Assembly (NCBI GenBank): GCA_003551425.1
Contig: PUMP01000048.1
Span: 2,825 to 66,824 of the forward strand
Length of the DNA: 64,000 bases
Source of the DNA: Candidatus Nealsonbacteria bacterium
GTDB taxonomy: Bacteria; Patescibacteriota; Minisyncoccia; Minisyncoccales; PWPS01
Reading direction: 5' to 3'
The notes below the pieces were generated by a model, which saw nothing but the letters and a program-made list of their open reading frames with translations, did not search any database and was not told where the DNA came from. This document shows positions 1 to 64,000 of this stretch, in pieces. Positions within the stretch are counted from its first letter, which is position 1. The number at the start of each line of letters is the position of its first letter. Position numbers and translations under genes: made by a program.

Positions 1-15
1 GATTATAATGATGCG

Positions 16-462
16 ATGCGCATGGGTTATATTTCTAAAAAGAATGATTGCTTTGAAAAACTGGGAAGCAGTCAAAGAAAAAGAATAGCCAACGTTTTGC
101 AAGCGGTGATAAAAGAAAGTGCGGAAAAAGGAAAGGTTTCCTTTGAAGAAAGCGAGATGGCCGAAATATTCAGCAGTGCAAGTAATTTTATGTTTGAAAG
201 AGTTTATGCAGAGGCGGACAAGGATATTGACTTTTCAATCTTGGAAAAAGCGTATAAGCGAATCGAAGAAAGTGAAATTTTTTCACAGTGTAATCCCGTT
301 ATTGTTTTCGCTTTAACCAATGAAGAAGATATTAACGCTATCGCTTTGTCTTCCAGGGCTATAGAAGACCTAGGTATTAAAGAAATTTTAAAAAATATTG
401 AAGGATTAAGGGTAAATGATTTTACTTCTTTTCCCTTTAAAAGGGAGGATTTCTTAATTTGA
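16..462 (+). CDS. hypothetical protein (may extend beyond window start)
   Basis: Continuous 148-aa ORF with no recognisable motif. It stops 4 bp before the next gene start. Confidence 0.35.
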   Translation: MRMGYISKKNDCFEKLGSSQRKRIANVLQAVIKESAEKGKVSFEESEMAEIFSSASNFMFERVYAEADKDIDFSILEKAYKRIEESEIFSQCNPVIVFALTNEEDINAIALSSRAIEDLGIKEILKNIEGLRVNDFTSFPFKREDFLI

Positions 463-578
463 ACGTTGTAATTAGGCGCTCTGAAGGGGGCGTCTTTTAT
501 TATAATCAGCTTGACTTATTTTTGTTTCTGGATAAGAATACAATAAAAGAAGCTTTATTATTAACTAATAAAAAACAT

Positions 579-2603
579 ATGAAAAAAGCAATATTAAAAA
601 TATTTTTTGTATTTTTTCTCGTATCATCTTTTGCTTTTATAATAACAGATTATGTGGAAGCCGTTCACCCGCCGATAGATTTTACTGTTACGGTAGAAGA
701 AGACTTTACGGTTTCTATTTTTGAAGACGCAGAATATACAACGCAAGCAATGTCAGACCTTATTATTCTAAGCGGAGAGAAAAAAACAAGAAACCCTTCT
801 CCTGGAACTTATTGGTATAAAGCAGTTTCTGAAGAAAATAACACCTATGAGTGTACTGGTGGAAATTTTAGTGCCAGTTTGACGGCTGAAATAGATGAAA
901 GGTTTGTTACTTTTGAGGTGAAAGACAATGAAGGGAATCCAGCCGAAGGAGAACTGATTTATATTTTTAAAGAAGAAGATATGCCAGGACAAGGTGGACC
1001 TCCAACAGAGGAGTTTGGTAGTGGTTACACCGATGAAGATGGAAAATTTGTATTTGAAGAATTTGAAACAGACCAAGTTTATTGGTACGTGATTGCTCCA
1101 AGAGAAAAATATGAGACCAAAGAAGGAAAATTTGAGATAACAAGCGATGATAATTTTAAAATACAAACAGAAGGTCACTTTATTATTAATTCGATTGAGG
1201 AGGTTGAGATTACGATGAAAAAAGATGCCAATATTGTCAGGTCAATAAGATGGGATGGAGAGGATACGGCAGCAGACAAGCATCCTTCTGAGCCTGCCTT
1301 TTATCAATTTTTTCATGAGGACGGAAATCAAGCGAAATTTCAGTTTAAAATAGGAAAATTTGATAGCGATATTAGTGACACAAAGAGAGTTACCGCTGAT
1401 TTCGAGGCTTTTGGGGGGCCAACAAGTGTGGAACCTAACCTTTTTGAAGATAATTATTATTATTTTCTTTGGGATTGGTATGAAGAAGGAGAAGATGTAG
1501 AGCAAGAAGGACCCTTTAATACAGTGCCTATTTATCACTGGGTAAGAGCAGACTCAGCATCAGATTGGCAAATATATAACATTGGCACCTTGCTTGCTTC
1601 CAATTTTAATCCGAGAGAACATATTCCAATACTTGGAGGGGAGGAGTCGGAAACAACGGACTGGTCGGGAGTGCATGAAGAGCATGGCGTAAGTGATGAC
1701 TTTGATTTTACCGCTGCTGAGAATTTAGTTTTTCACAATGTGGGCGTTGGTAAGCTGGAAATTGCTGGGCCCGTTAATCTTACCGAAAGAAAAACGGCAG
1801 AAAGTCTGGCTGGCCTTGCATTCCATCTTAACATTGAAGAAGGTAGAATGTCTTTGGACACGGAAAGATTGTTCGCTTTTGCCGGAGAATATGGAGCGGC
1901 TACTCTAACGATGTATGACATAGATTTTGAAAATGCTCCCAATATTGTATACACCGATCAAGACGGTAATCAACAAGAAGTTGTGACTGCAGGAGAAATT
2001 GTAGATAGTGACGTGATCAGTTCTTTTGACTGGAATGAAAACGAAGGGATCATAGAGTTTTCCGTAACAGGATGGAGTGCTTATGAGGCAGTTGAGTCAA
2101 CTCCTGCACCAACTCCTTCCAGGCGAGGAGGTGGCGCACTTGCTCCTAGAATGAAACCTGAAGTTCCCGAAAAAGAGATTCCCGAAGAGGCAATAGAAAA
2201 AGTAGAAGCTTATAGAGAAAGAGCGGAAAATATAGCTCAAGAAGCAAAAAGAATGAGAGACAATAAAGACAGTTTGGATGGAATGAAAGAGACAGTAATG
2301 ACTTTGCTTGAGATGGATGAGATGGAGCCTCAAAGAGAAACGCTTCTAGCAATGCTTAAAAGAATAGAGGAGCTAAAAGAAAGGGTGGAAGAGAACTTAA
2401 AAGAAAAAGAAGAGAAGTTGGAAGAAGTAAGGAGCAAAAAAGCTCTTGCAGAAAAAAGCGAAAAGATAGAGGAAATAAAAGAAATGATTAGAGATTTTCT
2501 TGATTCTGACGAAGCAGAGGAAGATGAAAAAGAATCTTTTCTTGAGGCATTAGAGGCAGCGGAAAGATTGCAAGGACGTATTCAAAAAATACTTCTTAGG
2601 TAG
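579..2603 (+). CDS. large secreted/membrane-anchored protein with C-terminal Glu/Lys-rich coiled coil
   Basis: I moved the start to the internal ATG (MKKAILKIFFVFFLVSSFAF), which gives a signal/TM segment. A long acidic ectodomain follows. The last ~170 aa are heptad-like E/K-rich. Confidence 0.55.
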   Translation: MKKAILKIFFVFFLVSSFAFIITDYVEAVHPPIDFTVTVEEDFTVSIFEDAEYTTQAMSDLIILSGEKKTRNPSPGTYWYKAVSEENNTYECTGGNFSASLTAEIDERFVTFEVKDNEGNPAEGELIYIFKEEDMPGQGGPPTEEFGSGYTDEDGKFVFEEFETDQVYWYVIAPREKYETKEGKFEITSDDNFKIQTEGHFIINSIEEVEITMKKDANIVRSIRWDGEDTAADKHPSEPAFYQFFHEDGNQAKFQFKIGKFDSDISDTKRVTADFEAFGGPTSVEPNLFEDNYYYFLWDWYEEGEDVEQEGPFNTVPIYHWVRADSASDWQIYNIGTLLASNFNPREHIPILGGEESETTDWSGVHEEHGVSDDFDFTAAENLVFHNVGVGKLEIAGPVNLTERKTAESLAGLAFHLNIEEGRMSLDTERLFAFAGEYGAATLTMYDIDFENAPNIVYTDQDGNQQEVVTAGEIVDSDVISSFDWNENEGIIEFSVTGWSAYEAVESTPAPTPSRRGGGALAPRMKPEVPEKEIPEEAIEKVEAYRERAENIAQEAKRMRDNKDSLDGMKETVMTLLEMDEMEPQRETLLAMLKRIEELKERVEENLKEKEEKLEEVRSKKALAEKSEKIEEIKEMIRDFLDSDEAEEDEKESFLEALEAAERLQGRIQKILLR

Positions 2604-2680
2604 CCCTTAAGCAGAAAGACTGTGTGCTTTTATTTTCATATTAATGAAATCTCTGGCCGAAATAATTACAATCAAATTTT

Positions 2681-3514
2681 TTATAAAGATTTTGACCGGA
2701 TACTACTGTTGACTACAAAAACAGAAGCTTTGGTTGTGTGATCATAGTGGTGACGGTCATGACTGTGTTCGTGAGAAACTAAGGAAGACAAAAACAACAT
2801 TAGAATTAACCCAAAAAGAAAGGCGGCAATATGAAAAAGAAAGCATTTTTTGCAGCTTAATTCATGAAAAGAGTGGGGGATAAGATCTTGCAGGACAACA
2901 ACCAGAAAAGCTCCGGCAGATATTCCAAGAAGAGGTGCCTCTAAGGCGGTAAAAAGAGAAAGGAGAAAGAACCCACCGAGAGACCCGACAAGGATAGTTC
3001 CGGAAACTCCGAAGTTTATAAAAACAGCCCTCTTAATGCTGTAACCGGCCTTTCTTAAAACAAAGAAGATAGATGTTTCTTGCACTAGCTCATGAATGAA
3101 TACACTTACAGTCGTTACTAATCCCAAGTGAAAGTTGGCGGAAAAGGCAGCGACTAAAAGCACTCCATCTCCAATATTATGAATTCCGTTGCCGGTAAGT
3201 ATTTTCCTTACGTCTATATTATTTTTTTCTTTCGCATTATCGTGCCTATGAGAGTGAGGCAAGACATTAAATATTACCCAGATTCCAATAGCTCCAATAA
3301 ATATCCAGAAAAGACCCTCTTCTACTGTATTAGAGTGGGCGACTGCTTCTCTTCCTAATTCATAAGAAACAAAAAGAAACAATCCGGCCGTGAAGCTTAT
3401 AAGTAGACCGAGCCTTCTTTCTATAGCACTGCCAATTGTTTTGAAGAAAGACAGTGCTCCGCCAAAAGCGGCTAACATTACGACAATTGAAGCAATAAGT
3501 ATCTCTAAAAACAC
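2681..3514 (-). CDS. ZIP family zinc/metal transporter (ZupT-like)
   Basis: Multi-TM protein with His-rich segments (HSHRHD, HEHSHDRHHYDH). It carries the conserved ZIP motifs IHNIGDG and HELVQE/LQDLIPHS. Confidence 0.75.
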   Translation of the reverse strand: MFLEILIASIVVMLAAFGGALSFFKTIGSAIERRLGLLISFTAGLFLFVSYELGREAVAHSNTVEEGLFWIFIGAIGIWVIFNVLPHSHRHDNAKEKNNIDVRKILTGNGIHNIGDGVLLVAAFSANFHLGLVTTVSVFIHELVQETSIFFVLRKAGYSIKRAVFINFGVSGTILVGSLGGFFLLSLFTALEAPLLGISAGAFLVVVLQDLIPHSFHELSCKKCFLFHIAAFLFGLILMLFLSSLVSHEHSHDRHHYDHTTKASVFVVNSSIRSKSL

Positions 3515-3581
3515 AATAACCTTATTTTAAGTTCTTTTTTCTTTTTTTCAAGCAAAAGCAAAGATTGACAAAAGTACTATT

Positions 3582-3598
3582 TCAGATAATCTATTAAT
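3582..3598. promoter_or_regulatory. near-palindromic Fur/Zur-like box (gATAATCTATTAAt) in divergent promoter region, next to a TTGACA -35-like hexamer
   Basis: The ATAAT-N2-ATTAA imperfect palindrome lies ~70 bp upstream of the ZIP transporter start. A TTGACA hexamer sits at 3564-3569 with 16-nt spacing to TAATCT. Confidence 0.25.
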
Positions 3599-3647
3599 AG
3601 GAGAAGATAGGGGAGTTAGCTTCCCGGTTTTTATGTCTTAATTATTC

Positions 3648-4145
3648 ATGAGAAAGAAAATACTTTTAATACTTTTTGTAACGGGACTCTCTTTCTTCTT
3701 TATCTTTCAAAGAGATAATCAAGACTATCCGGAAGAAGAGAAGGAAAATTCGAAAGAAGAAATTATTCTTGAAGAAGAGGAAGAGGTTGAAGAAAAGATA
3801 AGGGAAGAAGATACTATAGAAAAAGAAAACGATACTGCCGATGAGAAAGAGCCGGATGATGTTGTTGTCAAGGAAGAAAATGATTTTATATCTTGCTTGG
3901 AAAATAAAGGGGTGGTAATTTATGGTTATGCGTGGTGTCCTGCTTGTAAGCAGCTGGTAGAACATTTAGGAGGATATGATATAGTTGAGCCTATTTATGT
4001 GGAGTGCACGCAAGAGGAAGACAGATGCAGAGAAGAGATGATAGGGATGGATGTTCCTGAAATTCAGATTCAGGGTGAGATTTATAAGGGTTCAAGAAAC
4101 ATTGAAAAAATAGCCGAAAAAACAAGCTGTAAAGATTATTATTAA
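3648..4145 (+). CDS. membrane-anchored thioredoxin-fold protein (CxxC, glutaredoxin/thioredoxin-like)
   Basis: N-terminal TM, then an acidic linker, then WCPACKQ (CxxC) inside a Trx-like segment. Confidence 0.6.
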   Translation: MRKKILLILFVTGLSFFFIFQRDNQDYPEEEKENSKEEIILEEEEEVEEKIREEDTIEKENDTADEKEPDDVVVKEENDFISCLENKGVVIYGYAWCPACKQLVEHLGGYDIVEPIYVECTQEEDRCREEMIGMDVPEIQIQGEIYKGSRNIEKIAEKTSCKDYY

Positions 4146-4148
4146 ACT

Positions 4149-5285
4149 ATGCGCCAAAAGATACTTAAAATATTTCCTCTCTTCGTAGTATTGTTTCTTG
4201 TCTTTGTTCCTTTTTCTTTTGTGCAAGGAGAAACAGAAGAGAAAGAAGAAATAACAGTATATTTCTTTGAAGACAGACTTTGTCCGGTTTGCCGGGATCA
4301 GAAAGAATTCATGGAGTCTATAAAAGACGATTATCCGCAAATGGAGCTAAAGATTTATCCGATTAGTGATTTTGATAAGCTGGAAGAAGTTGCCGCAATG
4401 CATGGAGTGGAAGATCCGGAAATAATGGCACCAACTACTTTTATTGGTGAAAATTACTTTCAATTTTCTCATTTTACGGAAGATCACAAAGAGAGGATTA
4501 TAAAAGCATTGGAAGGGGAGATAGTGGACGAGGACTGTTGTATGGTGCGTATTCCGGTGCTGAATATGGAGGTGGATATAAGCCAGTGGTCTCTTCCTCT
4601 TATAACGGTAATGCTCGGATCCTTGGATGGATTCAATGTTTGCTCTATCGGTGCGCTTATTTTGATACTTTCTATCGTGCTTGTTTTCAAGTCAAGGAAA
4701 AAGATTTTCTTTTACGGAGGGCTTTTCATTTTCACCACGGTTGCGGTTTATGGAGCTTTGGTGTTTTTATGGGGGCAATTGTTTAGAGCATTGATCGGAC
4801 ACTCCGAAATACTTAGTTATATTGTGGGGGCAGCAGCTTTCTTCGGAGGAGTTTACTTTTTTAAAGAGTTTTACCGTTTTTTCAGATATGGTCCAACCTG
4901 TGAATCTTCAAGCAATAAATTTGCAATTAAAGCAACAAAGAAAGTCCAAGAAGCTTTTGCGGATTCAAAAAGGGGAGCGCTTGCCTTAGCGGGAAGTATT
5001 ATATTTTTTGCTGCAGTGATAACTATTGTTGAGCTGCCGTGTTCCGTAGGAATTCCGATTGCGTTTACGGGGGTCTTAATAGAAGCAGGCGTTTCTCTTA
5101 CTACCTTTATTTCTTATGTTCTTCTTTATCTCTTCTTCTATATGCTTATTGAGATTATTATTTTCACGGGAGCGGTGCTGACAAGAGAGATTTGGATTGC
5201 AAACTCAAGGGCGATTACATGGGTAACTTTGTTTGGTTCTTTAGTATTATTTTATCTGGCTTATTATTATATTTTCGGACTTTAA
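4149..5285 (+). CDS. thioredoxin-like domain fused to CcdA/DsbD-type transmembrane disulfide transporter
   Basis: Signal peptide, then CPVCRDQ (CxxC) Trx-like domain, then a polytopic membrane domain. The membrane domain has two intramembrane Cys (NVCSIGA and ELPCSVGIP) as in the CcdA/DsbD beta core. Confidence 0.6.
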   Translation: MRQKILKIFPLFVVLFLVFVPFSFVQGETEEKEEITVYFFEDRLCPVCRDQKEFMESIKDDYPQMELKIYPISDFDKLEEVAAMHGVEDPEIMAPTTFIGENYFQFSHFTEDHKERIIKALEGEIVDEDCCMVRIPVLNMEVDISQWSLPLITVMLGSLDGFNVCSIGALILILSIVLVFKSRKKIFFYGGLFIFTTVAVYGALVFLWGQLFRALIGHSEILSYIVGAAAFFGGVYFFKEFYRFFRYGPTCESSSNKFAIKATKKVQEAFADSKRGALALAGSIIFFAAVITIVELPCSVGIPIAFTGVLIEAGVSLTTFISYVLLYLFFYMLIEIIIFTGAVLTREIWIANSRAITWVTLFGSLVLFYLAYYYIFGL

Positions 5286-5342
5286 GATGTTTATGAAAAT
5301 TAAAATGATTTTTAATCCGAGAATATTTCTCGGTTTTTTGTT

Positions 5343-5864
5343 ATGAATAATTGGTATGTTATAACGGGAGCACCTTCTTCAGGAAAAACGACGATTATAA
5401 CTTCTTTGGAAAAGAAGGGTTATAGAGTGGTTCACGAGACCGCTCGTGCTTATATCGACCAGGAGTTGAAAAAGGGGTTTACTATACAAGAAATCCAGAA
5501 AGACAAAAAGTTTTTTCAAGATGAAATAATGAAAATGAAAATAGAAGCGGAGAAAAAATTAAATGTTCGTGATATGATTTTTTTGGACCGGGGGATTCCC
5601 GATACTTGCGCATATTACATGCTGCACGGAATTTCTTTTGACCTGAATTTACGGGAAGTGGCAAGGAGGTGTAGTTATAAAAAAGTCTTTCTTCTTGATA
5701 ATCTCCCGTATAAATCCGATTATGCTAGAGTGGAAGATCAGCAGCAACAAAATAAGCTTTATGAATTCCTTGAAGAAACGTATCAAGGTTTTGGCCTTGA
5801 AATTGTGAAAGTACCGGTATTGCCGGTTAAAGATAGAGTGTGTTTGGTCTTAAATAATTTATAA
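5343..5864 (+). CDS. P-loop NTPase, AAA_28/NadR-C (nicotinamide riboside kinase-like) family
   Basis: Walker A ITGAPSSGKTT near the N-terminus and a Walker B-like IFLDRG. Size and layout match the small AAA_28 ATPases. Confidence 0.55.
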   Translation: MNNWYVITGAPSSGKTTIITSLEKKGYRVVHETARAYIDQELKKGFTIQEIQKDKKFFQDEIMKMKIEAEKKLNVRDMIFLDRGIPDTCAYYMLHGISFDLNLREVARRCSYKKVFLLDNLPYKSDYARVEDQQQQNKLYEFLEETYQGFGLEIVKVPVLPVKDRVCLVLNNL

Positions 5865-5913
5865 ACATAAATATTGTTAAAAGAAATTAAATAAGATATC
5901 ATTTTGATAGATT

Positions 5914-6612
5914 ATGTCGGTCTTTACGCAGAAAACATTTCTCTTTCTTTCTTTTATAGTAATATTATTAGTGGTAATAATGTTTTTTGTGCTAGGCCAA
6001 GAAAATAATAACAATTATATGGAGAATAATATTAAATTGCCTGAACCTTCCACAGAAGGAGAAGTGTCTCTTGAAGAGGCGATTTCAAAAAGAAGGTCGG
6101 TAAGAAGTTACAAAGAAGAACCGTTAAATATACGGGAATTATCCCAGATTCTTTGGGCCTCTCAAGGAATAACTAACTCTGATCTCAGAGCAGCACCATC
6201 CGCTGGGGCGCTTTATCCTTTATCTATTTATGTTGTTGCCGAGAACGTTGAAAATCTTACTTCGGGAATATATCAGTACTTAGTTCAGGAGCATAGATTA
6301 AAACCCATAAAGAAGGGAAGTTTTAAAGATGAACTTTATCAGAGTGCTTTAAGGCAATCTTCAATCAAAGAAAGCTCTTTGATAGTAATAATTACAGGTG
6401 ACTATGATATTACGGAAAAAGTATACGGAGAGCGGGCTAAAAGGTATGTCCATATGGAGGCCGGACATGTCGGGCAGAATATATATTTACAAGCGGAAAC
6501 CCTTGGCCTTGGTACGGTGGCCATTGGTGCTTTTAACGATGAAGAAATAAAAGAAACAATTGCTCTAGAAAAAGAAGTCCCACTTTATATTTTTCCGATA
6601 GTAAGAAAGTAG
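5914..6612 (+). CDS. nitroreductase-family (SagB-type dehydrogenase-like) protein with N-terminal TM
   Basis: RRSVRSY...AAPSAGALYP...EAGHVGQN motifs are typical of the nitroreductase/NADH oxidase fold. Confidence 0.65.
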   Translation: MSVFTQKTFLFLSFIVILLVVIMFFVLGQENNNNYMENNIKLPEPSTEGEVSLEEAISKRRSVRSYKEEPLNIRELSQILWASQGITNSDLRAAPSAGALYPLSIYVVAENVENLTSGIYQYLVQEHRLKPIKKGSFKDELYQSALRQSSIKESSLIVIITGDYDITEKVYGERAKRYVHMEAGHVGQNIYLQAETLGLGTVAIGAFNDEEIKETIALEKEVPLYIFPIVRK

Positions 6613-6623
6613 TTTTTTAAAAC

Positions 6624-6652
6624 TAAAAACACCGAGCTTGTCGGTGTTTTTA
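6624..6652. terminator. bidirectional intrinsic terminator between convergent genes
   Basis: aaaaACACCGAGCttgtCGGTGTtttt hairpin flanked by A/T runs on both sides. Confidence 0.6.
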
Positions 6653-6671
6653 ATTGAATTTCTGTAAGGCT

Positions 6672-6944
6672 TTACTTAACCAAGTTCTTCAAAGCTTGCC
6701 CAGGTTTGAATTTCGGAACTTTTGAAGCAGCAATTTTAATCTTCTCTTTGGTTCTCGGATTAATTCCTTGGCGTGCTTTTCTTTTAGCAACGGAAAAAGT
6801 TCCAAATCCGGTAAGAGTTACATCCTTACCTTTTTTCAGAGATCCACTGATTTCATCTAAGATGGTGTTGAGACTTTCTCTGGCAGCACTCTTGGAAACT
6901 TTCATTTTTTTGGCTAATTTTTCGACAAGTTCTTCTTTTTTCAT
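6672..6944 (-). CDS. hup: DNA-binding protein HU
   Basis: 90 aa; MKKEELVEKLAKK...GFGTFSV..R.AR.GINPRT is the HU/IHF signature. Confidence 0.85.
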   Translation of the reverse strand: MKKEELVEKLAKKMKVSKSAARESLNTILDEISGSLKKGKDVTLTGFGTFSVAKRKARQGINPRTKEKIKIAASKVPKFKPGQALKNLVK

Positions 6945-7144
6945 AAATCAATTATTTTATTAAAATTAATCGACCTTTATGTTGCCTTATTATAACAACG
7001 TTTCTTATTCTTTTTCAATACTTTTAAAATATCACTTTTTTATTATCATATCAAGCAATTGCATTCATCTTGTAAAGCTCATTGCTTGATAACGTGCTTA
7101 TGTTATGATTATCTAATAATAATTGTCAAAAAATTATAGAGTAA

Positions 7145-9163
7145 ATGCTTGAATTCACCTCCTTTTTCATTGTCATCATTACAGCGCTTGTTTTTTCGCA
7201 AGTTTTCGGACGTTTTCACGTTCCTTGGATAATTGCCCTTATTGTAGGAGGAATGATAGTGGGTCCGCACGGTTTTGATATTGTAACTCCCGATATCACC
7301 TTGGAGTTTTTTAAGAATTTGGGACTCGTTTTTTTGATGTTTATGGCCGGGCTTCATATACGTTTTTCCGGCATGAAGCTTGTCTTGAAAGAATCTTTTT
7401 TGATTGCTGGCATGGCGGGAGCTATTTCTTTTGTGACCGGAACAGGGGTAGGGCTTTTACTTGGCTACGATATAGCGGTTTCCATCTTGCTTGGAATAAT
7501 CTTTATCTCTTCATCTATCGCCGTTCTTATCCCTTTTCTTGAAAAGAGAGGTCTTATTCATTCACGCCTTGGGCGTACGGTGGTTTCGGCGATCATGATT
7601 CAAGATATTGTGAGCTTGATCTTTCTTGCCATAGCCTTGCAGTATCTTTTTGCTACTACGGCCCTTCCCTTACCTCTGTTTCTTCTTATCTTCATAATCA
7701 CTCTCTTTGTAATAGGAATTGTAAAGTGGGGGATTCCTCACCTGAAAAAAAGCCTTTATCATCCGGAAGAAAAGCAGGGCGATGTCTTTGAAAAAGATCT
7801 TCGTCTTGTTTTTGCTGTTTTAGTGGGAATGGTACTTATTTCAGAAGCACTAGGACTACACTCTATCATCGGTGCTTTCTTTGCCGGGATTGTTTTGTCG
7901 GAGGCTATTACGGGAACAACCTTAAAGGAGAAGATACATGTTTTGGCTTATGGGCTTTTTATCCCCATTTTCTTCGTTGTGCTTGGGATGCAAACCAATC
8001 CAATGATCTTTTTGGAGGCAAGAGAGGGGATTGTGCTGCTTCTTGTAATTGTTTCAGCATCTATGGTCTCTAAATTTGCGGGAGGATGGATTTCTTCTCG
8101 TTTAGCTGGCTTTACCAATCTTCAGAGCGTTTTCATAGGGGGAAGCGGAATTCCTCAACTTTCCACCACTCTTGCGGTAGTTGCGGTTGGGCAACACCTT
8201 AATATTATTGGAGATGAATTAATAACGGCACTTATTTTTCTAAGCATTATTACGACCTTTGTGGGACCTTCTTTGTCCGGGTATATCTTCGGAAAGGCCA
8301 AAAAAGAGCATCTTATGGAAAACTATAAGATGTACTTTTCGCCTCGTATCTCCAGAGAGTTTGCCAGACAAGAGCAAAACGAAAAGAATTTCCAGGTAGC
8401 GGAAATTATCGACAGAATAGTTATGAAAGAGATAGAGAATATTTCTGCTCCGCTTTATGTTGCCGAGCTTGGCGGAGGAGCACACCCTGACAGATATCAC
8501 AATCTCTTCAACAGACTTCTTAAAGAAAAAAGAAGCTATATTGATTGGGTGGATGCATCTTCGGAGATGCTAAAGCTTGCTAAAGAGTATATCTCTAACC
8601 CGGACTATGAAGAACGTAAAAGTGTTCTTTCCTTTAAAAATAAGGAAATAACAGAGTATTTATATGATCTTGAAGACGAAACTCTTGATGTTGCGATAAT
8701 GAAATATGTGATTGATCACATGAAAGATTTAGATGAACTTTTTTCCCTTCTTTCATCAAAGCTTAAAAGAGAGGGTAAGTTTATCGCTACAATTAATACG
8801 AATCCGGAATTAAAAAGTATTTCTACAAATGCTCGCTATCTTTATCAAGGTGAAGAATTTCCAGAGAACGAGACCAAAACACTTAAAGATGGAGATGTTG
8901 TTACAGTTAAGTTTTTTAAAGAATCCGGGAATCCGGAGTCCGGATACATTGAAGGTTCGGAAATATTGAGATATTTCCACTCTGCAGAAAAGATAAAAGA
9001 ATTGGCATCTCGGCATAATTTTGACATTTTCCTTGGTGATTGGAGAGAAATTGTCCCTGAAGAGAAAGAAGAAAATATTTTTGAAACGAGTCAAGAAGTC
9101 TTAATTTTAACAAATAAAAAAAACGAAAAAGATAATTTTAGCCACAACCTCCCCTTATCGTAA
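7145..9163 (+). CDS. cation:proton antiporter (Na+/H+ exchanger/CPA family) fused to C-terminal class-I SAM methyltransferase-like domain
   Basis: The N-terminal ~390 aa form a polytopic CPA-type membrane domain. The C-terminal ~280 aa form a Rossmann domain with MTase motif I-like ELGGGAHPD and motif II-like DVAIMKYVIDH. Confidence 0.65.
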   Translation: MLEFTSFFIVIITALVFSQVFGRFHVPWIIALIVGGMIVGPHGFDIVTPDITLEFFKNLGLVFLMFMAGLHIRFSGMKLVLKESFLIAGMAGAISFVTGTGVGLLLGYDIAVSILLGIIFISSSIAVLIPFLEKRGLIHSRLGRTVVSAIMIQDIVSLIFLAIALQYLFATTALPLPLFLLIFIITLFVIGIVKWGIPHLKKSLYHPEEKQGDVFEKDLRLVFAVLVGMVLISEALGLHSIIGAFFAGIVLSEAITGTTLKEKIHVLAYGLFIPIFFVVLGMQTNPMIFLEAREGIVLLLVIVSASMVSKFAGGWISSRLAGFTNLQSVFIGGSGIPQLSTTLAVVAVGQHLNIIGDELITALIFLSIITTFVGPSLSGYIFGKAKKEHLMENYKMYFSPRISREFARQEQNEKNFQVAEIIDRIVMKEIENISAPLYVAELGGGAHPDRYHNLFNRLLKEKRSYIDWVDASSEMLKLAKEYISNPDYEERKSVLSFKNKEITEYLYDLEDETLDVAIMKYVIDHMKDLDELFSLLSSKLKREGKFIATINTNPELKSISTNARYLYQGEEFPENETKTLKDGDVVTVKFFKESGNPESGYIEGSEILRYFHSAEKIKELASRHNFDIFLGDWREIVPEEKEENIFETSQEVLILTNKKNEKDNFSHNLPLS

Positions 9164-9164
9164 A

Positions 9165-9365
9165 AAAATATTTGCTTCCTATGCCTTTTGAGACGAAAGG
9201 AAGTAACAAAGCCCGGAAGAACCGGTCAAAGAGTTGGCGAAATTAAAGGTAGAAGCGACATAGTGACAATATTGTTATCGGCTTTGATTCTGTTGGACTT
9301 TCTAAGGGAAAAATATTAGAAAAACCGAGATCAAAGAAAGAAGCCTTTAAGAGATTGCAATAAGA
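9165..9365 (+). pseudogene. decayed fragment of a maf paralogue (frameshifted, internal stops)
   Basis: Its translation in shifting frames matches the intact Maf at 48272..48853. Examples: KIF-A-S-Y-AF-ETKGSN..PEEPVKELAKLKVEA.. versus ELVKELAKLKAEA, and IVIGFDSVG..KILEKPRSKKEAFKRLQ. Confidence 0.5.
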
Positions 9366-9415
9366 GCTTTACTTTTTAATGATAGTTATTATAATAAAAA
9401 AAGGAGGTGTGAAAA

Positions 9416-9514
9416 ATGAAGTTCTTTGGAATATTGTTTGTCGTGCTCATTATAGTGTGTGGTATAATCTCCATTTTGGGAGCAACAGGGCTCTTGAAGC
9501 CTTTGCTGTTCTAA
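9416..9514 (+). CDS. small hydrophobic peptide (32 aa, MKFFGILFVVLIIVCGIISILGATGLLKPLLF)
   Basis: A consensus SD (AAGGAGGTG) sits 8 nt upstream of the ATG. One predicted TM helix. A hairpin follows. Confidence 0.4.
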   Translation: MKFFGILFVVLIIVCGIISILGATGLLKPLLF

Positions 9515-9712
9515 AGAGAGGGAAGATTCATTCTTCCCTCTTAAGCTTTTCTAAGCACCAAAATGACATTGACTACCAAGGGTTGACCCTTGGTAAATAA
9601 TGGAGTTGTTCTTTTATTTGTTCGGAAAAATGTGCTTTTGAGACTACTTTTCCCAAGGGTCAACCCTTGGGTGTAGCTTGTGAAATGGTTGTTCTCTGTT
9701 AAAATAAAAGTA

Positions 9713-10843
9713 ATGGAACCTTTAGCCTCAAAAATAAGGCCGAAGAGCTTAAAGGAGTTCGTGGGACAGAATCATTTAGCCGGAGAAGGGAAGCCTTTAA
9801 ATGTTGCTATAGAAAAGAAGCACTTGTTCTCTTTTATTCTTTGGGGGCCTCCGGGAACGGGGAAAACAACCTTGGCAAAAATATATGCCGATAGTTTGAA
9901 TGCCAAGTTTTATGAGTTGTCTGCGGTCTCCGTCGGCAAAGAGGACATTAGAAAGGTAATCAGAGAAGACATAAAAGATTATCCCAAGGTCTTGTTCTTA
10001 GATGAGATACATCGCTTTAATAAAGCTCAGCAGGATTTTTTGCTTCCTTATGTGGAGCGGGGAGATATAGCTTTAATCGGAGCTACTACGGAGAATCCGA
10101 GTTTTGAAGTAATTGCCCCTTTGCTTTCTCGTTGTCGGGTTTTTGTTTTGTATGAACTTTCGAAAGAGGAGATAGAAACAATTATCAAGCGAACCGGATT
10201 TAAGATTGGTAAGAAAGCCGTAAATTGGCTTATTAACATGGCAAACGGAGATGCAAGGCAAGCCATTACTATGCTTGATAACACAAGCAAGCTTTACAAA
10301 AATATTACGGTAGAGAATCTAAAGAATACTTTGCAATCGAAGTTCTTAAGGTATGATAAAGCGGGGGAGGAGCACTACAATACGATATCGGCTTTTATAA
10401 AAAGTATGAGAGCCGGTCAGCCGGATGCCGCTTTATATTACTTGGCCAGAATGATTGATTCCGGAGAAGATCCGAAGTTTATTGCCAGAAGAATGGTGAT
10501 TTTTGCTTCTGAGGATATTGGACTAGCACAACCAACAGCGCTGGTTGTGGCTAACGCGGCGTTTAGAGCAGTGGAAACCATTGGGTTGCCGGAGTGCGGT
10601 ATTAATCTGGCCCACGGAGTCACTTATCTTTGCCGGTGCAAGAAAGACAGAAGCTCGTATGATGCGTATATGAAAGCGATGGAAGATGTAAAAAGATACG
10701 GAAACTTGCCTGTTCCTTTAAAGTTGAGGAATCCGGAAACAAAATTAATGGAAGAGATGGACTATGGGAAAGAGTACGAGAAGTATCCTAAAGAGAGCTA
10801 TCTTCCCGATAAATTAAAAAAAAGGAGGTATTTAAGTTTATGA
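9713..10843 (+). CDS. rarA: replication-associated recombination protein A (AAA+ ATPase MgsA/RarA)
   Basis: LASKIRPKSL..FVGQ.HL, then Walker A GPPGTGKTT, then the MgsA C-terminal helical domain. It could start at GTG 9680 instead. Confidence 0.85.
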   Translation: MEPLASKIRPKSLKEFVGQNHLAGEGKPLNVAIEKKHLFSFILWGPPGTGKTTLAKIYADSLNAKFYELSAVSVGKEDIRKVIREDIKDYPKVLFLDEIHRFNKAQQDFLLPYVERGDIALIGATTENPSFEVIAPLLSRCRVFVLYELSKEEIETIIKRTGFKIGKKAVNWLINMANGDARQAITMLDNTSKLYKNITVENLKNTLQSKFLRYDKAGEEHYNTISAFIKSMRAGQPDAALYYLARMIDSGEDPKFIARRMVIFASEDIGLAQPTALVVANAAFRAVETIGLPECGINLAHGVTYLCRCKKDRSSYDAYMKAMEDVKRYGNLPVPLKLRNPETKLMEEMDYGKEYEKYPKESYLPDKLKKRRYLSL

Positions 10844-11685
10844 ATGTCATAATTCCCAATCCTAAAGAGTTTGAGCATTTAAAGACCGAGTTTCGGAAGT
10901 CGGGAGCTGAAAAGATACACATCTTATCGGACTTTGACAGAACCCTTACTTACGGAACCTTTGAAGGAGGAAAAGCTTCTTCTCTTATGTCCATACTAAG
11001 GAACGGTGATTACTTAAAAGAGGGTTACGCGGAAAAGGCTCATGCTCTTTTTGATAAATATCGCCCCATCGAAACAGATCCCGGCATTTCTGTGGAGGAG
11101 AAGAAGAGGTTAATGCAAGAGTGGTGGAAAGCGCATTACAGACTGCTTATAGAGTCCGGGTTATCCAAATCGGACTTAGAGAGTGTCGCTGAAAAAATTT
11201 ATGTTAGGATAAGGGAGGGTGTTTCTGAGTTTTTGGACATTATCCATGAAAAAAACATTCCATTGGTTATTTTTTCCGCAAGTGGTTGCGGGGAAGTGAT
11301 TCCGATGCTTTTTCGGAAGATGGGAAAAGACTACCCGAACATCTTTTATGTAATCAATATTTTTAACTGGGATGAAGAAGGAAAAGCCGTTTCCGTGAGA
11401 GAGCCGATTATTCATAGCATGAACAAAGACGAAACGGTTCTGAAAAAATTCCCTTCCATTTTTAACTCCATAAAAAACAGAGACAATGTTGTTTTGCTTG
11501 GAGACAACGTAGGTGATTTGGGAATGATTAAAGGCTTCGATTGTGAGAATTTATTAAAGATAGGGTTTTACAATTTTCCTCAAGAAGAGCCAAGGCACGA
11601 TTACGAGGAAGGTTTCGATGTAGTTCTGGAGGGAGACGGTGATTTTAGTTTTGTAAGCTCTTTGCTTCGAGAGTTGACGAAATGA
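10840..11685 (+). CDS. HAD-superfamily pyrimidine 5'-nucleotidase (UMPH-1/cytosolic 5'-nucleotidase III-like)
   Basis: HAD motif I DFDRTLT, a central cap domain, and the LLGDNVGD motif. A strong SD is present. Its start overlaps the rarA stop (ATGA). Confidence 0.65.
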   Translation: MNVIIPNPKEFEHLKTEFRKSGAEKIHILSDFDRTLTYGTFEGGKASSLMSILRNGDYLKEGYAEKAHALFDKYRPIETDPGISVEEKKRLMQEWWKAHYRLLIESGLSKSDLESVAEKIYVRIREGVSEFLDIIHEKNIPLVIFSASGCGEVIPMLFRKMGKDYPNIFYVINIFNWDEEGKAVSVREPIIHSMNKDETVLKKFPSIFNSIKNRDNVVLLGDNVGDLGMIKGFDCENLLKIGFYNFPQEEPRHDYEEGFDVVLEGDGDFSFVSSLLRELTK

Positions 11686-11710
11686 TCTTTATAAAGGAGG
11701 AGATGAAAAA

Positions 11711-12010
11711 ATGAAAAGGAGGCACATTTTAAAAATTAGAAAGGGAGAGATAATTCTTCCGGAGGGTTTTTCTGCCGGTCCCGTGGGAAGACTTGAAGAG
11801 GAGAAATGTCTCTTTGTTATTCCTCGGAGAGAAGGAAATGTTCTTGCACTCTCTAATGAAGAAAGAGATTTTATCGAAGTTACCGGCAAGGTTCTTATCG
11901 CTTATTGCCTGAATTATTTCGAAATATGGAATCCGTGTAAGTTTGCCGAATTTGAGAAAGAAACAAGCATGGAGAAGTTGGTGGAAAGGCTGGGTATTGC
12001 TTATTTGTAA
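11711..12010 (+). CDS. small AbrB/MraZ-like (swapped-hairpin) putative DNA-binding protein
   Basis: IRKGEIILPEGF...CLFVIPRREGNVLALS resembles the MraZ half-domain of this window's own mraZ (KKRLAIPIKF...CLFMYPLKEW). It has a strong SD. Confidence 0.35.
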   Translation: MKRRHILKIRKGEIILPEGFSAGPVGRLEEEKCLFVIPRREGNVLALSNEERDFIEVTGKVLIAYCLNYFEIWNPCKFAEFEKETSMEKLVERLGIAYL

Positions 12011-12056
12011 AAAGTTCCTTTTTATTGTATAATACTGATTAAGGGAGGTGATTTAG

Positions 12057-12407
12057 ATGCTTCGGTTTGTAATCCTTGCGCTGATTTTCAGCGCGCTGTC
12101 CCTGGTAGATATGCACACAACGCTAAGGGGAATTGAAGCGGGAACAATGTGGGAGCTTAATCCTTTTGTAGAGCGCTATCTGTTGGACAGTCCAACCGTA
12201 GCACTTTTCGTGAAGGGCGTTGCGCCCTTGATTGTCTCCGGATTTCTTTATCTTAGGCTGGGATTAGAGAAGAAGCCGGTATTTTTTAGAGGACGCCGTC
12301 TATTTTCTATAGACAGCTCCAATGTTCTTTTTGTCTTTGTGGTAGTTCATTTTATTATCGCCCTAAACGGAACGTTTTGGGCCTATATGATCTACTGGTT
12401 TATTTAA
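12057..12407 (+). CDS. hypothetical small membrane protein
   Basis: ORF with an SD (GGGAGGTG) and 3 predicted TM helices. Confidence 0.45.
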   Translation: MLRFVILALIFSALSLVDMHTTLRGIEAGTMWELNPFVERYLLDSPTVALFVKGVAPLIVSGFLYLRLGLEKKPVFFRGRRLFSIDSSNVLFVFVVVHFIIALNGTFWAYMIYWFI

Positions 12408-12524
12408 AGACAAAGGCCCCTGCTTTTAAAGAGGGGTTTTTTCTTGTTATAATAAGCAATTTATTGTATAATATAAAGAGTAAAGGGGTTTGTTCTTTAA
12501 ATATATTCAAGGAGGTGATAAGAG

Positions 12525-13343
12525 TTGAGGTGGTTTGGGTTTTCGGATATAGGTATTTGGGCAGCAGTCCTTTTCTTCTTCCTCTACTTTGCTTTTAGAA
12601 GTGGAGGAGAGATTAGCATTGCTCTTTTGGCTTCTTTGGGAGTTATTTTGATAATGACCGCGATAGGATTTTCTATAGAAATCATTATTGAAGTTCTTCG
12701 TAACAAGAGGGGACTTGGAACTATTCTCGGATTTCTTACCAACGGTCCCGAGATGGTGGTACTTTTGGCAGGCATTATTGCCGGAGACGTACTTTTCGGC
12801 GTTAGTACACCGCTAGGGTCAACCGCTATCAACGCAATAATGCTTGTTTTGGCAGCAATAGTGACGGGAACAGCAATAAAGTTATTGCAGGCAAAGAAGA
12901 TTGTTTATGGCTTACTTTGTATTATCATTACAGTTATTCTTGCTTCAATCTTTTATTTTTTACCGGAAGAGCTTTATCTCTGGTGGATAATTACGGCCCT
13001 TCTTATAACAATTTCTTTTTTTCTTTTAAGGCCGAAAGAGAAAAAAAGAAAGGACCGTCCCTCCGAGGTGCCAAGCTGGATTATCTTGCCGGCGCTTTTA
13101 TTGCTTCTACTGTCGGGATCTTTTCTTGACCCGATGGTTGAGTTTGCCGGAGAAGTTTCCGGAGTTCCGAAGAATCTCATTGGGTTCTTGGCTCTTGGGA
13201 CTCTTTCCAGTTGGCCGGAGCTTAAGAGTTGTATAACCCTTTTTAAAAAAGGATTTATAGAAGCGGCCGGTATTAATATTTTCGTCAGCAATATTACAAA
13301 TATATGGCTGGCGATTATAGGGATATCCCTTTACTTACTTTGA
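12525..13343 (+). CDS. polytopic membrane protein, distant CaCA (Na+/Ca2+ exchanger)-like
   Basis: TTG start with an SD. GFLTNGPEMVV..GVSTPLGSTAINA weakly resembles the CaCA alpha-repeat (GxSxPE..GSNIxN) seen in the clear CaCA genes at 28357 and 38327. Confidence 0.4.
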   Translation: MRWFGFSDIGIWAAVLFFFLYFAFRSGGEISIALLASLGVILIMTAIGFSIEIIIEVLRNKRGLGTILGFLTNGPEMVVLLAGIIAGDVLFGVSTPLGSTAINAIMLVLAAIVTGTAIKLLQAKKIVYGLLCIIITVILASIFYFLPEELYLWWIITALLITISFFLLRPKEKKRKDRPSEVPSWIILPALLLLLLSGSFLDPMVEFAGEVSGVPKNLIGFLALGTLSSWPELKSCITLFKKGFIEAAGINIFVSNITNIWLAIIGISLYLL

Positions 13344-13344
13344 A

Positions 13345-13380
13345 AAAGGGAGCATGTGTCTTTGTGCTCCCTGTTTTTAT
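13345..13380 (+). terminator. intrinsic terminator
   Basis: GGGAGCAtgtgtctttgTGCTCCC hairpin followed by TGTTTTTAT. Confidence 0.6.
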
Positions 13381-13465
13381 AACACAGCTTTAAAATGAAA
13401 ATTATTTAGGTTATTATGTCTAGAGATAAAAGTTATTTCGCCAATAAAGGTTAAAAAAATAAATT

Positions 13466-14194
13466 ATGTTGAATAAAGAGCAGGGAATTTTTGAAAATAA
13501 CGAATTTACTGCCGAAAGAAAAGAAAAAGAAGAACCTAAGAAAGTGAAAAAGATTGAAAAAGCCCCTCTTGCCATTGACACCAAGATTGAGGTTTTACTG
13601 GTTTGGAAAGGAGAAAAGATGGCTACGGAAATTCAGATTGACAGTGCGTCCTGGAAAGAAGGGGAAGAACCGGAAAGTGTTGACCCTAAAAAGATAAAAA
13701 AGATCGAAGAACTGGCCAAAGACCTTGAGCTGTTTTATAACTCCTCTCCGGAAAAGACAGTGCATAGCGAGTATTACCATAAAGACTCGGAGGGAAAAGA
13801 GAGGCCTAAAAATAAATCACAAAAAGTCTTTTATTTGGCTAAAACAGAGAAAGCTCTTTATTCACTGATGGAGGCCATTGAAGAAGATAATGATGATTTG
13901 TTGGGTCAGCTTTATGGATATCCTGATTCGGCGATTAGTGGTTACAAAAAAGAAGAGATAAAAGAAATTATTGACTTGCCTTCGGAGATTCAAAATAAGC
14001 CGGAGATTGCTTTTACCAGATTTAAATTGTCAAAAGACAATTGGCAAGAAGAGCTTCAAACGGGGAAAAAGTGGAGTGATACGGTCAAGAGAGTAAGCCC
14101 TCGAATGCATAAAGAATTTATTTCTTATATGAGAAACATTAATTTGGGAGACAAAGATGATTTTTATGTGGATTTTTTTGAAGAAAAGAGTTAA
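13466..14194 (+). CDS. hypothetical Lys/Glu-rich protein
   Basis: 242-aa ORF with no recognisable motif. Confidence 0.45.
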   Translation: MLNKEQGIFENNEFTAERKEKEEPKKVKKIEKAPLAIDTKIEVLLVWKGEKMATEIQIDSASWKEGEEPESVDPKKIKKIEELAKDLELFYNSSPEKTVHSEYYHKDSEGKERPKNKSQKVFYLAKTEKALYSLMEAIEEDNDDLLGQLYGYPDSAISGYKKEEIKEIIDLPSEIQNKPEIAFTRFKLSKDNWQEELQTGKKWSDTVKRVSPRMHKEFISYMRNINLGDKDDFYVDFFEEKS

Positions 14195-14279
14195 AATTGA
14201 GCCTGTTTGTTTTTGCCGAAAGCCAAACAAGCTAAAGTATGAGAGAGTGTTATAAAAAATAATAATTTAAACAAAGAAT

Positions 14280-14885
14280 ATGTATATATTGTGCTCTGAC
14301 CTCGAGAGTGTTTTTTTACCCGAGCTATGGGTTGAGATAGCGAATGAAACGGGAATAAAAGACCTTCAGCTTACTACTCGTGATGTTTCTGATGTGAATC
14401 TTTTAATGCAAAAAAGAATTACTTCTTTAAGGGAGAACGGAGTGGACTTTGAAACGTTAATACAAATAGCTAAAAAAAGTGAACCGCTTGAAGGGGCCGT
14501 TGATTTTTTAAGATGGGCAAGAGAGATGATGCCGATGATAATTCTTTCCGATACTTTTTGGGAATTTGTTTCTCCGATAATTAGCAAAATGGAATATCCA
14601 ACGATAATTTGCAATTCTTTGCAGGTGGATAAAGAGGGCTTTGTTTCCGGATATAATCTCCGGGAAGACGGCAAAAGAAAAACTATAGAGGTTTTACAAC
14701 AAGCAGGACTAAAAGTAATAACGGTAGGAGATTCCTATAACGACGTTAAAATGCTTGAAAAAGCGGATAAAGGCGTTTTCTTTAATGCATCAAGCGAAAT
14801 AGTTCAGCAGTTTCCTGAATTTTCTTCAGTAAACAGCTATGAAGAGCTCAAATTACTGATAAAAGACACGATTAATTCAAAATAG
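14280..14885 (+). CDS. thrH: phosphoserine phosphatase/homoserine phosphotransferase ThrH-like HAD hydrolase
   Basis: Collinear similarity to ThrH, as far as I recall its sequence: CSDLESVFLPELW, TTRDV.D...LM..R, PLEGAVDFL.W, ILSDTF.EF, GDSYND..ML. Confidence 0.7.
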   Translation: MYILCSDLESVFLPELWVEIANETGIKDLQLTTRDVSDVNLLMQKRITSLRENGVDFETLIQIAKKSEPLEGAVDFLRWAREMMPMIILSDTFWEFVSPIISKMEYPTIICNSLQVDKEGFVSGYNLREDGKRKTIEVLQQAGLKVITVGDSYNDVKMLEKADKGVFFNASSEIVQQFPEFSSVNSYEELKLLIKDTINSK

Positions 14886-14893
14886 CTTTATTA

Positions 14894-15238
14894 TTAGAGA
14901 CCTATATTGAGCTTGGAATATACGTAATAGCCGCTTTCTTTAAGTTTTTCTAGGGCCTCATCTTTCTCTTCTTCTGTCATCTCTTGAGGAAGTTTAGTTT
15001 TCAGCTCTCCCCTTAGATCATCGTTTCCTTTAAAATGACGAAGATAATCTATGGGATTTTTTGTTTCAAAATCACGGTTAACAAGAGTATCATCTATTTC
15101 TCTCGGATTTTGTACGACGATATACCCCTTGGATCTTAAAGCATCTTGCAACTCTTCCATTGATAGATTTTTCTTTTCGGAATATTCGTTGTTATTTTTT
15201 TGATCTTCAAAAGGATCAAATTTTTCTGGGTCGGGCAT
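14894..15238 (-). CDS. hypothetical acidic protein
   Basis: 114-aa ORF; no motif recognised. Confidence 0.45.
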   Translation of the reverse strand: MPDPEKFDPFEDQKNNNEYSEKKNLSMEELQDALRSKGYIVVQNPREIDDTLVNRDFETKNPIDYLRHFKGNDDLRGELKTKLPQEMTEEEKDEALEKLKESGYYVYSKLNIGL

Positions 15239-15397
15239 GTTTGTTTTTAATTAAAGAATAATATTATTATAAAAGTAACATTTTATCACAGGAAAAACAA
15301 GAAGAAGGGAGGCAGGGTGGCTTCAATTACGAATATATATAAGGAGATGCCACCCCCACAAATCAGAGATGTATACTATAAACTTCTCCTGAAAATG

Positions 15398-15445
15398 GGA
15401 GAAGAAAAGGCAGGTATGTAAGCGCTATTATACATATCTGCCTTT
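15398..15445 (+). terminator. hairpin + T-run (possible terminator of a small transcript in the ddl upstream region)
   Basis: GGCAGGTATGTAagcgctattaTACATATCTGCC followed by TTTTTGTTTT. Confidence 0.35.
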
Positions 15446-15522
15446 TTGTTTTATAATAGAAAAACTGAAAATAGAAAACAATTCTTGAGTAAAAATACTA
15501 GAGCTTAATAAAAAATCAAACC

Positions 15523-16605
15523 ATGAATAACAAAAAAAATATTGCAATTTTATTCGGAGGTAAGTCTGCCGAGCATGAAGTTTCTTTGAAATCCGCAAAG
15601 AATATTTTTCAAGCGATTGACAAGGATCTCTACAATCCGATACTCATTGGAATTGATAAAGATGGAAGATGGTTTGTAAGCGAAGATCTTGAATCTGTTT
15701 TGCTAAATGAAAGATCCATGGAAGGCATCAGAAAAAACTATGTAGTCCTAGTTCCACAGTGCGAAGGAGAGGTTGTTTTTTTAGAGGGAGGAGAAAGAAA
15801 AGTAAAAGTTGATGTTGTTTTTCCCATACTTCACGGTCCTTTTGGTGAAGACGGAACAGTACAGGGACTTTTAAAGCTGGCGGACATTCCTTTTGTTGGT
15901 CCGAGTGTCTTGGGATCTGCGGTTGGCATGGATAAAGAGGCTATGAAAAAGATTTTAAGAGATAATTCTATTCCAGTAGCTGACTATATTTGTCTTCACA
16001 AAGAAGAAGAGGCTTTAAGTTATGAGGAGGTGGTGAGTAAACTTCAAAGCCCTTTTTTCGTAAAGCCGGCGAATATGGGTTCTTCTGTCGGGGTAAGCAA
16101 AGTTTCTACAAAAGAAGATTACCACAAAGCAATTTCTTTGGCGTTTGACTACGACTTAAAGATAATAATTGAAGAGTTTATAGAAGGAAGAGAAATTGAG
16201 TGTTCGGTTTTAGGGAACAACAATCCTCGAGCATCTGTTTTAGGAGAAGTTATTCCAAGTCACGATTTTTATTCTTATGAAGCAAAATACATTGACGAGA
16301 AGGGGGCTGATCTTGAAGTTCCGGCAAAAATTAGCGATGAAATAACCGAAAAAATTCAGAGCTTAGCAATAAAAACATTTAAATCTTTATACTGTGAAGG
16401 GCTGGGAAGAGTTGATTTCTTTTTAAAGGAGAATGGAGATGTTTTTGTCAATGAGATTAACACAATGCCGGGATTTACAAAAATAAGCATGTATCCAAGG
16501 CTTTGGGAGGAATCAGGCGTTTCTTACAAAGACTTGATAACAGAGCTTATCAATCTTTCCTTAGAAAGAATTAAAAAGGAAAAAGAATTAAAGCATGATC
16601 ATTGA
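15523..16605 (+). CDS. ddl: D-alanine--D-alanine ligase
   Basis: IAILFGGKSAEHEVSL, the ATP-grasp motifs, and the C-terminal EINTMPGFT..SMYP. It ends at TGA. Confidence 0.9.
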   Translation: MNNKKNIAILFGGKSAEHEVSLKSAKNIFQAIDKDLYNPILIGIDKDGRWFVSEDLESVLLNERSMEGIRKNYVVLVPQCEGEVVFLEGGERKVKVDVVFPILHGPFGEDGTVQGLLKLADIPFVGPSVLGSAVGMDKEAMKKILRDNSIPVADYICLHKEEEALSYEEVVSKLQSPFFVKPANMGSSVGVSKVSTKEDYHKAISLAFDYDLKIIIEEFIEGREIECSVLGNNNPRASVLGEVIPSHDFYSYEAKYIDEKGADLEVPAKISDEITEKIQSLAIKTFKSLYCEGLGRVDFFLKENGDVFVNEINTMPGFTKISMYPRLWEESGVSYKDLITELINLSLERIKKEKELKHDH

Positions 16606-16624
16606 AATTATATGAAGAAAAGAT

Positions 16625-16840
16625 ATGAAAATAAACGGAACTGCAAGAAAATATATATTTCCGGGAACAGAAGTTGATATTATTTTAAAAAAAGACCAAA
16701 CTACCGGCAGGTTGACAAGAGGGATTGTAAAAGATGTATTAACAAAATCCGAAAATCATTCTCGAGGAATAAAAGTTAGACTTGAAGACGGTAGTGTAGG
16801 AAGAGTTCAAGACATAATTTCTTTTACCGGACTTGATTAG
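16625..16840 (+). CDS. YwbE-like small protein (DUF2196 family)
   Basis: 71 aa; GRLTRGIVKD.LT.S..H..GIKVRL.DG.VGRVQ matches the YwbE pattern as I recall it. Confidence 0.5.
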   Translation: MKINGTARKYIFPGTEVDIILKKDQTTGRLTRGIVKDVLTKSENHSRGIKVRLEDGSVGRVQDIISFTGLD

Positions 16841-16866
16841 CAGATATTAGTTAAAATTTTAAATAA

Positions 16867-17322
16867 ATGAAATTAATTATTTACGCATCTTTTCATCACA
16901 AGAATACGGAAAAAATTGCCAAGGAGATAGGTAATGCTTTAGGTGCGAAAGTTGTTAATTTTTTGAATGTGACAGAGGAGGAGATTAAAAAAGCGGAGCT
17001 GATTGGCTTTGGTTCCGGCGTTTATCTTTCCAAGTTTCACAAAGGTTTGGTTAAGCTGACTGAATCCTTGCCGAAAATGGAGGGAAAGAAAGCTTTTTTG
17101 TTTTCAACAAGCGGAATGAGAAGAAATATGTTTCTTAACAGATCTCACGATCATTTTAAAGATATTCTTAAGGAAAAAGGTTTTGAGATAGTGGGAGAAT
17201 TTAACTGTCTCGGATATGACACTTACGGACCACTTAAGTATATTGGAGGCGTAAATAAGGGAAGACCCAGTCAAAAAGATCTTGAAGAAGCGAAACTTTT
17301 TGCAAGAAATTTGGTGAAATAA
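16867..17322 (+). CDS. flavodoxin-family protein
   Basis: MKLIIYASFHHKNTEKIAKEI... is a flavodoxin-like (Flavodoxin_5) N-terminus, and the size fits. Confidence 0.65.
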   Translation: MKLIIYASFHHKNTEKIAKEIGNALGAKVVNFLNVTEEEIKKAELIGFGSGVYLSKFHKGLVKLTESLPKMEGKKAFLFSTSGMRRNMFLNRSHDHFKDILKEKGFEIVGEFNCLGYDTYGPLKYIGGVNKGRPSQKDLEEAKLFARNLVK

Positions 17323-17323
17323 T

Positions 17324-17725
17324 ATGGAGGAAAAAGATTCTTCAACTTTAAAACAGGAAGAGATAGAAGAAAACTTAAAAGAGCTTGAAGAGTGGAGGCT
17401 CTCATCGGACAAGAAGAAAATCTTTCGCAATTTTTATTTTAAAACCTTCCGCGAATCAATTGATTTTGTAAACGAAGCGGCTACCTTTGCCGGAAGAGTA
17501 AAGCACTATCCCGAGGTCATGATTATTCGTTTTCGGAAAATTTCGGTAAGACTTACTACCAAAAAGAGCGGGGGATTAACAGAAAAGGATTTTGCTTTAG
17601 CAAAAGAGCTTAACGCGATAGCGGGATGGAAGAGTAGATTAGAGCAACTGACTATTTCCCCCAAATTCCTTATCCCTTTCTTGATTATAGTTTTATTAAT
17701 AATACTGTGGCAGTATCTTCAATAA
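17324..17725 (+). CDS. pterin-4a-carbinolamine dehydratase (PCD/DCoH) with C-terminal TM extension
   Basis: W.L.......I.R.F.F..F..A..F...V...AE...HHPE pattern: EEWRLSSD..IFRNFYFKTFRESIDFVNEAATFAGRVKHYPEV. Confidence 0.7.
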   Translation: MEEKDSSTLKQEEIEENLKELEEWRLSSDKKKIFRNFYFKTFRESIDFVNEAATFAGRVKHYPEVMIIRFRKISVRLTTKKSGGLTEKDFALAKELNAIAGWKSRLEQLTISPKFLIPFLIIVLLIILWQYLQ

Positions 17726-17727
17726 TA

Positions 17728-19113
17728 TCAATCTTCAAGCTTTGATTTGAAGTAATCAATAATCTTACTTATATCCACCCTCTCTTGCTTCATGCTGTCT
17801 CGCTCTCTTATTGTCACGGTATTATCTTTTAAAGTATCGAAATCGACTGTTACGCAATAAGGTGTTCCTATCTCGTCTTGTCTGCGATATCTTTTACCGA
17901 TACTTCCGCTTACGTCAAATTCGCACATCCATTTCTCTTTTGTAGTTTTATAAATCTCTTGTGCTTTTTCCACCAATTCCGGCTTATTTTTAAGTAGCGG
18001 GAAAACGGCTATCTTGATTGGAGAAAGCCTCTTGTCTAATTTCAGAACTACTCTTTTTTCTCCTTCTACTTCTTCTTCCGTATAGGCGTTATCGATAAAC
18101 ATCAGTGTTATACGGCCTAATCCGGCGGAAGTTTCCATAATATGAGGAATAAACTTTTCTTCCGTCTTTTCGTCGGTATAGGTTAGGTCTGCTCCGGAGT
18201 GCTTTGAGTGTTGGGAAAGATCCCAGTCACCGCGAGTATGGACTCCTTCTACCTCTTTAAAGCTATTAAGGCAACTAAAATTGAATTCTATGTCATAAGC
18301 TTGGGAGGCGTAGTGAGCAAGAACGTTGTGCTTATACCAGCGTAGTTTTTCTTCCGGGATGCCGTATTCCAAATACCACTTCCATCGAAGATCTTTCCAC
18401 ATTTCGTATTTTTCATCCATTGCGTCGGGGTGCAAGAAATACTGCATCTCCATTTGTTCAAACTCTCTGGTCCTAAAAACAAATTGCCTCGCTACGATTT
18501 CATTGCGGAAGGCTTTTCCAACCTGAGCTATCCCGAAAGGGAGCTTCGGGTGCATGGAATTTAACATGTTTTTGTACTCCAGATATATCCCTCCACAAGT
18601 TTCCGGCCTTAAATAAACCACATTTTCTTCGGAAAGAGTGTCTACGGGAGAGCCCAAGTTTGATTTAATCATCAAAGAGAATTGCTTTGCATCTGTTAAA
18701 TTCTTGGAACCACAATTTATACACTTTATTTTTTCTTCCTCTTTTAGTTTATTAAGTTCTTTATTAATAAAATCGAGAGAAGCTTTATCCGCATCGATAT
18801 TAAACTCTTCCAAGATATGGTCCGCTCTCATGCGCTGCTTACAATCCCGACAATCCACTTGCGGATCATCGAAGCCCTCTACGTGTCCGGAAGCAACCCA
18901 GGTTGTCGGATGCATGAAGATGGCGCTATCAAGACCGTAAACATCGTCCCGGAGTTGTACCATGTGCTCCCACCATGCGTCACGAATATTATTTTTGAGC
19001 AATACGCCGTAATGACCGTAATCATAAATTGCGGCGAGCCCACCGTAAATCTCCGAAGAAGGGAATATAAATCCTTTTTTCTTGCAAAATGATGCCATTT
19101 TTTCCAAATTCAT
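17728..19113 (-). CDS. glyQS: glycine--tRNA ligase (alpha2 dimeric, GlyQS type)
   Basis: 461 aa; class II aaRS motifs; N-terminal FIFPSSEIYGG.A..YDYG is characteristic of GlyRS. Confidence 0.9.
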   Translation of the reverse strand: MNLEKMASFCKKKGFIFPSSEIYGGLAAIYDYGHYGVLLKNNIRDAWWEHMVQLRDDVYGLDSAIFMHPTTWVASGHVEGFDDPQVDCRDCKQRMRADHILEEFNIDADKASLDFINKELNKLKEEEKIKCINCGSKNLTDAKQFSLMIKSNLGSPVDTLSEENVVYLRPETCGGIYLEYKNMLNSMHPKLPFGIAQVGKAFRNEIVARQFVFRTREFEQMEMQYFLHPDAMDEKYEMWKDLRWKWYLEYGIPEEKLRWYKHNVLAHYASQAYDIEFNFSCLNSFKEVEGVHTRGDWDLSQHSKHSGADLTYTDEKTEEKFIPHIMETSAGLGRITLMFIDNAYTEEEVEGEKRVVLKLDKRLSPIKIAVFPLLKNKPELVEKAQEIYKTTKEKWMCEFDVSGSIGKRYRRQDEIGTPYCVTVDFDTLKDNTVTIRERDSMKQERVDISKIIDYFKSKLED

Positions 19114-19119
19114 ATTTTT

Positions 19120-19330
19120 TCTTTTATTAGTTTGTAATAAAAAACCTCGTTACAATAACCAAAACTTTTGGTCACTAGAACGAGATTTTTACCCGCGGTT
19201 CCATCTAGTTTGCCTTATTTTTTTAAATAAGACCGCCTCAATTTACCAGCCCGACCTTTTGGGTCACGAGGGGAGCCAATCTCCCTCAGACTGATTTATA
19301 TACTTTTATTATAATAAAAAAGAAATTATT
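19120..19330 (-). ncRNA. T-box riboswitch-like leader of glyQS (Gly specifier)
   Basis: The minus-strand leader carries AACTAGATGGAACCGCGGG, a T-box-like antiterminator core. Its UGGA bulge is complementary to a UCCA 3' end, and tRNA-Gly has a U discriminator. That core overlaps a terminator hairpin (CTCGTT...AACGAGG + UUUUUUAUU) just before the start codon. A GGC-containing loop (GUCGGGCUGG) lies upstream. Confidence 0.45.
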
Positions 19331-19420
19331 TTCAAGTCCCTTACAAGAGAGGGGGTTTACAGCATGTATTATCTTTGTTACCTTTAAAATCAAAGGTCGA
19401 GAAAATCAATAAAGAAAAAA

Positions 19421-19798
19421 ATGTCAAAAAACATACTTATTGGAATAATTGTTGTTTTAGTGGTTGTTATCATAGCTTTTGTCGTTTTTGAAAGAGAAGA
19501 AGACCCTACCACTTTGGAAGAGGAAGATATTGTTGTTCCTGAAGAGGACGAGATGTTTCCTCCGGAAGAAGATATGCCGATAATGCAACTAACCGAAGAA
19601 GAGCTTTTAGACCTACAAGAAGTATTTGAAGAGGTTATTCCTGAAGAGGACCTTATGGCCGCAGAAGAGGATCCGGAACTGCAAGAAGCCATTATGAGGT
19701 TGGATGAGAAAATTATGGAACTTACAGCAGAGGAGCTTCGAGAGCTGACAGTGGAGAAAGTGGAAGAGATGTTCGAGGAAGCGAAAGAAGAAAACTAG
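19421..19798 (+). CDS. small membrane-anchored, highly acidic protein
   Basis: N-terminal TM (ILIGIIVVLVVVIIAFVVF), then ~90 aa that are >40% Glu/Asp. Confidence 0.5.
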   Translation: MSKNILIGIIVVLVVVIIAFVVFEREEDPTTLEEEDIVVPEEDEMFPPEEDMPIMQLTEEELLDLQEVFEEVIPEEDLMAAEEDPELQEAIMRLDEKIMELTAEELRELTVEKVEEMFEEAKEEN

Positions 19799-19868
19799 CT
19801 TTTATTTTTATAATCAAATTGCCCGGGAGTTTCTCGGGCTTTTGTTTTATGATAAAATAAAAGATACT

Positions 19869-20312
19869 ATGAAAATAAAGAATAAGACATTAGAATTTCA
19901 AACGGAAAAGATTTTTTATTTCATTGATTTTACAAGCGAAGCGGAAAAGTTTTTAGATAGTTGTGACATAGAAAACGGATTTTTAAATGTGCAGATTATG
20001 CATACTTCTGCCGGTCTTGTCCTTAACGAAAACGAGCCCTTTCTTCTTGAGGATATAAGAGATCACCTTGAAAAGTCCGCTCCAAGATCAAGGGACTATA
20101 AGCATAATAATCTTGAGGAAAGAACCGTTAACGTTTGTGAGAACGAGTGCGAAAACGGTCATTCGCACTGCAACGCTATTCAGTTGCCGGCCACAGTGAC
20201 ATTAAACGTGGTAGGAGGAAAATTACAATTGGGACAATGGCAGAGAATTATGCTTGTTGAACTTGATAGAGCGCGTCACAGAAAAGTGCAATTACAAATT
20301 ATTGGAGAATGA
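19869..20312 (+). CDS. YjbQ/UPF0047 family protein (secondary thiamine-phosphate synthase-like)
   Basis: HTSAGL.LNENE..L..D....L....P....Y.H is the YjbQ signature. Start moved to the internal ATG. Confidence 0.7.
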   Translation: MKIKNKTLEFQTEKIFYFIDFTSEAEKFLDSCDIENGFLNVQIMHTSAGLVLNENEPFLLEDIRDHLEKSAPRSRDYKHNNLEERTVNVCENECENGHSHCNAIQLPATVTLNVVGGKLQLGQWQRIMLVELDRARHRKVQLQIIGE

Positions 20313-20719
20313 AAATGAAGTGGTTCATCTTGGCCTCTTTAATAATAATCGGTTTCTTTTTTTACAGAACAGGGCTTTATAAATTGCATACCGTTGAAGT
20401 TCCCGAAGTTCGAGAAGATAATCTTATTCATTTTTCAAAAGCCCCGGAAAATATTGGAGAGAGGTACTGGGTAAAAGGAGAGGTTGACCACGTGTTTAAA
20501 TCGGAAAGCAGTAATTATTTTATAAATTTCTGTGAAGTTTACAAAGACTGTCCTTTTTCCGGAGTAATATTCTCGGAACAATCTGCTAATTTTGAAGATA
20601 TTGAAAAGCATGAAGGAGAGTTTATTTATATATACGGATCAATCTCCACCTACGAGGACCGCCCCCAAATAATCATTGAAGATCCTGTGCAAATTAAGAA
20701 AAAGAGCTTGAAAAAATAA
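20309..20719 (+). CDS. hypothetical membrane-anchored protein
   Basis: N-terminal TM; 4-bp overlap with the YjbQ gene suggests translational coupling. Confidence 0.45.
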   Translation: MKMKWFILASLIIIGFFFYRTGLYKLHTVEVPEVREDNLIHFSKAPENIGERYWVKGEVDHVFKSESSNYFINFCEVYKDCPFSGVIFSEQSANFEDIEKHEGEFIYIYGSISTYEDRPQIIIEDPVQIKKKSLKK

Positions 20720-20758
20720 CGCTTGGGAGTAATATAATAACGAGAACAATTTAAATAC

Positions 20759-21721
20759 ATGGAAAAAAGATATTCTTTTTACACTATAGCTTTTACTCTA
20801 ATTACCGTAATAGCCGTTATTGTAATTTTTGCCGGAAATTTATTAATCAACTACCAAGAAGAAAAGGTGGTAAGAGAGAAAGTGGAAACGGCATTGCAAG
20901 TAGCCCGAGCTGTTGATGGGATTAAGCGTTCTTCCATTACCGAATATCAACCGGGGGCAAGCCTATGGACTAAAACCGCCATTAAAGAGATATCCGGCCT
21001 TGATGACTTGCTTTATATACGAATAACAGGGAAGAGCGGAAAGATTTATCAGAGTAGCGTTACGGGAGAGGACGGAAAAACGGTTACAAACCCCAATGTT
21101 TTAAAGCTTCTTTCTGCGGATGATATTACGGTAACAGATTATATTTTTGAAAAAGAAGAGGCAAAATCAATTATTTATCCCGGAGATGAAAATAAAGTTA
21201 TTTGGATAGGTCTCTCCCTGCAAAGCGCGAAAGAAATATCTGCAGAGTCAAGGATATATGCTATTTTGATTGCGATCGGGGCTTTGCTTGCAATTACCCT
21301 TATCATCTTTTTTGTTTTTAGAAACAGCATCGTTATTCCTTTAAACAGAATCATTGATGCTTTCAAAGGAGCCAGAGAGGGAGATTTAAAGACAAGCATT
21401 AATATTGACTCAAAAACCGAGATAGCGGAGCTTACCGATAATTTTAATAAGATGATTAAAGACCTGGAGTATTATCAGCTTAACCTGGAAGAATCTAAAG
21501 ATGTCTTAGAAGTTAAGATAGAAGAGAAAACCAAAGAGTTAAGGGAATTGAACGAGAACCTTGAAAATAAGATTCAAGAGAGAACGGAAGAACTACAAAG
21601 CAAAGTTGACGAGCTGGAGAAGTTTCGCCGACTTACGGTGGGAAGGGAGTTGAAGATGAAAAAGATGAAAAGGATGATAGAAAAGATGAAAAAAATAATA
21701 AAGAAGCAAAAAAAGAAATAA
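20759..21721 (+). CDS. membrane protein with HAMP domain and C-terminal coiled coil, no kinase/output domain
   Basis: Two TM helices flank a periplasmic segment. The HAMP region is IVIPLNRIIDAFKGAREGDLKTSI...IAELTDNFNKMIKDL. A K/E-rich coiled coil follows. Confidence 0.55.
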   Translation: MEKRYSFYTIAFTLITVIAVIVIFAGNLLINYQEEKVVREKVETALQVARAVDGIKRSSITEYQPGASLWTKTAIKEISGLDDLLYIRITGKSGKIYQSSVTGEDGKTVTNPNVLKLLSADDITVTDYIFEKEEAKSIIYPGDENKVIWIGLSLQSAKEISAESRIYAILIAIGALLAITLIIFFVFRNSIVIPLNRIIDAFKGAREGDLKTSINIDSKTEIAELTDNFNKMIKDLEYYQLNLEESKDVLEVKIEEKTKELRELNENLENKIQERTEELQSKVDELEKFRRLTVGRELKMKKMKRMIEKMKKIIKKQKKK

Positions 21722-21734
21722 TTCAAAGTAGTTA

Positions 21735-21765
21735 AACCCTCGGAATTATTTCCGAGGGTTTTTAA
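21735..21765 (+). terminator. intrinsic terminator
   Basis: AAACCCTCGGAAttatTTCCGAGGGTTTTT. Confidence 0.65.
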
Positions 21766-21805
21766 AGTAGTACCCAAACAGAAAATATTTTGTTATAATT
21801 AACAT

Positions 21806-22300
21806 ATGAAAAAAGTAATACAATATTATCATCCTGTTTTACGTAAAAAAGCAAAAAAGGTAGAAGATCACGAAAAGGTAAAACCTCTTATAGCTCAAAT
21901 GAAAGAAACTCTTAAGAAAGAAGAGGGGACTGGTCTTGCCGCACCTCAGGTTGGAGAATCGCTGAGAGTGATTATAGTAAACATGGATGATAATTTTTAC
22001 AGCTTTATTAATCCGGAGATAATAGAGGAAAGTGAAGAGAAAATAGTTGTAAGCGAGGGGTGTCTTAGCTTGAAAGGGCTTTATTTCGACGTAATGCGGA
22101 GTAAAGCGGTGAAAGCAAAGTTTTTAGATGAAGAGGGGAGAGAGAGGGAAATAAAAGCGGATGGTATGATGGCGATAGCGCTGCAGCATGAAATAGATCA
22201 TCTGGACGGAAAGCTTATTTTAGACAGAATGGGAATGATAAAAAAGATGTCTCTTCTTTTTCCTTTTTATTTTCGGAAATTATGCCCTTCAATGAGATAA
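21806..22300 (+). CDS. def: peptide deformylase
   Basis: GLAAPQVG, EGCLS and QHEIDHLDG motifs. Confidence 0.9.
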   Translation: MKKVIQYYHPVLRKKAKKVEDHEKVKPLIAQMKETLKKEEGTGLAAPQVGESLRVIIVNMDDNFYSFINPEIIEESEEKIVVSEGCLSLKGLYFDVMRSKAVKAKFLDEEGREREIKADGMMAIALQHEIDHLDGKLILDRMGMIKKMSLLFPFYFRKLCPSMR

Positions 22301-22869
22301 GAAGCGAGAAGGTTAGGGAAGCGTTCAAGTACATTGACCGCAGTGATTTTGTTTCCGAAAAAGAGAAAGAGAGTGCTTACGAGGACATTCCTCTTTCCAT
22401 CGGATACGGACAGACTATATCTCAGCCACTAGTGGTTGCTTTTATGCTGGAAGCCCTTGATCCAAGAGAAGGGGACAAAGTATTGGATGTTGGTTTTGGT
22501 TCGGGATGGACAACAGCCCTTCTTGCTTTTATAATAGGCAGCGAAGGGAAGGTCATTGCGGTAGAGAAAATCCCGGAAGTTTATGAGTTCGGAAAGAAAA
22601 ATATCGAAAAATATAACTTTTTAAGGAGCGGAAGGGTGGAAGTCTTTTGCGGGGACGGCAAAGAAGGTAAAAAAGAGGAAGCTCCTTTTGACAGGATTTT
22701 GGTTTCTGCTTCTGCAAAAGATGACTTGCCCTCACCGTTAAAAGAACAGCTTAAAGTGGGAGGAAAAGCCGTTGTTCCGATAGGATCTTCCGTTTTTCTT
22801 TTTTCAAAAGAAGAAAAAGGATTTCAGAAAACGGAGTATCCCGGATTCTTGTTTGTTCCTCTTGTTTAA
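22282..22869 (+). CDS. pcm: protein-L-isoaspartate O-methyltransferase
   Basis: VDR.DFV, GYGQTISQP, VLDVGFGSGW, and the size matches PCMT. Confidence 0.85.
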   Translation: MPFNEIRSEKVREAFKYIDRSDFVSEKEKESAYEDIPLSIGYGQTISQPLVVAFMLEALDPREGDKVLDVGFGSGWTTALLAFIIGSEGKVIAVEKIPEVYEFGKKNIEKYNFLRSGRVEVFCGDGKEGKKEEAPFDRILVSASAKDDLPSPLKEQLKVGGKAVVPIGSSVFLFSKEEKGFQKTEYPGFLFVPLV

Positions 22870-22872
22870 AAA

Positions 22873-23871
22873 ATGAGAAATCTTATCATAATCGCAATAG
22901 TTCTCTTTTCTCTTCTTTTTCTTTATTTGGGTTTTTATACAAGCCCGAAAGATTACGGAGAAAAAGAAATTTTTGTTGTTGAAAGCGGCGATGGTATCTT
23001 TGATATTTCGCGGAAATTGGAAGAGAAAGAGCTTGTCAGCTGCAGGTATCTTTTTGCCGCTTATGTGATTTTAAGAGGAGAAAGAAGAGACCTTAAGACA
23101 GGGATCTATGACATGCATTCGGGAATGAGTATTTCCCAAGTAACAGAAAAGCTTGTTGCCGGGAAAGTGAAAGAGGATTTTATTACCATCGTAGAAGGAT
23201 GGAATTTAAATGATATTGCTAAATATTTGGAAGAAAAAGGGTAAGGGAGTAAAGAAGAGTTTTACCGCCTTGCAGGAAGACCGCCAAGATACGAGGAACC
23301 ACAAAAGAGTGGAGAAATAAGAGAGGAATTTGCTTTTTTAAAAGAGAAGCCGGAAGATTTGCCTCTTGAGGGCTATCTTTTTCCCGACACCTATGCCGTA
23401 GCTGCCGGCGCGCAGATGGATGACATATTGAAATTATTTCTTGCAAATTTCAAAAAGAAAGCAGTAGAAGAGATAGGAGAAGAAGATATTTTTGAAACAA
23501 TTACAATCGCTTCTTTAATTGAAAAAGAAGTAATCAGTTATGAAGATAAAAGGTTGGTTTCCGGGATTATGAGAAATCGTCTTAAAATAGGAATGCCCTT
23601 ACAGATTGATGCCACTATCACTTATCTTACCGGAAGGAGAAGCGTTAATATTCCCATTTTGGAAACAAGAATAAAGTCTCCTTATAACACCTACGTAAAC
23701 ACCGGGCTTCCGATAGGACCTATCTCTAATCCGGGCATAGATAGTATAAGGGCGGCCATGGACCCGAAAGAAAACGATTATTTTTATTATCTGTCGAAGC
23801 CGACGGGAGAGACTGTTTTTAGCCGCACTCTGGAAGAACACAATTATGCAAAAAATAAATATTTAAGGTGA
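22873..23871 (+). pseudogene. mltG: endolytic murein transglycosylase MltG/YceG interrupted by one in-frame TAA (23242-23244)
   Basis: The N-terminal piece (TM + YceG N-domain) and the C-terminal piece (LEGYLFPDTY..QIDAT..GLP.GPI.NPG) are in the same frame. The 114 nt between them also translate as MltG-like sequence (GSKEEFYRLAGRPP...EDLPLEGYLFPDTY). Confidence 0.6.
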
Positions 23872-23874
23872 TTT

Positions 23875-24399
23875 ATGAAAATAGCGGTAATTGTAGCATC
23901 AAAAGATTTTCGCGATGAAGAGTATTTCATCCCTTGTCAAGTATTCAAAGAGGAAGGAGCGGAGATCTCTGTTTTTAGTGATAAAAAAGGGCCTATTATA
24001 GGATCTTACGGAGGAGAAGCGGAAGCGGAATATACTTTAAAAGAATTTACTCCGAAGAGCTTTGCTGCAGTGGTTTTTATCGGTGGACCCGGGGCGATGA
24101 GATTTCTTGATAATAAGGAGGGTTATCAAATCGCAAGAGAAGCAAAAGAAACGGGTACGTTGCTTGCCGCAATTTGTATTAGTCCGCTTATCCTGGCAAG
24201 GGCGGGAGTGCTGAAGGGGGTTGAGGCGACGGTATGGAGTTCCTCTTTAGATCAAAGTCCGGTTAAAATTTTAAAAGAAAAAGGAGGGGTTTATAAAGGT
24301 GAAGCTGTTGTGCAGGATGGAAAGATTATTACTGCTAATGGCCCGGAGGCGGCGGAGGATTTTGCCAAGAAAATAATTAGTGTATTGACAAAAAAATAA
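23875..24399 (+). CDS. DJ-1/PfpI family protein
   Basis: AAICISPLILA nucleophile elbow (Cys) and the DJ-1 fold pattern. Confidence 0.8.
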   Translation: MKIAVIVASKDFRDEEYFIPCQVFKEEGAEISVFSDKKGPIIGSYGGEAEAEYTLKEFTPKSFAAVVFIGGPGAMRFLDNKEGYQIAREAKETGTLLAAICISPLILARAGVLKGVEATVWSSSLDQSPVKILKEKGGVYKGEAVVQDGKIITANGPEAAEDFAKKIISVLTKK

Positions 24400-24523
24400 A
24401 AGTACTTATAATTCTAGTAGTAATCCGCAGACAGTGGGTAGTGTGAAAATCACGTAAACACCCGCCGAGGATGAGTTAAAGAATAATAATTCTTCTTGTC
24501 TGCGTAATAAAGCAGATTTTTTT
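24400..24523 (+). promoter_or_regulatory. putative L10(L12) leader structure upstream of rplJ
   Basis: Long-range complementary arms CCGCAGACAG...CTTGTCTGCG enclose ~70 nt immediately upstream of rplJ. Confidence 0.25.
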
Positions 24524-25039
24524 ATGACTATCACCAAAGAAAAGAAAAAAGACATAATAAAAGAGCTTAGAGAAAGCATTACAAAACAAAGCGGTATTTT
24601 CTTTGTTAACTTTAAAGGCATGAAAGGGGAGAGCGCTTATCAGTTTAGAAGCGAGCTTCAAGGGGTTAATGCAAAAATGATTGTGGCAAGAAAAACTTTG
24701 GTAAAAATTGCATTTGAAAAAGAAGGGATTGCTTTTGACCCCCAATCACTTGAAGGAGAAGTAGGCTTTGTTTTTGGTTACGAAAATGGAATTGACACAG
24801 TTAAAGTGGTTAATAAATTTGTTAAAGAAGAAGCAGTTACCCTTCTTGGCGGATTTTTTGAAGGGAAATTGTTAACTTTGGAAGAAGCAAAGAGCCTTGC
24901 CGAGCTTCCTTCCAGAGAAGAGCTTATGGCGAAGCTTCTTGGTACCATGGCAGCTCCTATGAGGGACTTCTTATGTGTACTGCAAGGCAATACAAAAGGT
25001 CTTCTTTATGTTTTAGCAAACGCTAAAGAAAAAAATTAA
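24524..25039 (+). CDS. rplJ: 50S ribosomal protein L10
   Basis: L10 family N-terminus and C-terminal L12-binding helix; sits upstream of rplL. Confidence 0.9.
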   Translation: MTITKEKKKDIIKELRESITKQSGIFFVNFKGMKGESAYQFRSELQGVNAKMIVARKTLVKIAFEKEGIAFDPQSLEGEVGFVFGYENGIDTVKVVNKFVKEEAVTLLGGFFEGKLLTLEEAKSLAELPSREELMAKLLGTMAAPMRDFLCVLQGNTKGLLYVLANAKEKN

Positions 25040-25051
25040 TTAATTAAAATT

Positions 25052-25468
25052 ATGGCAGAAGAAAAAAAAGAAGTAGAAGTTCCAAAAAAGTTTAAAGAGA
25101 TTGTAGAAAAAATAGAAAATCTTTCTGTTTTGGAGCTTTCCGAACTTGTAAAAATTTTAGAGGAAAAACTTGGTGTTTCAGCATCTGCTCCTGCGGCTGC
25201 CGCTCCTGCCGCCGCTGCTCCTGCAGCTGAAGAAGAAAAAGCGGAGAAGAGCGATTATAACATTGAGTTGAAGGGAGTTGGAGACAACAAGATCGAAGTA
25301 ATCAAGGCGGTGAGAACAATTACAGGAAAAGGATTGAAAGAAGCAAAAGACTTGGTGGACGCTGCAGCGAACGAACCACAAGTCATAAAAGAAGGAGTTC
25401 CTGCGGAGGAAGCAAAAGAAGCGGAGAAAAGCTTAAAAGAGGCCGGAGCACAAGCAGAATTAAAGTAA
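25052..25468 (+). CDS. rplL: 50S ribosomal protein L7/L12
   Basis: L12 N-terminal dimerisation domain, an Ala/Pro hinge ([15 protein letters not shown]), then the [25 protein letters not shown]. Confidence 0.9.
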
Positions 25469-27259
25469 TTAAAATTCTATTGAGTATACCTCTTGGCCAT
25501 CCAGGAGGTATATTTTTTCTTGATCCGAAGAGATAGCGATATCCTTCGGATTTTGCATTCCCGGGATATAGAGCTGTCTTTTAACGTCTCCCTCTTTATT
25601 TGCGATAATAATTCTTTTTTCTTTAGAGTCCAAGAAAAAGACAGGAGTATCGGAAAAAGTTTCCATTTTATTTGCCCTGAAGGAAGGGAAGACGAGATAA
25701 TTGATTTCTTCTTCATATTTTCCTCTGTAATAACGGTGTATCTTGTTATCTTTATCAAGAATAAAGATTGATCCGTCAATTGCTAATTGAAGAGCATTTT
25801 CGATTCTTTTTTCTCCTTTTTCTATCCACGTACCCGGATATTTATTGCGGTAAGAAAATATTTCACCGTTATTTTTCAGGAAGTAGGGGACTCCCAAGAA
25901 AGAAGAGAGTGATATATAAGAATGGTCGTCTTTAGCGATTTCGGAGATGGAAGGTGTCTCGTTTTCAAGAGAGAATAAGTAATTCGGGCTTGCAAAAAAC
26001 ATTGATCTGTTTAACGATGACGAAGAGAGATCCACTCCTTCTCCCGAAGGCAAAGAATAGCTATGCTCTTTGCCTGTTTTTAAATTTAGGCTAAGTATTT
26101 CCGGTGATTTTGATGTGAAAAAATAAAGAACTTCATTTGTAATAAGAATTCCTTCAGGATTTATCTCTTCTACTTTTTTAATCAGCTCAATGTCTTTTAC
26201 TTCTTCCCAGCCGGAAAGTGCTAGCAATTCATTTTCTAGCGAAATGTATCTTTCTTCAATTTGCTGATGGAGTTGTGTTCTTTTCTCTTTTAACTTTTCC
26301 AGCTCTGAGAGACTTTTTTTCAGCAAAAGAATATCTTCCTTTTCCTTGCCACGGGTAATATCTTCATCTATTTGAGAAATAATTTCTTTTTGCCTGCCTA
26401 TTCTTATATTATTTTCAACACTTATGACCAGATATCCTATGATGATAACTGCAAAAAGAAGCAAGAAGAGAGAGAGTGGCTTTCGATCAATACTGGGAAC
26501 TTTTATTTGAGGAAGACTGATTTTAGGTCTTTTTATTTTTGAAAAAGATGATGCGATCCCTTTAAAGAAACTTGGAAATGAGAATTTTTTTGTTTTTTTA
26601 TCTGATATTTTTTGCGATTCCTCTTTTAAGACTAAAGAATGATCCATAACTAAAGAAACACCGGAAGCTTCTGGAAATTTTTCTTTTTGCAGGGCAGAGA
26701 TTTTATCCATCACCTTTTCATTTAGAGGAGCTTTCATTATTTCTTGAAAAAGATTTCCTTTCTTGAAAGAGTCATAAATTTCCGGGGTTAAGATAAGTAA
26801 TTTATCTTTCTTTTTCATCTCTCCGGAAATTATATCTTGGAAAACATCACCCTCATTTTTACTTAATTCTTGGCAAATGTCTTTTATCTTACCCTCGCTA
26901 AGGAGAACAACCTTAACTTCTCCTATTTTGGCGATGTGAATGGAAAAGTTTTTAGAACACAAAAAAGCGATAAATAACTTTCCTTGATACTCTTTATTCT
27001 TTAAAAAGGAATTGACCTCTTTTAGGGTTTCGCTTAACGCTTTGTCCGGGGAAAGAGAAGTGTTTTCGTAGTATCTTTCTTTTGCAATATGAAAAATGTT
27101 CTGCAAAAAAGGAGAATCGCTTTTACTCATTTCAAGCATTTCTCCTACCATGTAAAGCTTACCGAGTTTACGCTCATAAACGTTTTGAGGCTGATGGATA
27201 AAGCTTTCTGAGATTCTTCCGGATTTCTCCGGGTTAAAATAGAGTTCAAAAATTTGCAT
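25469..27259 (-). CDS. membrane protein with N-terminal degenerate PP2C-like domain, coiled coil and C-terminal repeat domain
   Basis: The N-terminus follows the PP2C pattern (LFIAFLCSKNFSIHIAKIGEVKVVLL..G....I; KDKLLILTPEIYD resembles GDRLLLCSDGLTD). The metal-binding Asp residues are substituted. A TM helix, a coiled coil and a ~200-aa repeat-like ectodomain follow. Confidence 0.5.
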   Translation of the reverse strand: MQIFELYFNPEKSGRISESFIHQPQNVYERKLGKLYMVGEMLEMSKSDSPFLQNIFHIAKERYYENTSLSPDKALSETLKEVNSFLKNKEYQGKLFIAFLCSKNFSIHIAKIGEVKVVLLSEGKIKDICQELSKNEGDVFQDIISGEMKKKDKLLILTPEIYDSFKKGNLFQEIMKAPLNEKVMDKISALQKEKFPEASGVSLVMDHSLVLKEESQKISDKKTKKFSFPSFFKGIASSFSKIKRPKISLPQIKVPSIDRKPLSLFLLLFAVIIIGYLVISVENNIRIGRQKEIISQIDEDITRGKEKEDILLLKKSLSELEKLKEKRTQLHQQIEERYISLENELLALSGWEEVKDIELIKKVEEINPEGILITNEVLYFFTSKSPEILSLNLKTGKEHSYSLPSGEGVDLSSSSLNRSMFFASPNYLFSLENETPSISEIAKDDHSYISLSSFLGVPYFLKNNGEIFSYRNKYPGTWIEKGEKRIENALQLAIDGSIFILDKDNKIHRYYRGKYEEEINYLVFPSFRANKMETFSDTPVFFLDSKEKRIIIANKEGDVKRQLYIPGMQNPKDIAISSDQEKIYLLDGQEVYSIEF

Positions 27260-27355
27260 ATTTTACAAAAGTTTTTTTTCATTATAAACCTTCTAGTTAA
27301 ATTAATCAATTCAAAATATTGATTTTTATTAATTTTTTATGTATACTTTAAAAAA

Positions 27356-27429
27356 GGACGATTAGCTCAATGGCAGAGCGCTTGCTTCACATGCAAGAGG
27401 CCGGAGGTTCGATACCTCCATCGTCCACC
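27356..27429 (+). tRNA. tRNA-Val (anticodon CAC)
   Basis: Cloverleaf: acceptor GGACGAT/ATCGTCC, D-stem GCTC/GAGC, anticodon stem CTTGC/GCAAG with loop TTCACAT, T-arm GGAGG-TTCGATA-CCTCC. Confidence 0.85.
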
Positions 27430-27451
27430 TCAATGAAAAGGAGGGTCTTAG

Positions 27452-27760
27452 GTGAGAAGTGCTATTGTGGCGATGATTATGCTCGTGATAATGGGTGTTA
27501 CGTTCTCTGGGATAGAAGTAGAAAAGTTCTTTAATAAAGCGGAAGAAGTGGCTTATGAGATCAATATAAGAAGCATAGAGCAAGCAGTTGAATTGCATAA
27601 ATTCAACGAAGGAAAATTACCGGAAACGAAAGAAGATCTGGAGAGATACTTGGATAAAGAATTAAACGAGCTATGGGATGAAGTAGAGTATCAAACAGAA
27701 GACGGCATTCCATTTATAATAATAAATGGAGAAAGAGTAGAGTTGCAGGTAAAAATTTGA
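27452..27760 (+). CDS. hypothetical small membrane-anchored protein
   Basis: GTG start preceded by AAAGGAGGG; N-terminal TM helix. Confidence 0.45.
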   Translation: MRSAIVAMIMLVIMGVTFSGIEVEKFFNKAEEVAYEINIRSIEQAVELHKFNEGKLPETKEDLERYLDKELNELWDEVEYQTEDGIPFIIINGERVELQVKI

Positions 27761-27769
27761 TCATTGTAG

Positions 27770-27808
27770 GTGAACCTTTCGGGCCGGACTTGTTCCGGTC
27801 TTTATTTT
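27770..27808 (+). terminator. intrinsic terminator
   Basis: CCGGACttgtTCCGG hairpin followed by TCTTTATTTT. Confidence 0.55.
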
Positions 27809-27891
27809 ATGAAAAATCTTGACAAGGAAAGGCGCCATAATTATAATTCTAATAGGAAAAAGGTCGGAGATAAACCAATTTAGATTAAATT

Positions 27892-28314
27892 ATGGCGCTT
27901 GTACCAAAAAAATTCTTTGAAGAGATGCCTGACTTTTTTGGAGATGAAGACTGGTTCTTGCCCGTTTTCTCTAAAAAAAGCTCCGAACCGGATATGGATG
28001 TTTATGAAACAGATAAAGAAGTAATAGCAGAAGTCAGTTTGCCCAATATAGATCCCAAGAATATCAAAGTATCGGCGGAAAATGGAGTGTTGAGAATAAA
28101 AGGTGATATGAAAGATGAAAAAGAAGAAAAAGAGAAGAATTACTGGAAAAAAGAGATTAGAAAAGGAGCTTTTGAAAGGGCAGTTAAGTTACCGTCCAGC
28201 GTAGATGAGAGTAAGGCAGATGCCAGTTATGAAAAAGGGGTTTTAAAGGTTACCTTGCCGAAAACAGAGCCGAAAGGAAAGAAAGCAAAAGAGATAAAAG
28301 TTAAGGCAAAATAA
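27892..28314 (+). CDS. Hsp20/alpha-crystallin family small heat-shock protein
   Basis: The alpha-crystallin domain pattern (D...E.....V...LPG...E.I.V....L.I.G) and the C-terminal GVL.V.LPK. Confidence 0.85.
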   Translation: MALVPKKFFEEMPDFFGDEDWFLPVFSKKSSEPDMDVYETDKEVIAEVSLPNIDPKNIKVSAENGVLRIKGDMKDEKEEKEKNYWKKEIRKGAFERAVKLPSSVDESKADASYEKGVLKVTLPKTEPKGKKAKEIKVKAK

Positions 28315-28327
28315 GAAAGCTGTAAAT

Positions 28328-28356
28328 GTTCGCCCTGTCAGGGCGAGCATCTTTTT
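28328..28356 (+). terminator. intrinsic terminator
   Basis: TCGCCCTgtcAGGGCGA followed by GCATCTTTTTAT. Confidence 0.6.
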
Positions 28357-29397
28357 ATGGAGACAATTTATTTAATTTTACTTTTTTCTGTTTCTATATT
28401 TGCCCTTGTGAAAGGGGCTGATTGGTTTCTTGGGGGTGCGGAAAAGATAGGTTTGTTTTTAGGAATGTCTCCTTTTATTGTAGGGGTTACCATTGTCTCT
28501 TTCGGAACCTCTTTCCCGGAACTTTTTACCGGTATTATGGCCGTATTGAGAGGAGTTCCCGATATTGTTGTTGCTAACGCAATTGGTTCTAATATTGCCA
28601 ACATACTGCTTGTTGTGGGGTTTTCCGCTCTTGTTGGCGGGAAATTGGTAGTTACTAAAAGCCTTGTGGATCTTGATTTACCCCTTCTTGCCGCGGGAAC
28701 GGTTATTTTGCTTACCATGATTTTTCCTTTTGGAGAGAAAGGATCCGGAGCTACTATCGAATGGATTGAATCTTTGGTTTTGATTATCGGTTATGCGGTT
28801 TATGTTTTTTATATTTTTTTACATCAAGAAAAGGAGAATGAATTACCGGAAGAGATTAGCAAGGAAAAGATGGGAGATACGGCTACTTTGCCAACTCGTG
28901 ACGAAAGAAGAAAACACGTTGTAAGAAGCAAAAAAGCAAAGAAACCGGGATTGAAGAAGGAAGATATAATACTTTTCTTAACGGGAATATTGTTTCTTTT
29001 TTTCGGCGCTCATTTTGTGATCGATTCAGCAGTACAACTTTCCGAGAAGTTTGCCATAGGTGTGGGCGTAGTTTCAATTATTGCAATAGCTATCGGGACA
29101 ACTTTGCCTGAGCTTTTTGTTTCTGTGAAAGCTGCCAGAGACAATAAGCCGGAAGTTGCTCTTGGAAATATTTTTGGATCAAATATTTTTAATTCTTTTA
29201 TAGTTATCGGAGTGCCCGGAATAATAGGGGAATTGACTCTGGACGAGAAGACATATCAAATTGGTGTTCCCTTTCTTTTAATTGCAACAGCCTTATTTGT
29301 TATTTCCGGAATATCAAGGAGAATTCATGCTTATGAAGGCGCTTTTTATCTTTTACTTTACTTCTTATTTATAGTTAAAATATTTGGTATTTTTTAG
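28357..29397 (+). CDS. CaCA-family Na+/Ca2+ exchanger (YrbG-like)
   Basis: Two alpha-repeats: GTSFPELFTGI...AIGSNIANILLV and GTTLPELFVSV...IFGSNIFNSF. Confidence 0.8.
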   Translation: METIYLILLFSVSIFALVKGADWFLGGAEKIGLFLGMSPFIVGVTIVSFGTSFPELFTGIMAVLRGVPDIVVANAIGSNIANILLVVGFSALVGGKLVVTKSLVDLDLPLLAAGTVILLTMIFPFGEKGSGATIEWIESLVLIIGYAVYVFYIFLHQEKENELPEEISKEKMGDTATLPTRDERRKHVVRSKKAKKPGLKKEDIILFLTGILFLFFGAHFVIDSAVQLSEKFAIGVGVVSIIAIAIGTTLPELFVSVKAARDNKPEVALGNIFGSNIFNSFIVIGVPGIIGELTLDEKTYQIGVPFLLIATALFVISGISRRIHAYEGAFYLLLYFLFIVKIFGIF

Positions 29398-29674
29398 AAT
29401 GAAAAAAAGTATTCATATTCTAGTGTCAGGAAGAGTGCAAGGAGTTTTTTTCAGGGATTCCACAAAAAGAAAAGCGAAGTCTTTGGGAGTAAAGGGGTTT
29501 GTAAGGAACCTTGAAAACGGAGAAGTAGAGATATTCGCGGAAGGGGAAGAGGACAAACTAAAAGAGCTTTCTAGTTGGTGTGATTACGGCCCTCCCCTTG
29601 CAAGGGTTAAAGAGAAAAGGGTAGAATGGAAAAAGTACGAAGAAAAATTTGATAACTTTATTATAGAAGCATGA
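29384..29674 (+). CDS. acyP: acylphosphatase
   Basis: V.G.VQGVFFR and G.V.N...G.VE motifs; 96 aa. Confidence 0.8.
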   Translation: MVFFRMKKSIHILVSGRVQGVFFRDSTKRKAKSLGVKGFVRNLENGEVEIFAEGEEDKLKELSSWCDYGPPLARVKEKRVEWKKYEEKFDNFIIEA

Positions 29675-29751
29675 AAACAATAGATATCTTAGGAGTGATT
29701 ATAGCATTTATTGCCGCTATTTATTTTTTGCTTAATTCTCCTTTTTGAAAA

Positions 29752-29790
29752 GCAAAACCCCTTGTTGAGACACAAGGGGTTTTTGGTGTT
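29752..29790. terminator. bidirectional intrinsic terminator
   Basis: AAAACCCCTTGTtgagACACAAGGGGTTTT. Confidence 0.6.
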
Positions 29791-29802
29791 TTGGGTTTCT
29801 TT

Positions 29803-30042
29803 TTACTCTTCTTCCTCTTCCGTTTCTTCTTCGTCCTCTTCGTCCAGATCTTCTAAATCTTCATCATCGAGATCAAGATCATCGTCGAGATCAAGATCAT
29901 CATCGAGATCAAGATCATCGCCAAGATCTAAATCGTCGTCTTGTTCCTCTTCTCCTCCTGTTTCTTCCTCCTCTTCATCATCATCTTGCATCATTCCTAA
30001 AAGTTCTCTTTTACGAATTTCTTTTTGGTCTGATAAAAACAT
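29803..30042 (-). CDS. acidic repeat protein (DDLDLD hexapeptide repeats + poly-E tail)
   Basis: The ORF is built on the 18-bp tandem repeat. I chose the start at the internal Met (MFLSDQKEIRK...). The serine-rich plus-strand ORF at 29711..30124 is its shadow. Confidence 0.4.
   Translation of the reverse strand: MFLSDQKEIRKRELLGMMQDDDEEEEETGGEEEQDDDLDLGDDLDLDDDLDLDDDLDLDDEDLEDLDEEDEEETEEEEE
29869..29940. repeat. 18-bp tandem repeat x3-4 (GAGATCAAGATCATCRTC)
   Basis: Copies at 29869, 29887 and 29905, plus a degenerate 4th. They encode (DDLDLD)n on the minus strand. Confidence 0.8.
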
Positions 30043-30130
30043 ATTATTTTCTTTTCTTTTAAAGAAAAGTGTTATTTTATCTTTAAAGTACACCGACCTT
30101 TTTTCTAGACACATTATAATTTGAAAGAAA

Positions 30131-30598
30131 ATGTTGTCAATACGTGAATCAAATTTGCTTTCAAACTTTCTTTTATTTATAATAGAAACAATGATCAAAG
30201 TAACGGAAAAGAAAGGGTTTTTTGTCTCTTGGATTGTATGGCATTATGTTGTTGTCCTTAAAGAAATTATTCTATCTTGGAAAGATTTCCTTTTTTTTAA
30301 TTTGAATTATTTTTCTATTTTTCGTCTACTGACTACCTTTTTTTCTCCTTGGCGAAAATACAAAACATCTTATGGCAGGGGATTTGATCTTAAAAGATAC
30401 GCTGAAGCAATAATTTTCAACACTTTTTCTCGCCTCATAGGGATGATAATGAGGATATTCTTAATAATTACAGGCGTTCTGACAGAAATATTTATTTTTA
30501 TCACCGGAATTCTTTTTGTTGTTTTTTGGCTATTTATACCCGTTATAATAATCACGGGATTATTCTTATCAATAAGATGGATATTAACTTTCACTTAA
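30131..30598 (+). CDS. hypothetical polytopic membrane protein
   Basis: 155 aa, 4 predicted TM helices; overlaps the start of the Clp-like gene. Confidence 0.45.
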   Translation: MLSIRESNLLSNFLLFIIETMIKVTEKKGFFVSWIVWHYVVVLKEIILSWKDFLFFNLNYFSIFRLLTTFFSPWRKYKTSYGRGFDLKRYAEAIIFNTFSRLIGMIMRIFLIITGVLTEIFIFITGILFVVFWLFIPVIIITGLFLSIRWILTFT

Positions 30599-33090
30599 AA
30601 AAGGCGGCAATATATAAATCTTTATTACTGGGAAAGATTCCTATTTTTAGTAGAGCGGGTATTTTTAAGAAAATTTTTCTGCTTCTATTTTGTGTTTCTC
30701 TCTTATTATTTCTCTTAGAAGAGCACCTTGGAGCAGGTCCTTATTTTCTAGAATTTAGTTTTTTCTTCTTTCTTTTATTTCTTCTCTTTATGGAGCTTGA
30801 ATTTTTCTTCAAGTTTTCCGTAAAAAGACCCAATCTTTTAATAAGCACGCAAGACGCGCTAGACAACATAGAAGAAACAAATATTGCGGAGTTTTTAAGC
30901 TTTGAAAGTGCTCGTATCATAGAGGCCGTGGAAAGAAAAGGGGGAGCAGACTCTTATCTTCTTCTTTATTATCTGTTGAAAAAAGCAAAAGACATGGACT
31001 TTGTTTTCTGTCGCGCGATGCTTGAAAAAAAACAGGTTTTGCGTGACCTAAAATTTATTTTTGACGAAAGGAAGATAATCGCTGAGAAAGAGTACTCCAC
31101 TTGTCTGAAGAAGACAATAAAAGAGGCTTTGATTGTAGCGGCAAAAAGAAATAACGAAAGAATAACTCCCGGAGATTTATTTACCGCGCTTAGTAAACAT
31201 AATGGTTATTTAAGAGACTTTGTTTATCGGAACGGAATGACGGAAGAGGATATATTTGATCTTACTTCGTGGAGAAAGAGATTAAAAAGAAAAGAGAATC
31301 CTTTTCGCTACAAGAATCTTATTAAAAAAGGCAGCCTGGGGAAAGAGTGGAATTTTGGCTTTACTCCTTTTCTTGATGATTTTTCCATAAATTGGACGGA
31401 AAAAATGAAAATAGCCGGGTTTCCGGAAACGATCGGGCATAAAAAAGAGATAATATCTTTGGAAAGGATTTTAGCTCGTGATGAAATTAATAACGTAGTT
31501 TTAGTCGGAGAATCCGGAATGGGAAGAAGAAGCGTGATTCAGGGTTTTGCAAAAAAATCTTTTCTTGGAGAAAGTCTTCCGGGGACCAATCATTTACGCG
31601 TCTTAGAGCTTGATCTTTCTTCGGTCCTTGCAAGAGTAGAAGGATTGGAAAAAACAGAAAAGGCGCTTGATAAGATATTTAGCGAGGTAGCAAAAGCAGG
31701 TAATATTGTTTTGGTAATCAATGACTTCCATAATTTTATAACAGGAGAGCAAAGATTGGGAGCTATCAATATTTCCGGCATTCTGGAGCCTTATTTACAC
31801 ATGCCTTCGTTTCGATTGATCGGAGTAACTGATTTTTCCGGATTTCGAAAAGAAATAGAGAAAAACTCTTCCATCTTTTCTTTGATGGAAAAGGTAGAGA
31901 TGAGAAATTTATCGCACAAAGAAGTACTAATTCTATTGGAAAATTTAACTCTTAGACTGGAAAGAAGATCCGGGAAAATGATTTCGTTTGCGGCGATCAA
32001 AAATACAATAGAGTTTTCTGACCGCTATATGCAAGCCGAGCCTTTTCCGGAAAAAGCCTTTACTCTTTTAGAAGAAGCGGTAGCCCATATCGATCAGAAA
32101 AAAGAAAAAATTGTTTTACCGGAGCACATAGCGGAAATAATTTCCGAGAAAACGGAAATTCCTGTTGGAGAAATAGATAAAAAAGAAAAAGAAGTTCTTC
32201 TTAATTTGGAAAAACTTATTCATGAAAGGATTGTTAACCAAGAGAACGCAGTAAGGGCCGTTTCTTCCGCTCTCAGGAGGGCTAGAGCCGATGTAGGTGT
32301 GAGAAAGGGGACTATAGGAGGGTTTCTTTTCTTAGGCCCTACAGGAGTTGGAAAAACGGAAATGGCAAAAGCGATAGCTGATATTTATTTTGGATCGGAA
32401 AAGAAGATAAATCGTATCGATATGTCTGAGTTTCAAAATATTTCCGACGTACAACGTATTATCGGCTCAGCAGAAGAAGGGGGAGTATTAACTTCGGGAA
32501 TAATTGAAGATCCTTTTTCGCTTGTCCTTCTCGATGAAATAGAAAAAGCTCATCCCGATATATTGAATTTATTCTTACAAATTTTGGATGAAGGCCATAT
32601 CACGGACGGAACAGGTAGGAGGGTTGATTTCAGTAATTCCATGATTATCGCCACCAGTAACGCCGGCTATCAAATTATTCTTGAAGCGATCGAAAAAGGA
32701 ACAGAGTGGGGGAAAGTGAAGAAAAAGATTTTAAATAATCTTTTTCAAAGAACTGTTTTTCGTCCGGAGTTCGTTAATCGTTTTGACGAAGTTATTATTT
32801 TTAAACCCTTAACCAAGGAAGATCTTGTTGCCGTTGCGGGTATGCAGCTTGATAATATAGCCAAAAAATTTGCGAGTAAAGATATGCACTTTACGGTTAC
32901 CAAGGAATTAAAAGAGAAGATTGCGGAAATGGGATACGATCCGGTATTTGGCGCAAGAGAGATGCAGCGCGCTATACAGGACAGTATTAGTAACGAGCTT
33001 GCCTCCGCTGTTTTACGCGGTAATATTAAAAAAGGAGATAAGTTTACCGTTGATGAAAAGAGCTTGAAGATAAGGAAGATGAAAACGTAG
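30577..33090 (+). CDS. ClpB/ClpC-like AAA+ chaperone with N-terminal TM segments and degenerate D1 P-loop
   Basis: D2 is intact: Walker A GPTGVGKTE, Walker B LVLLDEIEKAH, sensor 2/Clp C-terminal domain. The D1 Walker A reads GESGMGRRS in place of GxPGVGKT. About 90 aa of N-terminal membrane region precede a Clp_N-like repeat. Confidence 0.7.
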   Translation: MDINFHLKKAAIYKSLLLGKIPIFSRAGIFKKIFLLLFCVSLLLFLLEEHLGAGPYFLEFSFFFFLLFLLFMELEFFFKFSVKRPNLLISTQDALDNIEETNIAEFLSFESARIIEAVERKGGADSYLLLYYLLKKAKDMDFVFCRAMLEKKQVLRDLKFIFDERKIIAEKEYSTCLKKTIKEALIVAAKRNNERITPGDLFTALSKHNGYLRDFVYRNGMTEEDIFDLTSWRKRLKRKENPFRYKNLIKKGSLGKEWNFGFTPFLDDFSINWTEKMKIAGFPETIGHKKEIISLERILARDEINNVVLVGESGMGRRSVIQGFAKKSFLGESLPGTNHLRVLELDLSSVLARVEGLEKTEKALDKIFSEVAKAGNIVLVINDFHNFITGEQRLGAINISGILEPYLHMPSFRLIGVTDFSGFRKEIEKNSSIFSLMEKVEMRNLSHKEVLILLENLTLRLERRSGKMISFAAIKNTIEFSDRYMQAEPFPEKAFTLLEEAVAHIDQKKEKIVLPEHIAEIISEKTEIPVGEIDKKEKEVLLNLEKLIHERIVNQENAVRAVSSALRRARADVGVRKGTIGGFLFLGPTGVGKTEMAKAIADIYFGSEKKINRIDMSEFQNISDVQRIIGSAEEGGVLTSGIIEDPFSLVLLDEIEKAHPDILNLFLQILDEGHITDGTGRRVDFSNSMIIATSNAGYQIILEAIEKGTEWGKVKKKILNNLFQRTVFRPEFVNRFDEVIIFKPLTKEDLVAVAGMQLDNIAKKFASKDMHFTVTKELKEKIAEMGYDPVFGAREMQRAIQDSISNELASAVLRGNIKKGDKFTVDEKSLKIRKMKT

Positions 33091-33185
33091 AGAAGAAAAA
33101 ATCAACGCTTCAGTCCCTCTTCCAAGGAAGGGGGATTTTTTGGTTTATAGGGGAAGTGGATAACAGGGGTTGACAGGTTTTGTTT

Positions 33186-33256
33186 TGTGGAATAAAATGG
33201 GAACACGTTATCATATTGTGGAAAAAAGTGGGGAAAACTAATATTCTTTGTGGAAA
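33186..33256 (+). promoter_or_regulatory. MraZ operator-like array of GTGG(G/A) direct repeats upstream of mraZ
   Basis: GTGGA...ATGGG...GTGGA...GTGGGG...GTGGA at ~10-12 bp spacing within 80 bp of the mraZ start. Confidence 0.45.
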
Positions 33257-33262
33257 ACAATT

Positions 33263-33694
33263 ATGTTTATCGGTGAATATACATATAAGATAGATGAAAA
33301 GAAGAGACTTGCTATCCCGATAAAATTTCGCGAGGAATTAAAGAAAAGAACGGTGATTACCAAAGGACTCGATAGTTGTCTTTTCATGTACCCGCTTAAG
33401 GAATGGAAGGAGTTAGCTCCCAAAATAAGCAGCATGCCTCTTGCTCAGTCTGACGCAAGAGGATTTGCTCGTTTTATGCTTGCCGGTGCCATGGAGGTAG
33501 AGTTTGATTCTTTGGGAAGAATTCTTGTTCCCGATTACTTGAAAGAATACGCATCTTTAAAAAAAGAAGTGGTGATAGTTGGTGTTTATAACCGAATAGA
33601 AGTATGGAACAAGGAGTTATGGGAAGAGTATCGAACAAAGACAGAAAAGGAGGTCGGGAGTATCGCAGAAAGACTAAAGGAGCTTGGAGTTTAA
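33263..33694 (+). CDS. mraZ: transcriptional regulator MraZ
   Basis: Duplicated MraZ/AbrB-type domains (KKRLAIP.KFR... and GRILVPDYL); first gene of the dcw cluster. Confidence 0.85.
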   Translation: MFIGEYTYKIDEKKRLAIPIKFREELKKRTVITKGLDSCLFMYPLKEWKELAPKISSMPLAQSDARGFARFMLAGAMEVEFDSLGRILVPDYLKEYASLKKEVVIVGVYNRIEVWNKELWEEYRTKTEKEVGSIAERLKELGV

Positions 33695-33698
33695 ATAG

Positions 33699-34562
33699 AT
33701 GAAAGAGCAGATTCATATACCTGTTTTGAAAGAAGAAGTATTGTCCTTTTTAAATCCGCAGAAAAACCAGAACTTTGTAGATTGCACGGCGGGGATGGGA
33801 GGCCATGCGTTGGCCTTGCTGGAGCGCAACGGTCCGGAAGGAAAGGTTCTTGCCTTGGAGTGGGACACCGATCTTTATAAATTACTGAAAAATAAGAAGA
33901 GACTTCTTGTTTTCAACGAATCCTATACCAGACTCGAAGAGATTGTAGAGCGAGAGAACTTCCACCCGATTTCAGGAATACTTTTTGATCTGGGGTTCTC
34001 TAGCTTTCATACGGAAAGGAGCGGAAGAGGGTTTTCTTTTATGAAAGATGAGCCGCTTGATATGCGTTACAACAAAAATACTCTTCTTACGGCCGAGAAG
34101 ATAGTTAATCAATATAAAGAGAAAGATCTTTTTTACATTTTCCGTAAGTGGGGAGAAGAAAAGTACGCACGTGAGATAGCGAGAAACATTGTTTCGAAAA
34201 GAAAAAAGGAGCCGATTAAAACCACAAAAGATTTGGCAAGAATCATAGAGAAGAGTGTTCCTTCTTCATATAAATCCCAACGAATAAATTGCGCGACAAA
34301 AACTTTTCAAAGCCTTCGTATCGCGGTAAACGGAGAGATAATGAATATGAAAGAGGGATTAACGCAAGCGCTGAGAGTGCTTCCCAAAAAAGGGAGAATC
34401 GCTGTTATTACTTTTCATGGAATTGAAGAAAAAACATTACTTGATTTTATCAAAGAAAACAATCTTTTTCTTTTGACAAAAAAACCAATTACCCCGCGCA
34501 TTGAAGAAATTAAAAATAATATTCGTTCAAGGTCGGCGAAACTAAGAGTAATCATCAAATAA
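33699..34562 (+). CDS. rsmH: 16S rRNA (cytosine1402-N4)-methyltransferase
   Basis: HIPVL..E....L......VDCT.G.GGH, DLGFSS, and the C-terminal RSRSAKLRV. Confidence 0.9.
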   Translation: MKEQIHIPVLKEEVLSFLNPQKNQNFVDCTAGMGGHALALLERNGPEGKVLALEWDTDLYKLLKNKKRLLVFNESYTRLEEIVERENFHPISGILFDLGFSSFHTERSGRGFSFMKDEPLDMRYNKNTLLTAEKIVNQYKEKDLFYIFRKWGEEKYAREIARNIVSKRKKEPIKTTKDLARIIEKSVPSSYKSQRINCATKTFQSLRIAVNGEIMNMKEGLTQALRVLPKKGRIAVITFHGIEEKTLLDFIKENNLFLLTKKPITPRIEEIKNNIRSRSAKLRVIIK

Positions 34563-34568
34563 AGAAAA

Positions 34569-34853
34569 ATGAAGTTTAAATTTATTTATATTTTATCACT
34601 TTCTCTAGTAATAGCTCTTGCTTCTTTTTGTGTTTTTCAGATTATTGAACTTACAGAAGAAGTTTATCTTGTACAAGTAAAGCAAAAAGAACTAAATAAT
34701 ATTTTTCAAGAGAATGAGATTCTTACAAATAATTCAGCCAACAAGATATCGTTAAGAGAGGTAGAGAGTTTAGCGCGAGATATGGGCTTTGTGGATGCAA
34801 GGGATGTAAGTTATATCGAGGTACTTGGAACAGAAGTTGTGGTTTATGAATAA
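34569..34853 (+). CDS. FtsL-like cell-division protein
   Basis: 94 aa; single TM then coiled coil; sits between rsmH and ftsI. Confidence 0.5.
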   Translation: MKFKFIYILSLSLVIALASFCVFQIIELTEEVYLVQVKQKELNNIFQENEILTNNSANKISLREVESLARDMGFVDARDVSYIEVLGTEVVVYE

Positions 34854-36501
34854 AGGGCGTTTTTATTTCGTTGTTGTCTTAATGACACTTATGTCAGCTG
34901 TTCTTTGCTGGCGTCTTTTTAATATTCAGGTTTTAAAAAGTGGGGAGTGGAGCGCGCAAGCTCAGGGACAACAGAGATATTTTACTCAGGACGAAGGAGA
35001 AAGAGGATCAATTTATTTACAAAATGTAAATGGCAACCAAATTCCGGTTGCTATAAACAGAAAGATTGTACATGCTTATATCTCTCCCCGTGAGATTGAA
35101 GAAAAAGAAGATCTTGCGCTAAAGCTTTCCAATGCTTTGGAAGTTGAAAAAGAAGAAATATTGGAGAAGATGGATCGCGACTCCTCTTATGAAATAATAA
35201 AAAGGGAACTAAGCAAAGAAGAGATATTGGAAATAAATGAAATTTCCAAAGCCTATCTGGAAGAAGATATTAAAAGATATTATCCGGAAAACGATTTTAG
35301 CTCCCATGTTCTTGGGTTTATAGGAGGAGAAAGAAAAGGCCAGTATGGAGTAGAGCAATATTATGAAGAGATTTTACGAGGAAGAGTAGGAATAAGAGAG
35401 GGGAGTAGAGGCTCCTGGGGATCTCTTATTACAAGAGATTCCATAAAAAGGGGGGAAGATATCTCTTTGACCGTAGACTATAATATTCAACATTTTGTAG
35501 AGAAGGCTCTTCTTGACGCTCATGAGGATTTTAATATTACGGGTGGAAGCATTATCGTGGGAGATCCAAACGACGGAAAGATTATTGCCATGGCAAGTTT
35601 TCCTTCTTTTGATCCTAATAATTATCGTGAAAACAGCAGCTACGAAGTATTAAAAAATCCAGTAGTACAAAAAACTTTTGAGCCGGGATCCGTTTTTAAG
35701 CCGATTACCATGGTTGCCGCTCTGGAAGAAGGGGCGATAGACCCCGACGAAACCTATAACGATACGGGAGAAAAAAGAGTCCACGGAAGGGTTATACGCA
35801 ATTATGGACAACGATCTTACGGTGAAGTTACGATGAAGGAAATCATGGAGAGATCAATCAATACGGGAATTGTTTATGTAAAAGACAGGATTGGGAACGA
35901 ACTTTTTGAGGAGTATATTGAAAAATTTGGATTCTTTGATTTTACGGGAATTGATTTACACGGCGAAGTTCTTTCTGAAAACAGAAGTTTTAAAGAGGGA
36001 TATGATATAAATTACGCGAATGCTTCTTTTGGGCAAGGAATAGAAGTTACTCCTATTCAGTTTTTTCGGGCTTTTTCTGTTATTGCCAATGGCGGAAGGC
36101 TGGTAAACCCCTATATTGTACAAGGAATGGAAACACCTGAAGGAGAAAGGATTATTTCTTCTTCTGCAGCCACTCAAATGACGTCCATATTGGTTGGAAC
36201 CATAGAGGATGGATTTGGAGCTTCGGCAAAGGTTCCGGGCTATCATGTTGCCGGAAAAACGGGAACTTCACAAATTTCTTGGTCTGATCTTGGTATAAGC
36301 AAAAGAGGATATTCTCCGGAGACCATTCAAGCGTTTGCCGGATATGTTCCCGCGTATGATCCCCAATTTTTAATTATGGTTAAGCTTGATAGGCCGCAAG
36401 CGCGTACTGCAGAAGTTTCTGCCGCACCTATTTTTAGAAAAGTTGCGGAATACGTTCTTGATTATAATCAAGTACCCCCTGATTATGAAATAGAAAAATG
36501 A
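34825..36501 (+). CDS. ftsI: penicillin-binding protein 2/FtsI (transpeptidase)
   Basis: N-terminal TM and PBP dimer domain. Transpeptidase motifs SVFKP (SxxK), SINTG (SxN) and KTGTS (KTG). It may start at the internal Met (34846). Confidence 0.85.
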   Translation: MEQKLWFMNKGRFYFVVVLMTLMSAVLCWRLFNIQVLKSGEWSAQAQGQQRYFTQDEGERGSIYLQNVNGNQIPVAINRKIVHAYISPREIEEKEDLALKLSNALEVEKEEILEKMDRDSSYEIIKRELSKEEILEINEISKAYLEEDIKRYYPENDFSSHVLGFIGGERKGQYGVEQYYEEILRGRVGIREGSRGSWGSLITRDSIKRGEDISLTVDYNIQHFVEKALLDAHEDFNITGGSIIVGDPNDGKIIAMASFPSFDPNNYRENSSYEVLKNPVVQKTFEPGSVFKPITMVAALEEGAIDPDETYNDTGEKRVHGRVIRNYGQRSYGEVTMKEIMERSINTGIVYVKDRIGNELFEEYIEKFGFFDFTGIDLHGEVLSENRSFKEGYDINYANASFGQGIEVTPIQFFRAFSVIANGGRLVNPYIVQGMETPEGERIISSSAATQMTSILVGTIEDGFGASAKVPGYHVAGKTGTSQISWSDLGISKRGYSPETIQAFAGYVPAYDPQFLIMVKLDRPQARTAEVSAAPIFRKVAEYVLDYNQVPPDYEIEK

Positions 36502-37100
36502 GAATTAAAAATAAAAGAGTTATAATTGTTTCGGGTGAAAGAAGGAGGGAAGCGGCCCAAGTAATTAATTTTGTTCTAAAACAAAAATATTCTGTTCTTT
36601 GGATTAAAGGTTTTCCGGGATTTTTTCAATTTCTTTCTGCGTTACGGAAAGAGGTAATTATCATTGAAGACGATCTAAGTCTTGATCCCCAAAAGCTTAA
36701 GGGTATTATTTCCAAAAACTCACTTCTCTTGGTTACGGAAATAAAAAGCAAAACGAGGATAAAAAAAATTCTTGCGGCATTTCCTTCCAAAGGGTTTTTG
36801 GTAATGGACTTTTCAATAGCGAGAAGATTAAAAGGAAAAAGCTTTAAAAGACTCTTTACTTTTGGAATCGAAAGAAAGAAAGCGGATTTTTATGTTAGTA
36901 ATATCAGCAAAGGAGAAGAAGAAACCAATTTTAAGGTTAACTATAAAGGAAATATTATTCCTTTTTGGACAAAAGGACAATTAAGTGAAAAAGAAGTTTA
37001 CGGCATTCTTTCCGCTCTCTGTGTGGGAGAAATCTTTCGTATTAATTTATCCGATATATCTCAAAGAATAAGAGATAGTTTTTACTTTACAGAGAGGTAA
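36498..37100 (+). CDS. degenerate Mur ligase (MurF-like) remnant lacking P-loop and C-terminal domain
   Basis: Collinear with the MurF central domain: KRVIIVSGERRREAAQVINFVL matches kviGiTGSnGKTTTkemla.iL, but the P-loop is destroyed. LFTFGIERKKADFYVSNI...G.LSEKEVYGILSALCVGEIFRI matches vfTFG...ADv.a.ni...G.hnv.NalaA.a.al. The ORF ends before the C-terminal domain. Confidence 0.5.
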   Translation: MRIKNKRVIIVSGERRREAAQVINFVLKQKYSVLWIKGFPGFFQFLSALRKEVIIIEDDLSLDPQKLKGIISKNSLLLVTEIKSKTRIKKILAAFPSKGFLVMDFSIARRLKGKSFKRLFTFGIERKKADFYVSNISKGEEETNFKVNYKGNIIPFWTKGQLSEKEVYGILSALCVGEIFRINLSDISQRIRDSFYFTER

Positions 37101-37125
37101 AATTTTGTTACTATCTTCTAAGTAA

Positions 37126-37201
37126 GGCCCCATCGTCTAGTGGCTTAGGACGCCGGGTTCTCAGTCCGGTAACACGGGTTCAAATCCCGTTGGGGTCACC
37201 A
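37126..37201 (+). tRNA. tRNA-Glu (anticodon CUC)
   Basis: Resembles bacterial tRNA-Glu (GGCCCCATCGTCTAGTGGCTTAGGAC...GGTTCAAATCC...CCA). Anticodon loop is TTCTCAG. Confidence 0.8.
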
Positions 37202-37220
37202 AAGTAAATTTAAAGAAATA

Positions 37221-38327
37221 ATGAAAATTTTATACGGGATTTCGATTCTTGCAGGGACAATAATCGGAGCGGGTCTTTTTTCGTTACCTTATATAACTTC
37301 TATAGTAGGTATCCAAATAATGATTGGATACTTAATTGTTTTAGGAATAGTTGCTATTTTAGTTCATTATTTTCTTGGAGAGATTAGCCTTAAGACTCCT
37401 GATTTTTTGCGTTTGCCCGGATTTGCCAAATATCACTTAGGGAAAAATGCCGAGAAGATAGCTTATGTATCCGGAATACTGGGCCTAATAGGAGCTATTC
37501 TTGCTTATTTAATTTTGGGAGGTGAATTTTTGAATGCGCTTCTTTCTCCTCTTTTTGGAGGAGAGATGATTCATTATCTGGTTTTTTATTTTGTTTTTTC
37601 TTCTCTTTTTGTTTATTCCGGTATAAAAGCAATTTCTAAAGTGGAGTTTTGGGGAATTATAGCCTTCGTTGTGTTGCTTCTTTTAGTTTTTTCCAAAGGC
37701 TTCTCTCATATATCTCTGGAAAATATAATTTTTACAAGAGAAGATTCCTTTGATTTTTTTCTTCCTTACGGAGCAGTGCTTTTTGCTCTTTGGGGCGGAG
37801 CGCTGGTGCCGGAGATAGAGGAGTTGCTTAGGGGGCAGAAAGAAAAGCTTCGCCTGGTTATTCCTTTGGGGTTACTGGTCTCTATTTTAATATCTTTCTT
37901 TTTCATTGTAGTTATCTTGGGAATTACCGGAGGAAATACTACGAAAGAAGCTTTAGTGGGTCTTGAGAATTATTTAGGTGACGGGATAACCAGCCTTATG
38001 CTTATTTTCGGATTACTTGTCACTTTTACTTCTCTTGTAACTATTGGCCTTACTGTAAAAAAGATATTTTGGTATGACTTAAAAATGCCTCATCACCTTT
38101 CATGGATAATTACTTGTTTTACACCTCTTTTTCTTTTTCTGCTCGGAGCAAGAGATTTTATTGTGGTTATTGGAATTGCGGGAGCGGTTATGATCGCCAT
38201 AGACGCCATTTTGATTTCTTTAATGTATGAAAAAATAAAATCAAAAAAGGTCAGGCTTATTACTTACCCTTTAATTGTACTTTTCTTTCTTGGTATTATT
38301 TATGAAATAGTTTATTTTATAAGGTAA
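37221..38327 (+). CDS. amino-acid permease-like transporter (APC/aromatic amino acid permease superfamily)
   Basis: About 11 TM helices. N-terminal GTIIGAGLFSLPY is typical of Trp/Tyr-permease and APC families. Confidence 0.55.
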   Translation: MKILYGISILAGTIIGAGLFSLPYITSIVGIQIMIGYLIVLGIVAILVHYFLGEISLKTPDFLRLPGFAKYHLGKNAEKIAYVSGILGLIGAILAYLILGGEFLNALLSPLFGGEMIHYLVFYFVFSSLFVYSGIKAISKVEFWGIIAFVVLLLLVFSKGFSHISLENIIFTREDSFDFFLPYGAVLFALWGGALVPEIEELLRGQKEKLRLVIPLGLLVSILISFFFIVVILGITGGNTTKEALVGLENYLGDGITSLMLIFGLLVTFTSLVTIGLTVKKIFWYDLKMPHHLSWIITCFTPLFLFLLGARDFIVVIGIAGAVMIAIDAILISLMYEKIKSKKVRLITYPLIVLFFLGIIYEIVYFIR

Positions 38328-39262
38328 TGATTTTTTTATATATCGCCATTTTCATTTTTTCCTGCCTTTTGATTATTTTATCCAGCAGATGGGTAATCGA
38401 TGCGCTTTACAGATTAACTGTTCGATTAAAATGGAAAGAGTTTGTGGTTGCTTTCTTTACTGTCTCCATAGGAGCCGTGCTCCCGGAACTTTTTATTGGT
38501 ATTCGATCGGCATTAAAAGGGGTTCCGGAGATGGCCTTTGGAAGTATTATAGGACAGAATATAGTTTTATTTACTTTGTCTGTTGCCATTTGCACCTTTA
38601 TTCTTCATGAAATAAAAGTGGAAAGCAGGACGGTACGAGCAGGAACAACTTTTGCTCTGTGTTCTGTTATTTTGCCCTTTATTTTTCTCTTAAACGGAGA
38701 GATTAGCCGCTTTAACGGAGTTATTCTTATTGCCTTTTGTTTTTTATATATTTATTGGATGTTTTCGGAAAGAGACCGTTTTTTGAAGCCTTGCGGAGAG
38801 CTTTTAACCGAAAGCTCGTTATTGAAAGATATCGGTATTATTTTTTCCGGACTTTTACTTGTTGTTGTCTCTGCGGAAGGTATTGTTTTTACCGCCCAAA
38901 GCTTTAGCGAAACTTTGAATATTCCCATTGTTCTTTTCGGTGTTTTTGCGGTAGGACTGGGAGTTGCTCTTCCGGAAACCTTTTTTTCTGCGATGCTTGC
39001 TCGAAAAGGGCAGTCGTGGATGATATTGGGAGGATTAATGGGAGCGGTCGCTTTGTCTTCAACGCTGGTTTTAGGGATAGTTGCGCTTATTAGTCCTATC
39101 AAGATAGATTATTTTTCTCCACTTGCGATTCTTTTCCTCATTGTAGGAGGGGTTTTCCTCCTTTTCTTTGTTCGTACCAATAATAAAATAACAAAGAAAG
39201 AGGCAGGGGTTCTTCTTTTAATTTATTTTCTTTTTCTTTTCTTTGAATATATGGCACTTTGA
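38327..39262 (+). CDS. CaCA-family cation/Ca2+ exchanger paralogue
   Basis: Alpha-repeats GAVLPELFIGI...FGSIIGQNIVLF and GVALPETFFSA..; collinear with the gene at 28357. Confidence 0.7.
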   Translation: MIFLYIAIFIFSCLLIILSSRWVIDALYRLTVRLKWKEFVVAFFTVSIGAVLPELFIGIRSALKGVPEMAFGSIIGQNIVLFTLSVAICTFILHEIKVESRTVRAGTTFALCSVILPFIFLLNGEISRFNGVILIAFCFLYIYWMFSERDRFLKPCGELLTESSLLKDIGIIFSGLLLVVVSAEGIVFTAQSFSETLNIPIVLFGVFAVGLGVALPETFFSAMLARKGQSWMILGGLMGAVALSSTLVLGIVALISPIKIDYFSPLAILFLIVGGVFLLFFVRTNNKITKKEAGVLLLIYFLFLFFEYMAL

Positions 39263-39321
39263 GGTTTCTTTGATATAATAAACTAAAGGTCGTTATTGTT
39301 AAAATAAGTGCTTATATATAA

Positions 39322-39567
39322 ATGGAAAAACAAATAGGCGAAGTCTCTCATTTTTTCGGAAATATCGGAGTTGCAATTATTGATCTTTCGGAGGAACTGG
39401 AAATAGGAGATAAAATAAGATTCTTGGGAGGGGAGACGGACTTTGAGCAGGAGGTTAAATCGATGGAAATAGATCATGAGAAAGTGGATAGAGCTTCCCG
39501 TGGAAGTTCGGTAGGAATAAAGACGAAGGAAAAAGTGAGAGAAGGCTATAAAGTTTATAAGGTTTAG
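39322..39567 (+). CDS. small protein, possibly translation-factor beta-barrel (EF-Tu domain 2-like)
   Basis: 81 aa; G.IGVA.I.L...L..GD.I.F.G pattern. Weak. Confidence 0.3.
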   Translation: MEKQIGEVSHFFGNIGVAIIDLSEELEIGDKIRFLGGETDFEQEVKSMEIDHEKVDRASRGSSVGIKTKEKVREGYKVYKV

Positions 39568-39653
39568 CTTTTTATTTCAGCTTACTAAAAGACACATGAA
39601 AAATGTGTAAGTATTTGATATTTTTATTTTTTAGTGTTATTATATAGTGTCTT

Positions 39654-40610
39654 ATGACAGAAATTTTGTTTGTAATTGTCCTTTTTTCATTTCTTTTCGT
39701 TACTTTATTTTTTTTGCGTAGAGAAAGCCTTGAAACAGAGCGCAGATTAACCGAAGTAATAAACAGAGAACTCAAAGAAATAAGAGGGAATGTAGACTTT
39801 ACTTCTAAAACCATGAATGAGCAGATCTCTTCTTTTACGAAAGAAACGGTCGGTATTAGGCAAGAGATGGAAGGAGTACAAGAAGCGATAAAAGGAATCT
39901 CTTCTTTTCAAGAGTTTTTTCGCGCTCCTAAGGTAAGAGGGAAGTGGGGAGAAGCAAACCTTAAGCACTTGCTTCAGGAATATTTTCCCGAAGAGCTTTA
40001 CTCTACTCAGTATCGTTTTTCTTCCGGAGAAACAGTTGATGCCGTGTTAAAGCTTCCCAATAAAAAAATTCTTCCCATTGATGCCAAGTTTCCTTTTGAT
40101 AATTTTCGAAAAATGATTGAAACGGAAGAGGAGAAAGATATTTACCGTAAAAAGTTTCTGGAAGATGTAAAGCATAGAATTCGAGAAATTTCGGAAAAGT
40201 ACATTATTCCATCGGAAGAAACGGTTGATTTTGCAATAATGTATATTCCCGCCGAAGCGGTTTATTACGAAATAAATATGAGTCGTGATATTGACGTTGC
40301 GGAATATGCCCGTTCACGTAAAATCATTCTTTCTTCGCCCAATACTTTTTATCTTACTTTGCGTGCCGTAGAGCAATGGTTTCGGGATACGCAAATTACC
40401 ACCAAAGCTCATGAAGTAATGAAAAGATTATTGCGTGTTGAAAAAGACGGAGAGGTCCTTGCTAATGAGTTTCGTAAAATGGGCCTTCACTTAAAAAATA
40501 CCGTAACTTCATACAAAGCATCAAGAAAAAGAGTTTCTTTGTTTGAAAGAAGAGTGAAAGGAGTTTTAAAAGATAATAAAATAACTACTCCGAAAAAGAA
40601 GGAAGATTAA
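39654..40610 (+). CDS. rmuC: DNA recombination protein RmuC
   Basis: N-terminal TM and coiled coil, then the RmuC core (RGKWGE..L..LL, PIDAKFP, IMYIPAEAVYYE, SSPNTFYLTLRAV). Confidence 0.85.
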   Translation: MTEILFVIVLFSFLFVTLFFLRRESLETERRLTEVINRELKEIRGNVDFTSKTMNEQISSFTKETVGIRQEMEGVQEAIKGISSFQEFFRAPKVRGKWGEANLKHLLQEYFPEELYSTQYRFSSGETVDAVLKLPNKKILPIDAKFPFDNFRKMIETEEEKDIYRKKFLEDVKHRIREISEKYIIPSEETVDFAIMYIPAEAVYYEINMSRDIDVAEYARSRKIILSSPNTFYLTLRAVEQWFRDTQITTKAHEVMKRLLRVEKDGEVLANEFRKMGLHLKNTVTSYKASRKRVSLFERRVKGVLKDNKITTPKKKED

Positions 40611-40626
40611 TTTTTCGGTGAAAAAG

Positions 40627-40953
40627 ATGATAGCAGTAATACATACCGGAGGAAAGCAATATCTTGTTTCTCCCGGGGATAAAATAAAAATTGAAAAAAT
40701 AGAAGAAAAAGAGGGAAGCCAGGTAAGCTTTGACAAGGTTCTTCTTTTTGAGGACGATAAGGGTATCGTAAGCCTTGGTACTCCTTATCTTGAAGGAGCC
40801 GAAGTGAAAGGGAAGGTTTTACGCGAAGGAAGAGACGAGAAAAAGATAGTGTTTAAGTATAAGCCTAAAAAAAGATACAAAGTAAAAAAGGGACACAGAC
40901 AACCATTTACAGAGGTTGAAATAAAAGAGATTAACGTTAAAAAAAGTAAATAG
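40627..40953 (+). CDS. rplU: 50S ribosomal protein L21
   Basis: MIAVIHTGGKQY.V..GD is the L21 N-terminus. Confidence 0.85.
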   Translation: MIAVIHTGGKQYLVSPGDKIKIEKIEEKEGSQVSFDKVLLFEDDKGIVSLGTPYLEGAEVKGKVLREGRDEKKIVFKYKPKKRYKVKKGHRQPFTEVEIKEINVKKSK

Positions 40954-40961
40954 AACTTTTG

Positions 40962-41573
40962 TTACTTTCTTTCTCTAAGCGCTGAGCTGAGAGTCTCTTC
41001 ATCCGCATATTCCAACTCGCTTCCGGTAGAAAGTCCTCTTCTCGGGCGAGTTATTTTTATTTTTAACGGTTCTAAAGCGCGCATTAAGTAAAGCGCTGTC
41101 GCCTCTCCTTCCGTATTTTGATTGGTAGCGATGATCACTTCTTTTATTGAAGGAAGATGAAAGGACTTCGGATTTGATATTCTTTCTTTTAATTCCTTTA
41201 TTCTAATATTTCTAATCTCTTCTTTTTTTAAAGTGGAAACGGTTCCTCCGAGGATAAAATAAATGCCGTTATATTCTTTTATCTTTTCTATAGAGAAAAG
41301 ATCTACCTCTTTTTCTACTACACAAATAATACTTTTATCTCTCTTTTTGTCTTTGCATATGGAGCAAAACTCATCCTTCCCTTGAAAGGAATGGAAGCAG
41401 AGCTTGCATTTTTTTACCGATTCTTGCACCTCTCGCAAAGCGGAAATAATCTCTTCTATTTTTTCCGAAGATAGGCTGGAACAATAAAAGGCGAACCTGG
41501 TTGCTGTTCGCGGACCTACCGTAGGAAAGCGAGTGAAAAGATTAATTAATTTTTCTATTGCCGGCGGGTACAT
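40962..41573 (-). CDS. recR: recombination protein RecR
   Basis: FPTVGPRTA..FAFY, a C4 zinc finger (C.LC...Q....C.IC), and the Toprim domain. Confidence 0.9.
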   Translation of the reverse strand: MYPPAIEKLINLFTRFPTVGPRTATRFAFYCSSLSSEKIEEIISALREVQESVKKCKLCFHSFQGKDEFCSICKDKKRDKSIICVVEKEVDLFSIEKIKEYNGIYFILGGTVSTLKKEEIRNIRIKELKERISNPKSFHLPSIKEVIIATNQNTEGEATALYLMRALEPLKIKITRPRRGLSTGSELEYADEETLSSALRERK

Positions 41574-42919
41574 TAGTGGCTTTTATCTAAATTTTTAAAA
41601 GAAGCGGTGTTTTCGTCAAAGTAAAGCTCAATTTTGCCGATAGGACCGTTACGATGTTTGGCGACGATAATATCCGCAACATTTTTCCTCGAAGTATCTT
41701 GGCGATAGTAATCTTCACGGTAGATAAACATTACTACATCAGCATCTTGTTCCAATGCACCGGTTTCTCTAAGATCGGAGAGCCTTGGGACTTGCGGGGT
41801 TCTTTGTTCGACAGCACGAGAGAGCTGGGAAAGAGCGAGAACCGGAACGTTTAATTCTTTAGCCAGTGATTTTAGTTCCCGAGATATCTCTGTCATTTGC
41901 TGCACCATGGAAGGGCTTTGCGAGCGCGGTTGCATTAACTGAAGGTAATCTATAATGATTAATCCCAATCCTTTCTCGGCTTGCAGTCTTCGAGCCATAG
42001 TGCGCATCTGCATAACATTAAAGGAGCTTGCGTCGTCAATATAGATGGGAGCGTTTGCAAGATTCTCAAAAGACTCTCTGATTTTTGTAAAATCATTATT
42101 TTCGCCTTGTTTTTTCAAATTTCCAGTACGGAGTTTCCACAAATTTATTCCGGATATGTCGGCGATAAGGCGGTCCACTATTTGATCAACGGACATTTCC
42201 AAGCTGAATATCCCTACCGGAGTGTTGTTGTTTAAAGCTACATTTTTTGCGATATTGGATGCGAATCCACTTTTTCCCATGCTCGGTCTTGCTGCAAGAA
42301 TTATCAGATCGGAGTTTTGTAAACCGGAGAGAATATTGTCCAGGTCAAAGAAGCCCGTAGGAACGCCCCTTGCTTTTCCCTCTTCATTAGAGAGCTTTTC
42401 TATTCTACCAAAAGCATCTTCCAAGGTTTCTTTAATGGGAATAAAGTTCTTTTGAAAGGAGTTATGCGTAATGCTGAAGATTCTTTTTTCCGCTTCGTCG
42501 AGAAGAATATCAACATCTTTTTTTTCGTCGTAAGCGGAGATACTTATTTCCTGTCCGGAGTTTATAAGGTCCCGGAGGACGCGCTTTCGACGGACAATAT
42601 TAGCGTAGTCGACTACGTGACTTGCGGTAGGAACGGAGTTTACCAGAGTGGTAAGGTAGCTTTTACCGCCTATCTCTTCCAGAAGTTTTTTCTCTTGAAG
42701 GCGAGTGGATACGGATAAAAGATCAATTGCATCTTTACGGTTAAAGAGTTCGGTTATAGCTTCGTAGATATCATGATGTGACTTTTTATAAAAATCTCTT
42801 GCATTTAAAAAATCGGCAATCCTGTAAATTGCGTCCGCGTCTATCATAAGGGATCCCAGCAGAGATTGTTCTGCTTCAATATTTTGAGGAGGAAGTTTTT
42901 CGATGTTTTCTTGAGACAT
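41573..42919 (-). CDS. dnaB: replicative DNA helicase DnaB
   Basis: LPPQNIEAEQSLLGSLM N-terminus, Walker A ARPSMGKS, IIIDYLQLM, and the RecA-like fold. Confidence 0.9.
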   Translation of the reverse strand: MSQENIEKLPPQNIEAEQSLLGSLMIDADAIYRIADFLNARDFYKKSHHDIYEAITELFNRKDAIDLLSVSTRLQEKKLLEEIGGKSYLTTLVNSVPTASHVVDYANIVRRKRVLRDLINSGQEISISAYDEKKDVDILLDEAEKRIFSITHNSFQKNFIPIKETLEDAFGRIEKLSNEEGKARGVPTGFFDLDNILSGLQNSDLIILAARPSMGKSGFASNIAKNVALNNNTPVGIFSLEMSVDQIVDRLIADISGINLWKLRTGNLKKQGENNDFTKIRESFENLANAPIYIDDASSFNVMQMRTMARRLQAEKGLGLIIIDYLQLMQPRSQSPSMVQQMTEISRELKSLAKELNVPVLALSQLSRAVEQRTPQVPRLSDLRETGALEQDADVVMFIYREDYYRQDTSRKNVADIIVAKHRNGPIGKIELYFDENTASFKNLDKSH

Positions 42920-44301
42920 TATTTCTTTTTTATTTTATACCCTTGTTTTGTGTCTTCTATTTTGTAACCTTTATCTTCAATCTTTTTTCTTATTTCATCA
43001 GCTTTCCGAAAATCTTGTTTTTCCTTCGCTTGCTTTCTTTCTTCTACCAGTTTTTTTAAATCTTCGTCCATTAAATAACTATCTACGGAATGATACAATC
43101 TTTCTTCTTTGGGAGCGAGAATGAAGCCGAAGATAGAGTCCAGTTCTTTTAAGAAACTTTTAACTTCTTTTTTGTTTATTTCTTCCATTTTTAAGCTTGC
43201 CTTGGAGATGAAAGAAAAGAGCGAAGCGATCGCAACGGGCGTGTTAAAGTCATCTTGCAGCGCTTCGTTAATTTTCTTTCTGTACTCTTCTATGAGCTCT
43301 TTATTTTCGGAGGTGCTTTCTTTTTCTTCTACAAAGCAGACAAATTGATCTATTTTTCTCAGCTCTTGCTCGATCTGCTTTATTTTGTTTTCTTCGTAAT
43401 CAATCGCTGAGCGGTAATGGGATTTTAATACTAAGAATCTTAATATCCTTGGGGAGTGATTTTTAATGAATTCTCTGATAGTGATAAAGTTACCGAGAGA
43501 TTTAGACATCTTCTCTCCTTTTACGGTTAGAAATCCGGTATGTATCCAGTGCCTTACAAAGGGCTTTTTCCCCGATATTGCTTCCATTAAGGCTATTTCC
43601 GCTTCGTGATGGGGGAACATAAGGTCTCTTGCTCCTCCGTGTATGTCGTACTGCATTCCGAAGTATTTTTCGGAGATGGCGGTGTCTTCAATGTGCCATC
43701 CCGGCCTTCCTTCTCCCCACGGACTTTTCCATTTTGGCTCGTCTTCTTTTGAGAACTTCCAAATGCAAAAATCTCCTTTGTTTTTTTTCTTAACACTTTC
43801 GTCAATTCTTGATGTTCCGTCTTCCGCCTGTTTGGTCGTTCTTTTGGAAAGCTTCCCGTATTCCTTGAATTTGGAGATATTGTAATATATTCCGTCGTCG
43901 GCAAGATAAGCGAAGTCTTTTTCAAGCAGTCTTTTTGTTTGGCTGATAATCTCTTCAATGTGCTCGGTTGCGCGAGCATATTTATCGATACTGTCTATTT
44001 TTAAATCCTTGCTGTCGTGGAGATACTCTTCTTCAAACTTTTTAGCGAGAACAAAACTTGATTTTTTTTCTTCCAGAGCTCTTTTTATGATCTTGTCGTC
44101 GATATCGGTAATGTTTTGCAGATAAAACACTTCATATTTTAGGCTGCGTAAGTACTTAACGAAGGAATCGAAGAAAACATAGGTTCTGGCGTGTCCGATA
44201 TGCGCGTAATCGTAAACGGTTGGCCCGCAAACAAAAAAATTAATCTTTTTATCGGTTAAAGAATCTTTTTCTTGAGAAAGCGTGTTATACATCTTGACCA
44301 T
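42919..44301 (-). CDS. cysS: cysteine--tRNA ligase
   Basis: HIGH motif (AHIGHARTY) and KMSKS. Start set at an internal Met; the ORF extends to 44337. Confidence 0.88.
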   Translation of the reverse strand: MVKMYNTLSQEKDSLTDKKINFFVCGPTVYDYAHIGHARTYVFFDSFVKYLRSLKYEVFYLQNITDIDDKIIKRALEEKKSSFVLAKKFEEEYLHDSKDLKIDSIDKYARATEHIEEIISQTKRLLEKDFAYLADDGIYYNISKFKEYGKLSKRTTKQAEDGTSRIDESVKKKNKGDFCIWKFSKEDEPKWKSPWGEGRPGWHIEDTAISEKYFGMQYDIHGGARDLMFPHHEAEIALMEAISGKKPFVRHWIHTGFLTVKGEKMSKSLGNFITIREFIKNHSPRILRFLVLKSHYRSAIDYEENKIKQIEQELRKIDQFVCFVEEKESTSENKELIEEYRKKINEALQDDFNTPVAIASLFSFISKASLKMEEINKKEVKSFLKELDSIFGFILAPKEERLYHSVDSYLMDEDLKKLVEERKQAKEKQDFRKADEIRKKIEDKGYKIEDTKQGYKIKKK

Positions 44302-44377
44302 ATAACGATATTTTACCACAATAACGAAGAAAGACAAACTTTGAACTTAGGTCCGTTTTGAGCTATACTAATCTTGT

Positions 44378-44953
44378 ATGACAGCCGAAATACAAACTTT
44401 CTTTGCCGCCATGGTGCCTTTCTTGGAATTGAGAGCGGCAATTCCCGTAGCGATATTAGTCTACGGAATGAGCCCTTCTGCCGCTTATTTCTGGGCCGTT
44501 TTGGGGAATATCATTCCGATTTTTATTATCCTAGCTTTCTTGGAGCCGGTTTCTTTATGGCTCTCCCGTAATTTTTCTTTTATGCGGCGTTTCTTTGATT
44601 ATCTGTTTGAGAAAACAAGACGAAAGCATACCGGTAGAGTGGGTAAGTACGGATTTCTTGCCCTCTTCCTGTTTACGGCTATTCCTCTTCCCGTTTCCGG
44701 AGCTTGGACGGCATCGCTTGTTGTTTTTCTTTTCGGGTTACCTTACTTAAAGTCGGTTATTTCCATCATTTCGGGAGTACTTCTTGCCGGAGTTGTCGTA
44801 ACTTTTATCACTCAAGCCGGGATAAGTGTTAAAGACAGTTACGGAGTGCAGGTTATGGGAGGATTTCTTCTCCTTGTTTTATTTATTTATTTTGTTTATT
44901 ATCGAAGGAGGGTTAATTATAAAAAAGATGTCCGAAATAGCGCTTTATCGTAA
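44378..44953 (+). CDS. small membrane protein of the 'putative small multidrug export' family (COG2426-like)
   Basis: PFLELRAAIPVAIL is the hallmark of that family; 4 TM helices. Confidence 0.55.
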   Translation: MTAEIQTFFAAMVPFLELRAAIPVAILVYGMSPSAAYFWAVLGNIIPIFIILAFLEPVSLWLSRNFSFMRRFFDYLFEKTRRKHTGRVGKYGFLALFLFTAIPLPVSGAWTASLVVFLFGLPYLKSVISIISGVLLAGVVVTFITQAGISVKDSYGVQVMGGFLLLVLFIYFVYYRRRVNYKKDVRNSALS

Positions 44954-46058
44954 ATACAGGCCGCAGAAATTTTCCGAAGTAGTAGGGCAGGAGTATGTGG
45001 TAAAAATTCTGCTTAATGCCATCTCCTCCGGAAAGGTTTCTCATGCTTATCTTTTTTGCGGGCCGAGAGGTTGCGGGAAAACTACCGTGGCTCGTCTTTT
45101 AGCTAAAGCGGTAAACTGTGAAAAGAAAGACAACCCCGATCCTTGCAATAAATGTTCTTCTTGTCTTGAAATAAAGGAAGGAAATGCCGTAGATTTAACG
45201 GAGATTGACGCGGCGTCGCACAGGGGAATTGACGAAATAAGAGAGCTTCGGGACGGGATTCGTTTTTCACCCGCGAAGCTTGATTATAAGGTAATTATCT
45301 TGGACGAGGTTCATCAGCTTACCACAGGAGCTTTCAACGCTCTTTTAAAGATGTTAGAAGAGGCGCCGTCTCACGCTATTTTTATTCTCGCCACCACGCA
45401 GCCGCAAAAAGTTATTCCTACCATTATTTCCCGTTGTCAGCGTTTTGATTTTCGCAAAATCACTGTTCCGGAGATAGTGAAAAAATTAAAGAAAATTGCG
45501 AAAAAGGAAGGGTACGAAGCCGAAGACGAAGTACTAAAGCTGATTGCGGTAGCGGCGGGAGGAGCCCTTCGTGACGCGGAAAGCCTTTTGTCACAGATGA
45601 TGTCTTTTACTTTGAAAGGTGGGGTTATAAGGAAGGAGGACGTTAAGGATCTTTTGGGAGTAATGGAGAAAAAAGTAATGAGTGATTTTATAGACTCCCT
45701 TTTGCGTCGAGACTCCGAGGGCGCGATAAAGATTATGGATGAGGTTTTCTCCCACGGTACCGATCCGGAAGACTTTTATCAAAATTTAATACACTACTTA
45801 CGTGAAATGATGGTACTAAAAATTGTCTCCGGAAGGGAAGGGACGTTTTTAGAATCTTTAATGGCCACTTTCACAAAAGAAGAAATTAAAAAAATAGAAG
45901 AGCAAACTCAAAAGATCAACGAAGAAGGAATAAGAAGAATGATTGATGTTTTCCTTCAAGCGGGGGAGAAAATAAAGTATTCTCCCATTCCTCAACTTCC
46001 CCTTGAATTGGCGGTTACGGAGATAGCGGAGGGGTCCGATGTTACGGGAAAGGGTTGA
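44928..46058 (+). CDS. dnaX: DNA polymerase III subunit gamma/tau (short form)
   Basis: YRKYRPQ.F.EVVGQE, Walker A GPRGCGKTT, a Zn module (C..C..C), and SRC (ISRCQRF). Confidence 0.85.
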   Translation: MSEIALYRKYRPQKFSEVVGQEYVVKILLNAISSGKVSHAYLFCGPRGCGKTTVARLLAKAVNCEKKDNPDPCNKCSSCLEIKEGNAVDLTEIDAASHRGIDEIRELRDGIRFSPAKLDYKVIILDEVHQLTTGAFNALLKMLEEAPSHAIFILATTQPQKVIPTIISRCQRFDFRKITVPEIVKKLKKIAKKEGYEAEDEVLKLIAVAAGGALRDAESLLSQMMSFTLKGGVIRKEDVKDLLGVMEKKVMSDFIDSLLRRDSEGAIKIMDEVFSHGTDPEDFYQNLIHYLREMMVLKIVSGREGTFLESLMATFTKEEIKKIEEQTQKINEEGIRRMIDVFLQAGEKIKYSPIPQLPLELAVTEIAEGSDVTGKG

Positions 46059-46096
46059 AGAAAAGGCAAAAATAGATTATTATAGGCGGGAGTTAA

Positions 46097-46169
46097 TGCG
46101 GGATGGTGTAATTGGTAACACGCCACGCTTTGGACGTGGAGTTTCCAGGTTCGAGTCCTGGTCCCGCAG
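46097..46169 (+). tRNA. tRNA-Gln (anticodon UUG)
   Basis: Acceptor TGCGGGA/TCCCGCA, D-stem GTGT/ACAC, anticodon stem CCACG/CGTGG with loop CTTTGGA, T-arm CCAGG-TTCGAGT-CCTGG. Confidence 0.75.
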
Positions 46170-46188
46170 CAAAGGGTAAGAGCGAAAA

Positions 46189-46217
46189 TTCTCGATAGGC
46201 TATCGAGATTTTTTTTA
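46189..46217 (+). terminator. intrinsic terminator after tRNA-Gln
   Basis: CTCGATAggcTATCGAG followed by ATTTTTTTTAT. Confidence 0.6.
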
Positions 46218-46236
46218 TGTGTTATAATGAATAAAT

Positions 46237-47160
46237 ATGAAAAAAATAAAAGACATATTAGACAGTTTTCTAATACAAGCGCAAACTGATAATCTTACAA
46301 CTGGCTCATATCCCAAAGAGTATAATGATTTAAAAATGAAAGTTTCTTTTGGAATGGGGATGCCCGCAAGAGTTCCCTGGGTTGCTTTTATTGTTCCGGA
46401 AATGCAGGTCAGTAAAGGTTTTTATCCTGTTTATTTGTATTATAAGAGCATGAATACTCTTATTCTTGCTTATGGCGTAAGTGAAACATCAGAGTTTGAT
46501 AAAACTTGGCCAGCAGAAATAATGAACTCAACTTCCACCATAGAAGGATTTTTTAATCAAGAAGTTCCCAGATATGGAGATTCTTTTGTTTTTAGAGTTT
46601 ATAAAATTAAAATAGAAAATAGAGAAGTTATTTATTCTTCTGAAGGAAATGAAGATATTTCTAGTCACGATCTCGAATCTGATTTAAATACTATTTTGGA
46701 TTACTACAAGAAAGTTGTTTTAGTTGATGCTAAGGAGAAGAGTTCTGCAATGAGTCAAGGACTATTCTACATGGAGAAACAATTAGAAGATTTTATTATT
46801 CAAAATTGGGAGAATACTGAATTAGGAAAAAAATTTGATTTAATAATTGAAGATGGAGAACTAGTAAGCCAACAGTATAGAACTGATATTGGACAGATAG
46901 ATATATTAGCAAAAGAAAGAGGAAAAGAAGGCTTTGTTGTTATTGAACTAAAGAAAGATCAGACAAGTGATGATACTATAGGACAATTGGCTCGTTATAT
47001 GGGTTGGGTCAAAAGACACAAGAGAGACGAGGGAGTGAAAGGAGTCGTTATTGCTGGACATTATGACAAAAAACTAGACTATGCTCAAGAGATGATGCCA
47101 AATATAGAAGTTTTTCTATATGAGGTAGATTTTAAACTTAAAAAATTTGGGGAAAATTAG
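46237..47160 (+). CDS. MrcB_N (DUF3578)-like N-terminal domain fused to DUF91/NucS-like PD-(D/E)XK nuclease; putative modification-dependent (type IV-like) restriction enzyme
   Basis: The N-terminus (ILDSFL..A.T.NL.TGSYPKEY..L.MKVSFGMG..ARVPWVAFI...SKGFYPVYLYY) matches the McrB N-terminal domain family pattern. The C-terminus (LEDFIIQNWE...IDILAKERGKEGFVVIELKKD...DTIGQLARYMGWV) matches the DUF91/NucS nuclease (D...ELK). Confidence 0.55.
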   Translation: MKKIKDILDSFLIQAQTDNLTTGSYPKEYNDLKMKVSFGMGMPARVPWVAFIVPEMQVSKGFYPVYLYYKSMNTLILAYGVSETSEFDKTWPAEIMNSTSTIEGFFNQEVPRYGDSFVFRVYKIKIENREVIYSSEGNEDISSHDLESDLNTILDYYKKVVLVDAKEKSSAMSQGLFYMEKQLEDFIIQNWENTELGKKFDLIIEDGELVSQQYRTDIGQIDILAKERGKEGFVVIELKKDQTSDDTIGQLARYMGWVKRHKRDEGVKGVVIAGHYDKKLDYAQEMMPNIEVFLYEVDFKLKKFGEN

Positions 47161-47269
47161 CTCTCTTCTAGTCGAAGAACTTGGCTTTTTAAAAATTATT
47201 TATAGCAAATTGCAGCCCTAAGTTTGTCCACTGTGGTCAATATGTTTAAATTCAGAAAACCATAAAGAT

Positions 47270-47806
47270 ATGCCCTATTTTGCAATTTTTATATTGATTA
47301 TTTTTTCTATACCGGCTGTAATCTTGATTTTTACTTTTTTTATATTGATTTCAAATTTTGTTAGAGAAAAAGAGAAAAAAGAAATTTTGCTCCCTTACAG
47401 AAAAAGAAACTCTCTACTATCGTTTCAAGAAAAAAAATTTTATAAAGTAATAGATAAAATAGCAGAAGACAATAATTATTTATTGTTTACAAAGGTGAGA
47501 TTGGAAGATTTATTTTGGATTCCAAAAAACATCTCTTCAAAAGAAAGATTTGGTTTGCGTAATAGAATTAAGTCTCGTCATGTTGATTTTTTGATTTGTA
47601 ATAAGGATAAAATTACTCCAATTTTAGGAATAGAGCTTGACGATTGGAGCCATGCAAGTCGTAAAGCAAAAGAAAAAGACAAATTTATTAATAAAGTTTT
47701 TACTAGCGCAAAACTTCCACTTTTAAGAATTGAAACCCAAAAATTCTACAACCCAGAATTAATTCTTGAAGAAATCAAAAACAAGACGGTAAAAACCAAA
47801 AAATAA
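47270..47806 (+). CDS. DUF2726-domain protein (restriction-endonuclease-like fold) with N-terminal TM
   Basis: EKKFYKVI....NNYLLFTKVRL....HVDFLIC.KD...ILGIELDDWSH....KDKFINKVF..AKLPLLRI matches the DUF2726 pattern. Confidence 0.5.
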   Translation: MPYFAIFILIIFSIPAVILIFTFFILISNFVREKEKKEILLPYRKRNSLLSFQEKKFYKVIDKIAEDNNYLLFTKVRLEDLFWIPKNISSKERFGLRNRIKSRHVDFLICNKDKITPILGIELDDWSHASRKAKEKDKFINKVFTSAKLPLLRIETQKFYNPELILEEIKNKTVKTKK

Positions 47807-47829
47807 AAACAATTAAAAAATAAAAAATT

Positions 47830-48090
47830 ATGGCATTAGTAAATTGTTCTGACTGCGGAAAAGAAATATCAGATAATGCAATAAAATGTGGTAATTGTGG
47901 AAATCAAAATACACCGGGGGAAAAGGGGGAAGAAAAAGAGCTTAAATCGAATATGACGAAACTTGCAGTTCTTTTTTCCATCCCTTTTTCATTAATTCTT
48001 ATTTTTTTGGCCTTACTTACTGGAGATTTTTTAATAATAGTGTTTGCAATTATTTTCGTAATAGGATTAATTATTATTGCAGCAAAATAA
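47830..48090 (+). CDS. zinc-ribbon (CxxC...CxxC) small membrane protein
   Basis: MALVNCSDCGKEISDNAIKCGNCGN followed by a C-terminal TM helix. Confidence 0.5.
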   Translation: MALVNCSDCGKEISDNAIKCGNCGNQNTPGEKGEEKELKSNMTKLAVLFSIPFSLILIFLALLTGDFLIIVFAIIFVIGLIIIAAK

Positions 48091-48220
48091 ACGAAGAAAA
48101 AATTAAAGAAATAAAAAAATAAACGATAATACTCTTTTGGTTGAGGAAATTTTTAAAGTGTTATGGTTCTAGCATCGTTCACTGTAGCCAGCATTCTTGT
48201 GCTAGTGACCGAGACGGGTA

Positions 48221-48255
48221 AGCCCTGAGATTTATTTTCAGGGTTTTTGTTTTAT
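48221..48255 (+). terminator. intrinsic terminator
   Basis: CCCTGAGAtttattTTCAGGG followed by TTTTTGTTTTAT. Confidence 0.6.
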
Positions 48256-48271
48256 GGTAAAATAAAATAAT

Positions 48272-48853
48272 ATGGCAAAAATAATACTGGCGACAACTTC
48301 TCCTTATCGAAAAAAGATATTTGAGACCTTAGGGATTCCTTTTGAAGTAGAGGGGAGCAATGTTGATGAATCGCAACTGGAAAGAAATAATCCGGAAGAA
48401 TTGGTTAAAGAGCTGGCAAAGCTGAAAGCGGAAGCAGTCGCTAGAAACCATAATGATGCCATTGTAATTGGATTTGATTCGGTTGGATACTTTAACGGAA
48501 AATTTCTTGAAAAACCAAAATCAAAAGAAGAGGCGTTTGAGAGACTGCAGTCTCTTTCGGGAGGAAACCATCAGCACTATACTGGAATTTATATAATAAA
48601 CACAAAGTCCGATAAAACGATTTCCGGCGTTGATAAGGCTGATATTTTCATGCGGGATTATTCGGACAAGGAGATAGAAGAATATCTTAAGCAGGGTTCC
48701 GAATTTAACCGCTTTGCGCTCGGGTACGACACAGAAAAGCAGATCAGCGCCTCATTTATTCAAAAGATAGAAGGAAATCATCTTAATTTAAAAGGCATTC
48801 CTTTGTCGGTCTTGGTCGAGATGTTAAGAGAAATCGGATATAAACAACAATAA
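48272..48853 (+). CDS. maf: Maf-family nucleoside triphosphate pyrophosphatase
   Basis: ILATTSPYRK..F..LGIPFEV, VIGFDSV, and the C-terminal GYD pattern of Maf/YhdE. Confidence 0.85.
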   Translation: MAKIILATTSPYRKKIFETLGIPFEVEGSNVDESQLERNNPEELVKELAKLKAEAVARNHNDAIVIGFDSVGYFNGKFLEKPKSKEEAFERLQSLSGGNHQHYTGIYIINTKSDKTISGVDKADIFMRDYSDKEIEEYLKQGSEFNRFALGYDTEKQISASFIQKIEGNHLNLKGIPLSVLVEMLREIGYKQQ

Positions 48854-48887
48854 TATAATTTAGTTGTGAATACTTGTATTGCAAAAA

Positions 48888-48914
48888 AACAGCCGAGGAG
48901 AGCCTCGGTTTTTG
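48888..48914 (+). terminator. intrinsic terminator
   Basis: CCGAGGagagCCTCGG followed by TTTTTG. Confidence 0.55.
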
Positions 48915-48995
48915 CTTAATAAGTAGATTTGGGGTAGAATATAGAAGATAATTAAACATATTTATGGGAGAAATAAAAAATAATAATTTATAAAT

Positions 48996-49454
48996 ATGGA
49001 TGATGAAATTACAATTTTAGAACTTAAAAAAATATTGCAGAAATTTAAAGAAGATAGAAACTGGGGGCAATTTCATGATCCTAAAAATTTAGCTGAAGCC
49101 ATATCAATCGAAGCAGGGGAATTACAAGAAAAATTTCTTTGGAGAACAGTTCCCGGAATTTTGGAAAAGTTGAAAAATGATAAAGAGTATAAAAAAGAGG
49201 TAGAAGATGAGTTCGCAGATATAGTAATATTTTGTTTAAATTTTGCAAATGCTACTGACATAGATATCTCTAAGGTGATAAAAGAAAAAATTAAAAAAAA
49301 CAATAAAAAATATCCCCCGGAAAAGGCAATGGGTGTTTCTGAAAAGTATAATAAACTATTATTGTTTATCAATCTACAAAAAAGGGTTTCAGTGAAGATG
49401 TTATTACTAATAGAATTGAAGAAGCAATTCTTGATATTTTTCAAAAAAAAATAG
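48996..49454 (+). CDS. MazG-like nucleotide pyrophosphohydrolase (all-alpha NTP-PPase)
   Basis: R.WGQFHDPKNLA.AISIEAGEL.E.F.W......E......EVEDEFADIVIF matches the small MazG/YpjD-type core. The metal-binding E..E and E..D residues are present. Confidence 0.6.
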   Translation: MDDEITILELKKILQKFKEDRNWGQFHDPKNLAEAISIEAGELQEKFLWRTVPGILEKLKNDKEYKKEVEDEFADIVIFCLNFANATDIDISKVIKEKIKKNNKKYPPEKAMGVSEKYNKLLLFINLQKRVSVKMLLLIELKKQFLIFFKKK

Positions 49455-49498
49455 GGAGGAGCACCTCTCCTGGTGAAGTTAATGCCTGGAAGAATTCC

Positions 49499-51211
49499 AT
49501 GATGTATATGGAAAACGTACTAAAAGATAATGAAATTCCAGAAGATTGTGGGGTTATGATTGAGTATCAGATACCTCAAACCGCGAAAAGAATAGATTTT
49601 ATATTAACTGGTCAAAATGATAAAAAAATTGATCATGCGGTTATTGTAGAGCTTAAACAATGGGAGTTTGCGGAAATAACAGAGATGGATGGTATTGTTT
49701 CCACTTTTGTAGGCAAAGCTATTCGGCCAGAACCACACCCCTCTTATCAGGCCTGGTCTTATGCTTCACTTTTAAATAATTTTAATGAGGCTGTTTATAG
49801 TGGCAATATTCAACTAAAACCCTGTGCTTATCTTCACAATTATAAAGAGCGAGATGCAATAGTAGATAATTTTTATAGCGAATATATTAAAAAAGCACCC
49901 CTTTTTTTAAGAAATGATTCATTAAAATTACGTTCATTTATTAAGAGATTTGTTAAGTATGGAGATAAGGGAAAAGTTATGTACGAAATTGAGAGTGGGA
50001 GAATAAGACCATCTAAGGGTCTTGCAGATAGTTTAGAAGGTATGTTAAGGGGAAACCAAGAGTTTGTAATGGTTGATGATCAGAAAATAGTTTATGAGAG
50101 GGCGTTACATTTAGCAAAGAAATCGAGTGATAGAAACAAGAAAGTCTTTATTATTGAGGGAGGTCCAGGCACGGGAAAATCTGTGGTAGCGATAAATTTA
50201 TTAGTTGAACTAACAAAACAAAAATTAGTAACACAGTATGTTTCAAAAAATGCAGCGCCCCGAACTGTTTATTGTAATAAGCTTACAGGCAAACACAAAA
50301 AAACGGAAATAGCAAATTTGTTTACGGGATCTGGTAGTTTTGTAAATGCAGAGGAAAATGTTTTTGATACTTTAATAGTAGATGAAGCTCATAGGCTGAA
50401 TGAAAGATCAGGACTATATGCTAATCTCGGAGAAAACCAGATAAAAGAACTGATTAACGCAGCAAAATGTACTGTCTTTTTTATTGACGAGGATCAAAAA
50501 GTGACTTTTAAGGACATCGGAGAAAAAGAAGAGATAATAAAGTGGGCAAAAATGCAAGGCGCCGACATTTACGAAGATAGTTTAGTGTCACAATTTAGGT
50601 GTAATGGATCGGATGGATATTTGGCTTGGCTTGATAATGCCTTACAAATTAGAGAGACTGCAAATAAGACACTTCAAGGTATAAATTTTGATTTTCGTAT
50701 TGTAGACTCCCCAAACAAACTCAGAGATTTGATTTTTGAAAAAAATAAAATAAACAATAAAGCAAGGTTGGTGGCAGGTTATTGCTGGGACTGGATAAGT
50801 AAAAAGGACAAAAACCTGCATGACATAGAATTTCCAGAATATAATTTTAGAATGAAATGGAACTTAGCTACAGAGGGAAGTCTTTGGATTGTATCGCCAA
50901 AATCAATCAATGAAGTTGGTTGTATTCATACTTGTCAAGGATTAGAGCTTGATTATATTGGAGTTATTGTAGGAAAAGATATGATTGTAAGAGATGGAGA
51001 GGTTTTAGTTGATCCAAGAGAGCGGGCTAAGACAGATGCTTCATTAAAAGGTTATAAAAAATTATTAGAAGAAGATGAAAAAGCTACGAAAGAAAAAGTA
51101 AGAAAAATAATCAAAAATACTTATCGAACCTTAATGACACGAGGAATGAAGGGGTGTTATGTCTATTTTGTGGATAAAGAAACAGAAGATTATTTTCGAA
51201 GTAGTGTTTAA
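49499..51211 (+). CDS. DUF2075-type protein: N-terminal PD-(D/E)XK nuclease-like domain + SF1 helicase/ATPase (Schlafen-like)
   Basis: The N-terminus (RIDFILTGQ...AVIVELKQW) is D...ELK. Walker A GGPGTGKS; DEAH-like IVDEAHRL; C-terminal GCIHTCQGLELDYIGVIVG resembles UvrD_C_2/motif VI. It starts 45 bp downstream of the MazG-like gene. Confidence 0.65.
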   Translation: MMYMENVLKDNEIPEDCGVMIEYQIPQTAKRIDFILTGQNDKKIDHAVIVELKQWEFAEITEMDGIVSTFVGKAIRPEPHPSYQAWSYASLLNNFNEAVYSGNIQLKPCAYLHNYKERDAIVDNFYSEYIKKAPLFLRNDSLKLRSFIKRFVKYGDKGKVMYEIESGRIRPSKGLADSLEGMLRGNQEFVMVDDQKIVYERALHLAKKSSDRNKKVFIIEGGPGTGKSVVAINLLVELTKQKLVTQYVSKNAAPRTVYCNKLTGKHKKTEIANLFTGSGSFVNAEENVFDTLIVDEAHRLNERSGLYANLGENQIKELINAAKCTVFFIDEDQKVTFKDIGEKEEIIKWAKMQGADIYEDSLVSQFRCNGSDGYLAWLDNALQIRETANKTLQGINFDFRIVDSPNKLRDLIFEKNKINNKARLVAGYCWDWISKKDKNLHDIEFPEYNFRMKWNLATEGSLWIVSPKSINEVGCIHTCQGLELDYIGVIVGKDMIVRDGEVLVDPRERAKTDASLKGYKKLLEEDEKATKEKVRKIIKNTYRTLMTRGMKGCYVYFVDKETEDYFRSSV

Positions 51212-51273
51212 ATAATTTAATATCAATGATAATGAAGGATATATTATCATATAAGGATATTAATAAATAAAAT

Positions 51274-51402
51274 ATGAAAAAAATAGTTCTATTAGTTATA
51301 TTTTTATTGATAGCGGGAGGTGGTTTTTTCTTCTATAGATCACATAATTACTGCAACAGGATGTATTGCAAAGCCGTAAAAAGCCCTAGAATTAAACTAT
51401 AA
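51274..51402 (+). CDS. possible small membrane peptide (42 aa, [21 protein letters not shown]...)
   Basis: Short ORF with one TM helix; weak ribosome-binding context. Confidence 0.2.
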
Positions 51403-51404
51403 AT

Positions 51405-52034
51405 ATGAACAATAAATTTTACTCTCTACCGGATTTACCCTACGGTTATAAAGATTTAGAGCCCTATATCTCGGAAGAGCAACTAAGTATTCATCATCAA
51501 AAACATCACCAAGCATACGTAAATGGTGCTAACACTGTTTTTGAAAGATTGGAAAAATCTAGGAAAGAGGGGAGTGATCTGGACATGAAAGCGACTCTCA
51601 AAGAGCTGTCCTTTCATGTAAGCGGTCATGTTTTACACTCTCTTTTTTGGCAAAATATGGCTTCTTCAAAAAAAGAAGGTGGAGGAGAGCCCTCCGGTCG
51701 GCTTGGAGAAATAATAAACGATGAATTTGGGAGCTTTGACAGATTCAAGCAAGAATTCACTAAAGCCGCCATCTCTATTGAAGGTTCCGGATGGGTAGCT
51801 TTAACACTGGACAAGGAAAGTGGAAGACCGATGATAATGCAAATTGAAAAGCATAATTTAAATTTGTATCCCGGATTTTCCCTTTTATTGGTATTTGATT
51901 TTTGGGAACACGCTTATTACCTGGATTACAAAAACGAGAAAAATAAGTTTATTGAAGCTTTTTGGCAGATTGTTAATTGGGAGGCCGCTGATAAGAGATT
52001 AAACAGATTCGACGACAAACTTGCACACTCTTAA
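51405..52034 (+). CDS. sodA: Fe/Mn superoxide dismutase
   Basis: LP.L.Y....LEP.IS......HH.KHH..YV N-terminus, and the D....WEHAYY C-terminal metal-binding motif. Confidence 0.85.
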
Positions 52035-52068
52035 TCTTGTAAAAGCCGGAAGAAGAACAAAAACAAAA

Positions 52069-53319
52069 CTAAATTCTCTCCAGTATCTCCTTAATAGTTT
52101 TCATTTTTTTGTTCTCCAGGTCTTCCTCTTTTATATTTTGAGAAACAAAAAGAGCGGTAAGAGGCTTTGTTTCTTTTCTCTTGTATTTACCGGGATAAGT
52201 ACTCTCCAAGTCTTTTTCCAAAATAAAGATCTCTCTTTTCTTTAGTTCTTCTATTTTATTATTCATACCGGTTTTCTTTCCGAAGGAGGGAAACTTTTTA
52301 ATCTTTTGAAGAGAGCTTGAGTTTAAAGCGTCACGATCGAGCATTACCGCGTAAGGAATTTGAAAGGTTTCACAAAGACTGGCGTAAATATCTACAGATC
52401 CCTTTCCACTCGTATATACAACCTTTATGTTCTTATTTTTTCTATAGAAACGGTTGATCATTTCTCGCATAAAGATGCGGTCGGAAACTCCCTCTACAAG
52501 AAGCACTTTGTCTGAGAAAAGCATTCCGGAGTTATCGTCATTGATCTCTTGTATAAAGCGCGTTATATCCACCTTTTTCTTGGAGAAACCGCAGAGAGAA
52601 GTGCTTCCTTCTTCATTTCTGAAAATACGCCATGTCTTGGGGAGGTATTTTGCTTGCACGAAAGTAGGATGATGAGTGGTAAGAAAGATTTGTTTTTTTA
52701 ATTTTTTTTCGTTTAAAATACTAAGAAACTTTTTTATCACGGAAGGATGAAGATCGATGGAAGGTTCGTCTATAAGAATTACCTTATACTGAGGGTGGAA
52801 GATATAAAAAAGGATTACGAAAAGACGCTTGAATCCGGAACCTATTCTTTTTGCCGATCTTTCTTTCTTGTCGGCATATACATTGGAGAGAAAAAGCTTT
52901 TCGCTTATCTCTACGTCCCTGAAGTTTCTTCTCAAAGAAGAGGAAAACTCTTTATAGTCCTGAGGATAATCTTTTTTAAAGCTCTTTATTTTCTTTGCTA
53001 CTTGATAATAATCTTGAGAGCTGTCGATTCTGATAAAATACTTTCTAAAATCTTGATCGGAAGAGGAATATTGACCGTGCCGATAGGAAAGGTTGTGATC
53101 TTTGCCTTTGTGGGTTAAAATGAGTTCAAGATCGGCGTCTTTGTCAGAAAATCTTTCCGGATCGGTATTATCATCGAAAAAAAGATGAATAGCGTCAAGG
53201 ATGTTCGTTTTTCCGGCATTATTGGACCCTACAAGAATTTGAAAGTCAGAGATTTCCCTAATGTGCATGGCATCTTTAATGCTTTTGTAGTGATTTATGG
53301 TTATTTCTTTTATTTTCAT
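52069..53319 (-). CDS. OLD-family (overcoming lysogenization defect) ATPase-Toprim nuclease / fused PARIS(AriAB)-like
   Basis: The N-terminus is IKEITINHYKSI...ILVGSNNAGKTNILDAI (ABC-type Walker A). Walker B is ILIDEPSIDLHP. The C-terminal Toprim has LLVEGVSD and ...MLDRD. Confidence 0.65.
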   Translation of the reverse strand: MKIKEITINHYKSIKDAMHIREISDFQILVGSNNAGKTNILDAIHLFFDDNTDPERFSDKDADLELILTHKGKDHNLSYRHGQYSSSDQDFRKYFIRIDSSQDYYQVAKKIKSFKKDYPQDYKEFSSSLRRNFRDVEISEKLFLSNVYADKKERSAKRIGSGFKRLFVILFYIFHPQYKVILIDEPSIDLHPSVIKKFLSILNEKKLKKQIFLTTHHPTFVQAKYLPKTWRIFRNEEGSTSLCGFSKKKVDITRFIQEINDDNSGMLFSDKVLLVEGVSDRIFMREMINRFYRKNKNIKVVYTSGKGSVDIYASLCETFQIPYAVMLDRDALNSSSLQKIKKFPSFGKKTGMNNKIEELKKREIFILEKDLESTYPGKYKRKETKPLTALFVSQNIKEEDLENKKMKTIKEILERI

Positions 53320-53333
53320 AGAATATTTTAATT

Positions 53334-54119
53334 ATGAATTATTTAAACTTTGCGGTAGAAACCGCGGAAAGAGCAGGGAAAGTGTTATATGATTCTTTTC
53401 GCATAAAAAGCGCAAAGAAAAGAGGAACAAGCAAAGAAGTAAAAAGTACTTTTGACAGGGTGGCGGATGATATTATTATAAGTTCCATAGAAAACAGTTT
53501 TCCCACTTACTCTTATTTTACCGAAGAAACAGGATTTGTAAAAAAAGATGACTCCCTGGTATGGGTTGTTGACCCTCTTGACGGAACCGGTAACTTTGAG
53601 AGTCATAATCCTTTCTTTTCGGTAGCGATATCTTTATGGAAAGAAGGGGAGCCGGTCGTAAGCGTTATTGAAGCTCCCGCACTGCAGGAAAGATTTTTAG
53701 CTGTAAGGAACGAAGGTGCTTTTCTTATTGATTGCAAAAGTAAAAGAAAAAAGCAAGTCAATGTTTCTTTGGTAGAGAAAAGTCAAGACGCTTACGTTGT
53801 TTTTTGTGAAGGAGGTGAAAAAGATAAGAAGCGTATTGTAGAATTTCTTTCTCGTATTTATACGAGCTCTAAAGATCTTAGAAAAATAGGATCTGCATCT
53901 CTTGAGCTCGCTTTCTTGGGAGCGGGGAGAGTAGACGGTTATATTACGTTTCAAATACCGTTCTATGATTTGGCGGCAGGACTTCTTTTTTTACAAGAGG
54001 CGGGAGGGTTGTTTTACAATTTTCAAGGAGAAAAGCTTTCTTTTAAAGACTTTCAAATAAACAAAAGTTTTGACTTTATAGCGGACAATGGAAAGATTGG
54101 GCTTGAAAGACTTGCATAA
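53334..54119 (+). CDS. inositol monophosphatase family protein (SuhB-like)
   Basis: WVVDPLDGTGNF and the IMPase fold motifs. Confidence 0.8.
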   Translation: MNYLNFAVETAERAGKVLYDSFRIKSAKKRGTSKEVKSTFDRVADDIIISSIENSFPTYSYFTEETGFVKKDDSLVWVVDPLDGTGNFESHNPFFSVAISLWKEGEPVVSVIEAPALQERFLAVRNEGAFLIDCKSKRKKQVNVSLVEKSQDAYVVFCEGGEKDKKRIVEFLSRIYTSSKDLRKIGSASLELAFLGAGRVDGYITFQIPFYDLAAGLLFLQEAGGLFYNFQGEKLSFKDFQINKSFDFIADNGKIGLERLA

Positions 54120-54177
54120 ATTGAAAATTTGAATATAATTTTAAAAAAGGTCGGTTTTAAATTTTAAAAAAAATTAT

Positions 54178-54411
54178 ATGGATAACAAGAAAATTCTTAT
54201 TGCGGTTGTATTGGTGTTAGCCGTAGTAGTTCTTGTAGGAGTTGTTTCTTTGGGCCCTGAGGAACCCATTGATCCTGAATTAGAGCTTGACCCCGAATTA
54301 GAGCTTGACCCTGAATTAGAGCTTGACGACCCTGAAGACGTAGAAGAAGAGGAAGAGGAAGAAGAGGAAGAAGAGGAAGAAGAGGAAGAAGAGGAAGAGG
54401 AAGAGCTATAA
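54178..54411 (+). CDS. membrane-anchored acidic repeat protein (PELELD x3 + poly-Glu tail)
   Basis: N-terminal TM (ILIAVVLVLAVVVLVGVV), then 18-bp repeat-encoded hexapeptides, then 30 consecutive Glu. Confidence 0.5.
   Translation: MDNKKILIAVVLVLAVVVLVGVVSLGPEEPIDPELELDPELELDPELELDDPEDVEEEEEEEEEEEEEEEEEEEEEL
54274..54405 (+). repeat. 18-bp tandem repeat x3 (CCTGAATTAGAGCTTGAC) followed by GAA/GAG microsatellite
   Basis: Copies at 54274, 54292 and 54310. The (GAR)n tract runs 54340-54405. Confidence 0.8.
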
Positions 54412-54440
54412 AGGACTAAAATATTAGCTTTATTTTAAGA

Positions 54441-54472
54441 GAACCCCTTTTATTGAGGGGTTTTCTTTTTTC
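54441..54472 (+). terminator. intrinsic terminator
   Basis: AACCCCttttattgAGGGGTT followed by TTCTTTTTTCTT. Confidence 0.55.
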
Positions 54473-54682
54473 TTAAGGAGGTTATAATTGTAATTAATAT
54501 GTTTATTGCTTCACTTATTCTTCTTGTTATCGCTTTTGCTTTCTTTCTGTTGGCCTTTTTTACCGTAAAGTCGCACCTAAAAAAAGAGATTGTTGAGCAT
54601 AATATCTTTCCTCCCTCTGCTTTTCCTTTGTTTTCTTGGATTGGAGTTTTACTTTTTTTAATTTCCCTCATTTTTCTTATTC

Positions 54683-55243
54683 TTGCTTTTTATGTTTAAA
54701 CTAAGAGAAGGAGAAAAAGTTTTACTTATAAGGCAAAGGCACCCTATAATTTTAAAGCTGAAGATCTTTCCTTTCGTTCTTGTTTTTGTTGCCGTGATAT
54801 TGATCGCTCTTGTATTGCCGTTTATTTCCCTTGATGAGCCGGAATGGATGAGTTTAATCTTTGAATATACCGGATCTTTCAATATTCTTTTTTATCTTCT
54901 TTTTACTTCCTTTTTAACACTTTTTCTTTTCTGGCAATGCATCTTTGTTGTTGTGGTAAGTTATTTTTTTGATTGCTGGATAATTACCAACCAACGAACG
55001 ATTCATACGGAATTGCGCGGCCTTTTCAGCCGTTATGTTTCCAGCATATATCATGACCGTATTCAAGATGTAAGCGTTGATGTAAAAGGGATATTGCCAA
55101 CTTATTTAAATTATGGTAATTTGCAGGTGCAAACAGCGGGTAAGTTTCGTGAATTTGTTTTTTACGATATTCCCGATCCTTATAAAGTCAAAACAATATT
55201 AATAGATATTCAACGAAAAGGTCGAATTAAAAATATAAGTTAA
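54683..55243 (+). CDS. bacterial PH-domain (bPH_2/DUF304, YdbS/YdbT-like) membrane protein
   Basis: A TM hairpin is followed by ITNQRTI....G.FSRYVSSI..D.IQDVSV...G.L...LNYGNL.VQTAG. A 66-aa TM ORF at 54499..54699 overlaps its start. Confidence 0.55.
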   Translation: MLFMFKLREGEKVLLIRQRHPIILKLKIFPFVLVFVAVILIALVLPFISLDEPEWMSLIFEYTGSFNILFYLLFTSFLTLFLFWQCIFVVVVSYFFDCWIITNQRTIHTELRGLFSRYVSSIYHDRIQDVSVDVKGILPTYLNYGNLQVQTAGKFREFVFYDIPDPYKVKTILIDIQRKGRIKNIS

Positions 55244-55249
55244 TTTATT

Positions 55250-56026
55250 ATGAACAAAATAATTGTAGGAGTCATAGTGGTTGCCGTTGTTGTTCTTGCC
55301 GGTGTTCTCATTACGGGAATGGAAGCTCCCGAGGTTCCGGATGAAAACGGTGCAGTGGAAGCGGAGATAGTGGCGGAAGAATGGGTGCAAAACAACGCAG
55401 GAACTTTTACTGACAGAGAGGGAGAAGAGCTAGCCCACATCAGCACCAGAGAGATTGAAGAGGACATTTTCGATGTGGAGTTTGAGTTTAGTTCCAGGTT
55501 TTCCGGATACGGAGAACTTGCTGATGACGAAGTAGCCGCGCAAGTAATAACGCCTCATGTAATTGTGGTCAGTGTAGAAGGAGGAGAGGTTGTAGGGGCC
55601 GTTACGGACGAAGTATTTGATGAATACGAAGGAGAAATGATCGATGAAGATGTAGAGGAAAACGATTACGAAACAACAATGGTAGATGTTTATTTTGCCA
55701 TTGTGGAAGACGGTCAAGAAAGATTGACTTCCGTGGAAAGAGAAGTTCTCGTTGAGAACAAAGAAGAGTCCGCTCTCTTGGAGCTGTTAGAGAGACCGGA
55801 AGAGAATGATTACTTTACGGCAATCGCGGAAGGAACAACCCTCAACTCTTTCGTTATTGACGGAGGAGTCGCTTATGCGGATTTTAGCGAGGAACTTGAT
55901 GCTTCCGGAAGCGCAACCGTAACGATGATTCGTGATCAAATTGAAAGCACTCTTTTACAGTTTGATACCATAAATGATGTGGAGATCTCTATTGAAGGAG
56001 AAACGGAAGAAATACTGCAGCCCTAA
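55250..56026 (+). CDS. membrane-anchored acidic protein with C-terminal GerMN-like domain
   Basis: N-terminal TM and an acidic linker. The C-terminus (TLNSFVIDGGVAYADFSEELDASGSATVTMIRDQIESTLLQFDTINDVEISIEG) resembles the GerMN domain. Confidence 0.45.
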   Translation: MNKIIVGVIVVAVVVLAGVLITGMEAPEVPDENGAVEAEIVAEEWVQNNAGTFTDREGEELAHISTREIEEDIFDVEFEFSSRFSGYGELADDEVAAQVITPHVIVVSVEGGEVVGAVTDEVFDEYEGEMIDEDVEENDYETTMVDVYFAIVEDGQERLTSVEREVLVENKEESALLELLERPEENDYFTAIAEGTTLNSFVIDGGVAYADFSEELDASGSATVTMIRDQIESTLLQFDTINDVEISIEGETEEILQP

Positions 56027-56048
56027 ATTCTCAGATAGTTACGTAAAA

Positions 56049-56077
56049 AACGGCGAGAAAGACTCGCCGTTTTTTGT
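56049..56077 (+). terminator. intrinsic terminator
   Basis: CGGCGAGaaagaCTCGCCG followed by TTTTTTG. Confidence 0.65.
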
Positions 56078-56123
56078 ATAAGCATTGTTTTCTGCGGCTC
56101 TATGGGTTATTTTAAAGATAATG

Positions 56124-56981
56124 AGAAAAAATCCGAAAATAGGAGCACATGTTTCCGTTGCGGGAGGAATCGAAAACTCTCCGAAACGTGCTGAAGAAAT
56201 GGGAGCGGAGTGTATGCAAATATTTGCCGGAAGCCCAAGGAGATATGAGGTTTCTATGCCTTCGCAAGAGACAAAGAAGAGCTATAAAGAAGAACTGGAA
56301 AAAAGAAACATATCTCCTGTTTATATACACGCTACTTATCTTTTAAATCTTGCTACAGAGGAGAGCTCAATATACCGGAAATCATTTAAAAGCCTTTTGG
56401 ATACGTTGAATTTCTGTGATGAGATTGACGCAAACGGAGTTATTTATCATCCCGGATCTCCCAAAGGGGGAGACAAGAAAAAAGCGATTAAAAGAGAGAT
56501 TAGAGCGATAAAAGACATAATGAAATTGTTTTGCGGAAAATCCTTTCTTCTTCTGGAAAATACCGCAGGAGAAAAGAAGATAGGAACCACGCCCGATGAG
56601 ATAGGCTATATTTTAGAACAAGTAAACTCGGAGAAAGTAAAGGTTTGTGTCGATACGGCACACTCTTTCCAGTCGGGAAATATTAATAATTTTGATCTTA
56701 AGCAGATAAAAGAGTGGATTGGCCGATGGAAAAAAGAAGTGGGACTGGAGAACATTTTTTTATTTCACATAAACGATTCTCTTACAAAAGGAGGATCGAA
56801 GAACGATAAGCATGCCAATATCGGAGAAGGACATATCGGGAAGTACGGTTTTTTAAACTTAATGAAAGAAGAAATGGTTGCCAATATTCCTTGGATATTG
56901 GAAGTTCCCGGATTTGGCGGAAAAGGGCCCGATAAAAAGAATATAGAAATATTAAAGAGCATTAGAGAAAAAGCGAAGTGA
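56124..56981 (+). CDS. nfo: endonuclease IV (AP endonuclease family 2)
   Basis: IGAHVS.AGG.......A.E.G....QIF...P, HA.YL.NLA, and the metal ligand pattern (H...D...H..D..E). Start moved to the internal Met. Confidence 0.85.
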   Translation, partial: RKNPKIGAHVSVAGGIENSPKRAEEMGAECMQIFAGSPRRYEVSMPSQETKKSYKEELEKRNISPVYIHATYLLNLATEESSIYRKSFKSLLDTLNFCDEIDANGVIYHPGSPKGGDKKKAIKREIRAIKDIMKLFCGKSFLLLENTAGEKKIGTTPDEIGYILEQVNSEKVKVCVDTAHSFQSGNINNFDLKQIKEWIGRWKKEVGLENIFLFHINDSLTKGGSKNDKHANIGEGHIGKYGFLNLMKEEMVANIPWILEVPGFGGKGPDKKNIEILKSIREKAK

Positions 56982-57042
56982 CTTGCTCTTTTAATATATT
57001 AGATGTTACAATAAATAAAGTATTAATTTTAAATTTAATTAT

Positions 57043-57477
57043 ATGAAAAAAGTAGTGGTTGGAGGCACATTTGATTTATTACACAAAGGACATAAAGAAC
57101 TCCTTAAAAAGGCATCATCGCTGGGGAAGTTAAAGGTCGGGCTTTCTTCTGACCGAATGGCAAAAGAGTTTAAGGGGAGAGAAGTGGAGGAGTTTGAAGT
57201 ACGTATGAATAATATTCGTTATTTTTTGAATGAAGCGGAAGTAGAAGAGATTAACGATCCTTTTGGTTTTGCAGTCGAAGAAGACTTTGATTATATAGTT
57301 GTTTCTTCCGAAACGCGTAAACGTGCGGAGGAGATAAATAAAAAGCGAAGTGATGAGGGAAGAAAAGAAATGGATATTGTAGAAATCGATTTTGTCCTTG
57401 CAGAGGATGGAAACCCTATATCTTCTACCAGAATAAGGAATGGTGTGATAGATAAAGAAGGTAATCTTCTTCAATAA
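57043..57477 (+). CDS. cytidylyltransferase-like nucleotidyltransferase (archaeal-type phosphopantetheine adenylyltransferase-like)
   Basis: VVVGGTFDLLHKGH (the HxGH nucleotidyltransferase motif) at the N-terminus; SSTRIR near the C-terminus. Confidence 0.55.
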   Translation: MKKVVVGGTFDLLHKGHKELLKKASSLGKLKVGLSSDRMAKEFKGREVEEFEVRMNNIRYFLNEAEVEEINDPFGFAVEEDFDYIVVSSETRKRAEEINKKRSDEGRKEMDIVEIDFVLAEDGNPISSTRIRNGVIDKEGNLLQ

Positions 57478-57480
57478 AAA

Positions 57481-57807
57481 ATGAAGGGATTTATGGATTT
57501 TTATGAGGTTTTGTCCGTAATAGCAGAAGCTGCCCGTCAAAAAGAAATAGCAGAGATATATTATCCGAAAACAGAGAATACTCCCGAAGGATGGAGAGAG
57601 ATTGAGCCGTATAGCCTCACAACAGACATACCTCCGGATGGAGAGCATCTTATTTACGGAAAAGATCGCTTAAGTCCGGGACATATTCTAAACGCAAAAA
57701 TTCCGGGTATAGAGGAGCCCCGGTCTTTTATAATAGGAAAGATTAAACTTGCGAGAAGAACTTATCGTAAATTTACGCCTCCCAAAGACTGGAAAGTAGA
57801 ATTTTAA
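57481..57807 (+). CDS. hypothetical protein
   Basis: 108-aa ORF in the same operon-like string; no motif recognised. Confidence 0.4.
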   Translation: MKGFMDFYEVLSVIAEAARQKEIAEIYYPKTENTPEGWREIEPYSLTTDIPPDGEHLIYGKDRLSPGHILNAKIPGIEEPRSFIIGKIKLARRTYRKFTPPKDWKVEF

Positions 57808-57808
57808 T

Positions 57809-58486
57809 ATGGATGAGTATATTGAAGAAATAGAAGAAGAGATAGAAGAAGAGAGTTTTTTTAAGTCTTTTCCCGTCAAGGTTTTCTTTGTTGCTTTACT
57901 GATTATTTCTCTTATTTATATCTCAGGAATAAGGGAGTATTTATTTTATCAAAGGACACCGACAAGCACGAAGCTTCAAGCCCCGGAACCTCTTTTTAAG
58001 GCGGAAGAGATAATTGTTCCTGTTTCTGTTTTTGTGGTAAAAGAAGGCCCTTTTCGCTCTGAAAGAAGCAAAGAAGAGACAGAACATATTTTAAGTAACG
58101 GATTTCGCGTTTTTGTTCAAGCCAATATTGACTTTGAAGTTGTTGAATATTCTGCAATCTCTGCGGAAAGCTACAATTTTCTTTCTGATCACAGGAGTTT
58201 TCTTTCCGAAGTGGAAAAGTATGACCCGGATACGATAAATATTTTTTTGGTAGGGCATTTAAAAGGAATTAACGGCATTGCTTTTCCCGGGCTGAGCTCT
58301 CTTGCTGTGGCAGACTACGTTACTTCTCGAGATTATCGCATTCTTGCACATGAGATTGGCCATATTTTGGGTCTAGGACATAGCAGTGATCCTTTTTCCG
58401 TTATGTATCAAGGATCATACGGCGTGAACCTCTCCATGGAAAAAGCGATAAAAGCCAGAGAAAAAGCAAAGAAGTATGAACTTTAA
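57809..58486 (+). CDS. membrane-anchored zinc metalloprotease (metzincin, HExxHxxGxxH)
   Basis: AHEIGHILGLGHSSD zincin motif, a conserved Met-turn candidate (SVMY), and an N-terminal TM. Confidence 0.7.
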   Translation: MDEYIEEIEEEIEEESFFKSFPVKVFFVALLIISLIYISGIREYLFYQRTPTSTKLQAPEPLFKAEEIIVPVSVFVVKEGPFRSERSKEETEHILSNGFRVFVQANIDFEVVEYSAISAESYNFLSDHRSFLSEVEKYDPDTINIFLVGHLKGINGIAFPGLSSLAVADYVTSRDYRILAHEIGHILGLGHSSDPFSVMYQGSYGVNLSMEKAIKAREKAKKYEL

Positions 58487-61400
58487 AGAAAGATATAAAA
58501 AATTAAATAAAGAACAGCTCTCAGCGGTCGAGCATATCGAAGGCCCTTTGCTTGTAGTTGCCGGTCCCGGCTCCGGGAAAACGGAACTTTTGGGAGTAAG
58601 GGCGGCGAATATATTAAATAAAACGGACACTTCGCCAAGAAATATTCTTAATTTGACCTTTACTGACGCGGCATCTTTAAATATGAGAGAAAGGTTGATC
58701 GAGCTTATAGGAGAAGACGCTTATCGAATTCCTATAAACACGTTTCATAGTTTTTGTTTGGACATAATTGAAAGTTATCCGGAACATTTTTATAAGGGAG
58801 CTGAATTTAATCTTGCTGATGAAGTTACCAAAACCAGAATACTGGAAGATATTTTAAAAGATCTTGACAGTGATCCTTTGGCCGCAGTTCATCCCGAAAT
58901 GGGGTATGTTTATTTGGGGAGTATAAAAAATATTATTTCATTCTTGAAAGAAGAGGGCCTTCGTCCCAATGAGTTTAAGGAGATATTGGAAAAGAACAAG
59001 GAAGACCTTGAAAAGATCAATAATCTTATTGGAAAAGTCTTCGATGAACGGGTAAGTCCGGAAATGTTCTCTAAAATTGAGGCTCTTATTCCCGAACTGG
59101 AGAAAATAAGAGAGGAGTCTCTAATGATGCACTTTTATTCTCTTTCCTTTATAGTATCCAGATCACTAAAAAAAGTCATTGCTTCCGGAGACACAAGAAA
59201 ACTTTCCGAGTGGAAGCAAAAATGGACTAAAAAAGAGAAAGGGAAGCGCCTCTTTAAAGATAGTTTTTATTTAGAAAAGTCGGAAAGCATAGCCAATGTT
59301 TATGAAAAATATTTAGAAAGAATGTACAAAGAAGGTTATTATGATTTTTCCGACATGATTCTTGATGTGATAGAGGCTCTGCAAAAAAATAATGCAATGA
59401 GATATGACTTGCAAGAGAAATATCTCTACATTCAAGTTGATGAGTTTCAAGATACAAGTGGAGTGCAGATGCGCCTTTTAGACTTAATTACGAAAGACGA
59501 AGTTCACGGAAAGCCGAATATATGTGTTGTAGGAGACGATGATCAAACTATTTATCGCTTTCAAGGAGCAGAAATTTCCAATGTTTTAAATTTTAAAAAA
59601 AGATACAAGGATGCAAAAGTGATTACACTCGTTGAAAGTTACCGCTCAACGCAAGATATATTGGATGTAGCAAGAAACATTATTTTAAAAGGAGAAGAGA
59701 GATTGGAAGGAATGTTTCCTGATATAAGGAAGGACCTTATATCCAAACAAAAAGGCAAAAAGGGACAAATAACGGGAAAGGCTTTTAGAACGAAAGAAGA
59801 AGAGTTTTCTTATGTTGCAGGGGAGGTCAAGCAAAAAATAAAAGAAGGAATAAAGCCCGAGGAAATCGCCGTAGTGGCGAGAACGCATAATACTCTAAAA
59901 GAGATCTCTCCCTACTTTAAAGCGCTTCAAGTTCCCGTTTCCACGGAAAGAAGAGAAAACGTCTTAGAGAAAAAACACGTAAAAGAGGTGATAGGGGTTA
60001 TAAGATTTTCTAGTCTTTTGCTTGAAGGAAACAGCAAAAAAGCGGAAGAGCTTTTACCGGATATTCTTAGTTATTCTTTTTGGGGCATAAAGAGAGAAAA
60101 AATTTGGGAAGTTGCAGTTAAAAGTTACGATGAAAGAAAATCTTGGATGGAGTGTATAAGAGAGGACAAAGAGCTTAAAAAAATAGGAGACTTTTTACTT
60201 GATCTCTCTCTTCGAGCGAGAAATGCTCCGGCGGAAGAAATAATCGATATCGTTACGGGAAGCAAGAAAGGGACAATGAAGAGTCCTTTTAAAGATTTTT
60301 ATTTTGGAAAGAATACTTTTAAAGAAAAGAAGGGGGAATATTTAAATTTTTTATCTTCCTTGAAAAGATTTATAAAAGCCGTAAGAGAGCACGAAAACGG
60401 AAAGATGATCAAAGTGAAAGAATTATTGGATTTTGTGGATCTTCATGAAAACAACAATATACCTATTTTAGACAAGAGCCCACTTGTTGCGGAAAAAGAC
60501 ACCGTTTCTTTGGCTACCGCTCATAGTGTAAAGGGAAAAGAGTTTGATGCGGTCTTTGTCTTAAATTGCCAAGAAGAGGTATGGGGGAAACAAAGAAGGT
60601 ATGAGAAGATGATACTTCCCTCGAATCTTCCGCTACAAAGAGCTGCGGAAGATCGTGATGACCAGTTGCGACTCTTTTATGTGACTTTTACCAGAGCAAA
60701 GAGGTTTCTTTACTTTACTTTGTATAAGGAAAAAGAAGACGGCAAGGGTTTTACGCCGCTTGAATTTATAGAAGGCATAGGATTTAATGAGGAAGAATGC
60801 GAGGTGGACAAAGAGGCGATATCTTCTTTTAGCGAGACTCTTTCTCCCATTTCTTTTTTAAAGAATGAAGAAAAATTGCTTCTTCCGTTGGTGAAGGATT
60901 ATAAGCTTAGTGCAACCGGATTTACCAAGTTTTTAAATATTGTTGAAGAGGGCCCTCAAAGCTTTATAGAAGACTCTTTACTTCGTTTCCCCAAAAAGAA
61001 GACCTTATCTCTTTCTTACGGTACCGCCGTCCATAACAGCATCAAGGATCTTTATATAAAACTAAAAAACGAAGGAAGATTGATAAAGAAAAAGGAGTTC
61101 CTGGATTCTTTTGTCAGTTTTTTAAAGAAAGAACGTATTTCTGAGAAAGACTTTCAGAAAATAGAAAAAAGGGGAAGAGAAGCTTTGTCCCTTTTTTACG
61201 CCAAAAGAAAAAATAGCTTTTCTTTAGAGCATGAAATAGAAAGAAACTTTAAAAATCAAGGATGTCAAATTGAGGGAATTGACATTACGGGGCAGATAGA
61301 TAAGATTATCAAGGAGGGAGATAAAATAGAAGTAATTGATTTTAAAACAGGGATTCCTCTTAAAAAATGGAATGAAAAAGGAAAATATAACGAGATAAAG

Positions 61401-61691
61401 TCCTGGAAATACAGGTATCAGCTTGTTTTTTATAAACTGCTTATTGAAACTTCGCGAGATTTTGAGGGTTATGATGTCTCTTCCGGTACATTGGAATTTG
61501 TGGAGCCTTCCGAAGACAAAGAGATCATTACACTTAGCCTGGAGATCGAGAAAAAAGAAACGGAGAGAGTAATCTCTCTTATAAAAGAAGTAGGGGAGAG
61601 AATTAAAAACTTGGATTTTCCGGACCTAAAGGTCAATAAATTCAAAGAAATTAGGGAGTTTGAAGAAAATTTATTAAATAAAAAAATATGA
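58476..61691 (+). CDS. UvrD/PcrA-type SF1 helicase with C-terminal RecB-family (PD-(D/E)XK) nuclease domain (AddA-like)
   Basis: LNKEQL.AV....GPLLVVAGPGSGKT (UvrD motifs I-VI). The C-terminal region (GQIDKI..EGDKIEVIDFKTG...Y..QL.FY) is the RecB nuclease motif. Confidence 0.75.
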   Translation: MNFKERYKKLNKEQLSAVEHIEGPLLVVAGPGSGKTELLGVRAANILNKTDTSPRNILNLTFTDAASLNMRERLIELIGEDAYRIPINTFHSFCLDIIESYPEHFYKGAEFNLADEVTKTRILEDILKDLDSDPLAAVHPEMGYVYLGSIKNIISFLKEEGLRPNEFKEILEKNKEDLEKINNLIGKVFDERVSPEMFSKIEALIPELEKIREESLMMHFYSLSFIVSRSLKKVIASGDTRKLSEWKQKWTKKEKGKRLFKDSFYLEKSESIANVYEKYLERMYKEGYYDFSDMILDVIEALQKNNAMRYDLQEKYLYIQVDEFQDTSGVQMRLLDLITKDEVHGKPNICVVGDDDQTIYRFQGAEISNVLNFKKRYKDAKVITLVESYRSTQDILDVARNIILKGEERLEGMFPDIRKDLISKQKGKKGQITGKAFRTKEEEFSYVAGEVKQKIKEGIKPEEIAVVARTHNTLKEISPYFKALQVPVSTERRENVLEKKHVKEVIGVIRFSSLLLEGNSKKAEELLPDILSYSFWGIKREKIWEVAVKSYDERKSWMECIREDKELKKIGDFLLDLSLRARNAPAEEIIDIVTGSKKGTMKSPFKDFYFGKNTFKEKKGEYLNFLSSLKRFIKAVREHENGKMIKVKELLDFVDLHENNNIPILDKSPLVAEKDTVSLATAHSVKGKEFDAVFVLNCQEEVWGKQRRYEKMILPSNLPLQRAAEDRDDQLRLFYVTFTRAKRFLYFTLYKEKEDGKGFTPLEFIEGIGFNEEECEVDKEAISSFSETLSPISFLKNEEKLLLPLVKDYKLSATGFTKFLNIVEEGPQSFIEDSLLRFPKKKTLSLSYGTAVHNSIKDLYIKLKNEGRLIKKKEFLDSFVSFLKKERISEKDFQKIEKRGREALSLFYAKRKNSFSLEHEIERNFKNQGCQIEGIDITGQIDKIIKEGDKIEVIDFKTGIPLKKWNEKGKYNEIKSWKYRYQLVFYKLLIETSRDFEGYDVSSGTLEFVEPSEDKEIITLSLEIEKKETERVISLIKEVGERIKNLDFPDLKVNKFKEIREFEENLLNKKI

Positions 61692-62158
61692 AAATAAAAT
61701 TAAATTACATCGTAATTCCGCTTTTTACAATTGCAGTTTCTACTCTTGGCGGATACTTCACTTCACAAGGAGTAGGTGATTGGTACAAAGAATTAATCAA
61801 GCCGGAGTGGACTCCCGACGGCAGTGTTATTGGAATTATCTGGACTCTTCTTTATATCTTGGTTACCGCGATAGTTCTTGTTTACTGGAATAAATACCGT
61901 AATGAAAAAAATTTCAACATTGTTATCGGTCTTTTTATCGTTAACGCAATTTTGAACGCCACTTGGTCTTTTACTTTTTTTACCTTAAATTATATTGCTC
62001 TTGCTTTAGCGCATATTGTTCTTTTGAACTTAACCACTCTTGTTCTCATTATTCTTCTTTGGCCAACTTCTAGACTATTGTCCTTAGGGCTTCTTCCTTA
62101 TATAGCATGGGTGACTATAGCGGGAACTCTTAATTATTTTATTTGGATTCTTAATTAA
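61688..62158 (+). CDS. tspO: TspO/MBR tryptophan-rich sensory protein
   Basis: 156 aa, 5 TM helices, W-rich (GDWYKELIKPEWTP, IWTLLY, NATWSFTFF). Confidence 0.8.
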   Translation: MKIKLNYIVIPLFTIAVSTLGGYFTSQGVGDWYKELIKPEWTPDGSVIGIIWTLLYILVTAIVLVYWNKYRNEKNFNIVIGLFIVNAILNATWSFTFFTLNYIALALAHIVLLNLTTLVLIILLWPTSRLLSLGLLPYIAWVTIAGTLNYFIWILN

Positions 62159-62160
62159 TA

Positions 62161-62190
62161 AAAAAAGTTTCGCTGTCTTTAGCGAAACCA
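62161..62190 (-). terminator. intrinsic terminator of the minus-strand gene 62191..62499 (hairpin shared with tspO 3' end)
   Basis: GTTTCGCTgtctttAGCGAAAC with a T-run on the minus strand (AAAAAAA on plus). Confidence 0.55.
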
Positions 62191-62499
62191 TTAAAGGTCG
62201 GGAAAGTGCTTCTTGAGCAGTTTTCTGAGGGTTTTCTTTTTTTTGGAGCCCCAGACCCACTCTTCGTCTCTTTCAATATAATACTTGTTATATCTCGCCC
62301 TTACAACTATACCGGCCAAAGCAACAACTACTCGCACTGGTTCTTTTCCAATCTCTTCATTTTGAAGAAGATTTTGTATTTCTTTTTTTACGAGCTGCGC
62401 TTCAATGGAAGTTACTGGCCAATATCTTTCTACGTATTCCCTGAAAGCTTCATCGTAACTTTCTTTCCCGTTTTCCTTTTTGAAAAGATCTACTATCAT
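62191..62499 (-). CDS. hypothetical protein
   Basis: 102-aa ORF; no motif recognised. Confidence 0.4.
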   Translation of the reverse strand: MIVDLFKKENGKESYDEAFREYVERYWPVTSIEAQLVKKEIQNLLQNEEIGKEPVRVVVALAGIVVRARYNKYYIERDEEWVWGSKKKKTLRKLLKKHFPDL

Positions 62500-62552
62500 T
62501 TTATCCCTCCCAACGGAATTGTAAGAAAAAAATAAAAAAAAGCAACACTCCT

Positions 62553-63272
62553 TTATTTAATCGTTGTTCCAATATCCTCTCCAAGAATAGCTTTTTTTAG
62601 ATTTCCTTTTTTATAAATATTGAAAACGATGACACAAACTTTATTGGTGCGACAAAGATCTATTGCGGAGTTATCCATTATCCCAATATCATCGCTTTTA
62701 AACGCTTTATCCAGTGTTAATGTTTTATATTTTTTAGCGTTTGAATTTTTGCTTGGATCTTCCGAGTAGACTCCGTCTACGGAGGTAGCTTTTAATATAG
62801 CTTCACAATTTAGTTCCAGGCCCCTCATAGCGGCCGTGGTATCGGTGGTAATAAACGGCAGACCGGTTCCTCCTCCGCATATTACGACCCTTCCTTTTTC
62901 CAAGTGCCTTATAGCTCTTTTTCTTATAAAAGGCTCCGCTATTTCTTTTATTTCAAAAGCGGTTTGTAGGCGTGTGGTTACGCCCTTTCTTTCCAGTGCA
63001 TCTTGCAGGGCCATTCCGTTAAAAATAGTGGCAAGCATACCCATATAATCGGCCGTTGTCCTGTCAATTCCTTGCTTGCTTCCCGCAACTCCTCGAAAAA
63101 TATTTCCTCCCCCTATAACAATAACAACCTCCGTTCCTATTTTACTTATTTCTTTTATTTCTTCGGCCAGATAAAAAATAAAATCGGGATCTATCCCGAA
63201 ATTTTTTTCTCCCATCATTGATTCGCCGGAAAGCTTTAAAATAACCCTTTTGTACTTTAGTGTTTTTCCCAT
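62553..63272 (-). CDS. pyrH: UMP kinase
   Basis: RV.LKLSGE, GGGN.FRG, and the amino-acid kinase fold. Confidence 0.9.
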   Translation of the reverse strand: MGKTLKYKRVILKLSGESMMGEKNFGIDPDFIFYLAEEIKEISKIGTEVVIVIGGGNIFRGVAGSKQGIDRTTADYMGMLATIFNGMALQDALERKGVTTRLQTAFEIKEIAEPFIRKRAIRHLEKGRVVICGGGTGLPFITTDTTAAMRGLELNCEAILKATSVDGVYSEDPSKNSNAKKYKTLTLDKAFKSDDIGIMDNSAIDLCRTNKVCVIVFNIYKKGNLKKAILGEDIGTTIK

Positions 63273-63344
63273 TGCAAATAGTATAATGATTTTTTAAAAA
63301 ATGTAAATATTGATATTTATTGGCTAAGAATATATAATCCCCAA

Positions 63345-63670
63345 ATGGAGTTTAAAGATTACGAGAAACAATCAAAAAAGACGGCGATTTATCCAAAGGA
63401 TAAAAAATACACTTATCTCTTTTGAGGACTTGCATCGGAAGCCGGGGAGGTTGCAAGTAAGTTTAAAAAGGTCATACGCGATAAAGATGGGAAAATAGAC
63501 GAAAAGGCGAAAAGAGACATTGAAAAGGAGCTGGGTGATGTTTTGTGGTATGTCTCGCAGCTTAGCAGGGAGCTTGATATAACATTGGAAAGAGTTGCTA
63601 AAACTAATTTAGAAAAACTTATGTCAAGAGAAGAGAGAGAAAAACTTTCCGGAGACGGAGATGATCGTTG
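63345..63670 (+). pseudogene. second MazG-like NTP pyrophosphohydrolase interrupted by an in-frame TGA (63423-63425)
   Basis: MEFKDYEKQSKK..YLF*GLASEAGEVASKFKK...ELGDVLWYVSQLSRELDI.LE.V is a MazG/YpjD-like all-alpha core. The stop falls in the conserved L.L.GE.GE helix. Confidence 0.45.
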
Positions 63671-63672
63671 AT

Positions 63673-64000
63673 ATGAGCAGTTTACTGAAAGACATAAAAA
63701 AACAGATCAAGGCAGAGTGCAAGAGAAGTGGTGTGAGAAAAGATATTATGAAAAGAATTCTTTGCGTGGATCGTTTACTTGAATTTACGATTTTTTTGAA
63801 AGGAAATATTTTTAAAGCTTACCGCTCTCAACATAATAATGTTTTGGGACCCTATAAAGGAGGGGTCCGTTTTTGTAAAGATGTTGCGCGTGATGAAGTA
63901 AAGGCTCTTTCCATGATGATGACCTTAAAATGTGCTCTTTTGAACATTCCTTTCGGAGGGGCAAAAGGTGGTGTTGCTGTTAACCCTGAAAAACTTTCTT
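63673..64000 (+). CDS. gdh: Glu/Leu/Phe/Val-type glutamate dehydrogenase (5' part, continues beyond window)
   Basis: RSQHNNVLGPYKGGVRF and K.ALSMMMT.KCALLNIPFGGAKGG are the GDH N-domain signature. Confidence 0.8.
   Translation, partial: MSSLLKDIKKQIKAECKRSGVRKDIMKRILCVDRLLEFTIFLKGNIFKAYRSQHNNVLGPYKGGVRFCKDVARDEVKALSMMMTLKCALLNIPFGGAKGGVAVNPEKLS

Follow-up and report, generated by a model that had tools for sequence, protein, structure and literature searches.

The gene at 46237..47160 (+ strand) of the window, the whole 64-kb stretch of DNA that was analysed, fuses a McrB-N reader to a NucS-like nuclease on one chain, and sequence comparisons and structural models suggest that its product is probably a type IV restriction endonuclease that acts by itself, needs no NTP and depends on modified cytosine. 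The ORF list gave a complete CDS of 307 aa plus stop with an ATG start, confirming exactly the coordinates of the reading frame in the original prediction, and the peptides quoted there were located at aa 44-52 (ARVPWVAFI), 59-69 (SKGFYPVYLYY), 221-227 (IDILAKE) and 232-241 (GFVVIELKKD). An identical protein (P0001) is present in public data together with more than 1,700 homologues, the top non-identical match having an E value of 5.5e-165, and the same two-domain architecture was found in all 120 of the 120 best homologues, with a length of about 305-313 aa. The in silico checks all support the original description, in which one compact chain does the work of a type IV system and neither a GTPase nor McrC takes part.

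A literature search found no publication describing a McrB-N/NucS-like fusion and no published assay of this architecture; its parts are known, and what is new is the way they are combined. If the prediction holds, no enzyme characterised earlier would have a McrB-N reader working without a GTPase motor and McrC, and the protein would be the first, extending a well-known design principle without overturning current understanding. A 35-kDa, cofactor-free methylcytosine-directed endonuclease, if that is what the gene encodes, could also be used alongside MspJI and AbaSI for mapping epigenomes.

The McrB-N reader

Pfam, NCBIfam, PDB and Foldseek searches identified aa 1-160 (46237..46716, + strand) as a base-flipping modified-cytosine reader of the McrB-N type (DUF3578/MrcB_N/'ADAM'). 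The Pfam family MrcB_N (PF12102) matched aa 26-160 with 37.2 bits, above its gathering threshold of 25, and the NCBIfam McrB equivalog aligned aa 1-190 to its model positions 1-181 of 459 (E 2e-20), the score of 72.9 bits falling short of the cut-off (637). The N-half matched crystallised EcoKMcrB-N (PDB 3SSC) with E 4e-19 as a single sequence and E 8.5e-27 as a profile, and the predicted structure, with an AF2 pLDDT mostly of 86-95 in this domain, matched 3SSD/6GCE in Foldseek with E 6e-11, a TM score of 0.82-0.84 on the target and an rmsd of 2.7-2.8 Å. Profile, PDB-sequence and fold searches thus agree on a McrB-N fold and not an unrelated one, so that the MrcB_N assignment proposed for the N-terminal 130 aa stood, while the span had to be revised to approximately 160 aa.

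To locate the pocket and clamp residues, we aligned the protein with aa 1-170 of E. coli K-12 McrB and checked the codons. They lie within 46345..46575 (+ strand) and comprise S37 (46345-7), M40 (46354-6), W48 (46378-80), Y63 (46423-5), L67 (46435-7) and Y113 (46573-5). In the alignment S37, W48, Y63 and Y113 were invariant, EcoK included (S38, W49, Y64 and Y117), and L67, which corresponds to EcoK L68, was at least 90% conserved. The window protein therefore has in common with EcoKMcrBC the pocket residues W49, Y64, L68 and Y117 (EcoK numbering), whose roles in EcoK McrB-N have been described (PMC3424535), and its reader is homologous to that of EcoKMcrBC, the two being 35% identical across the aligned part of McrB (aa 1-170) and about 30% identical in the Foldseek superposition. 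Because the base-flipping pocket is kept, the predicted substrate class is that of EcoKMcrBC, namely non-glucosylated modified cytosine in duplex DNA; according to the PDB titles, structures of EcoK McrB-N have been solved with 5mC, 5hmC, 5fC and N4mC. The wedge position differs, M40 occupying the place of EcoK Tyr41, and the finger loop reads GMGMPARVP as compared with GYGNFTSIP in EcoK. Since the wedge is a Met rather than Tyr41, and since Y41A and Y41Q weaken binding by EcoK (PMC3424535), the affinity or flanking-sequence preference of the window protein may differ from that of EcoK.

The same loop could be taken to mean that the enzyme depends on modification but that its reader has drifted towards another target, such as cytosine adducts of a different kind, N4-methylcytosine alone, hypermodified bases, modified RNA or ssDNA; the type IV logic would then hold, but not the reading of 5mC/5hmC as in EcoKMcrB. 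Besides the finger-loop difference, including Y41 to M40, this reading can draw on the EcoK residues that hydrogen bond to the Watson-Crick edge (backbone of 82-85), which are reported to be unconserved among homologues (PMC3424535), on the shifting specificity of such sensors, as in ENDMag, which reads modified G (PMC12191111), and on CoCoNuT McrB systems, which are predicted to target RNA (PMC11090510). We consider it unlikely, however, as the family keeps, invariantly or nearly so, both the 5-methyl discriminators (EcoK Y64 and L68) and the residues that stack on the base or form the pocket wall (W49 and Y117), and the predicted fold superposes on DNA-bound McrB-N at 2.7-2.8 Å.

The NucS-like nuclease and module shuffling

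Residues 161-178 (46717..46770, + strand) form a flexible inter-domain linker, as judged from the AF2 model, in which aa 163-178 have a pLDDT of less than 50 and the pTM reaches just 0.54 despite both domains being confident, and from homologues, among which linker sequence and length vary. Behind it, aa 179-304 (46771..47148, + strand) were identified by Pfam, PADLOC, profile and Foldseek searches as a NucS-like, minimal RecB-type PD-(D/E)XK nuclease domain. This bears out the DUF91/NucS-type C-terminal nuclease that had been proposed: NucS_C (PF01939, the former DUF91) matched aa 199-276 with 47.7 bits against a gathering threshold of 24, the core of the domain being about aa 179-304. Like the MrcB_N match, this lies well above the level of chance. 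A profile search aligned aa 217-276 to chain residues 154-211 of P. abyssi NucS (2VLD, E 7.9e-5), Foldseek matched EndoMS/NucS with E 5e-5, and 5GKE was found by both profile and fold; the predicted topology is alpha-beta-beta-beta-alpha-beta, with an AF2 pLDDT of 88-98. When the C-half was searched against the PDB as a single sequence, it returned chance SNAP-25 coiled-coil matches and NucS at E 0.25, so that for this half the informative PDB comparisons are those by profile and fold. The Pfam family YhcG_C remained below its gathering score (30.4 bits versus 32.5) and overlaps the stronger NucS_C match; several homologues are named YhcG/DUF1016 by NCBI.

The catalytic motif D222...E237-L-K239...Q250xxxY254 spans 46900..46998 (+ strand), with D222 at 46900-2, E237-L-K239 at 46945-53, Q250 at 46984-6 and Y254 at 46996-8. 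From the alignment offset, we take D222, E237 and K239 to correspond to D160, E174 and K176 of P. abyssi NucS. All five residues were invariant in a 61-sequence alignment of archaea and bacteria (A2), and D..ExK..QxxxY was also invariant in relatives with other N-domains (alignment A4). Together with a protein length fixed at about 307 aa, the five invariant residues indicate purifying selection on the active site; along with the confidently modelled nuclease domain (pLDDT 88-98), they make it extremely improbable that the protein merely binds methylated DNA, in a non-catalytic or regulatory role, or has decayed to a remnant, a reading for which the confinement of the NucS match to a core of roughly 60-80 residues could be cited.

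The nuclease's closest relatives, at 45-65% identity, match PADLOC PDC-S02 and are preceded by N-domains of at least four unrelated types, and the reader's closest relatives are joined to McrB AAA_5 GTPases, Mrr_cat or HTH domains. In nature each half is thus recombined independently of the other, and if the prediction holds, the protein offers a clear example of shuffled modules. The candidate defence family PDC-S02 was defined computationally, and two models of it matched the nuclease half, PDLC04824 with E 5e-46 (aa 148-303 to model positions 152-307 of 308) and PDLC04799 with E 8e-38; the nucleases of its other members are 45-65% identical to that of the window protein. No PDC-S02 model aligned to aa 1-147, the N-half of the model matching P0195-type proteins instead, and because this half is a P0195-type domain the McrB-N variant is unrepresented at full length in PDC-S02. 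One PDC-S02 representative gave no protection against T4, T5 and T7 in E. coli B (bioRxiv 10.1101/2024.09.26.614923). This negative result counts against the proposed activity, although it is what one would expect if the reader takes only non-glucosylated modified cytosine, since none of the three phages should carry a modification that it accepts.

Proposed mode of action and related enzymes

EcoKMcrBC comprises an AAA+ GTPase and McrC, whereas the window protein has neither, giving no AAA_5 or AAA match in Pfam at E ≤ 0.1, and its nuclease, from the NucS/RecB-like PD-(D/E)XK branch, is on the reader's own chain, while in EcoKMcrBC the nuclease is McrC. The claim of a single chain working without a GTPase/McrC partner was thus upheld: the protein has no AAA+/GTPase domain, and the genes nearest to it or its homologues in 57 independent loci include neither McrC nor AAA_5. 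Because there is no GTPase ring and no McrC, the window protein would not translocate and would not need two distant sites.

The following scheme is an inference as regards the modification recognised, the number of subunits, the place of the cut and the role in defence. The reader would flip a cytosine from the helix into the pocket formed by W48, Y63, L67 and Y113, with M40 filling the gap left in the helix, and van der Waals contacts of Y63 and L67 would favour 5-methylcytosine, as in EcoKMcrB; the pocket should also take 5hmC, 5fC and N4mC, and glucosylated hmC would be excluded. The flexible linker would tether the reader to the NucS-like PD-(D/E)XK domain (D222, E237 and K239), which would hydrolyse the DNA backbone near the bound site. 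The cutter is probably a homodimer or higher oligomer, in which two nuclease domains would jointly produce a double-strand break. Host DNA, which would lack the modification, would escape cleavage, so that a protective methyltransferase would be unnecessary.

A more specific and rather doubtful version is that the protein recreates the geometry of NucS/EndoMS with another reader, two McrB-N domains flipping one 5mC each where a site is fully methylated, which is what the 3SSC crystal shows, and the NucS-type domains cutting both strands beside the site to leave a short defined overhang. If this were true, the protein would cut right beside a 5mC site without GTP, unlike McrBC, which translocates between distant sites, and MspJI, which cuts at a fixed distance as a tetramer, and the spread of the family at 50-81% identity through SAR11, Prochlorococcus, CPR and DPANN genomes would point to modified-cytosine phages as a major, under-appreciated pressure on streamlined microbes.

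MspJI, PvuRts1I/AbaSI, TagI and VcaM4I follow the same principle, in that they join a base-flipping modified-cytosine reader to a nuclease that works without NTP and lack a cognate methyltransferase (PMC3874153, PMC6765204). These enzymes differ from the window protein in having SRA- or EVE-type readers (PUA superfamily) and other PD-(D/E)XK lineages or HNH nucleases, and no sequence relationship to any of them was detectable. As in the single-chain type IV class, the window protein carries a modified-base reader and an intact catalytic motif on one chain, and neither the 64-kb window nor the genes next to it or its homologues in 57 loci yielded a cognate methyltransferase. Two systems validated by experiment set a precedent for the proposed activity: like the window protein, they combine a NucS-like PD-(D/E)XK nuclease and a modification sensor on a single chain, and both confer phage defence that depends on modification. 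ENDMag pairs the nuclease with an inactivated EndoIII/Ogg sensor of modified G and provides modification-dependent phage defence (PMC12191111). Madara, which is PDC-S11, carries a C-terminal EVE-like sensor and targets glc-hmC T4, its defence being lost when the catalytic Asp is mutated (bioRxiv 10.64898/2026.09.05.749240). Both sensors differ from McrB-N, the domain order of Madara is reversed with respect to the window protein, and the PDC-S11 models in PADLOC matched the latter weakly (E 7e-8).

The comparison with NucS/EndoMS, the archaeal and actinobacterial mismatch endonuclease (2VLD, 5GKE), raises the question of whether the fusion is a repair enzyme. The two share the C-terminal minimal RecB-like PD-(D/E)XK domain with D..ExK..QxxxY and a similar logic, in which a base-flipping N-domain precedes a cutting C-domain (PMC8228993). 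The half-closed beta-barrel that serves NucS for dimerisation and mismatch recognition is, however, replaced by McrB-N, no Pfam match to the NucS N-domain was obtained, and the NCBIfam NucS equivalogs, with scores of 47.6 and 37.1 bits, stayed below their cut-offs (216 and 252). By inspection, no C-terminal PIP box or beta-clamp motif [E/K]-[L/Y]-[T/R]-L-F, as defined in PMC8228993, was found, the window protein ending in ...VDFKLKKFGEN and the family consensus in ...VDFKLxEFK.

Genomic context and distribution

An extended -10-like element, TGTTATAAT, was read directly from the sequence at 46220..46228 (+ strand), 8 nt upstream of the ATG. It may be the gene's own promoter, which would give a leaderless or near-leaderless mRNA, and was left unscored by the promoter consensus scan because it has no -35 match. 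Further upstream, a tRNA-Gln (46097-46170, + strand, ARAGORN) and the terminator-like hairpin with a T-run that follows it (46190-46208, + strand, terminator scan) mark the upstream border of a low-GC stretch that begins with the nuclease gene, the GC content being 0.32 in 46237-51211 versus 0.37 in the flanks. Mobile-element borders were considered and rejected: no repeat of the tRNA-Gln 3' end was present downstream, the flanks of 46-56 kb contain no long direct repeats that convince, and no att site was found. A Nhi-like helicase and an OLD-family nuclease are encoded near the gene. The window has 37% GC and a bacterial gene content, which includes dnaX, dnaB, recR and L21, the last two recognised from ORF translations.

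No DNA methyltransferase motif was found within a real ORF of the 64-kb window and no McrC-like gene in the window neighbourhood. We extended this to a neighbourhood survey of homologues, in which DNA methyltransferase, McrC and AAA_5 were absent among 112 nearest neighbours of 57 independent loci, the methyltransferase matches being two of the small-molecule UbiE type only. The flanking genes vary by lineage, and the recurrent neighbours were only housekeeping genes, integrases (4 loci) and a pair consisting of a MazG-like gene and a DUF2075 helicase (9-10 loci).

This pair suggested a multi-gene system in which the nuclease would work with a MazG-like (dCTP-pyrophosphatase-like) enzyme and a DUF2075/Nhi-like helicase, for example with the pyrophosphatase clearing modified dCTP and the nuclease cutting modified DNA. 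The MazG-like protein matched structures of dCTP pyrophosphatase 1 (E 2e-13), the MazG-like and helicase genes occurred within about 2.5 kb in 9-10 of the 57 independent loci, in archaea and bacteria alike, and in the CPR loci L036, L039 and L065 all three genes are co-directional with gaps of about 30 nt. The module was present in none of 24 loci in which the nuclease carries another N-domain (Fisher p 0.03-0.05). In the reverse survey, in contrast, a MazG-like gene adjoined close relatives of the helicase in 67 of 80 metagenomic loci, and the McrB-N/NucS gene in none of the 80; the nuclease gene was without the module in 47 of its 57 loci, and in the window three other genes lie between it and the module. 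Given the 0/80 of the reverse survey, a functional three-gene dependency was rejected despite the 9-10/57 of the forward one, and a joint system of this kind is very improbable; the association is explained if the genes gather in defence islands or use common hot spots of integration.

The family is large, its members being 50-81% identical, and occurs in DPANN archaea, CPR bacteria, SAR11, SAR86, Prochlorococcus and Marinimicrobia. A scan of 185,579 species, one genome each, gave 129 confirmed relatives, a lower bound since the scan relies on peptide patterns. None of the 50,697 phage records searched gave a match, a single relative was found in IMG/VR and it covered the C-half only, as did the plasmid matches; the gene resides in cellular genomes and is essentially absent from phage collections.

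These distributions bear on the repair reading, according to which the domain that flips bases would look for lesions derived from cytosine or for the T:G mismatches left by 5mC deamination and the nuclease would nick or cut for repair, like Vsr or NucS/EndoMS. Homology of the nuclease half to mismatch-repair NucS/EndoMS, whose N-domain also flips bases (PMC8228993), is in keeping with it, as are high conservation, occurrence in streamlined genomes (SAR11, Prochlorococcus and CPR) and, in many loci, flanks made up only of housekeeping genes. The family is patchy and island-like, however, with at least 129 relatives in 185,579 species, whereas NucS/EndoMS is a lineage-wide repair gene; its flanks change between lineages, with integrases nearby in 4 loci. 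Vsr is coupled to Dcm, and no Dcm-type methyltransferase was adjacent in the 57 loci. Moreover, the NucS N-domain is absent, the C-terminus (...FKLKKFGEN) is without the clamp-binding motif, and swappable sensor domains on the same nuclease module are typical of defence proteins. On this evidence a repair endonuclease is improbable, and restriction dependent on modified cytosine is the reading that we prefer. SAR11, SAR86, Prochlorococcus, Marinimicrobia, CPR and DPANN are thought to be poor in defence systems, and if the prediction holds, the presence of the gene in such lineages suggests selection by modified-cytosine phages or mobile DNA.

Against the preferred reading, conservation, at 50-81% identity between archaea and bacteria, is unusually high for a defence gene.

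Domain architecture and the McrB-type reader

The fusion gene occupies positions 46237..47160 (+), begins with ATG and encodes 307 aa, as the original prediction had it, and all the peptides quoted there were found in the translation; it is the longest ORF within the 32% GC stretch of the window. Two domain calls passed Pfam's own gathering thresholds (GA), by which they were judged: MrcB_N (PF12102) at aa 26-160 (37.2 bits vs GA 25) and NucS_C (PF01939, formerly DUF91) at aa 199-276 (47.7 bits vs GA 24). The McrB equivalog of NCBIfam aligned aa 1-190 with model positions 1-181 of 459 (E 2e-20), which covers the reader domain only and none of the GTPase. Public data contain an identical protein and >1,700 homologues, named 'DUF1016 family' or 'PDDEXK nuclease domain-containing', and among the best 120 of these all 120 carried the same two Pfam domains, with lengths of 295-321 aa (nearly all 303-313).

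Against PDB sequences, the protein matched crystals of the E. coli McrB DNA-binding domain (3SSC and related entries, E 4e-19), and together with the MrcB_N call this bore out the McrB-type N-half proposed originally. A profile built from 61 family sequences assigned aa 1-130 to the E. coli McrB-N structure (E 8.5e-27) rather than to an unrelated fold. The AlphaFold2 model (mean pLDDT 83.9, both domains mostly >86) retrieved DNA-bound McrB-N structures with Foldseek at E about 6e-11 and superposed on them with a TM score of 0.82-0.84 (normalised on target) and an rmsd of 2.7-2.8 A.

[quoted passage not shown] When EcoK McrB 1-170 was aligned with 23 family members, these five residues (Ser38, Trp49, Tyr64, Leu68 and Tyr117) corresponded to S37, W48, Y63, L67 and Y113 of the window protein; S37, W48, Y63 and Y113 were invariant, EcoK included, and L67 was conserved at 90% or more. 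As judged from alignment and model, the N-half is a true McrB-N domain whose methylcytosine pocket is intact. This conservation has to be weighed against the alternative of a shifted reader specificity, for which the intercalating Tyr41 of EcoK is a relevant position: the family has a near-invariant Met here (M40 in the window protein), and according to PMC3424535 the residue differs between homologues and may adjust the preference for flanking sequence. EcoK McrB-N structures have been solved with 5mC, 5hmC, 5fC and N4mC (PDB entry titles), and glucosylated hmC is too large for the pocket (PMC3874153).

The NucS-like nuclease and its relatives

The family profile also matched P. abyssi NucS (2VLD, E 7.9e-5, aa 217-276 on chain residues 154-211) and T. 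kodakarensis EndoMS (5GKE), and both were found again by Foldseek with the window model (E about 5e-5), in which the nuclease has an alpha-beta-beta-beta-alpha-beta core. D222 (IDILA), E237 and K239 (VIELK) and Q250/Y254 (GQxxRY) were invariant in the 61-sequence alignment and equally so in nuclease relatives with other N-domains. The DUF91/NucS-type assignment of the C-half thus held, with NucS_C above its threshold and the catalytic residues unchanged, and we take this half to be a NucS-type PD-(D/E)XK nuclease with an intact predicted catalytic site. It is this invariance that the alternative of a non-catalytic binder has to face.

A repair enzyme is a further alternative. The protein has its nuclease in common with NucS but lacks two of the features that define NucS, its N-domain and its clamp motif: the N-terminal beta-barrel was not found by Pfam or NCBIfam, and the C-terminus (...FKLKKFGEN) contains no PIP or beta-clamp motif as PMC8228993 defines them. 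By these features it is not a NucS orthologue. The linker joining both domains (aa 163-178) was modelled with low confidence and the pTM of the full protein was only 0.54, which fits a picture of two rigid modules joined flexibly.

An exhaustive HMMER search over 1.84 billion cluster representatives (E <= 1e-3) returned 2,974 matches, with only a handful of full-length 50%-identity clusters, the others matching the reader half only or the nuclease half only. Reader-half relatives at 40-60% identity included McrB-type AAA_5 proteins (P0131, P0148, P0151, P0160, P0170 and P0204) and two fusions without a GTPase. In P0133 (374 aa) MrcB_N is joined to an Mrr_cat nuclease, which makes it another predicted type IV enzyme on a single chain; in P0163 (489 aa) it is joined to HTH domains of the Sigma70_r4/GerE kind, and this protein may be a regulator that senses methylated DNA. 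Nuclease-half relatives (45-65% identity) formed the C-terminal part of proteins of 250-500 aa, whose N-terminal parts had no Pfam match and sorted by sequence into at least four types. All of them matched the PADLOC candidate defence family PDC-S02, the models of which have an N-half of the type seen in protein P0195 and covered the window protein over aa 148-303 only; it belongs to PDC-S02 by its nuclease half only. These matches point to reader and nuclease as independent evolutionary modules, and an unchanging effector paired with an exchangeable sensor is what characterises modification-dependent restriction enzymes. For two fusions of a NucS-like nuclease with a sensor this behaviour has been demonstrated: ENDMag, whose sensor is iEndoIII, targets phages with modified G (PMC12191111), and Madara (PDC-S11), whose sensor is EVE-like, acts against T4 carrying glc-hmC and needs its catalytic Asp (bioRxiv 10.64898/2026.09.05.749240).

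The predicted working mode is that of the single-chain type IV enzymes MspJI, PvuRts1I, TagI, VcaM4I, Madara and ENDMag, whose readers, however, are unrelated to this one. McrBC shares the reader, but two of its defining features, the GTPase and McrC, are missing here. Full-text literature searches found no paper describing or testing a McrB-N/NucS-like fusion, which we predict to be a single-chain type IV endonuclease.

Distribution, neighbours and proposed action

Full-length members, with 50-70% identity to the window protein, were found in archaea (Woesearchaeota, Aenigmatarchaeota, Micrarchaeota, Bathyarchaeota, Nitrososphaerales, Thermoplasmata), CPR bacteria (Saccharibacteria, Parcubacteria, Peribacteria, Levyibacteriota, Dojkabacteria, Falkowbacteria, Paceibacterota), marine groups (Pelagibacteraceae, SAR86, SAR324, Marinimicrobia, Prochlorococcus, Flavobacteriaceae), Chloroflexota and Syntrophorhabdus. 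Conservation of this degree between archaea and bacteria, combined with flanks that differ by lineage, points to extensive horizontal transfer under strong constraint. The family was not found in 50,697 phage records; the single IMG/VR match was a relative of the C-half only, as were the plasmid relatives. Pelagibacteraceae and Prochlorococcus, lineages generally regarded as having few defence systems, contributed many single-cell genomes with full-length homologues (loci L027-L030, L032, L035, L046, L051, L057, L058, L063), and the SAR11 homologue lies just after dnaG-rpoD.

The neighbourhood survey proposed with the original prediction was run over 57 independent loci (53 from a one-genome-per-species scan, three metagenomic contigs and the window), with all ORFs within 6 kb clustered de novo. 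A Pfam scan detected no DNA methyltransferase, McrC or AAA_5 among the 112 nearest neighbours, which, with the reader-only McrB alignment, agrees with the proposed lack of a GTPase/McrC partner. Only two non-housekeeping neighbours recurred, a MazG-like gene (10/57 loci) and a DUF2075 helicase (9/57); integrases lay nearby in four loci, and the remaining recurrent neighbours were glmS/glmU, dnaG/rpoD, ftsZ and rmuC. This recurrence would fit the alternative in which the fusion is a component of a MazG/helicase system. In the reverse survey, 67 of 80 metagenomic loci with close helicase relatives had an adjacent MazG-like gene and none had a McrB-N/NucS gene, so functional dependence was rejected: the MazG-like gene and the helicase are their own two-gene module, and shared residence in islands best accounts for the fusion gene lying near them.

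The analysis shows a McrB-N reader whose methyl-discriminating pocket is conserved, linked by a tether to a catalytically intact NucS-like nuclease; there is no motor, partner gene or methyltransferase, and the gene resides in cellular genomes. We propose that the reader would flip out a modified cytosine (5mC, probably also 5hmC, 5fC and N4mC, and not glc-hmC), and that the tethered nuclease would then cut nearby, probably as a dimer or higher oligomer; host DNA, which lacks the modification, would escape. The original interpretation is supported as a prediction, and we consider an endonuclease dependent on modified cytosine and acting in defence to be the probable function, with less certainty about the exact modification and cut geometry. 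A repair enzyme, a reader of shifted specificity, a MazG/helicase component and a non-catalytic binder are, even jointly, rather unlikely.

The low-GC stretch and other loci

The fusion gene opens a low-GC stretch (46237-~52000; GC 0.32 vs 0.37 in the flanks) that carries several defence-type genes. Directly upstream lie tRNA-Gln (46097-46170) and, after it, a terminator-like hairpin (terminator scan, within 46097-46208). The stretch looks like an island beside a tRNA gene; the window showed neither a repeat of the tRNA-Gln 3' end, nor another att-like repeat, nor an integrase. Within 46220-46237, TGTTATAAT is a perfect extended -10 element whose last base lies 8 nt upstream of the ATG, and a Shine-Dalgarno sequence is missing, which suggests a leaderless or near-leaderless transcript.

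Downstream, the gene order is DUF2726 membrane protein, Zn-ribbon membrane protein, Maf, MazG-like, DUF2075/Schlafen-type (Nhi-like) helicase, superoxide-dismutase-like (identity read from translation only) and OLD-family. At 47270-48090 (+), the DUF2726 (NERD/PD-(D/E)XK-related) protein, which has an N-terminal hydrophobic, membrane-like segment, is followed by the Zn-ribbon protein, which is 86 aa long and ends in a hydrophobic tail; since the first terminator-like site (48220-48246) lies past both genes, they may be co-transcribed with the fusion gene. All three genes reappear together on a Logan contig of run SRR490150 (L001), and the DUF2726 gene was not found beside homologues in other loci.

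The gene immediately before the MazG-like one encodes a Maf-family nucleotide pyrophosphatase (48272-48853 (+), E 6e-47), so that two nucleotide-pool 'house-cleaning' enzymes adjoin within the low-GC stretch. At 48996-51211 (+), and in loci L092-L171, the MazG-like pyrophosphatase (PF12643), which matches dCTP pyrophosphatase 1/RS21-C6 structures (E 2e-13), directly adjoins the DUF2075/Schlafen-group-3 helicase, which has a D..ExK-like motif at its N-terminus and weak matches to PADLOC PDC-S41, Nhi and AbiO. A literature search found no paper treating DUF2075 and MazG together, and the two may form an undescribed candidate defence pair.

Predicted restriction-type nucleases stand beside fusion-gene homologues in two further loci, a DUF8426-Mrr_cat protein (L003, 5912-6880) and an HNH protein (L004, 8336-9211). 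Genes for a resolvase, an integrase and a primase of the D5 type also lie nearby in L004, which places its homologue on a mobile element.

The OLD-family nuclease at 52069-53319 (-), with an AAA_15/AAA_21 ATPase and an OLD-like TOPRIM, matched two PADLOC models, Old (E 2e-32) and GajA, as well as the NCBIfam retron Eco8 effector model, the last with a sub-threshold score. Between an ORF ending at 54116 and one starting at 54683, positions 54269-54416 hold three tandem 18-nt repeats (TTGACCCTGAATTAGAGC...) and then a GAA/GAG-rich run with a 9-nt period that would give poly-Glu if translated.

Follow-up and report, generated by a model that had tools for sequence, protein, structure and literature searches.

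The window analysed here is the whole 64,000-nucleotide stretch of contig PUMP01000048.1 from a Candidatus Nealsonbacteria bacterium. An ORF on its minus strand (52069-53319, with an ATG start and a stop codon at 52069-52071) encodes a protein of 416 amino acids that is identical to database entry P0001. [quoted passage not shown] The ATPase is recognised by Pfam AAA_15 (6e-23) and AAA_21 (8e-22) and the Toprim by OLD-like_TOPRIM (PF20469, 7e-15, residues 267-330), each match passing its curated cut-off. Pfam, Foldseek and profile comparison all find the ATPase-Toprim fusion of the OLD family. The best PADLOC model is Old (2e-32), and the best PDB sequence match is 6p74, the class 1 OLD of Thermus scotoductus (TsOLD; 4.5e-12 for the sequence alone, 1.2e-26 for the family profile). 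AF2 predicts a compact fold with high confidence (pLDDT 89.5, pTM 0.86); the top Foldseek matches of this model are all OLDs, led by 6p74 (E 3e-18, TMq 0.60). We conclude from these comparisons that the ORF is an intact but minimised OLD-family enzyme, with a predicted ABC-type ATPase head and a predicted two-metal Toprim nuclease domain (Table 1). A scaffold role like that of RecF/RecR was considered but dropped, since no nuclease metal ligand is missing from the Toprim.

Table 1. Features of the compact OLD gene (window positions; residues are those of the 416-amino-acid protein)
Feature	Position	Strand	Evidence
Complete CDS, compact OLD-family ATPase-Toprim nuclease	52069..53319	(-)	ORF list, Pfam, AF2, Foldseek
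N-terminal beta-rich lobe of ABC ATPase head, residues 1-98	53026..53319	(-)	DSSP of model, alignments
Walker A / P-loop GSNNAGKT, G31-T38	53206..53229	(-)	Alignment to TsOLD P-loop
Reduced helical insert, residues 104-152, three helices	52864..53010	(-)	AF2 model
ABC signature-like motif RIGSGFKR, residues 158-165	52825..52848	(-)	Family alignment
Walker B and D-loop, VILIDEPSIDLHP	52744..52782	(-)	Family alignment, alignment to 6p74, TsOLD mutant data
H-loop TTHHP	52666..52680	(-)	Alignment to TsOLD
Linker motif RFIQEINDDN, directly before Toprim	52531..52560	(-)	Alignments
Toprim nuclease domain, residues 267-376	52192..52521	(-)	PF20469, alignment, TsOLD mutant data
Short C-terminal helical tail, residues 377-416	52072..52191	(-)	AF2 model, invariants

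The catalytic residues of the ATPase (K37, D184/E185, H191 and H216) all align with TsOLD and are invariant or at least 90% conserved in the family alignment. Walker A has six invariant positions (G31, N33, N34, G36, K37 and T38), and K37 corresponds to TsOLD K34, whose replacement by alanine abolishes ATPase activity. D184 and E185 of Walker B are the counterparts of TsOLD E276 and E277, and H191 of the D-loop is that of H283; E185, H191 and P192 are invariant. T214 of the H-loop is also invariant, and H216, conserved in at least 90%, corresponds to TsOLD H310, where an alanine substitution likewise abolishes ATPase activity. The signature-like motif keeps G160, G162 and F163 throughout the family. 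The nearly invariant R97 at the end of the beta-rich lobe may be the equivalent of the Q-loop residue, which is often an arginine in class 1 OLDs.

In the Toprim domain, the predicted ligands are E276, D328 and D330 for metal A and D280, D370 and E372 for metal B. In sequence order (E276, D280, D328, D330, D370, E372), they align with TsOLD E377, D381, D431, D433, S478 and E480. The earlier note would have given up its reading if the Toprim catalytic residues were missing on alignment, but all are present and, apart from position 370, which varies among D, S, T, A and C, they are invariant. Directly upstream, the linker motif has five invariant residues (R254, Q257, E258, N260 and N263) and is clade-specific, being common to sequences of the OLD clade U2 described below; it might couple the ATPase to the Toprim or contact the substrate. 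The C-terminal tail is modelled as three helices (385-395, 398-402 and 404-415) and does not resemble a class 2-type helical domain. K385 and P386 are invariant within it, and either K378 or K385 could be the equivalent of TsOLD R487.

The remark in the same note that the protein is unusually short for its family is borne out by the 525-750 amino acids of characterised OLDs. An exhaustive search of 1.84 billion representatives returned non-family OLD matches of about 500-744 amino acids in every case. The short length is not the result of truncation, as more than 100 homologues of 396-444 amino acids align end to end and the AF2 model is compact. Relative to TsOLD, about 110 residues (109-112) are missing, and about 90 of these (89) lie before Walker B, in the beta-rich lobe and the helical dimerisation insert. 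The lobe is shortened in comparison with both TsOLD and longer U2 relatives. The insert is modelled as helices 104-117, 119-132 and 140-152 at the position where TsOLD has its dimerisation domain, four helices inserted within the ATPase, and where longer relatives carry extra residues in the alignment. With complete family members mostly 396-444 amino acids long, the protein is about the smallest complete OLD found here. An OLD of 416 amino acids that keeps all catalytic residues is an attractive minimal model of an ABC ATPase head gating a Toprim nuclease.

Clade U2 is an uncharacterised OLD-family clade of CPR bacteria and DPANN archaea (Yang et al. 2025, EMBO Rep, PMC12796447, Dataset EV1), which has no assigned function and whose synteny was not analysed in that study. 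Its mixed bacterial and archaeal membership was read there as fitting the horizontal spread typical of defence systems, and U2 and class 1 form separate clades in the same tree (PMC12796447). Profile scores indicate that the 416-amino-acid protein is a member of U2, within its shortest subgroup. The family profile gives 260-354 bits against the bacterial U2 sequences of Dataset EV1, although these are truncated to 399 amino acids, and 184 bits against U2 from DPANN, compared with 86-116 bits for U3 and U4 sequences. The direct comparison covered U2, U3 and U4 sequences, and classes 1-4 were represented by PADLOC and PDB profiles, so that the placement is one by scores rather than by a full tree. 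In the exhaustive search, about 33 representatives score at least 219 bits before a sharp fall to 168 bits, and all non-U2 proteins score 168 bits or less. The top matches P0126, P0130, P0133 and P0136 correspond to the EV1 entries OIP80295, MBI2427004, OGY85351 and MBU0666826. The protein has in common with U2 the motifs R-x-x-Q-E-[LI]-N-x-[DE]-[NS]-x-E-[ML]-[FL]-F-[AS]-D-x-V-L-L-V-E-G and [ML]-x-D-x-D. Its own subgroup spans 396-444 amino acids, whereas the longer relatives from the exhaustive search (P0126 to P0144) have 459-538. Compared with these, the protein has lost stretches that follow the Walker A helix or lie within the beta-lobe and the helical insert. By the exhaustive search, the clade is small and clearly not universal across CPR. 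A scan of GTDB species genomes with the family alignment as query gave, among the matches listed, three full-length relatives (31-36% identity) followed by generic OLDs. Among annotated homologues, P0068 is assigned to 'Patescibacteria group', and a homologue of the neighbouring Germane gene, P0313, to 'Candidatus Pacebacteria'. Sample names (SL_3KL_010_SED, PWNV01, PWKU01) suggest that the source environments are soda-lake sediments.

The OLD gene is alone on its strand, convergent with an SOD gene across a 34-bp spacer and divergent from Inositol_P. A low-GC3 island lies at 46233-51285, and its last gene is 858 bp from the OLD gene with only SOD between them. Consensus scans for promoters and terminators around the gene did no better than shuffled sequence (7 matches against 4.3 +/- 2.2 expected, and 2 against 1.6). 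The earlier note had grouped the OLD gene with "the rest of the island", and a reading in which it was acquired horizontally as part of this adjacent defence island (46237-51211) would have the proximity in its favour. Composition and synteny effectively refute it, and we consider it highly improbable. GC3 is 0.39 in the OLD gene, like the core, versus 0.20-0.27 in five island genes. The low-GC3 block is flanked by an exact direct repeat of 16 nt (46233 and 51270), with SOD and OLD outside it. None of the relatives has the island genes, in place of which a glycogen-metabolism cluster stands, whereas every relative has OLD in the same slot. The bracketing repeat is A-rich and may be a chance occurrence; an att-site repeat of a tRNA 3' end was sought around the island and not found.

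Presence in relatives was judged from loci sampled with the neighbouring Germane gene as an anchor, in place of the GTDB scan. OLD is found in all seven informative loci obtained in this way (L091, L093, L094, L099, L102, L109 and L110); it stands in the same slot in L002, L003, L006 and L009, and the slot is kept down to about 46% OLD identity. Where the Germane homologue is distant (36-38% identity), as it is in two loci, no OLD lies within 10 kb. Identities to relatives are 77, 62, 49 and 47% for OLD, compared with 75, -, 41 and 48% for InositolP (the dash marks a missing value) and 66, 54, 53 and 47% for Germane. Pairwise OLD identities correlate with those of Germane and a WYL-like gene (r = 0.72-0.78), with a mean of 55% versus 53-59%. 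The correlation with the UvrD gene is weak (r = 0.36), because three of the seven UvrD sequences are contig-end fragments of 134-348 amino acids. There are about 94 OLD clusters at identities of at least 45%, versus about 49 for the neighbour. IMG/VR viral contigs contain no member of the family, and a search of phage genomes gave only partial matches at 28% identity. The OLD gene is a resident, vertically inherited chromosomal gene of its CPR lineage and not cargo of the adjacent island. The earlier note would have counted universal conservation as a housekeeping gene in relatives against its own reading. Conservation in relatives is largely what the anchor-sampled loci and the co-divergence show, and housekeeping is a candidate function. 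The case is a warning that adjacency alone is a poor ground for inferring membership of a defence island.

None of the five lineage contexts examined places OLD in a defence island. Two Kerfeldbacteria loci (L008 and L103) keep the slot TrwB-x-OLD-mnmA-alaS-ribosomal proteins, with OLD 57% identical between them and the neighbours 54-73%; in L103, OLD is 3 bp from mnmA. In Parcubacteria, OLD adjoins a HhH-GPD glycosylase, and in Nanoarchaeota, a U2 gene is placed inside grpE-dnaK-OLD-dnaJ. Neighbourhoods vary from lineage to lineage, without any recurring functional partner among the five, and therefore no specific pathway is indicated.

By analogy with TsOLD, GajA and Cran1, two subunits may associate through the reduced helical insert and ATP-dependent engagement of the heads. 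Engagement would involve K37 of Walker A, D184/E185 of Walker B, the signature-like G160-x-G-F, H191 of the D-loop and H216 of the H-loop. The nucleotide state of the heads could then license the Toprim site (E276/D328/D330 and D280/D370/E372) to nick or cleave nucleic acid. Dimerisation and ATP gating are extrapolated from homologues that disagree with one another, Cran1 being a monomer and GajA working without ATP hydrolysis.

Two alternative assignments would make the gene part of a known multi-component defence system. The earlier note had offered "class-1 OLD nucleases or fused AriA-AriB", of which the OLD-family, single-gene part stands, being class 1 in type by genomic context, and the PARIS part does not. 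In a fused AriA-AriB, the ATPase would sense phage anti-restriction proteins and free a Toprim tRNase. The profile comparison that the note proposed, run with PADLOC, does yield AriA (8e-23) and AriAB (7e-20), and there is generic ABC-ATPase similarity to AriA structures (E 5e-7). However, both models are weaker than Old, and the AriA matches are limited to parts of the ATPase (residues 1-120 and 143-221). AriA structures reach 32 bits, in a match confined to profile positions 112-225, whereas TsOLD reaches 97 bits; the 50 best Foldseek matches include no PARIS entry. The Toprim is PF20469, with no Pfam DUF4435/AriB-type match at E <= 0.01, and the fused AriAB profile has 694 positions compared with 416 residues here. 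The PARIS reading is effectively refuted, and we give it the least credence of all those considered. A dispersed Gabija-like pair, made up of the OLD and a UvrD-family helicase at 58476-61691, fares hardly better and is very unlikely. The 1071-amino-acid helicase matches GajB models (2.7e-80), and a UvrD gene lies within about 5-8 kb of OLD in all syntenic relatives. These GajB matches reflect generic UvrD similarity, because the helicase is a UvrD and PDDEXK_1 fusion of the AddA/PcrA-nuclease type. The class 2 definition calls for a tandem, immediately downstream helicase, whereas the nearest UvrD-family gene here lies on the other strand at a distance of 5.2 kb, with eight unrelated genes intervening, in agreement with the earlier view that no UvrD partner is adjacent and that this is not Gabija. 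Members from Kerfeldbacteria, Komeilibacteria, Parcubacteria and Nanoarchaeota have no UvrD nearby, and the Toprim region is class 1-sized, without the class 2 helical domain.

The best overall explanation, to which we give about an even chance, is a minimised, resident, vertically inherited U2 OLD with a cellular rather than a mobile-defence role. Most likely, the enzyme would serve the upkeep of the cell's nucleic acids or a stress response, as an ATP-gated nickase with the cell's own chromosome or RNA as its substrate. We favour a cellular role because the evolutionary behaviour of the gene matches that of Cran1 rather than that of mobile defence OLDs. Cran1 is an essential archaeal cell-cycle nickase that is not defensive, and what led to its recognition was likewise restriction to a lineage together with vertical inheritance (PMC12796447). 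In Salmonella, temperature stress makes the old gene conditionally essential. The gene studied here may be a domesticated former defence gene.

A fixed, stand-alone class 1-type anti-phage gene, like E. coli YbjD/OldB, Vc OLD or P2 Old, is a serious competitor, though one we hold to be somewhat improbable. Its ATPase would sense an infection cue, upon which the Toprim would nick DNA or cleave tRNA and bring about abortive infection; tRNA cleavage is reported for P2 Old. All experimentally characterised bacterial OLDs are defensive, and the best matches of this protein are defence OLDs (PADLOC Old, 6p74, GajA and Eco8). Class 1 is defined by a single-gene context, as here, and in this genome the gene borders a variable segment that carries acquired defence-like genes; the horizontal-spread reading of U2 membership (PMC12796447) points the same way. 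A precedent is E. coli YbjD, a class 1 OLD fixed in the chromosome in convergent orientation, which is non-essential but gives anti-phage phenotypes on induced expression. YbjD is fixed yet anti-phage, and therefore vertical inheritance is no proof of a housekeeping role. Against a fixed defence gene, there is no turnover: OLD is in all seven anchor-sampled relatives, with a rate of evolution as low as that of its core neighbours. Retention of a dispensable gene over such divergence would be unusual in CPR genomes of about 1 Mb, which also argues against a fixed defence gene. The family is never on viral contigs, and elsewhere it stands among or co-oriented with housekeeping genes (mnmA-alaS; dnaK-dnaJ).

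The cellular role can be carried further to the whole U2 clade, a proposal that we hold only tentatively and do not rate above the fixed-defence one. All of U2 would be non-immune, a housekeeping or stress ATP-gated nickase of ultra-small, host-dependent CPR and DPANN that acts on their own chromosome or RNA. Its chromosomal tasks might be relaxation, replication or segregation, or repair, and its expression would go together with that of the dnaK/dnaJ heat-shock operon in DPANN and of mnmA-alaS in Kerfeldbacteria. If this is true, the U2 OLD is the first bacterial counterpart of archaeal Cran1, and domestication of OLD enzymes for cellular tasks happened on at least two independent occasions. 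OLD nucleases are regarded, and labelled by automatic annotation, as anti-phage defence genes, and the only reported exception is archaeal Cran1 (2025). The bacterial OLD clade described here shows the evolutionary pattern through which Cran1 was discovered: lineage restriction, strict synteny, co-divergence with the core, absence from viral contigs, a place outside defence islands in the five contexts and, in related lineages, a setting within housekeeping or chaperone operons. If the role is cellular, counts of defence systems in CPR and DPANN are inflated by such genes, and OLD domestication is a recurrent theme.

The class 1 OLDs (TsOLD, P2 Old, Vibrio cholerae Vc OLD and E. coli YbjD/OldB) are among the closest known systems. 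Class 1 is defined by context as a single isolated gene without a helicase, retron or split partner (Schiltz 2019, Dot 2023), and the gene likewise stands alone, with no partner recurring in the five lineage contexts. TsOLD is the best PDB match by both sequence (97 bits) and fold, and its ATPase and metal A/B residues all have counterparts. The Toprim is predicted to be of class 1 type, as the model lacks the class 2 Insert-3 helix and C-terminal helical domain and runs from helix alpha3 (352-361) directly into beta4 (364-366). The distance from the catalytic Glu to the C-terminus is 140 amino acids versus 148 in TsOLD. By clade, however, the protein groups with U2 (260-354 bits, a placement judged by scores without a full tree) and not with class 1. 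It is about 110-170 amino acids shorter than class 1 OLDs, with three modelled helices (104-152) where they have a four-helix dimerisation domain. It has the canonical Asp in Walker B and an invariant G-x-G-F, whereas class 1 has Glu there and a signature reported to be degenerate. P2 Old is phage-borne, in contrast to this vertically inherited gene, which is absent from phage and viral contigs.

GajA (class 2) and the retron Eco8 effector (class 3) have the same two domains (Foldseek E 2e-15 to 5e-15; profile scores of 61 and 52 bits), but the protein is 160-330 amino acids shorter and lacks the class 2 Toprim helical domain, and no GajB-type helicase adjoins its gene. A class 3 retron effector is rejected, with no reverse transcriptase among the neighbours and 86 bits for retron_eff_Eco8 versus an NCBIfam cut-off of 250; an Rfam scan of 44000-58000 for msr/msd ncRNA gave tRNA-Gln only. 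PARIS (AriA and AriB, class 4) has an ABC ATPase from the same broad OLD/SMC-like branch, but it consists of two genes or a fusion of about 694 amino acids with an AriB-type Toprim, in contrast to the single chain with a PF20469 Toprim found here.

The closest in evolutionary behaviour is Cran1, the class 5 OLD of Sulfolobales (clade U11; PMC12796447). Cran1 is archaeal, monomeric and about 55 kDa, with an alpha-helical Toprim insertion that has no equivalent in the AF2 model of the U2 protein, and essentiality and a cell-cycle role have been demonstrated for Cran1 alone (PMC12796447). The bacterial host and the grouping with U2 place the protein outside class 5 in a comparison made with Cran1 by description only. 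Both proteins are lineage-confined, vertically inherited and located outside defence islands, and both have intact ATPase and two-metal Toprim sites. The hallmark that they have in common, vertical inheritance in a non-defence context, supports a functional analogy, in which the compact OLD works like Cran1 without being a member of its class.

The OLD gene encodes a 416-aa protein, an intact but minimised OLD of clade U2 that stands as a single gene. In the phylogeny of Yang et al. 2025 (PMC12796447), OLD proteins fall into classes 1-4, a new class 5 (Cran1, Sulfolobales) and the uncharacterised clades U1-U11. The U2 members in their Dataset EV1 come from Kerfeldbacteria, Parcubacteria and other Patescibacteria, and from Nanoarchaeota, Woesearchaeota and other DPANN archaea (PMC12796447). 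A family profile scores 260-354 bits on the bacterial U2 sequences, though these are cut to 399 aa in EV1, 184 bits on the DPANN U2 sequences and 86-116 bits on U3 and U4. Among the best matches in an exhaustive HMMER search of 1.84 billion cluster representatives, several are proteins that EV1 lists under U2. Judged by these scores and shared entries, the window protein belongs to U2 or nests in it, within the shortest subgroup. Its genomic context, a single gene, is of class 1 type, yet the protein lies outside the class 1 clade. A literature search found no paper on OLD proteins of CPR bacteria.

An earlier note had read the gene as either a class 1 OLD or a fused PARIS protein, citing the motifs GSNNAGKT, ILIDEP and LLVEGVSD, which we locate at residues 31-38, 181-186 and 273-280. 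The OLD assignment holds. Pfam matches AAA_15 and AAA_21 over the N-terminal two thirds and OLD-like_TOPRIM (PF20469) at 267-330, each exceeding its curated cut-off, and the top PADLOC model is Old (2e-32). The closest solved relative is the Thermus scotoductus class 1 OLD, TsOLD (PDB 6p74; 4.5e-12 with the single sequence, 1.2e-26 with the family profile). It also ranks first (E 3e-18) when an AlphaFold2 model is compared with the PDB by Foldseek, followed by GajA and the retron Eco8 effector. The PARIS option fails, since no PARIS structure occurs among the best 50 Foldseek matches and AriA/AriAB models match only weakly and partially, behind a retron-type ATPase-Toprim_I-B model and many GajA models. 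No NCBIfam model scores above its cut-off (retron_eff_Eco8 reaches 86 bits against 250). We reject the PARIS, Gabija and retron readings.

Residue equivalences were obtained by laying a family alignment (45 members, 37-77% identical to the window protein) on the TsOLD mutational data (PMC7049728) via HMMER alignments. By its sites, the window protein looks like an intact enzyme (see table). Its Walker B motif has the canonical Asp, unlike class 1, and a signature-like motif, G160-x-G162-F163, is invariant in the family, whereas the class 1 signature is degenerate (Schiltz et al., PMC7049728). Candidates for the equivalent of TsOLD R487 are K378 and the invariant K385. A motif specific to the clade, R254-x-x-Q-E-x-N-x-x-N263, lies immediately N-terminal of the Toprim domain.

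Features of the window, the OLD protein and related loci (nucleotide positions are those of the window unless a contig is named)
Feature	Position	Strand	Counterpart, match or remark
OLD gene ORF, ATG to stop, 416 aa	52069-53319	-	ORF list
P-loop	K37		TsOLD K34; invariant in family
Walker B	D184 / E185		TsOLD E276 / E277; E185 invariant
D-loop	H191		TsOLD H283; invariant
H-loop	H216		TsOLD H310; at least 90% conserved
Metal A	E276, D328, D330		TsOLD E377, D431, D433; invariant
Metal B	D280, D370, E372		TsOLD D381, S478, E480; D280 and E372 invariant; 370 is D/S/T/A/C
tRNA-Gln, anticodon TTG	46097-46170
McrB_N + NucS-like PD-(D/E)XK fusion	within island, 46237-51211		PADLOC PDC-S02, 5e-46
DUF2726 protein	within island, 46237-51211
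Zinc-ribbon membrane protein	within island, 46237-51211
Maf	within island, 46237-51211		native-like GC3, 0.38
MazG-like protein	within island, 46237-51211
Schlafen-group-3/DUF2075 helicase	49499-51211		weak PDC-S41, Nhi and AbiO matches
Island genes, individual coordinates	46237-47160, 47270-47806, 47830-48090, 48272-48853, 48996-49454, 49499-51211
77-aa acidic ORF	54178-54411	+
1071-aa UvrD-family helicase + C-terminal PDDEXK_1 nuclease (AddA/PcrA-nuclease type)	58476-61691	+
Nanoarchaeota OLD operon (loci L107 and L108)	4354-9709		JBDRHD010000029.1, JAHJHF010000160.1

The AlphaFold2 model, built from the 45-member alignment, is confident (pLDDT 89.5, pTM 0.86). In the sequence alignment with TsOLD, residue 170 corresponds to Ts 259 and residue 333 to Ts 436; of the ~110 residues missing relative to TsOLD, about 89 therefore fall before Walker B. 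In the model the beta-lobe is short (residues 1-98), and the predicted helical insert has three helices (104-152) in place of the four-helix dimerisation domain of TsOLD. The Toprim domain and tail appear to be of class 1 size (140 aa counted from the catalytic Glu), and the model lacks both the Insert-3 helix and the C-terminal helical domain of class 2. About 33 representatives in the exhaustive search score at least 219 bits, and they form a length gradient from ~417-460 aa through ~480 aa to 526-538 aa; beyond them scores drop sharply to 168 bits or less, to generic OLDs of 620-660 aa. When the longer family members are aligned, segments drop out step by step behind the Walker A helix and within the beta-lobe and helical insert, while the catalytic motifs stay in register.

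The OLD gene is a stable, vertically inherited resident of the CPR chromosome. Homologues 77, 62, 49 and 47% identical occupy the same slot, each as the sole gene on its own strand. One side of the slot is a conserved block that begins with Inositol_P or a small gene, continues with a Germane-domain protein, endonuclease IV and a cytidylyltransferase, and closes in all relatives with the UvrD-PDDEXK gene (~1070 aa). OLD identity follows that of its neighbours: across seven genomes, pairwise OLD identities correlate with those of Germane (r = 0.72) and WYL-like (r = 0.78), with the same three groupings and a mean of 55% for OLD against 53-59%. As a guard against ascertainment bias, we also sampled loci from the Germane protein. 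In a metagenome scan, all five loci with at least 46% Germane identity and enough upstream sequence hold the OLD gene in place; it is not in place at two loci with just 36-38%. In two further long Germane contigs the slot also holds an OLD gene, of 416-417 aa. Conservation in relatives, which the earlier note had counted against its own reading of the gene, is thus largely what is found (seven of seven neighbour-sampled loci, same slot). At 45% identity or more, database searches return ~49 full-length clusters for Germane and ~94 for OLD. IMG/VR viral contigs hold no member of the family, and phage genomes give only partial matches at 28% identity.

On the other side of the slot, relatives carry a cluster for glycogen metabolism (GT5, GH57, glycogen synthase, GDE_C). 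The window lacks this cluster altogether and has the island and SOD in its place. The island genes (46237-51211) begin 67 bp past the tRNA-Gln gene, and the inserted low-GC3 block (46233-51285) is flanked precisely by an exact direct repeat of 16 nt, AAATATGAAAAAAATA, at 46233-46248 and 51270-51285. This repeat may mark an insertion scar or an att-like duplication, but its sequence is A-rich and chance could also account for it. No integrase was seen in the block. The order dnaX then tRNA-Gln recurs in the related locus L002, and L006, too, has a tRNA-Gln beyond the glycogen cluster. The Schlafen-type helicase is 570 aa from its first ATG in the window and 617 aa on an identical Logan contig (L001, 3162-5015), where it shares 4 bp with the end of the MazG-like gene; the two are probably one operon, with the helicase start uncertain.

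The earlier note had also grouped the OLD gene with this island. We reject that reading on composition and on the loci of relatives: GC3 is 0.20-0.27 in five island genes and 0.39 in the OLD gene, which is native-like (CysRS, DnaX, Germane, EndoIV, Maf and SOD, 0.36-0.43), the repeat pair excludes both SOD and the OLD gene, and the island proteins are found in none of the related loci.

The UvrD-PDDEXK protein matches many PADLOC GajB models (best 2.7e-80). This is generic UvrD similarity, and an OLD gene within a few kb could mislead automated Gabija calls. The OLD and inositol-monophosphatase-family genes diverge from start codons 14 bp apart (53320-53333), as also in L002. Each promoter must therefore sit within the coding region of the opposite gene, unless the transcripts are leaderless; consensus promoter scans were uninformative. 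The 77-aa ORF has a hydrophobic N-terminal segment, contains the repeat PELELD three times and ends in a run of ~27 glutamates. Such extreme acidity fits a halophilic source. Relatives have small ORFs (75-98 aa) at its position.

Other lineages place the U2 gene differently. Two Kerfeldbacteria genomes (L008 and L103, both 8001-9305; contig CP181398.1 is 1.31 Mb) carry a 434-aa homologue, 57% identical between them where core proteins are 54-73% identical, in the order SecDF, sigma factor, DUF8128, TrwB, x, OLD, mnmA, alaS, infA, ribosomal proteins. The sigma factor, DUF8128 and TrwB-like ATPase trio is itself conserved in both, and in L103 OLD lies 3 bp before mnmA on the same strand. The gene follows a Ham1-type ITPase gene in Komeilibacteria and precedes a glyoxalase and an HhH-GPD glycosylase in Parcubacteria. 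In Nanoarchaeota, a 526-aa member sits within a chaperone operon (grpE, dnaK, OLD, dnaJ) on nine contigs, 60 bp past dnaK and with the dnaJ start 1 bp past its stop. These four contexts share no recurring partner gene and contain no defence island at the U2 gene, and a chaperone operon is an unexpected site for a supposed defence gene.

By analogy with homologues, ATP-dependent head engagement would gate a two-metal Toprim nuclease, perhaps with a contribution from dimerisation via the reduced helical insert, and the gated Toprim would nick or cleave nucleic acid. TsOLD and P2 Old degrade DNA, Vc OLD and Cran1 nick it, and tRNA cleavage is also reported for P2 Old. A fixed stand-alone defence gene is the main rival reading of the OLD gene and has a real if lesser chance of being correct. 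[quoted passage not shown] We favour a role in cellular maintenance or stress, at about even confidence, because the OLD gene bears the same kind of evolutionary signature by which Yang et al. recognised Cran1, an essential, cell-cycle regulated and non-defensive protein (PMC12796447), and because old in Salmonella becomes conditionally essential under temperature stress, a parallel to the dnaK-operon setting of the Nanoarchaeota U2 gene.
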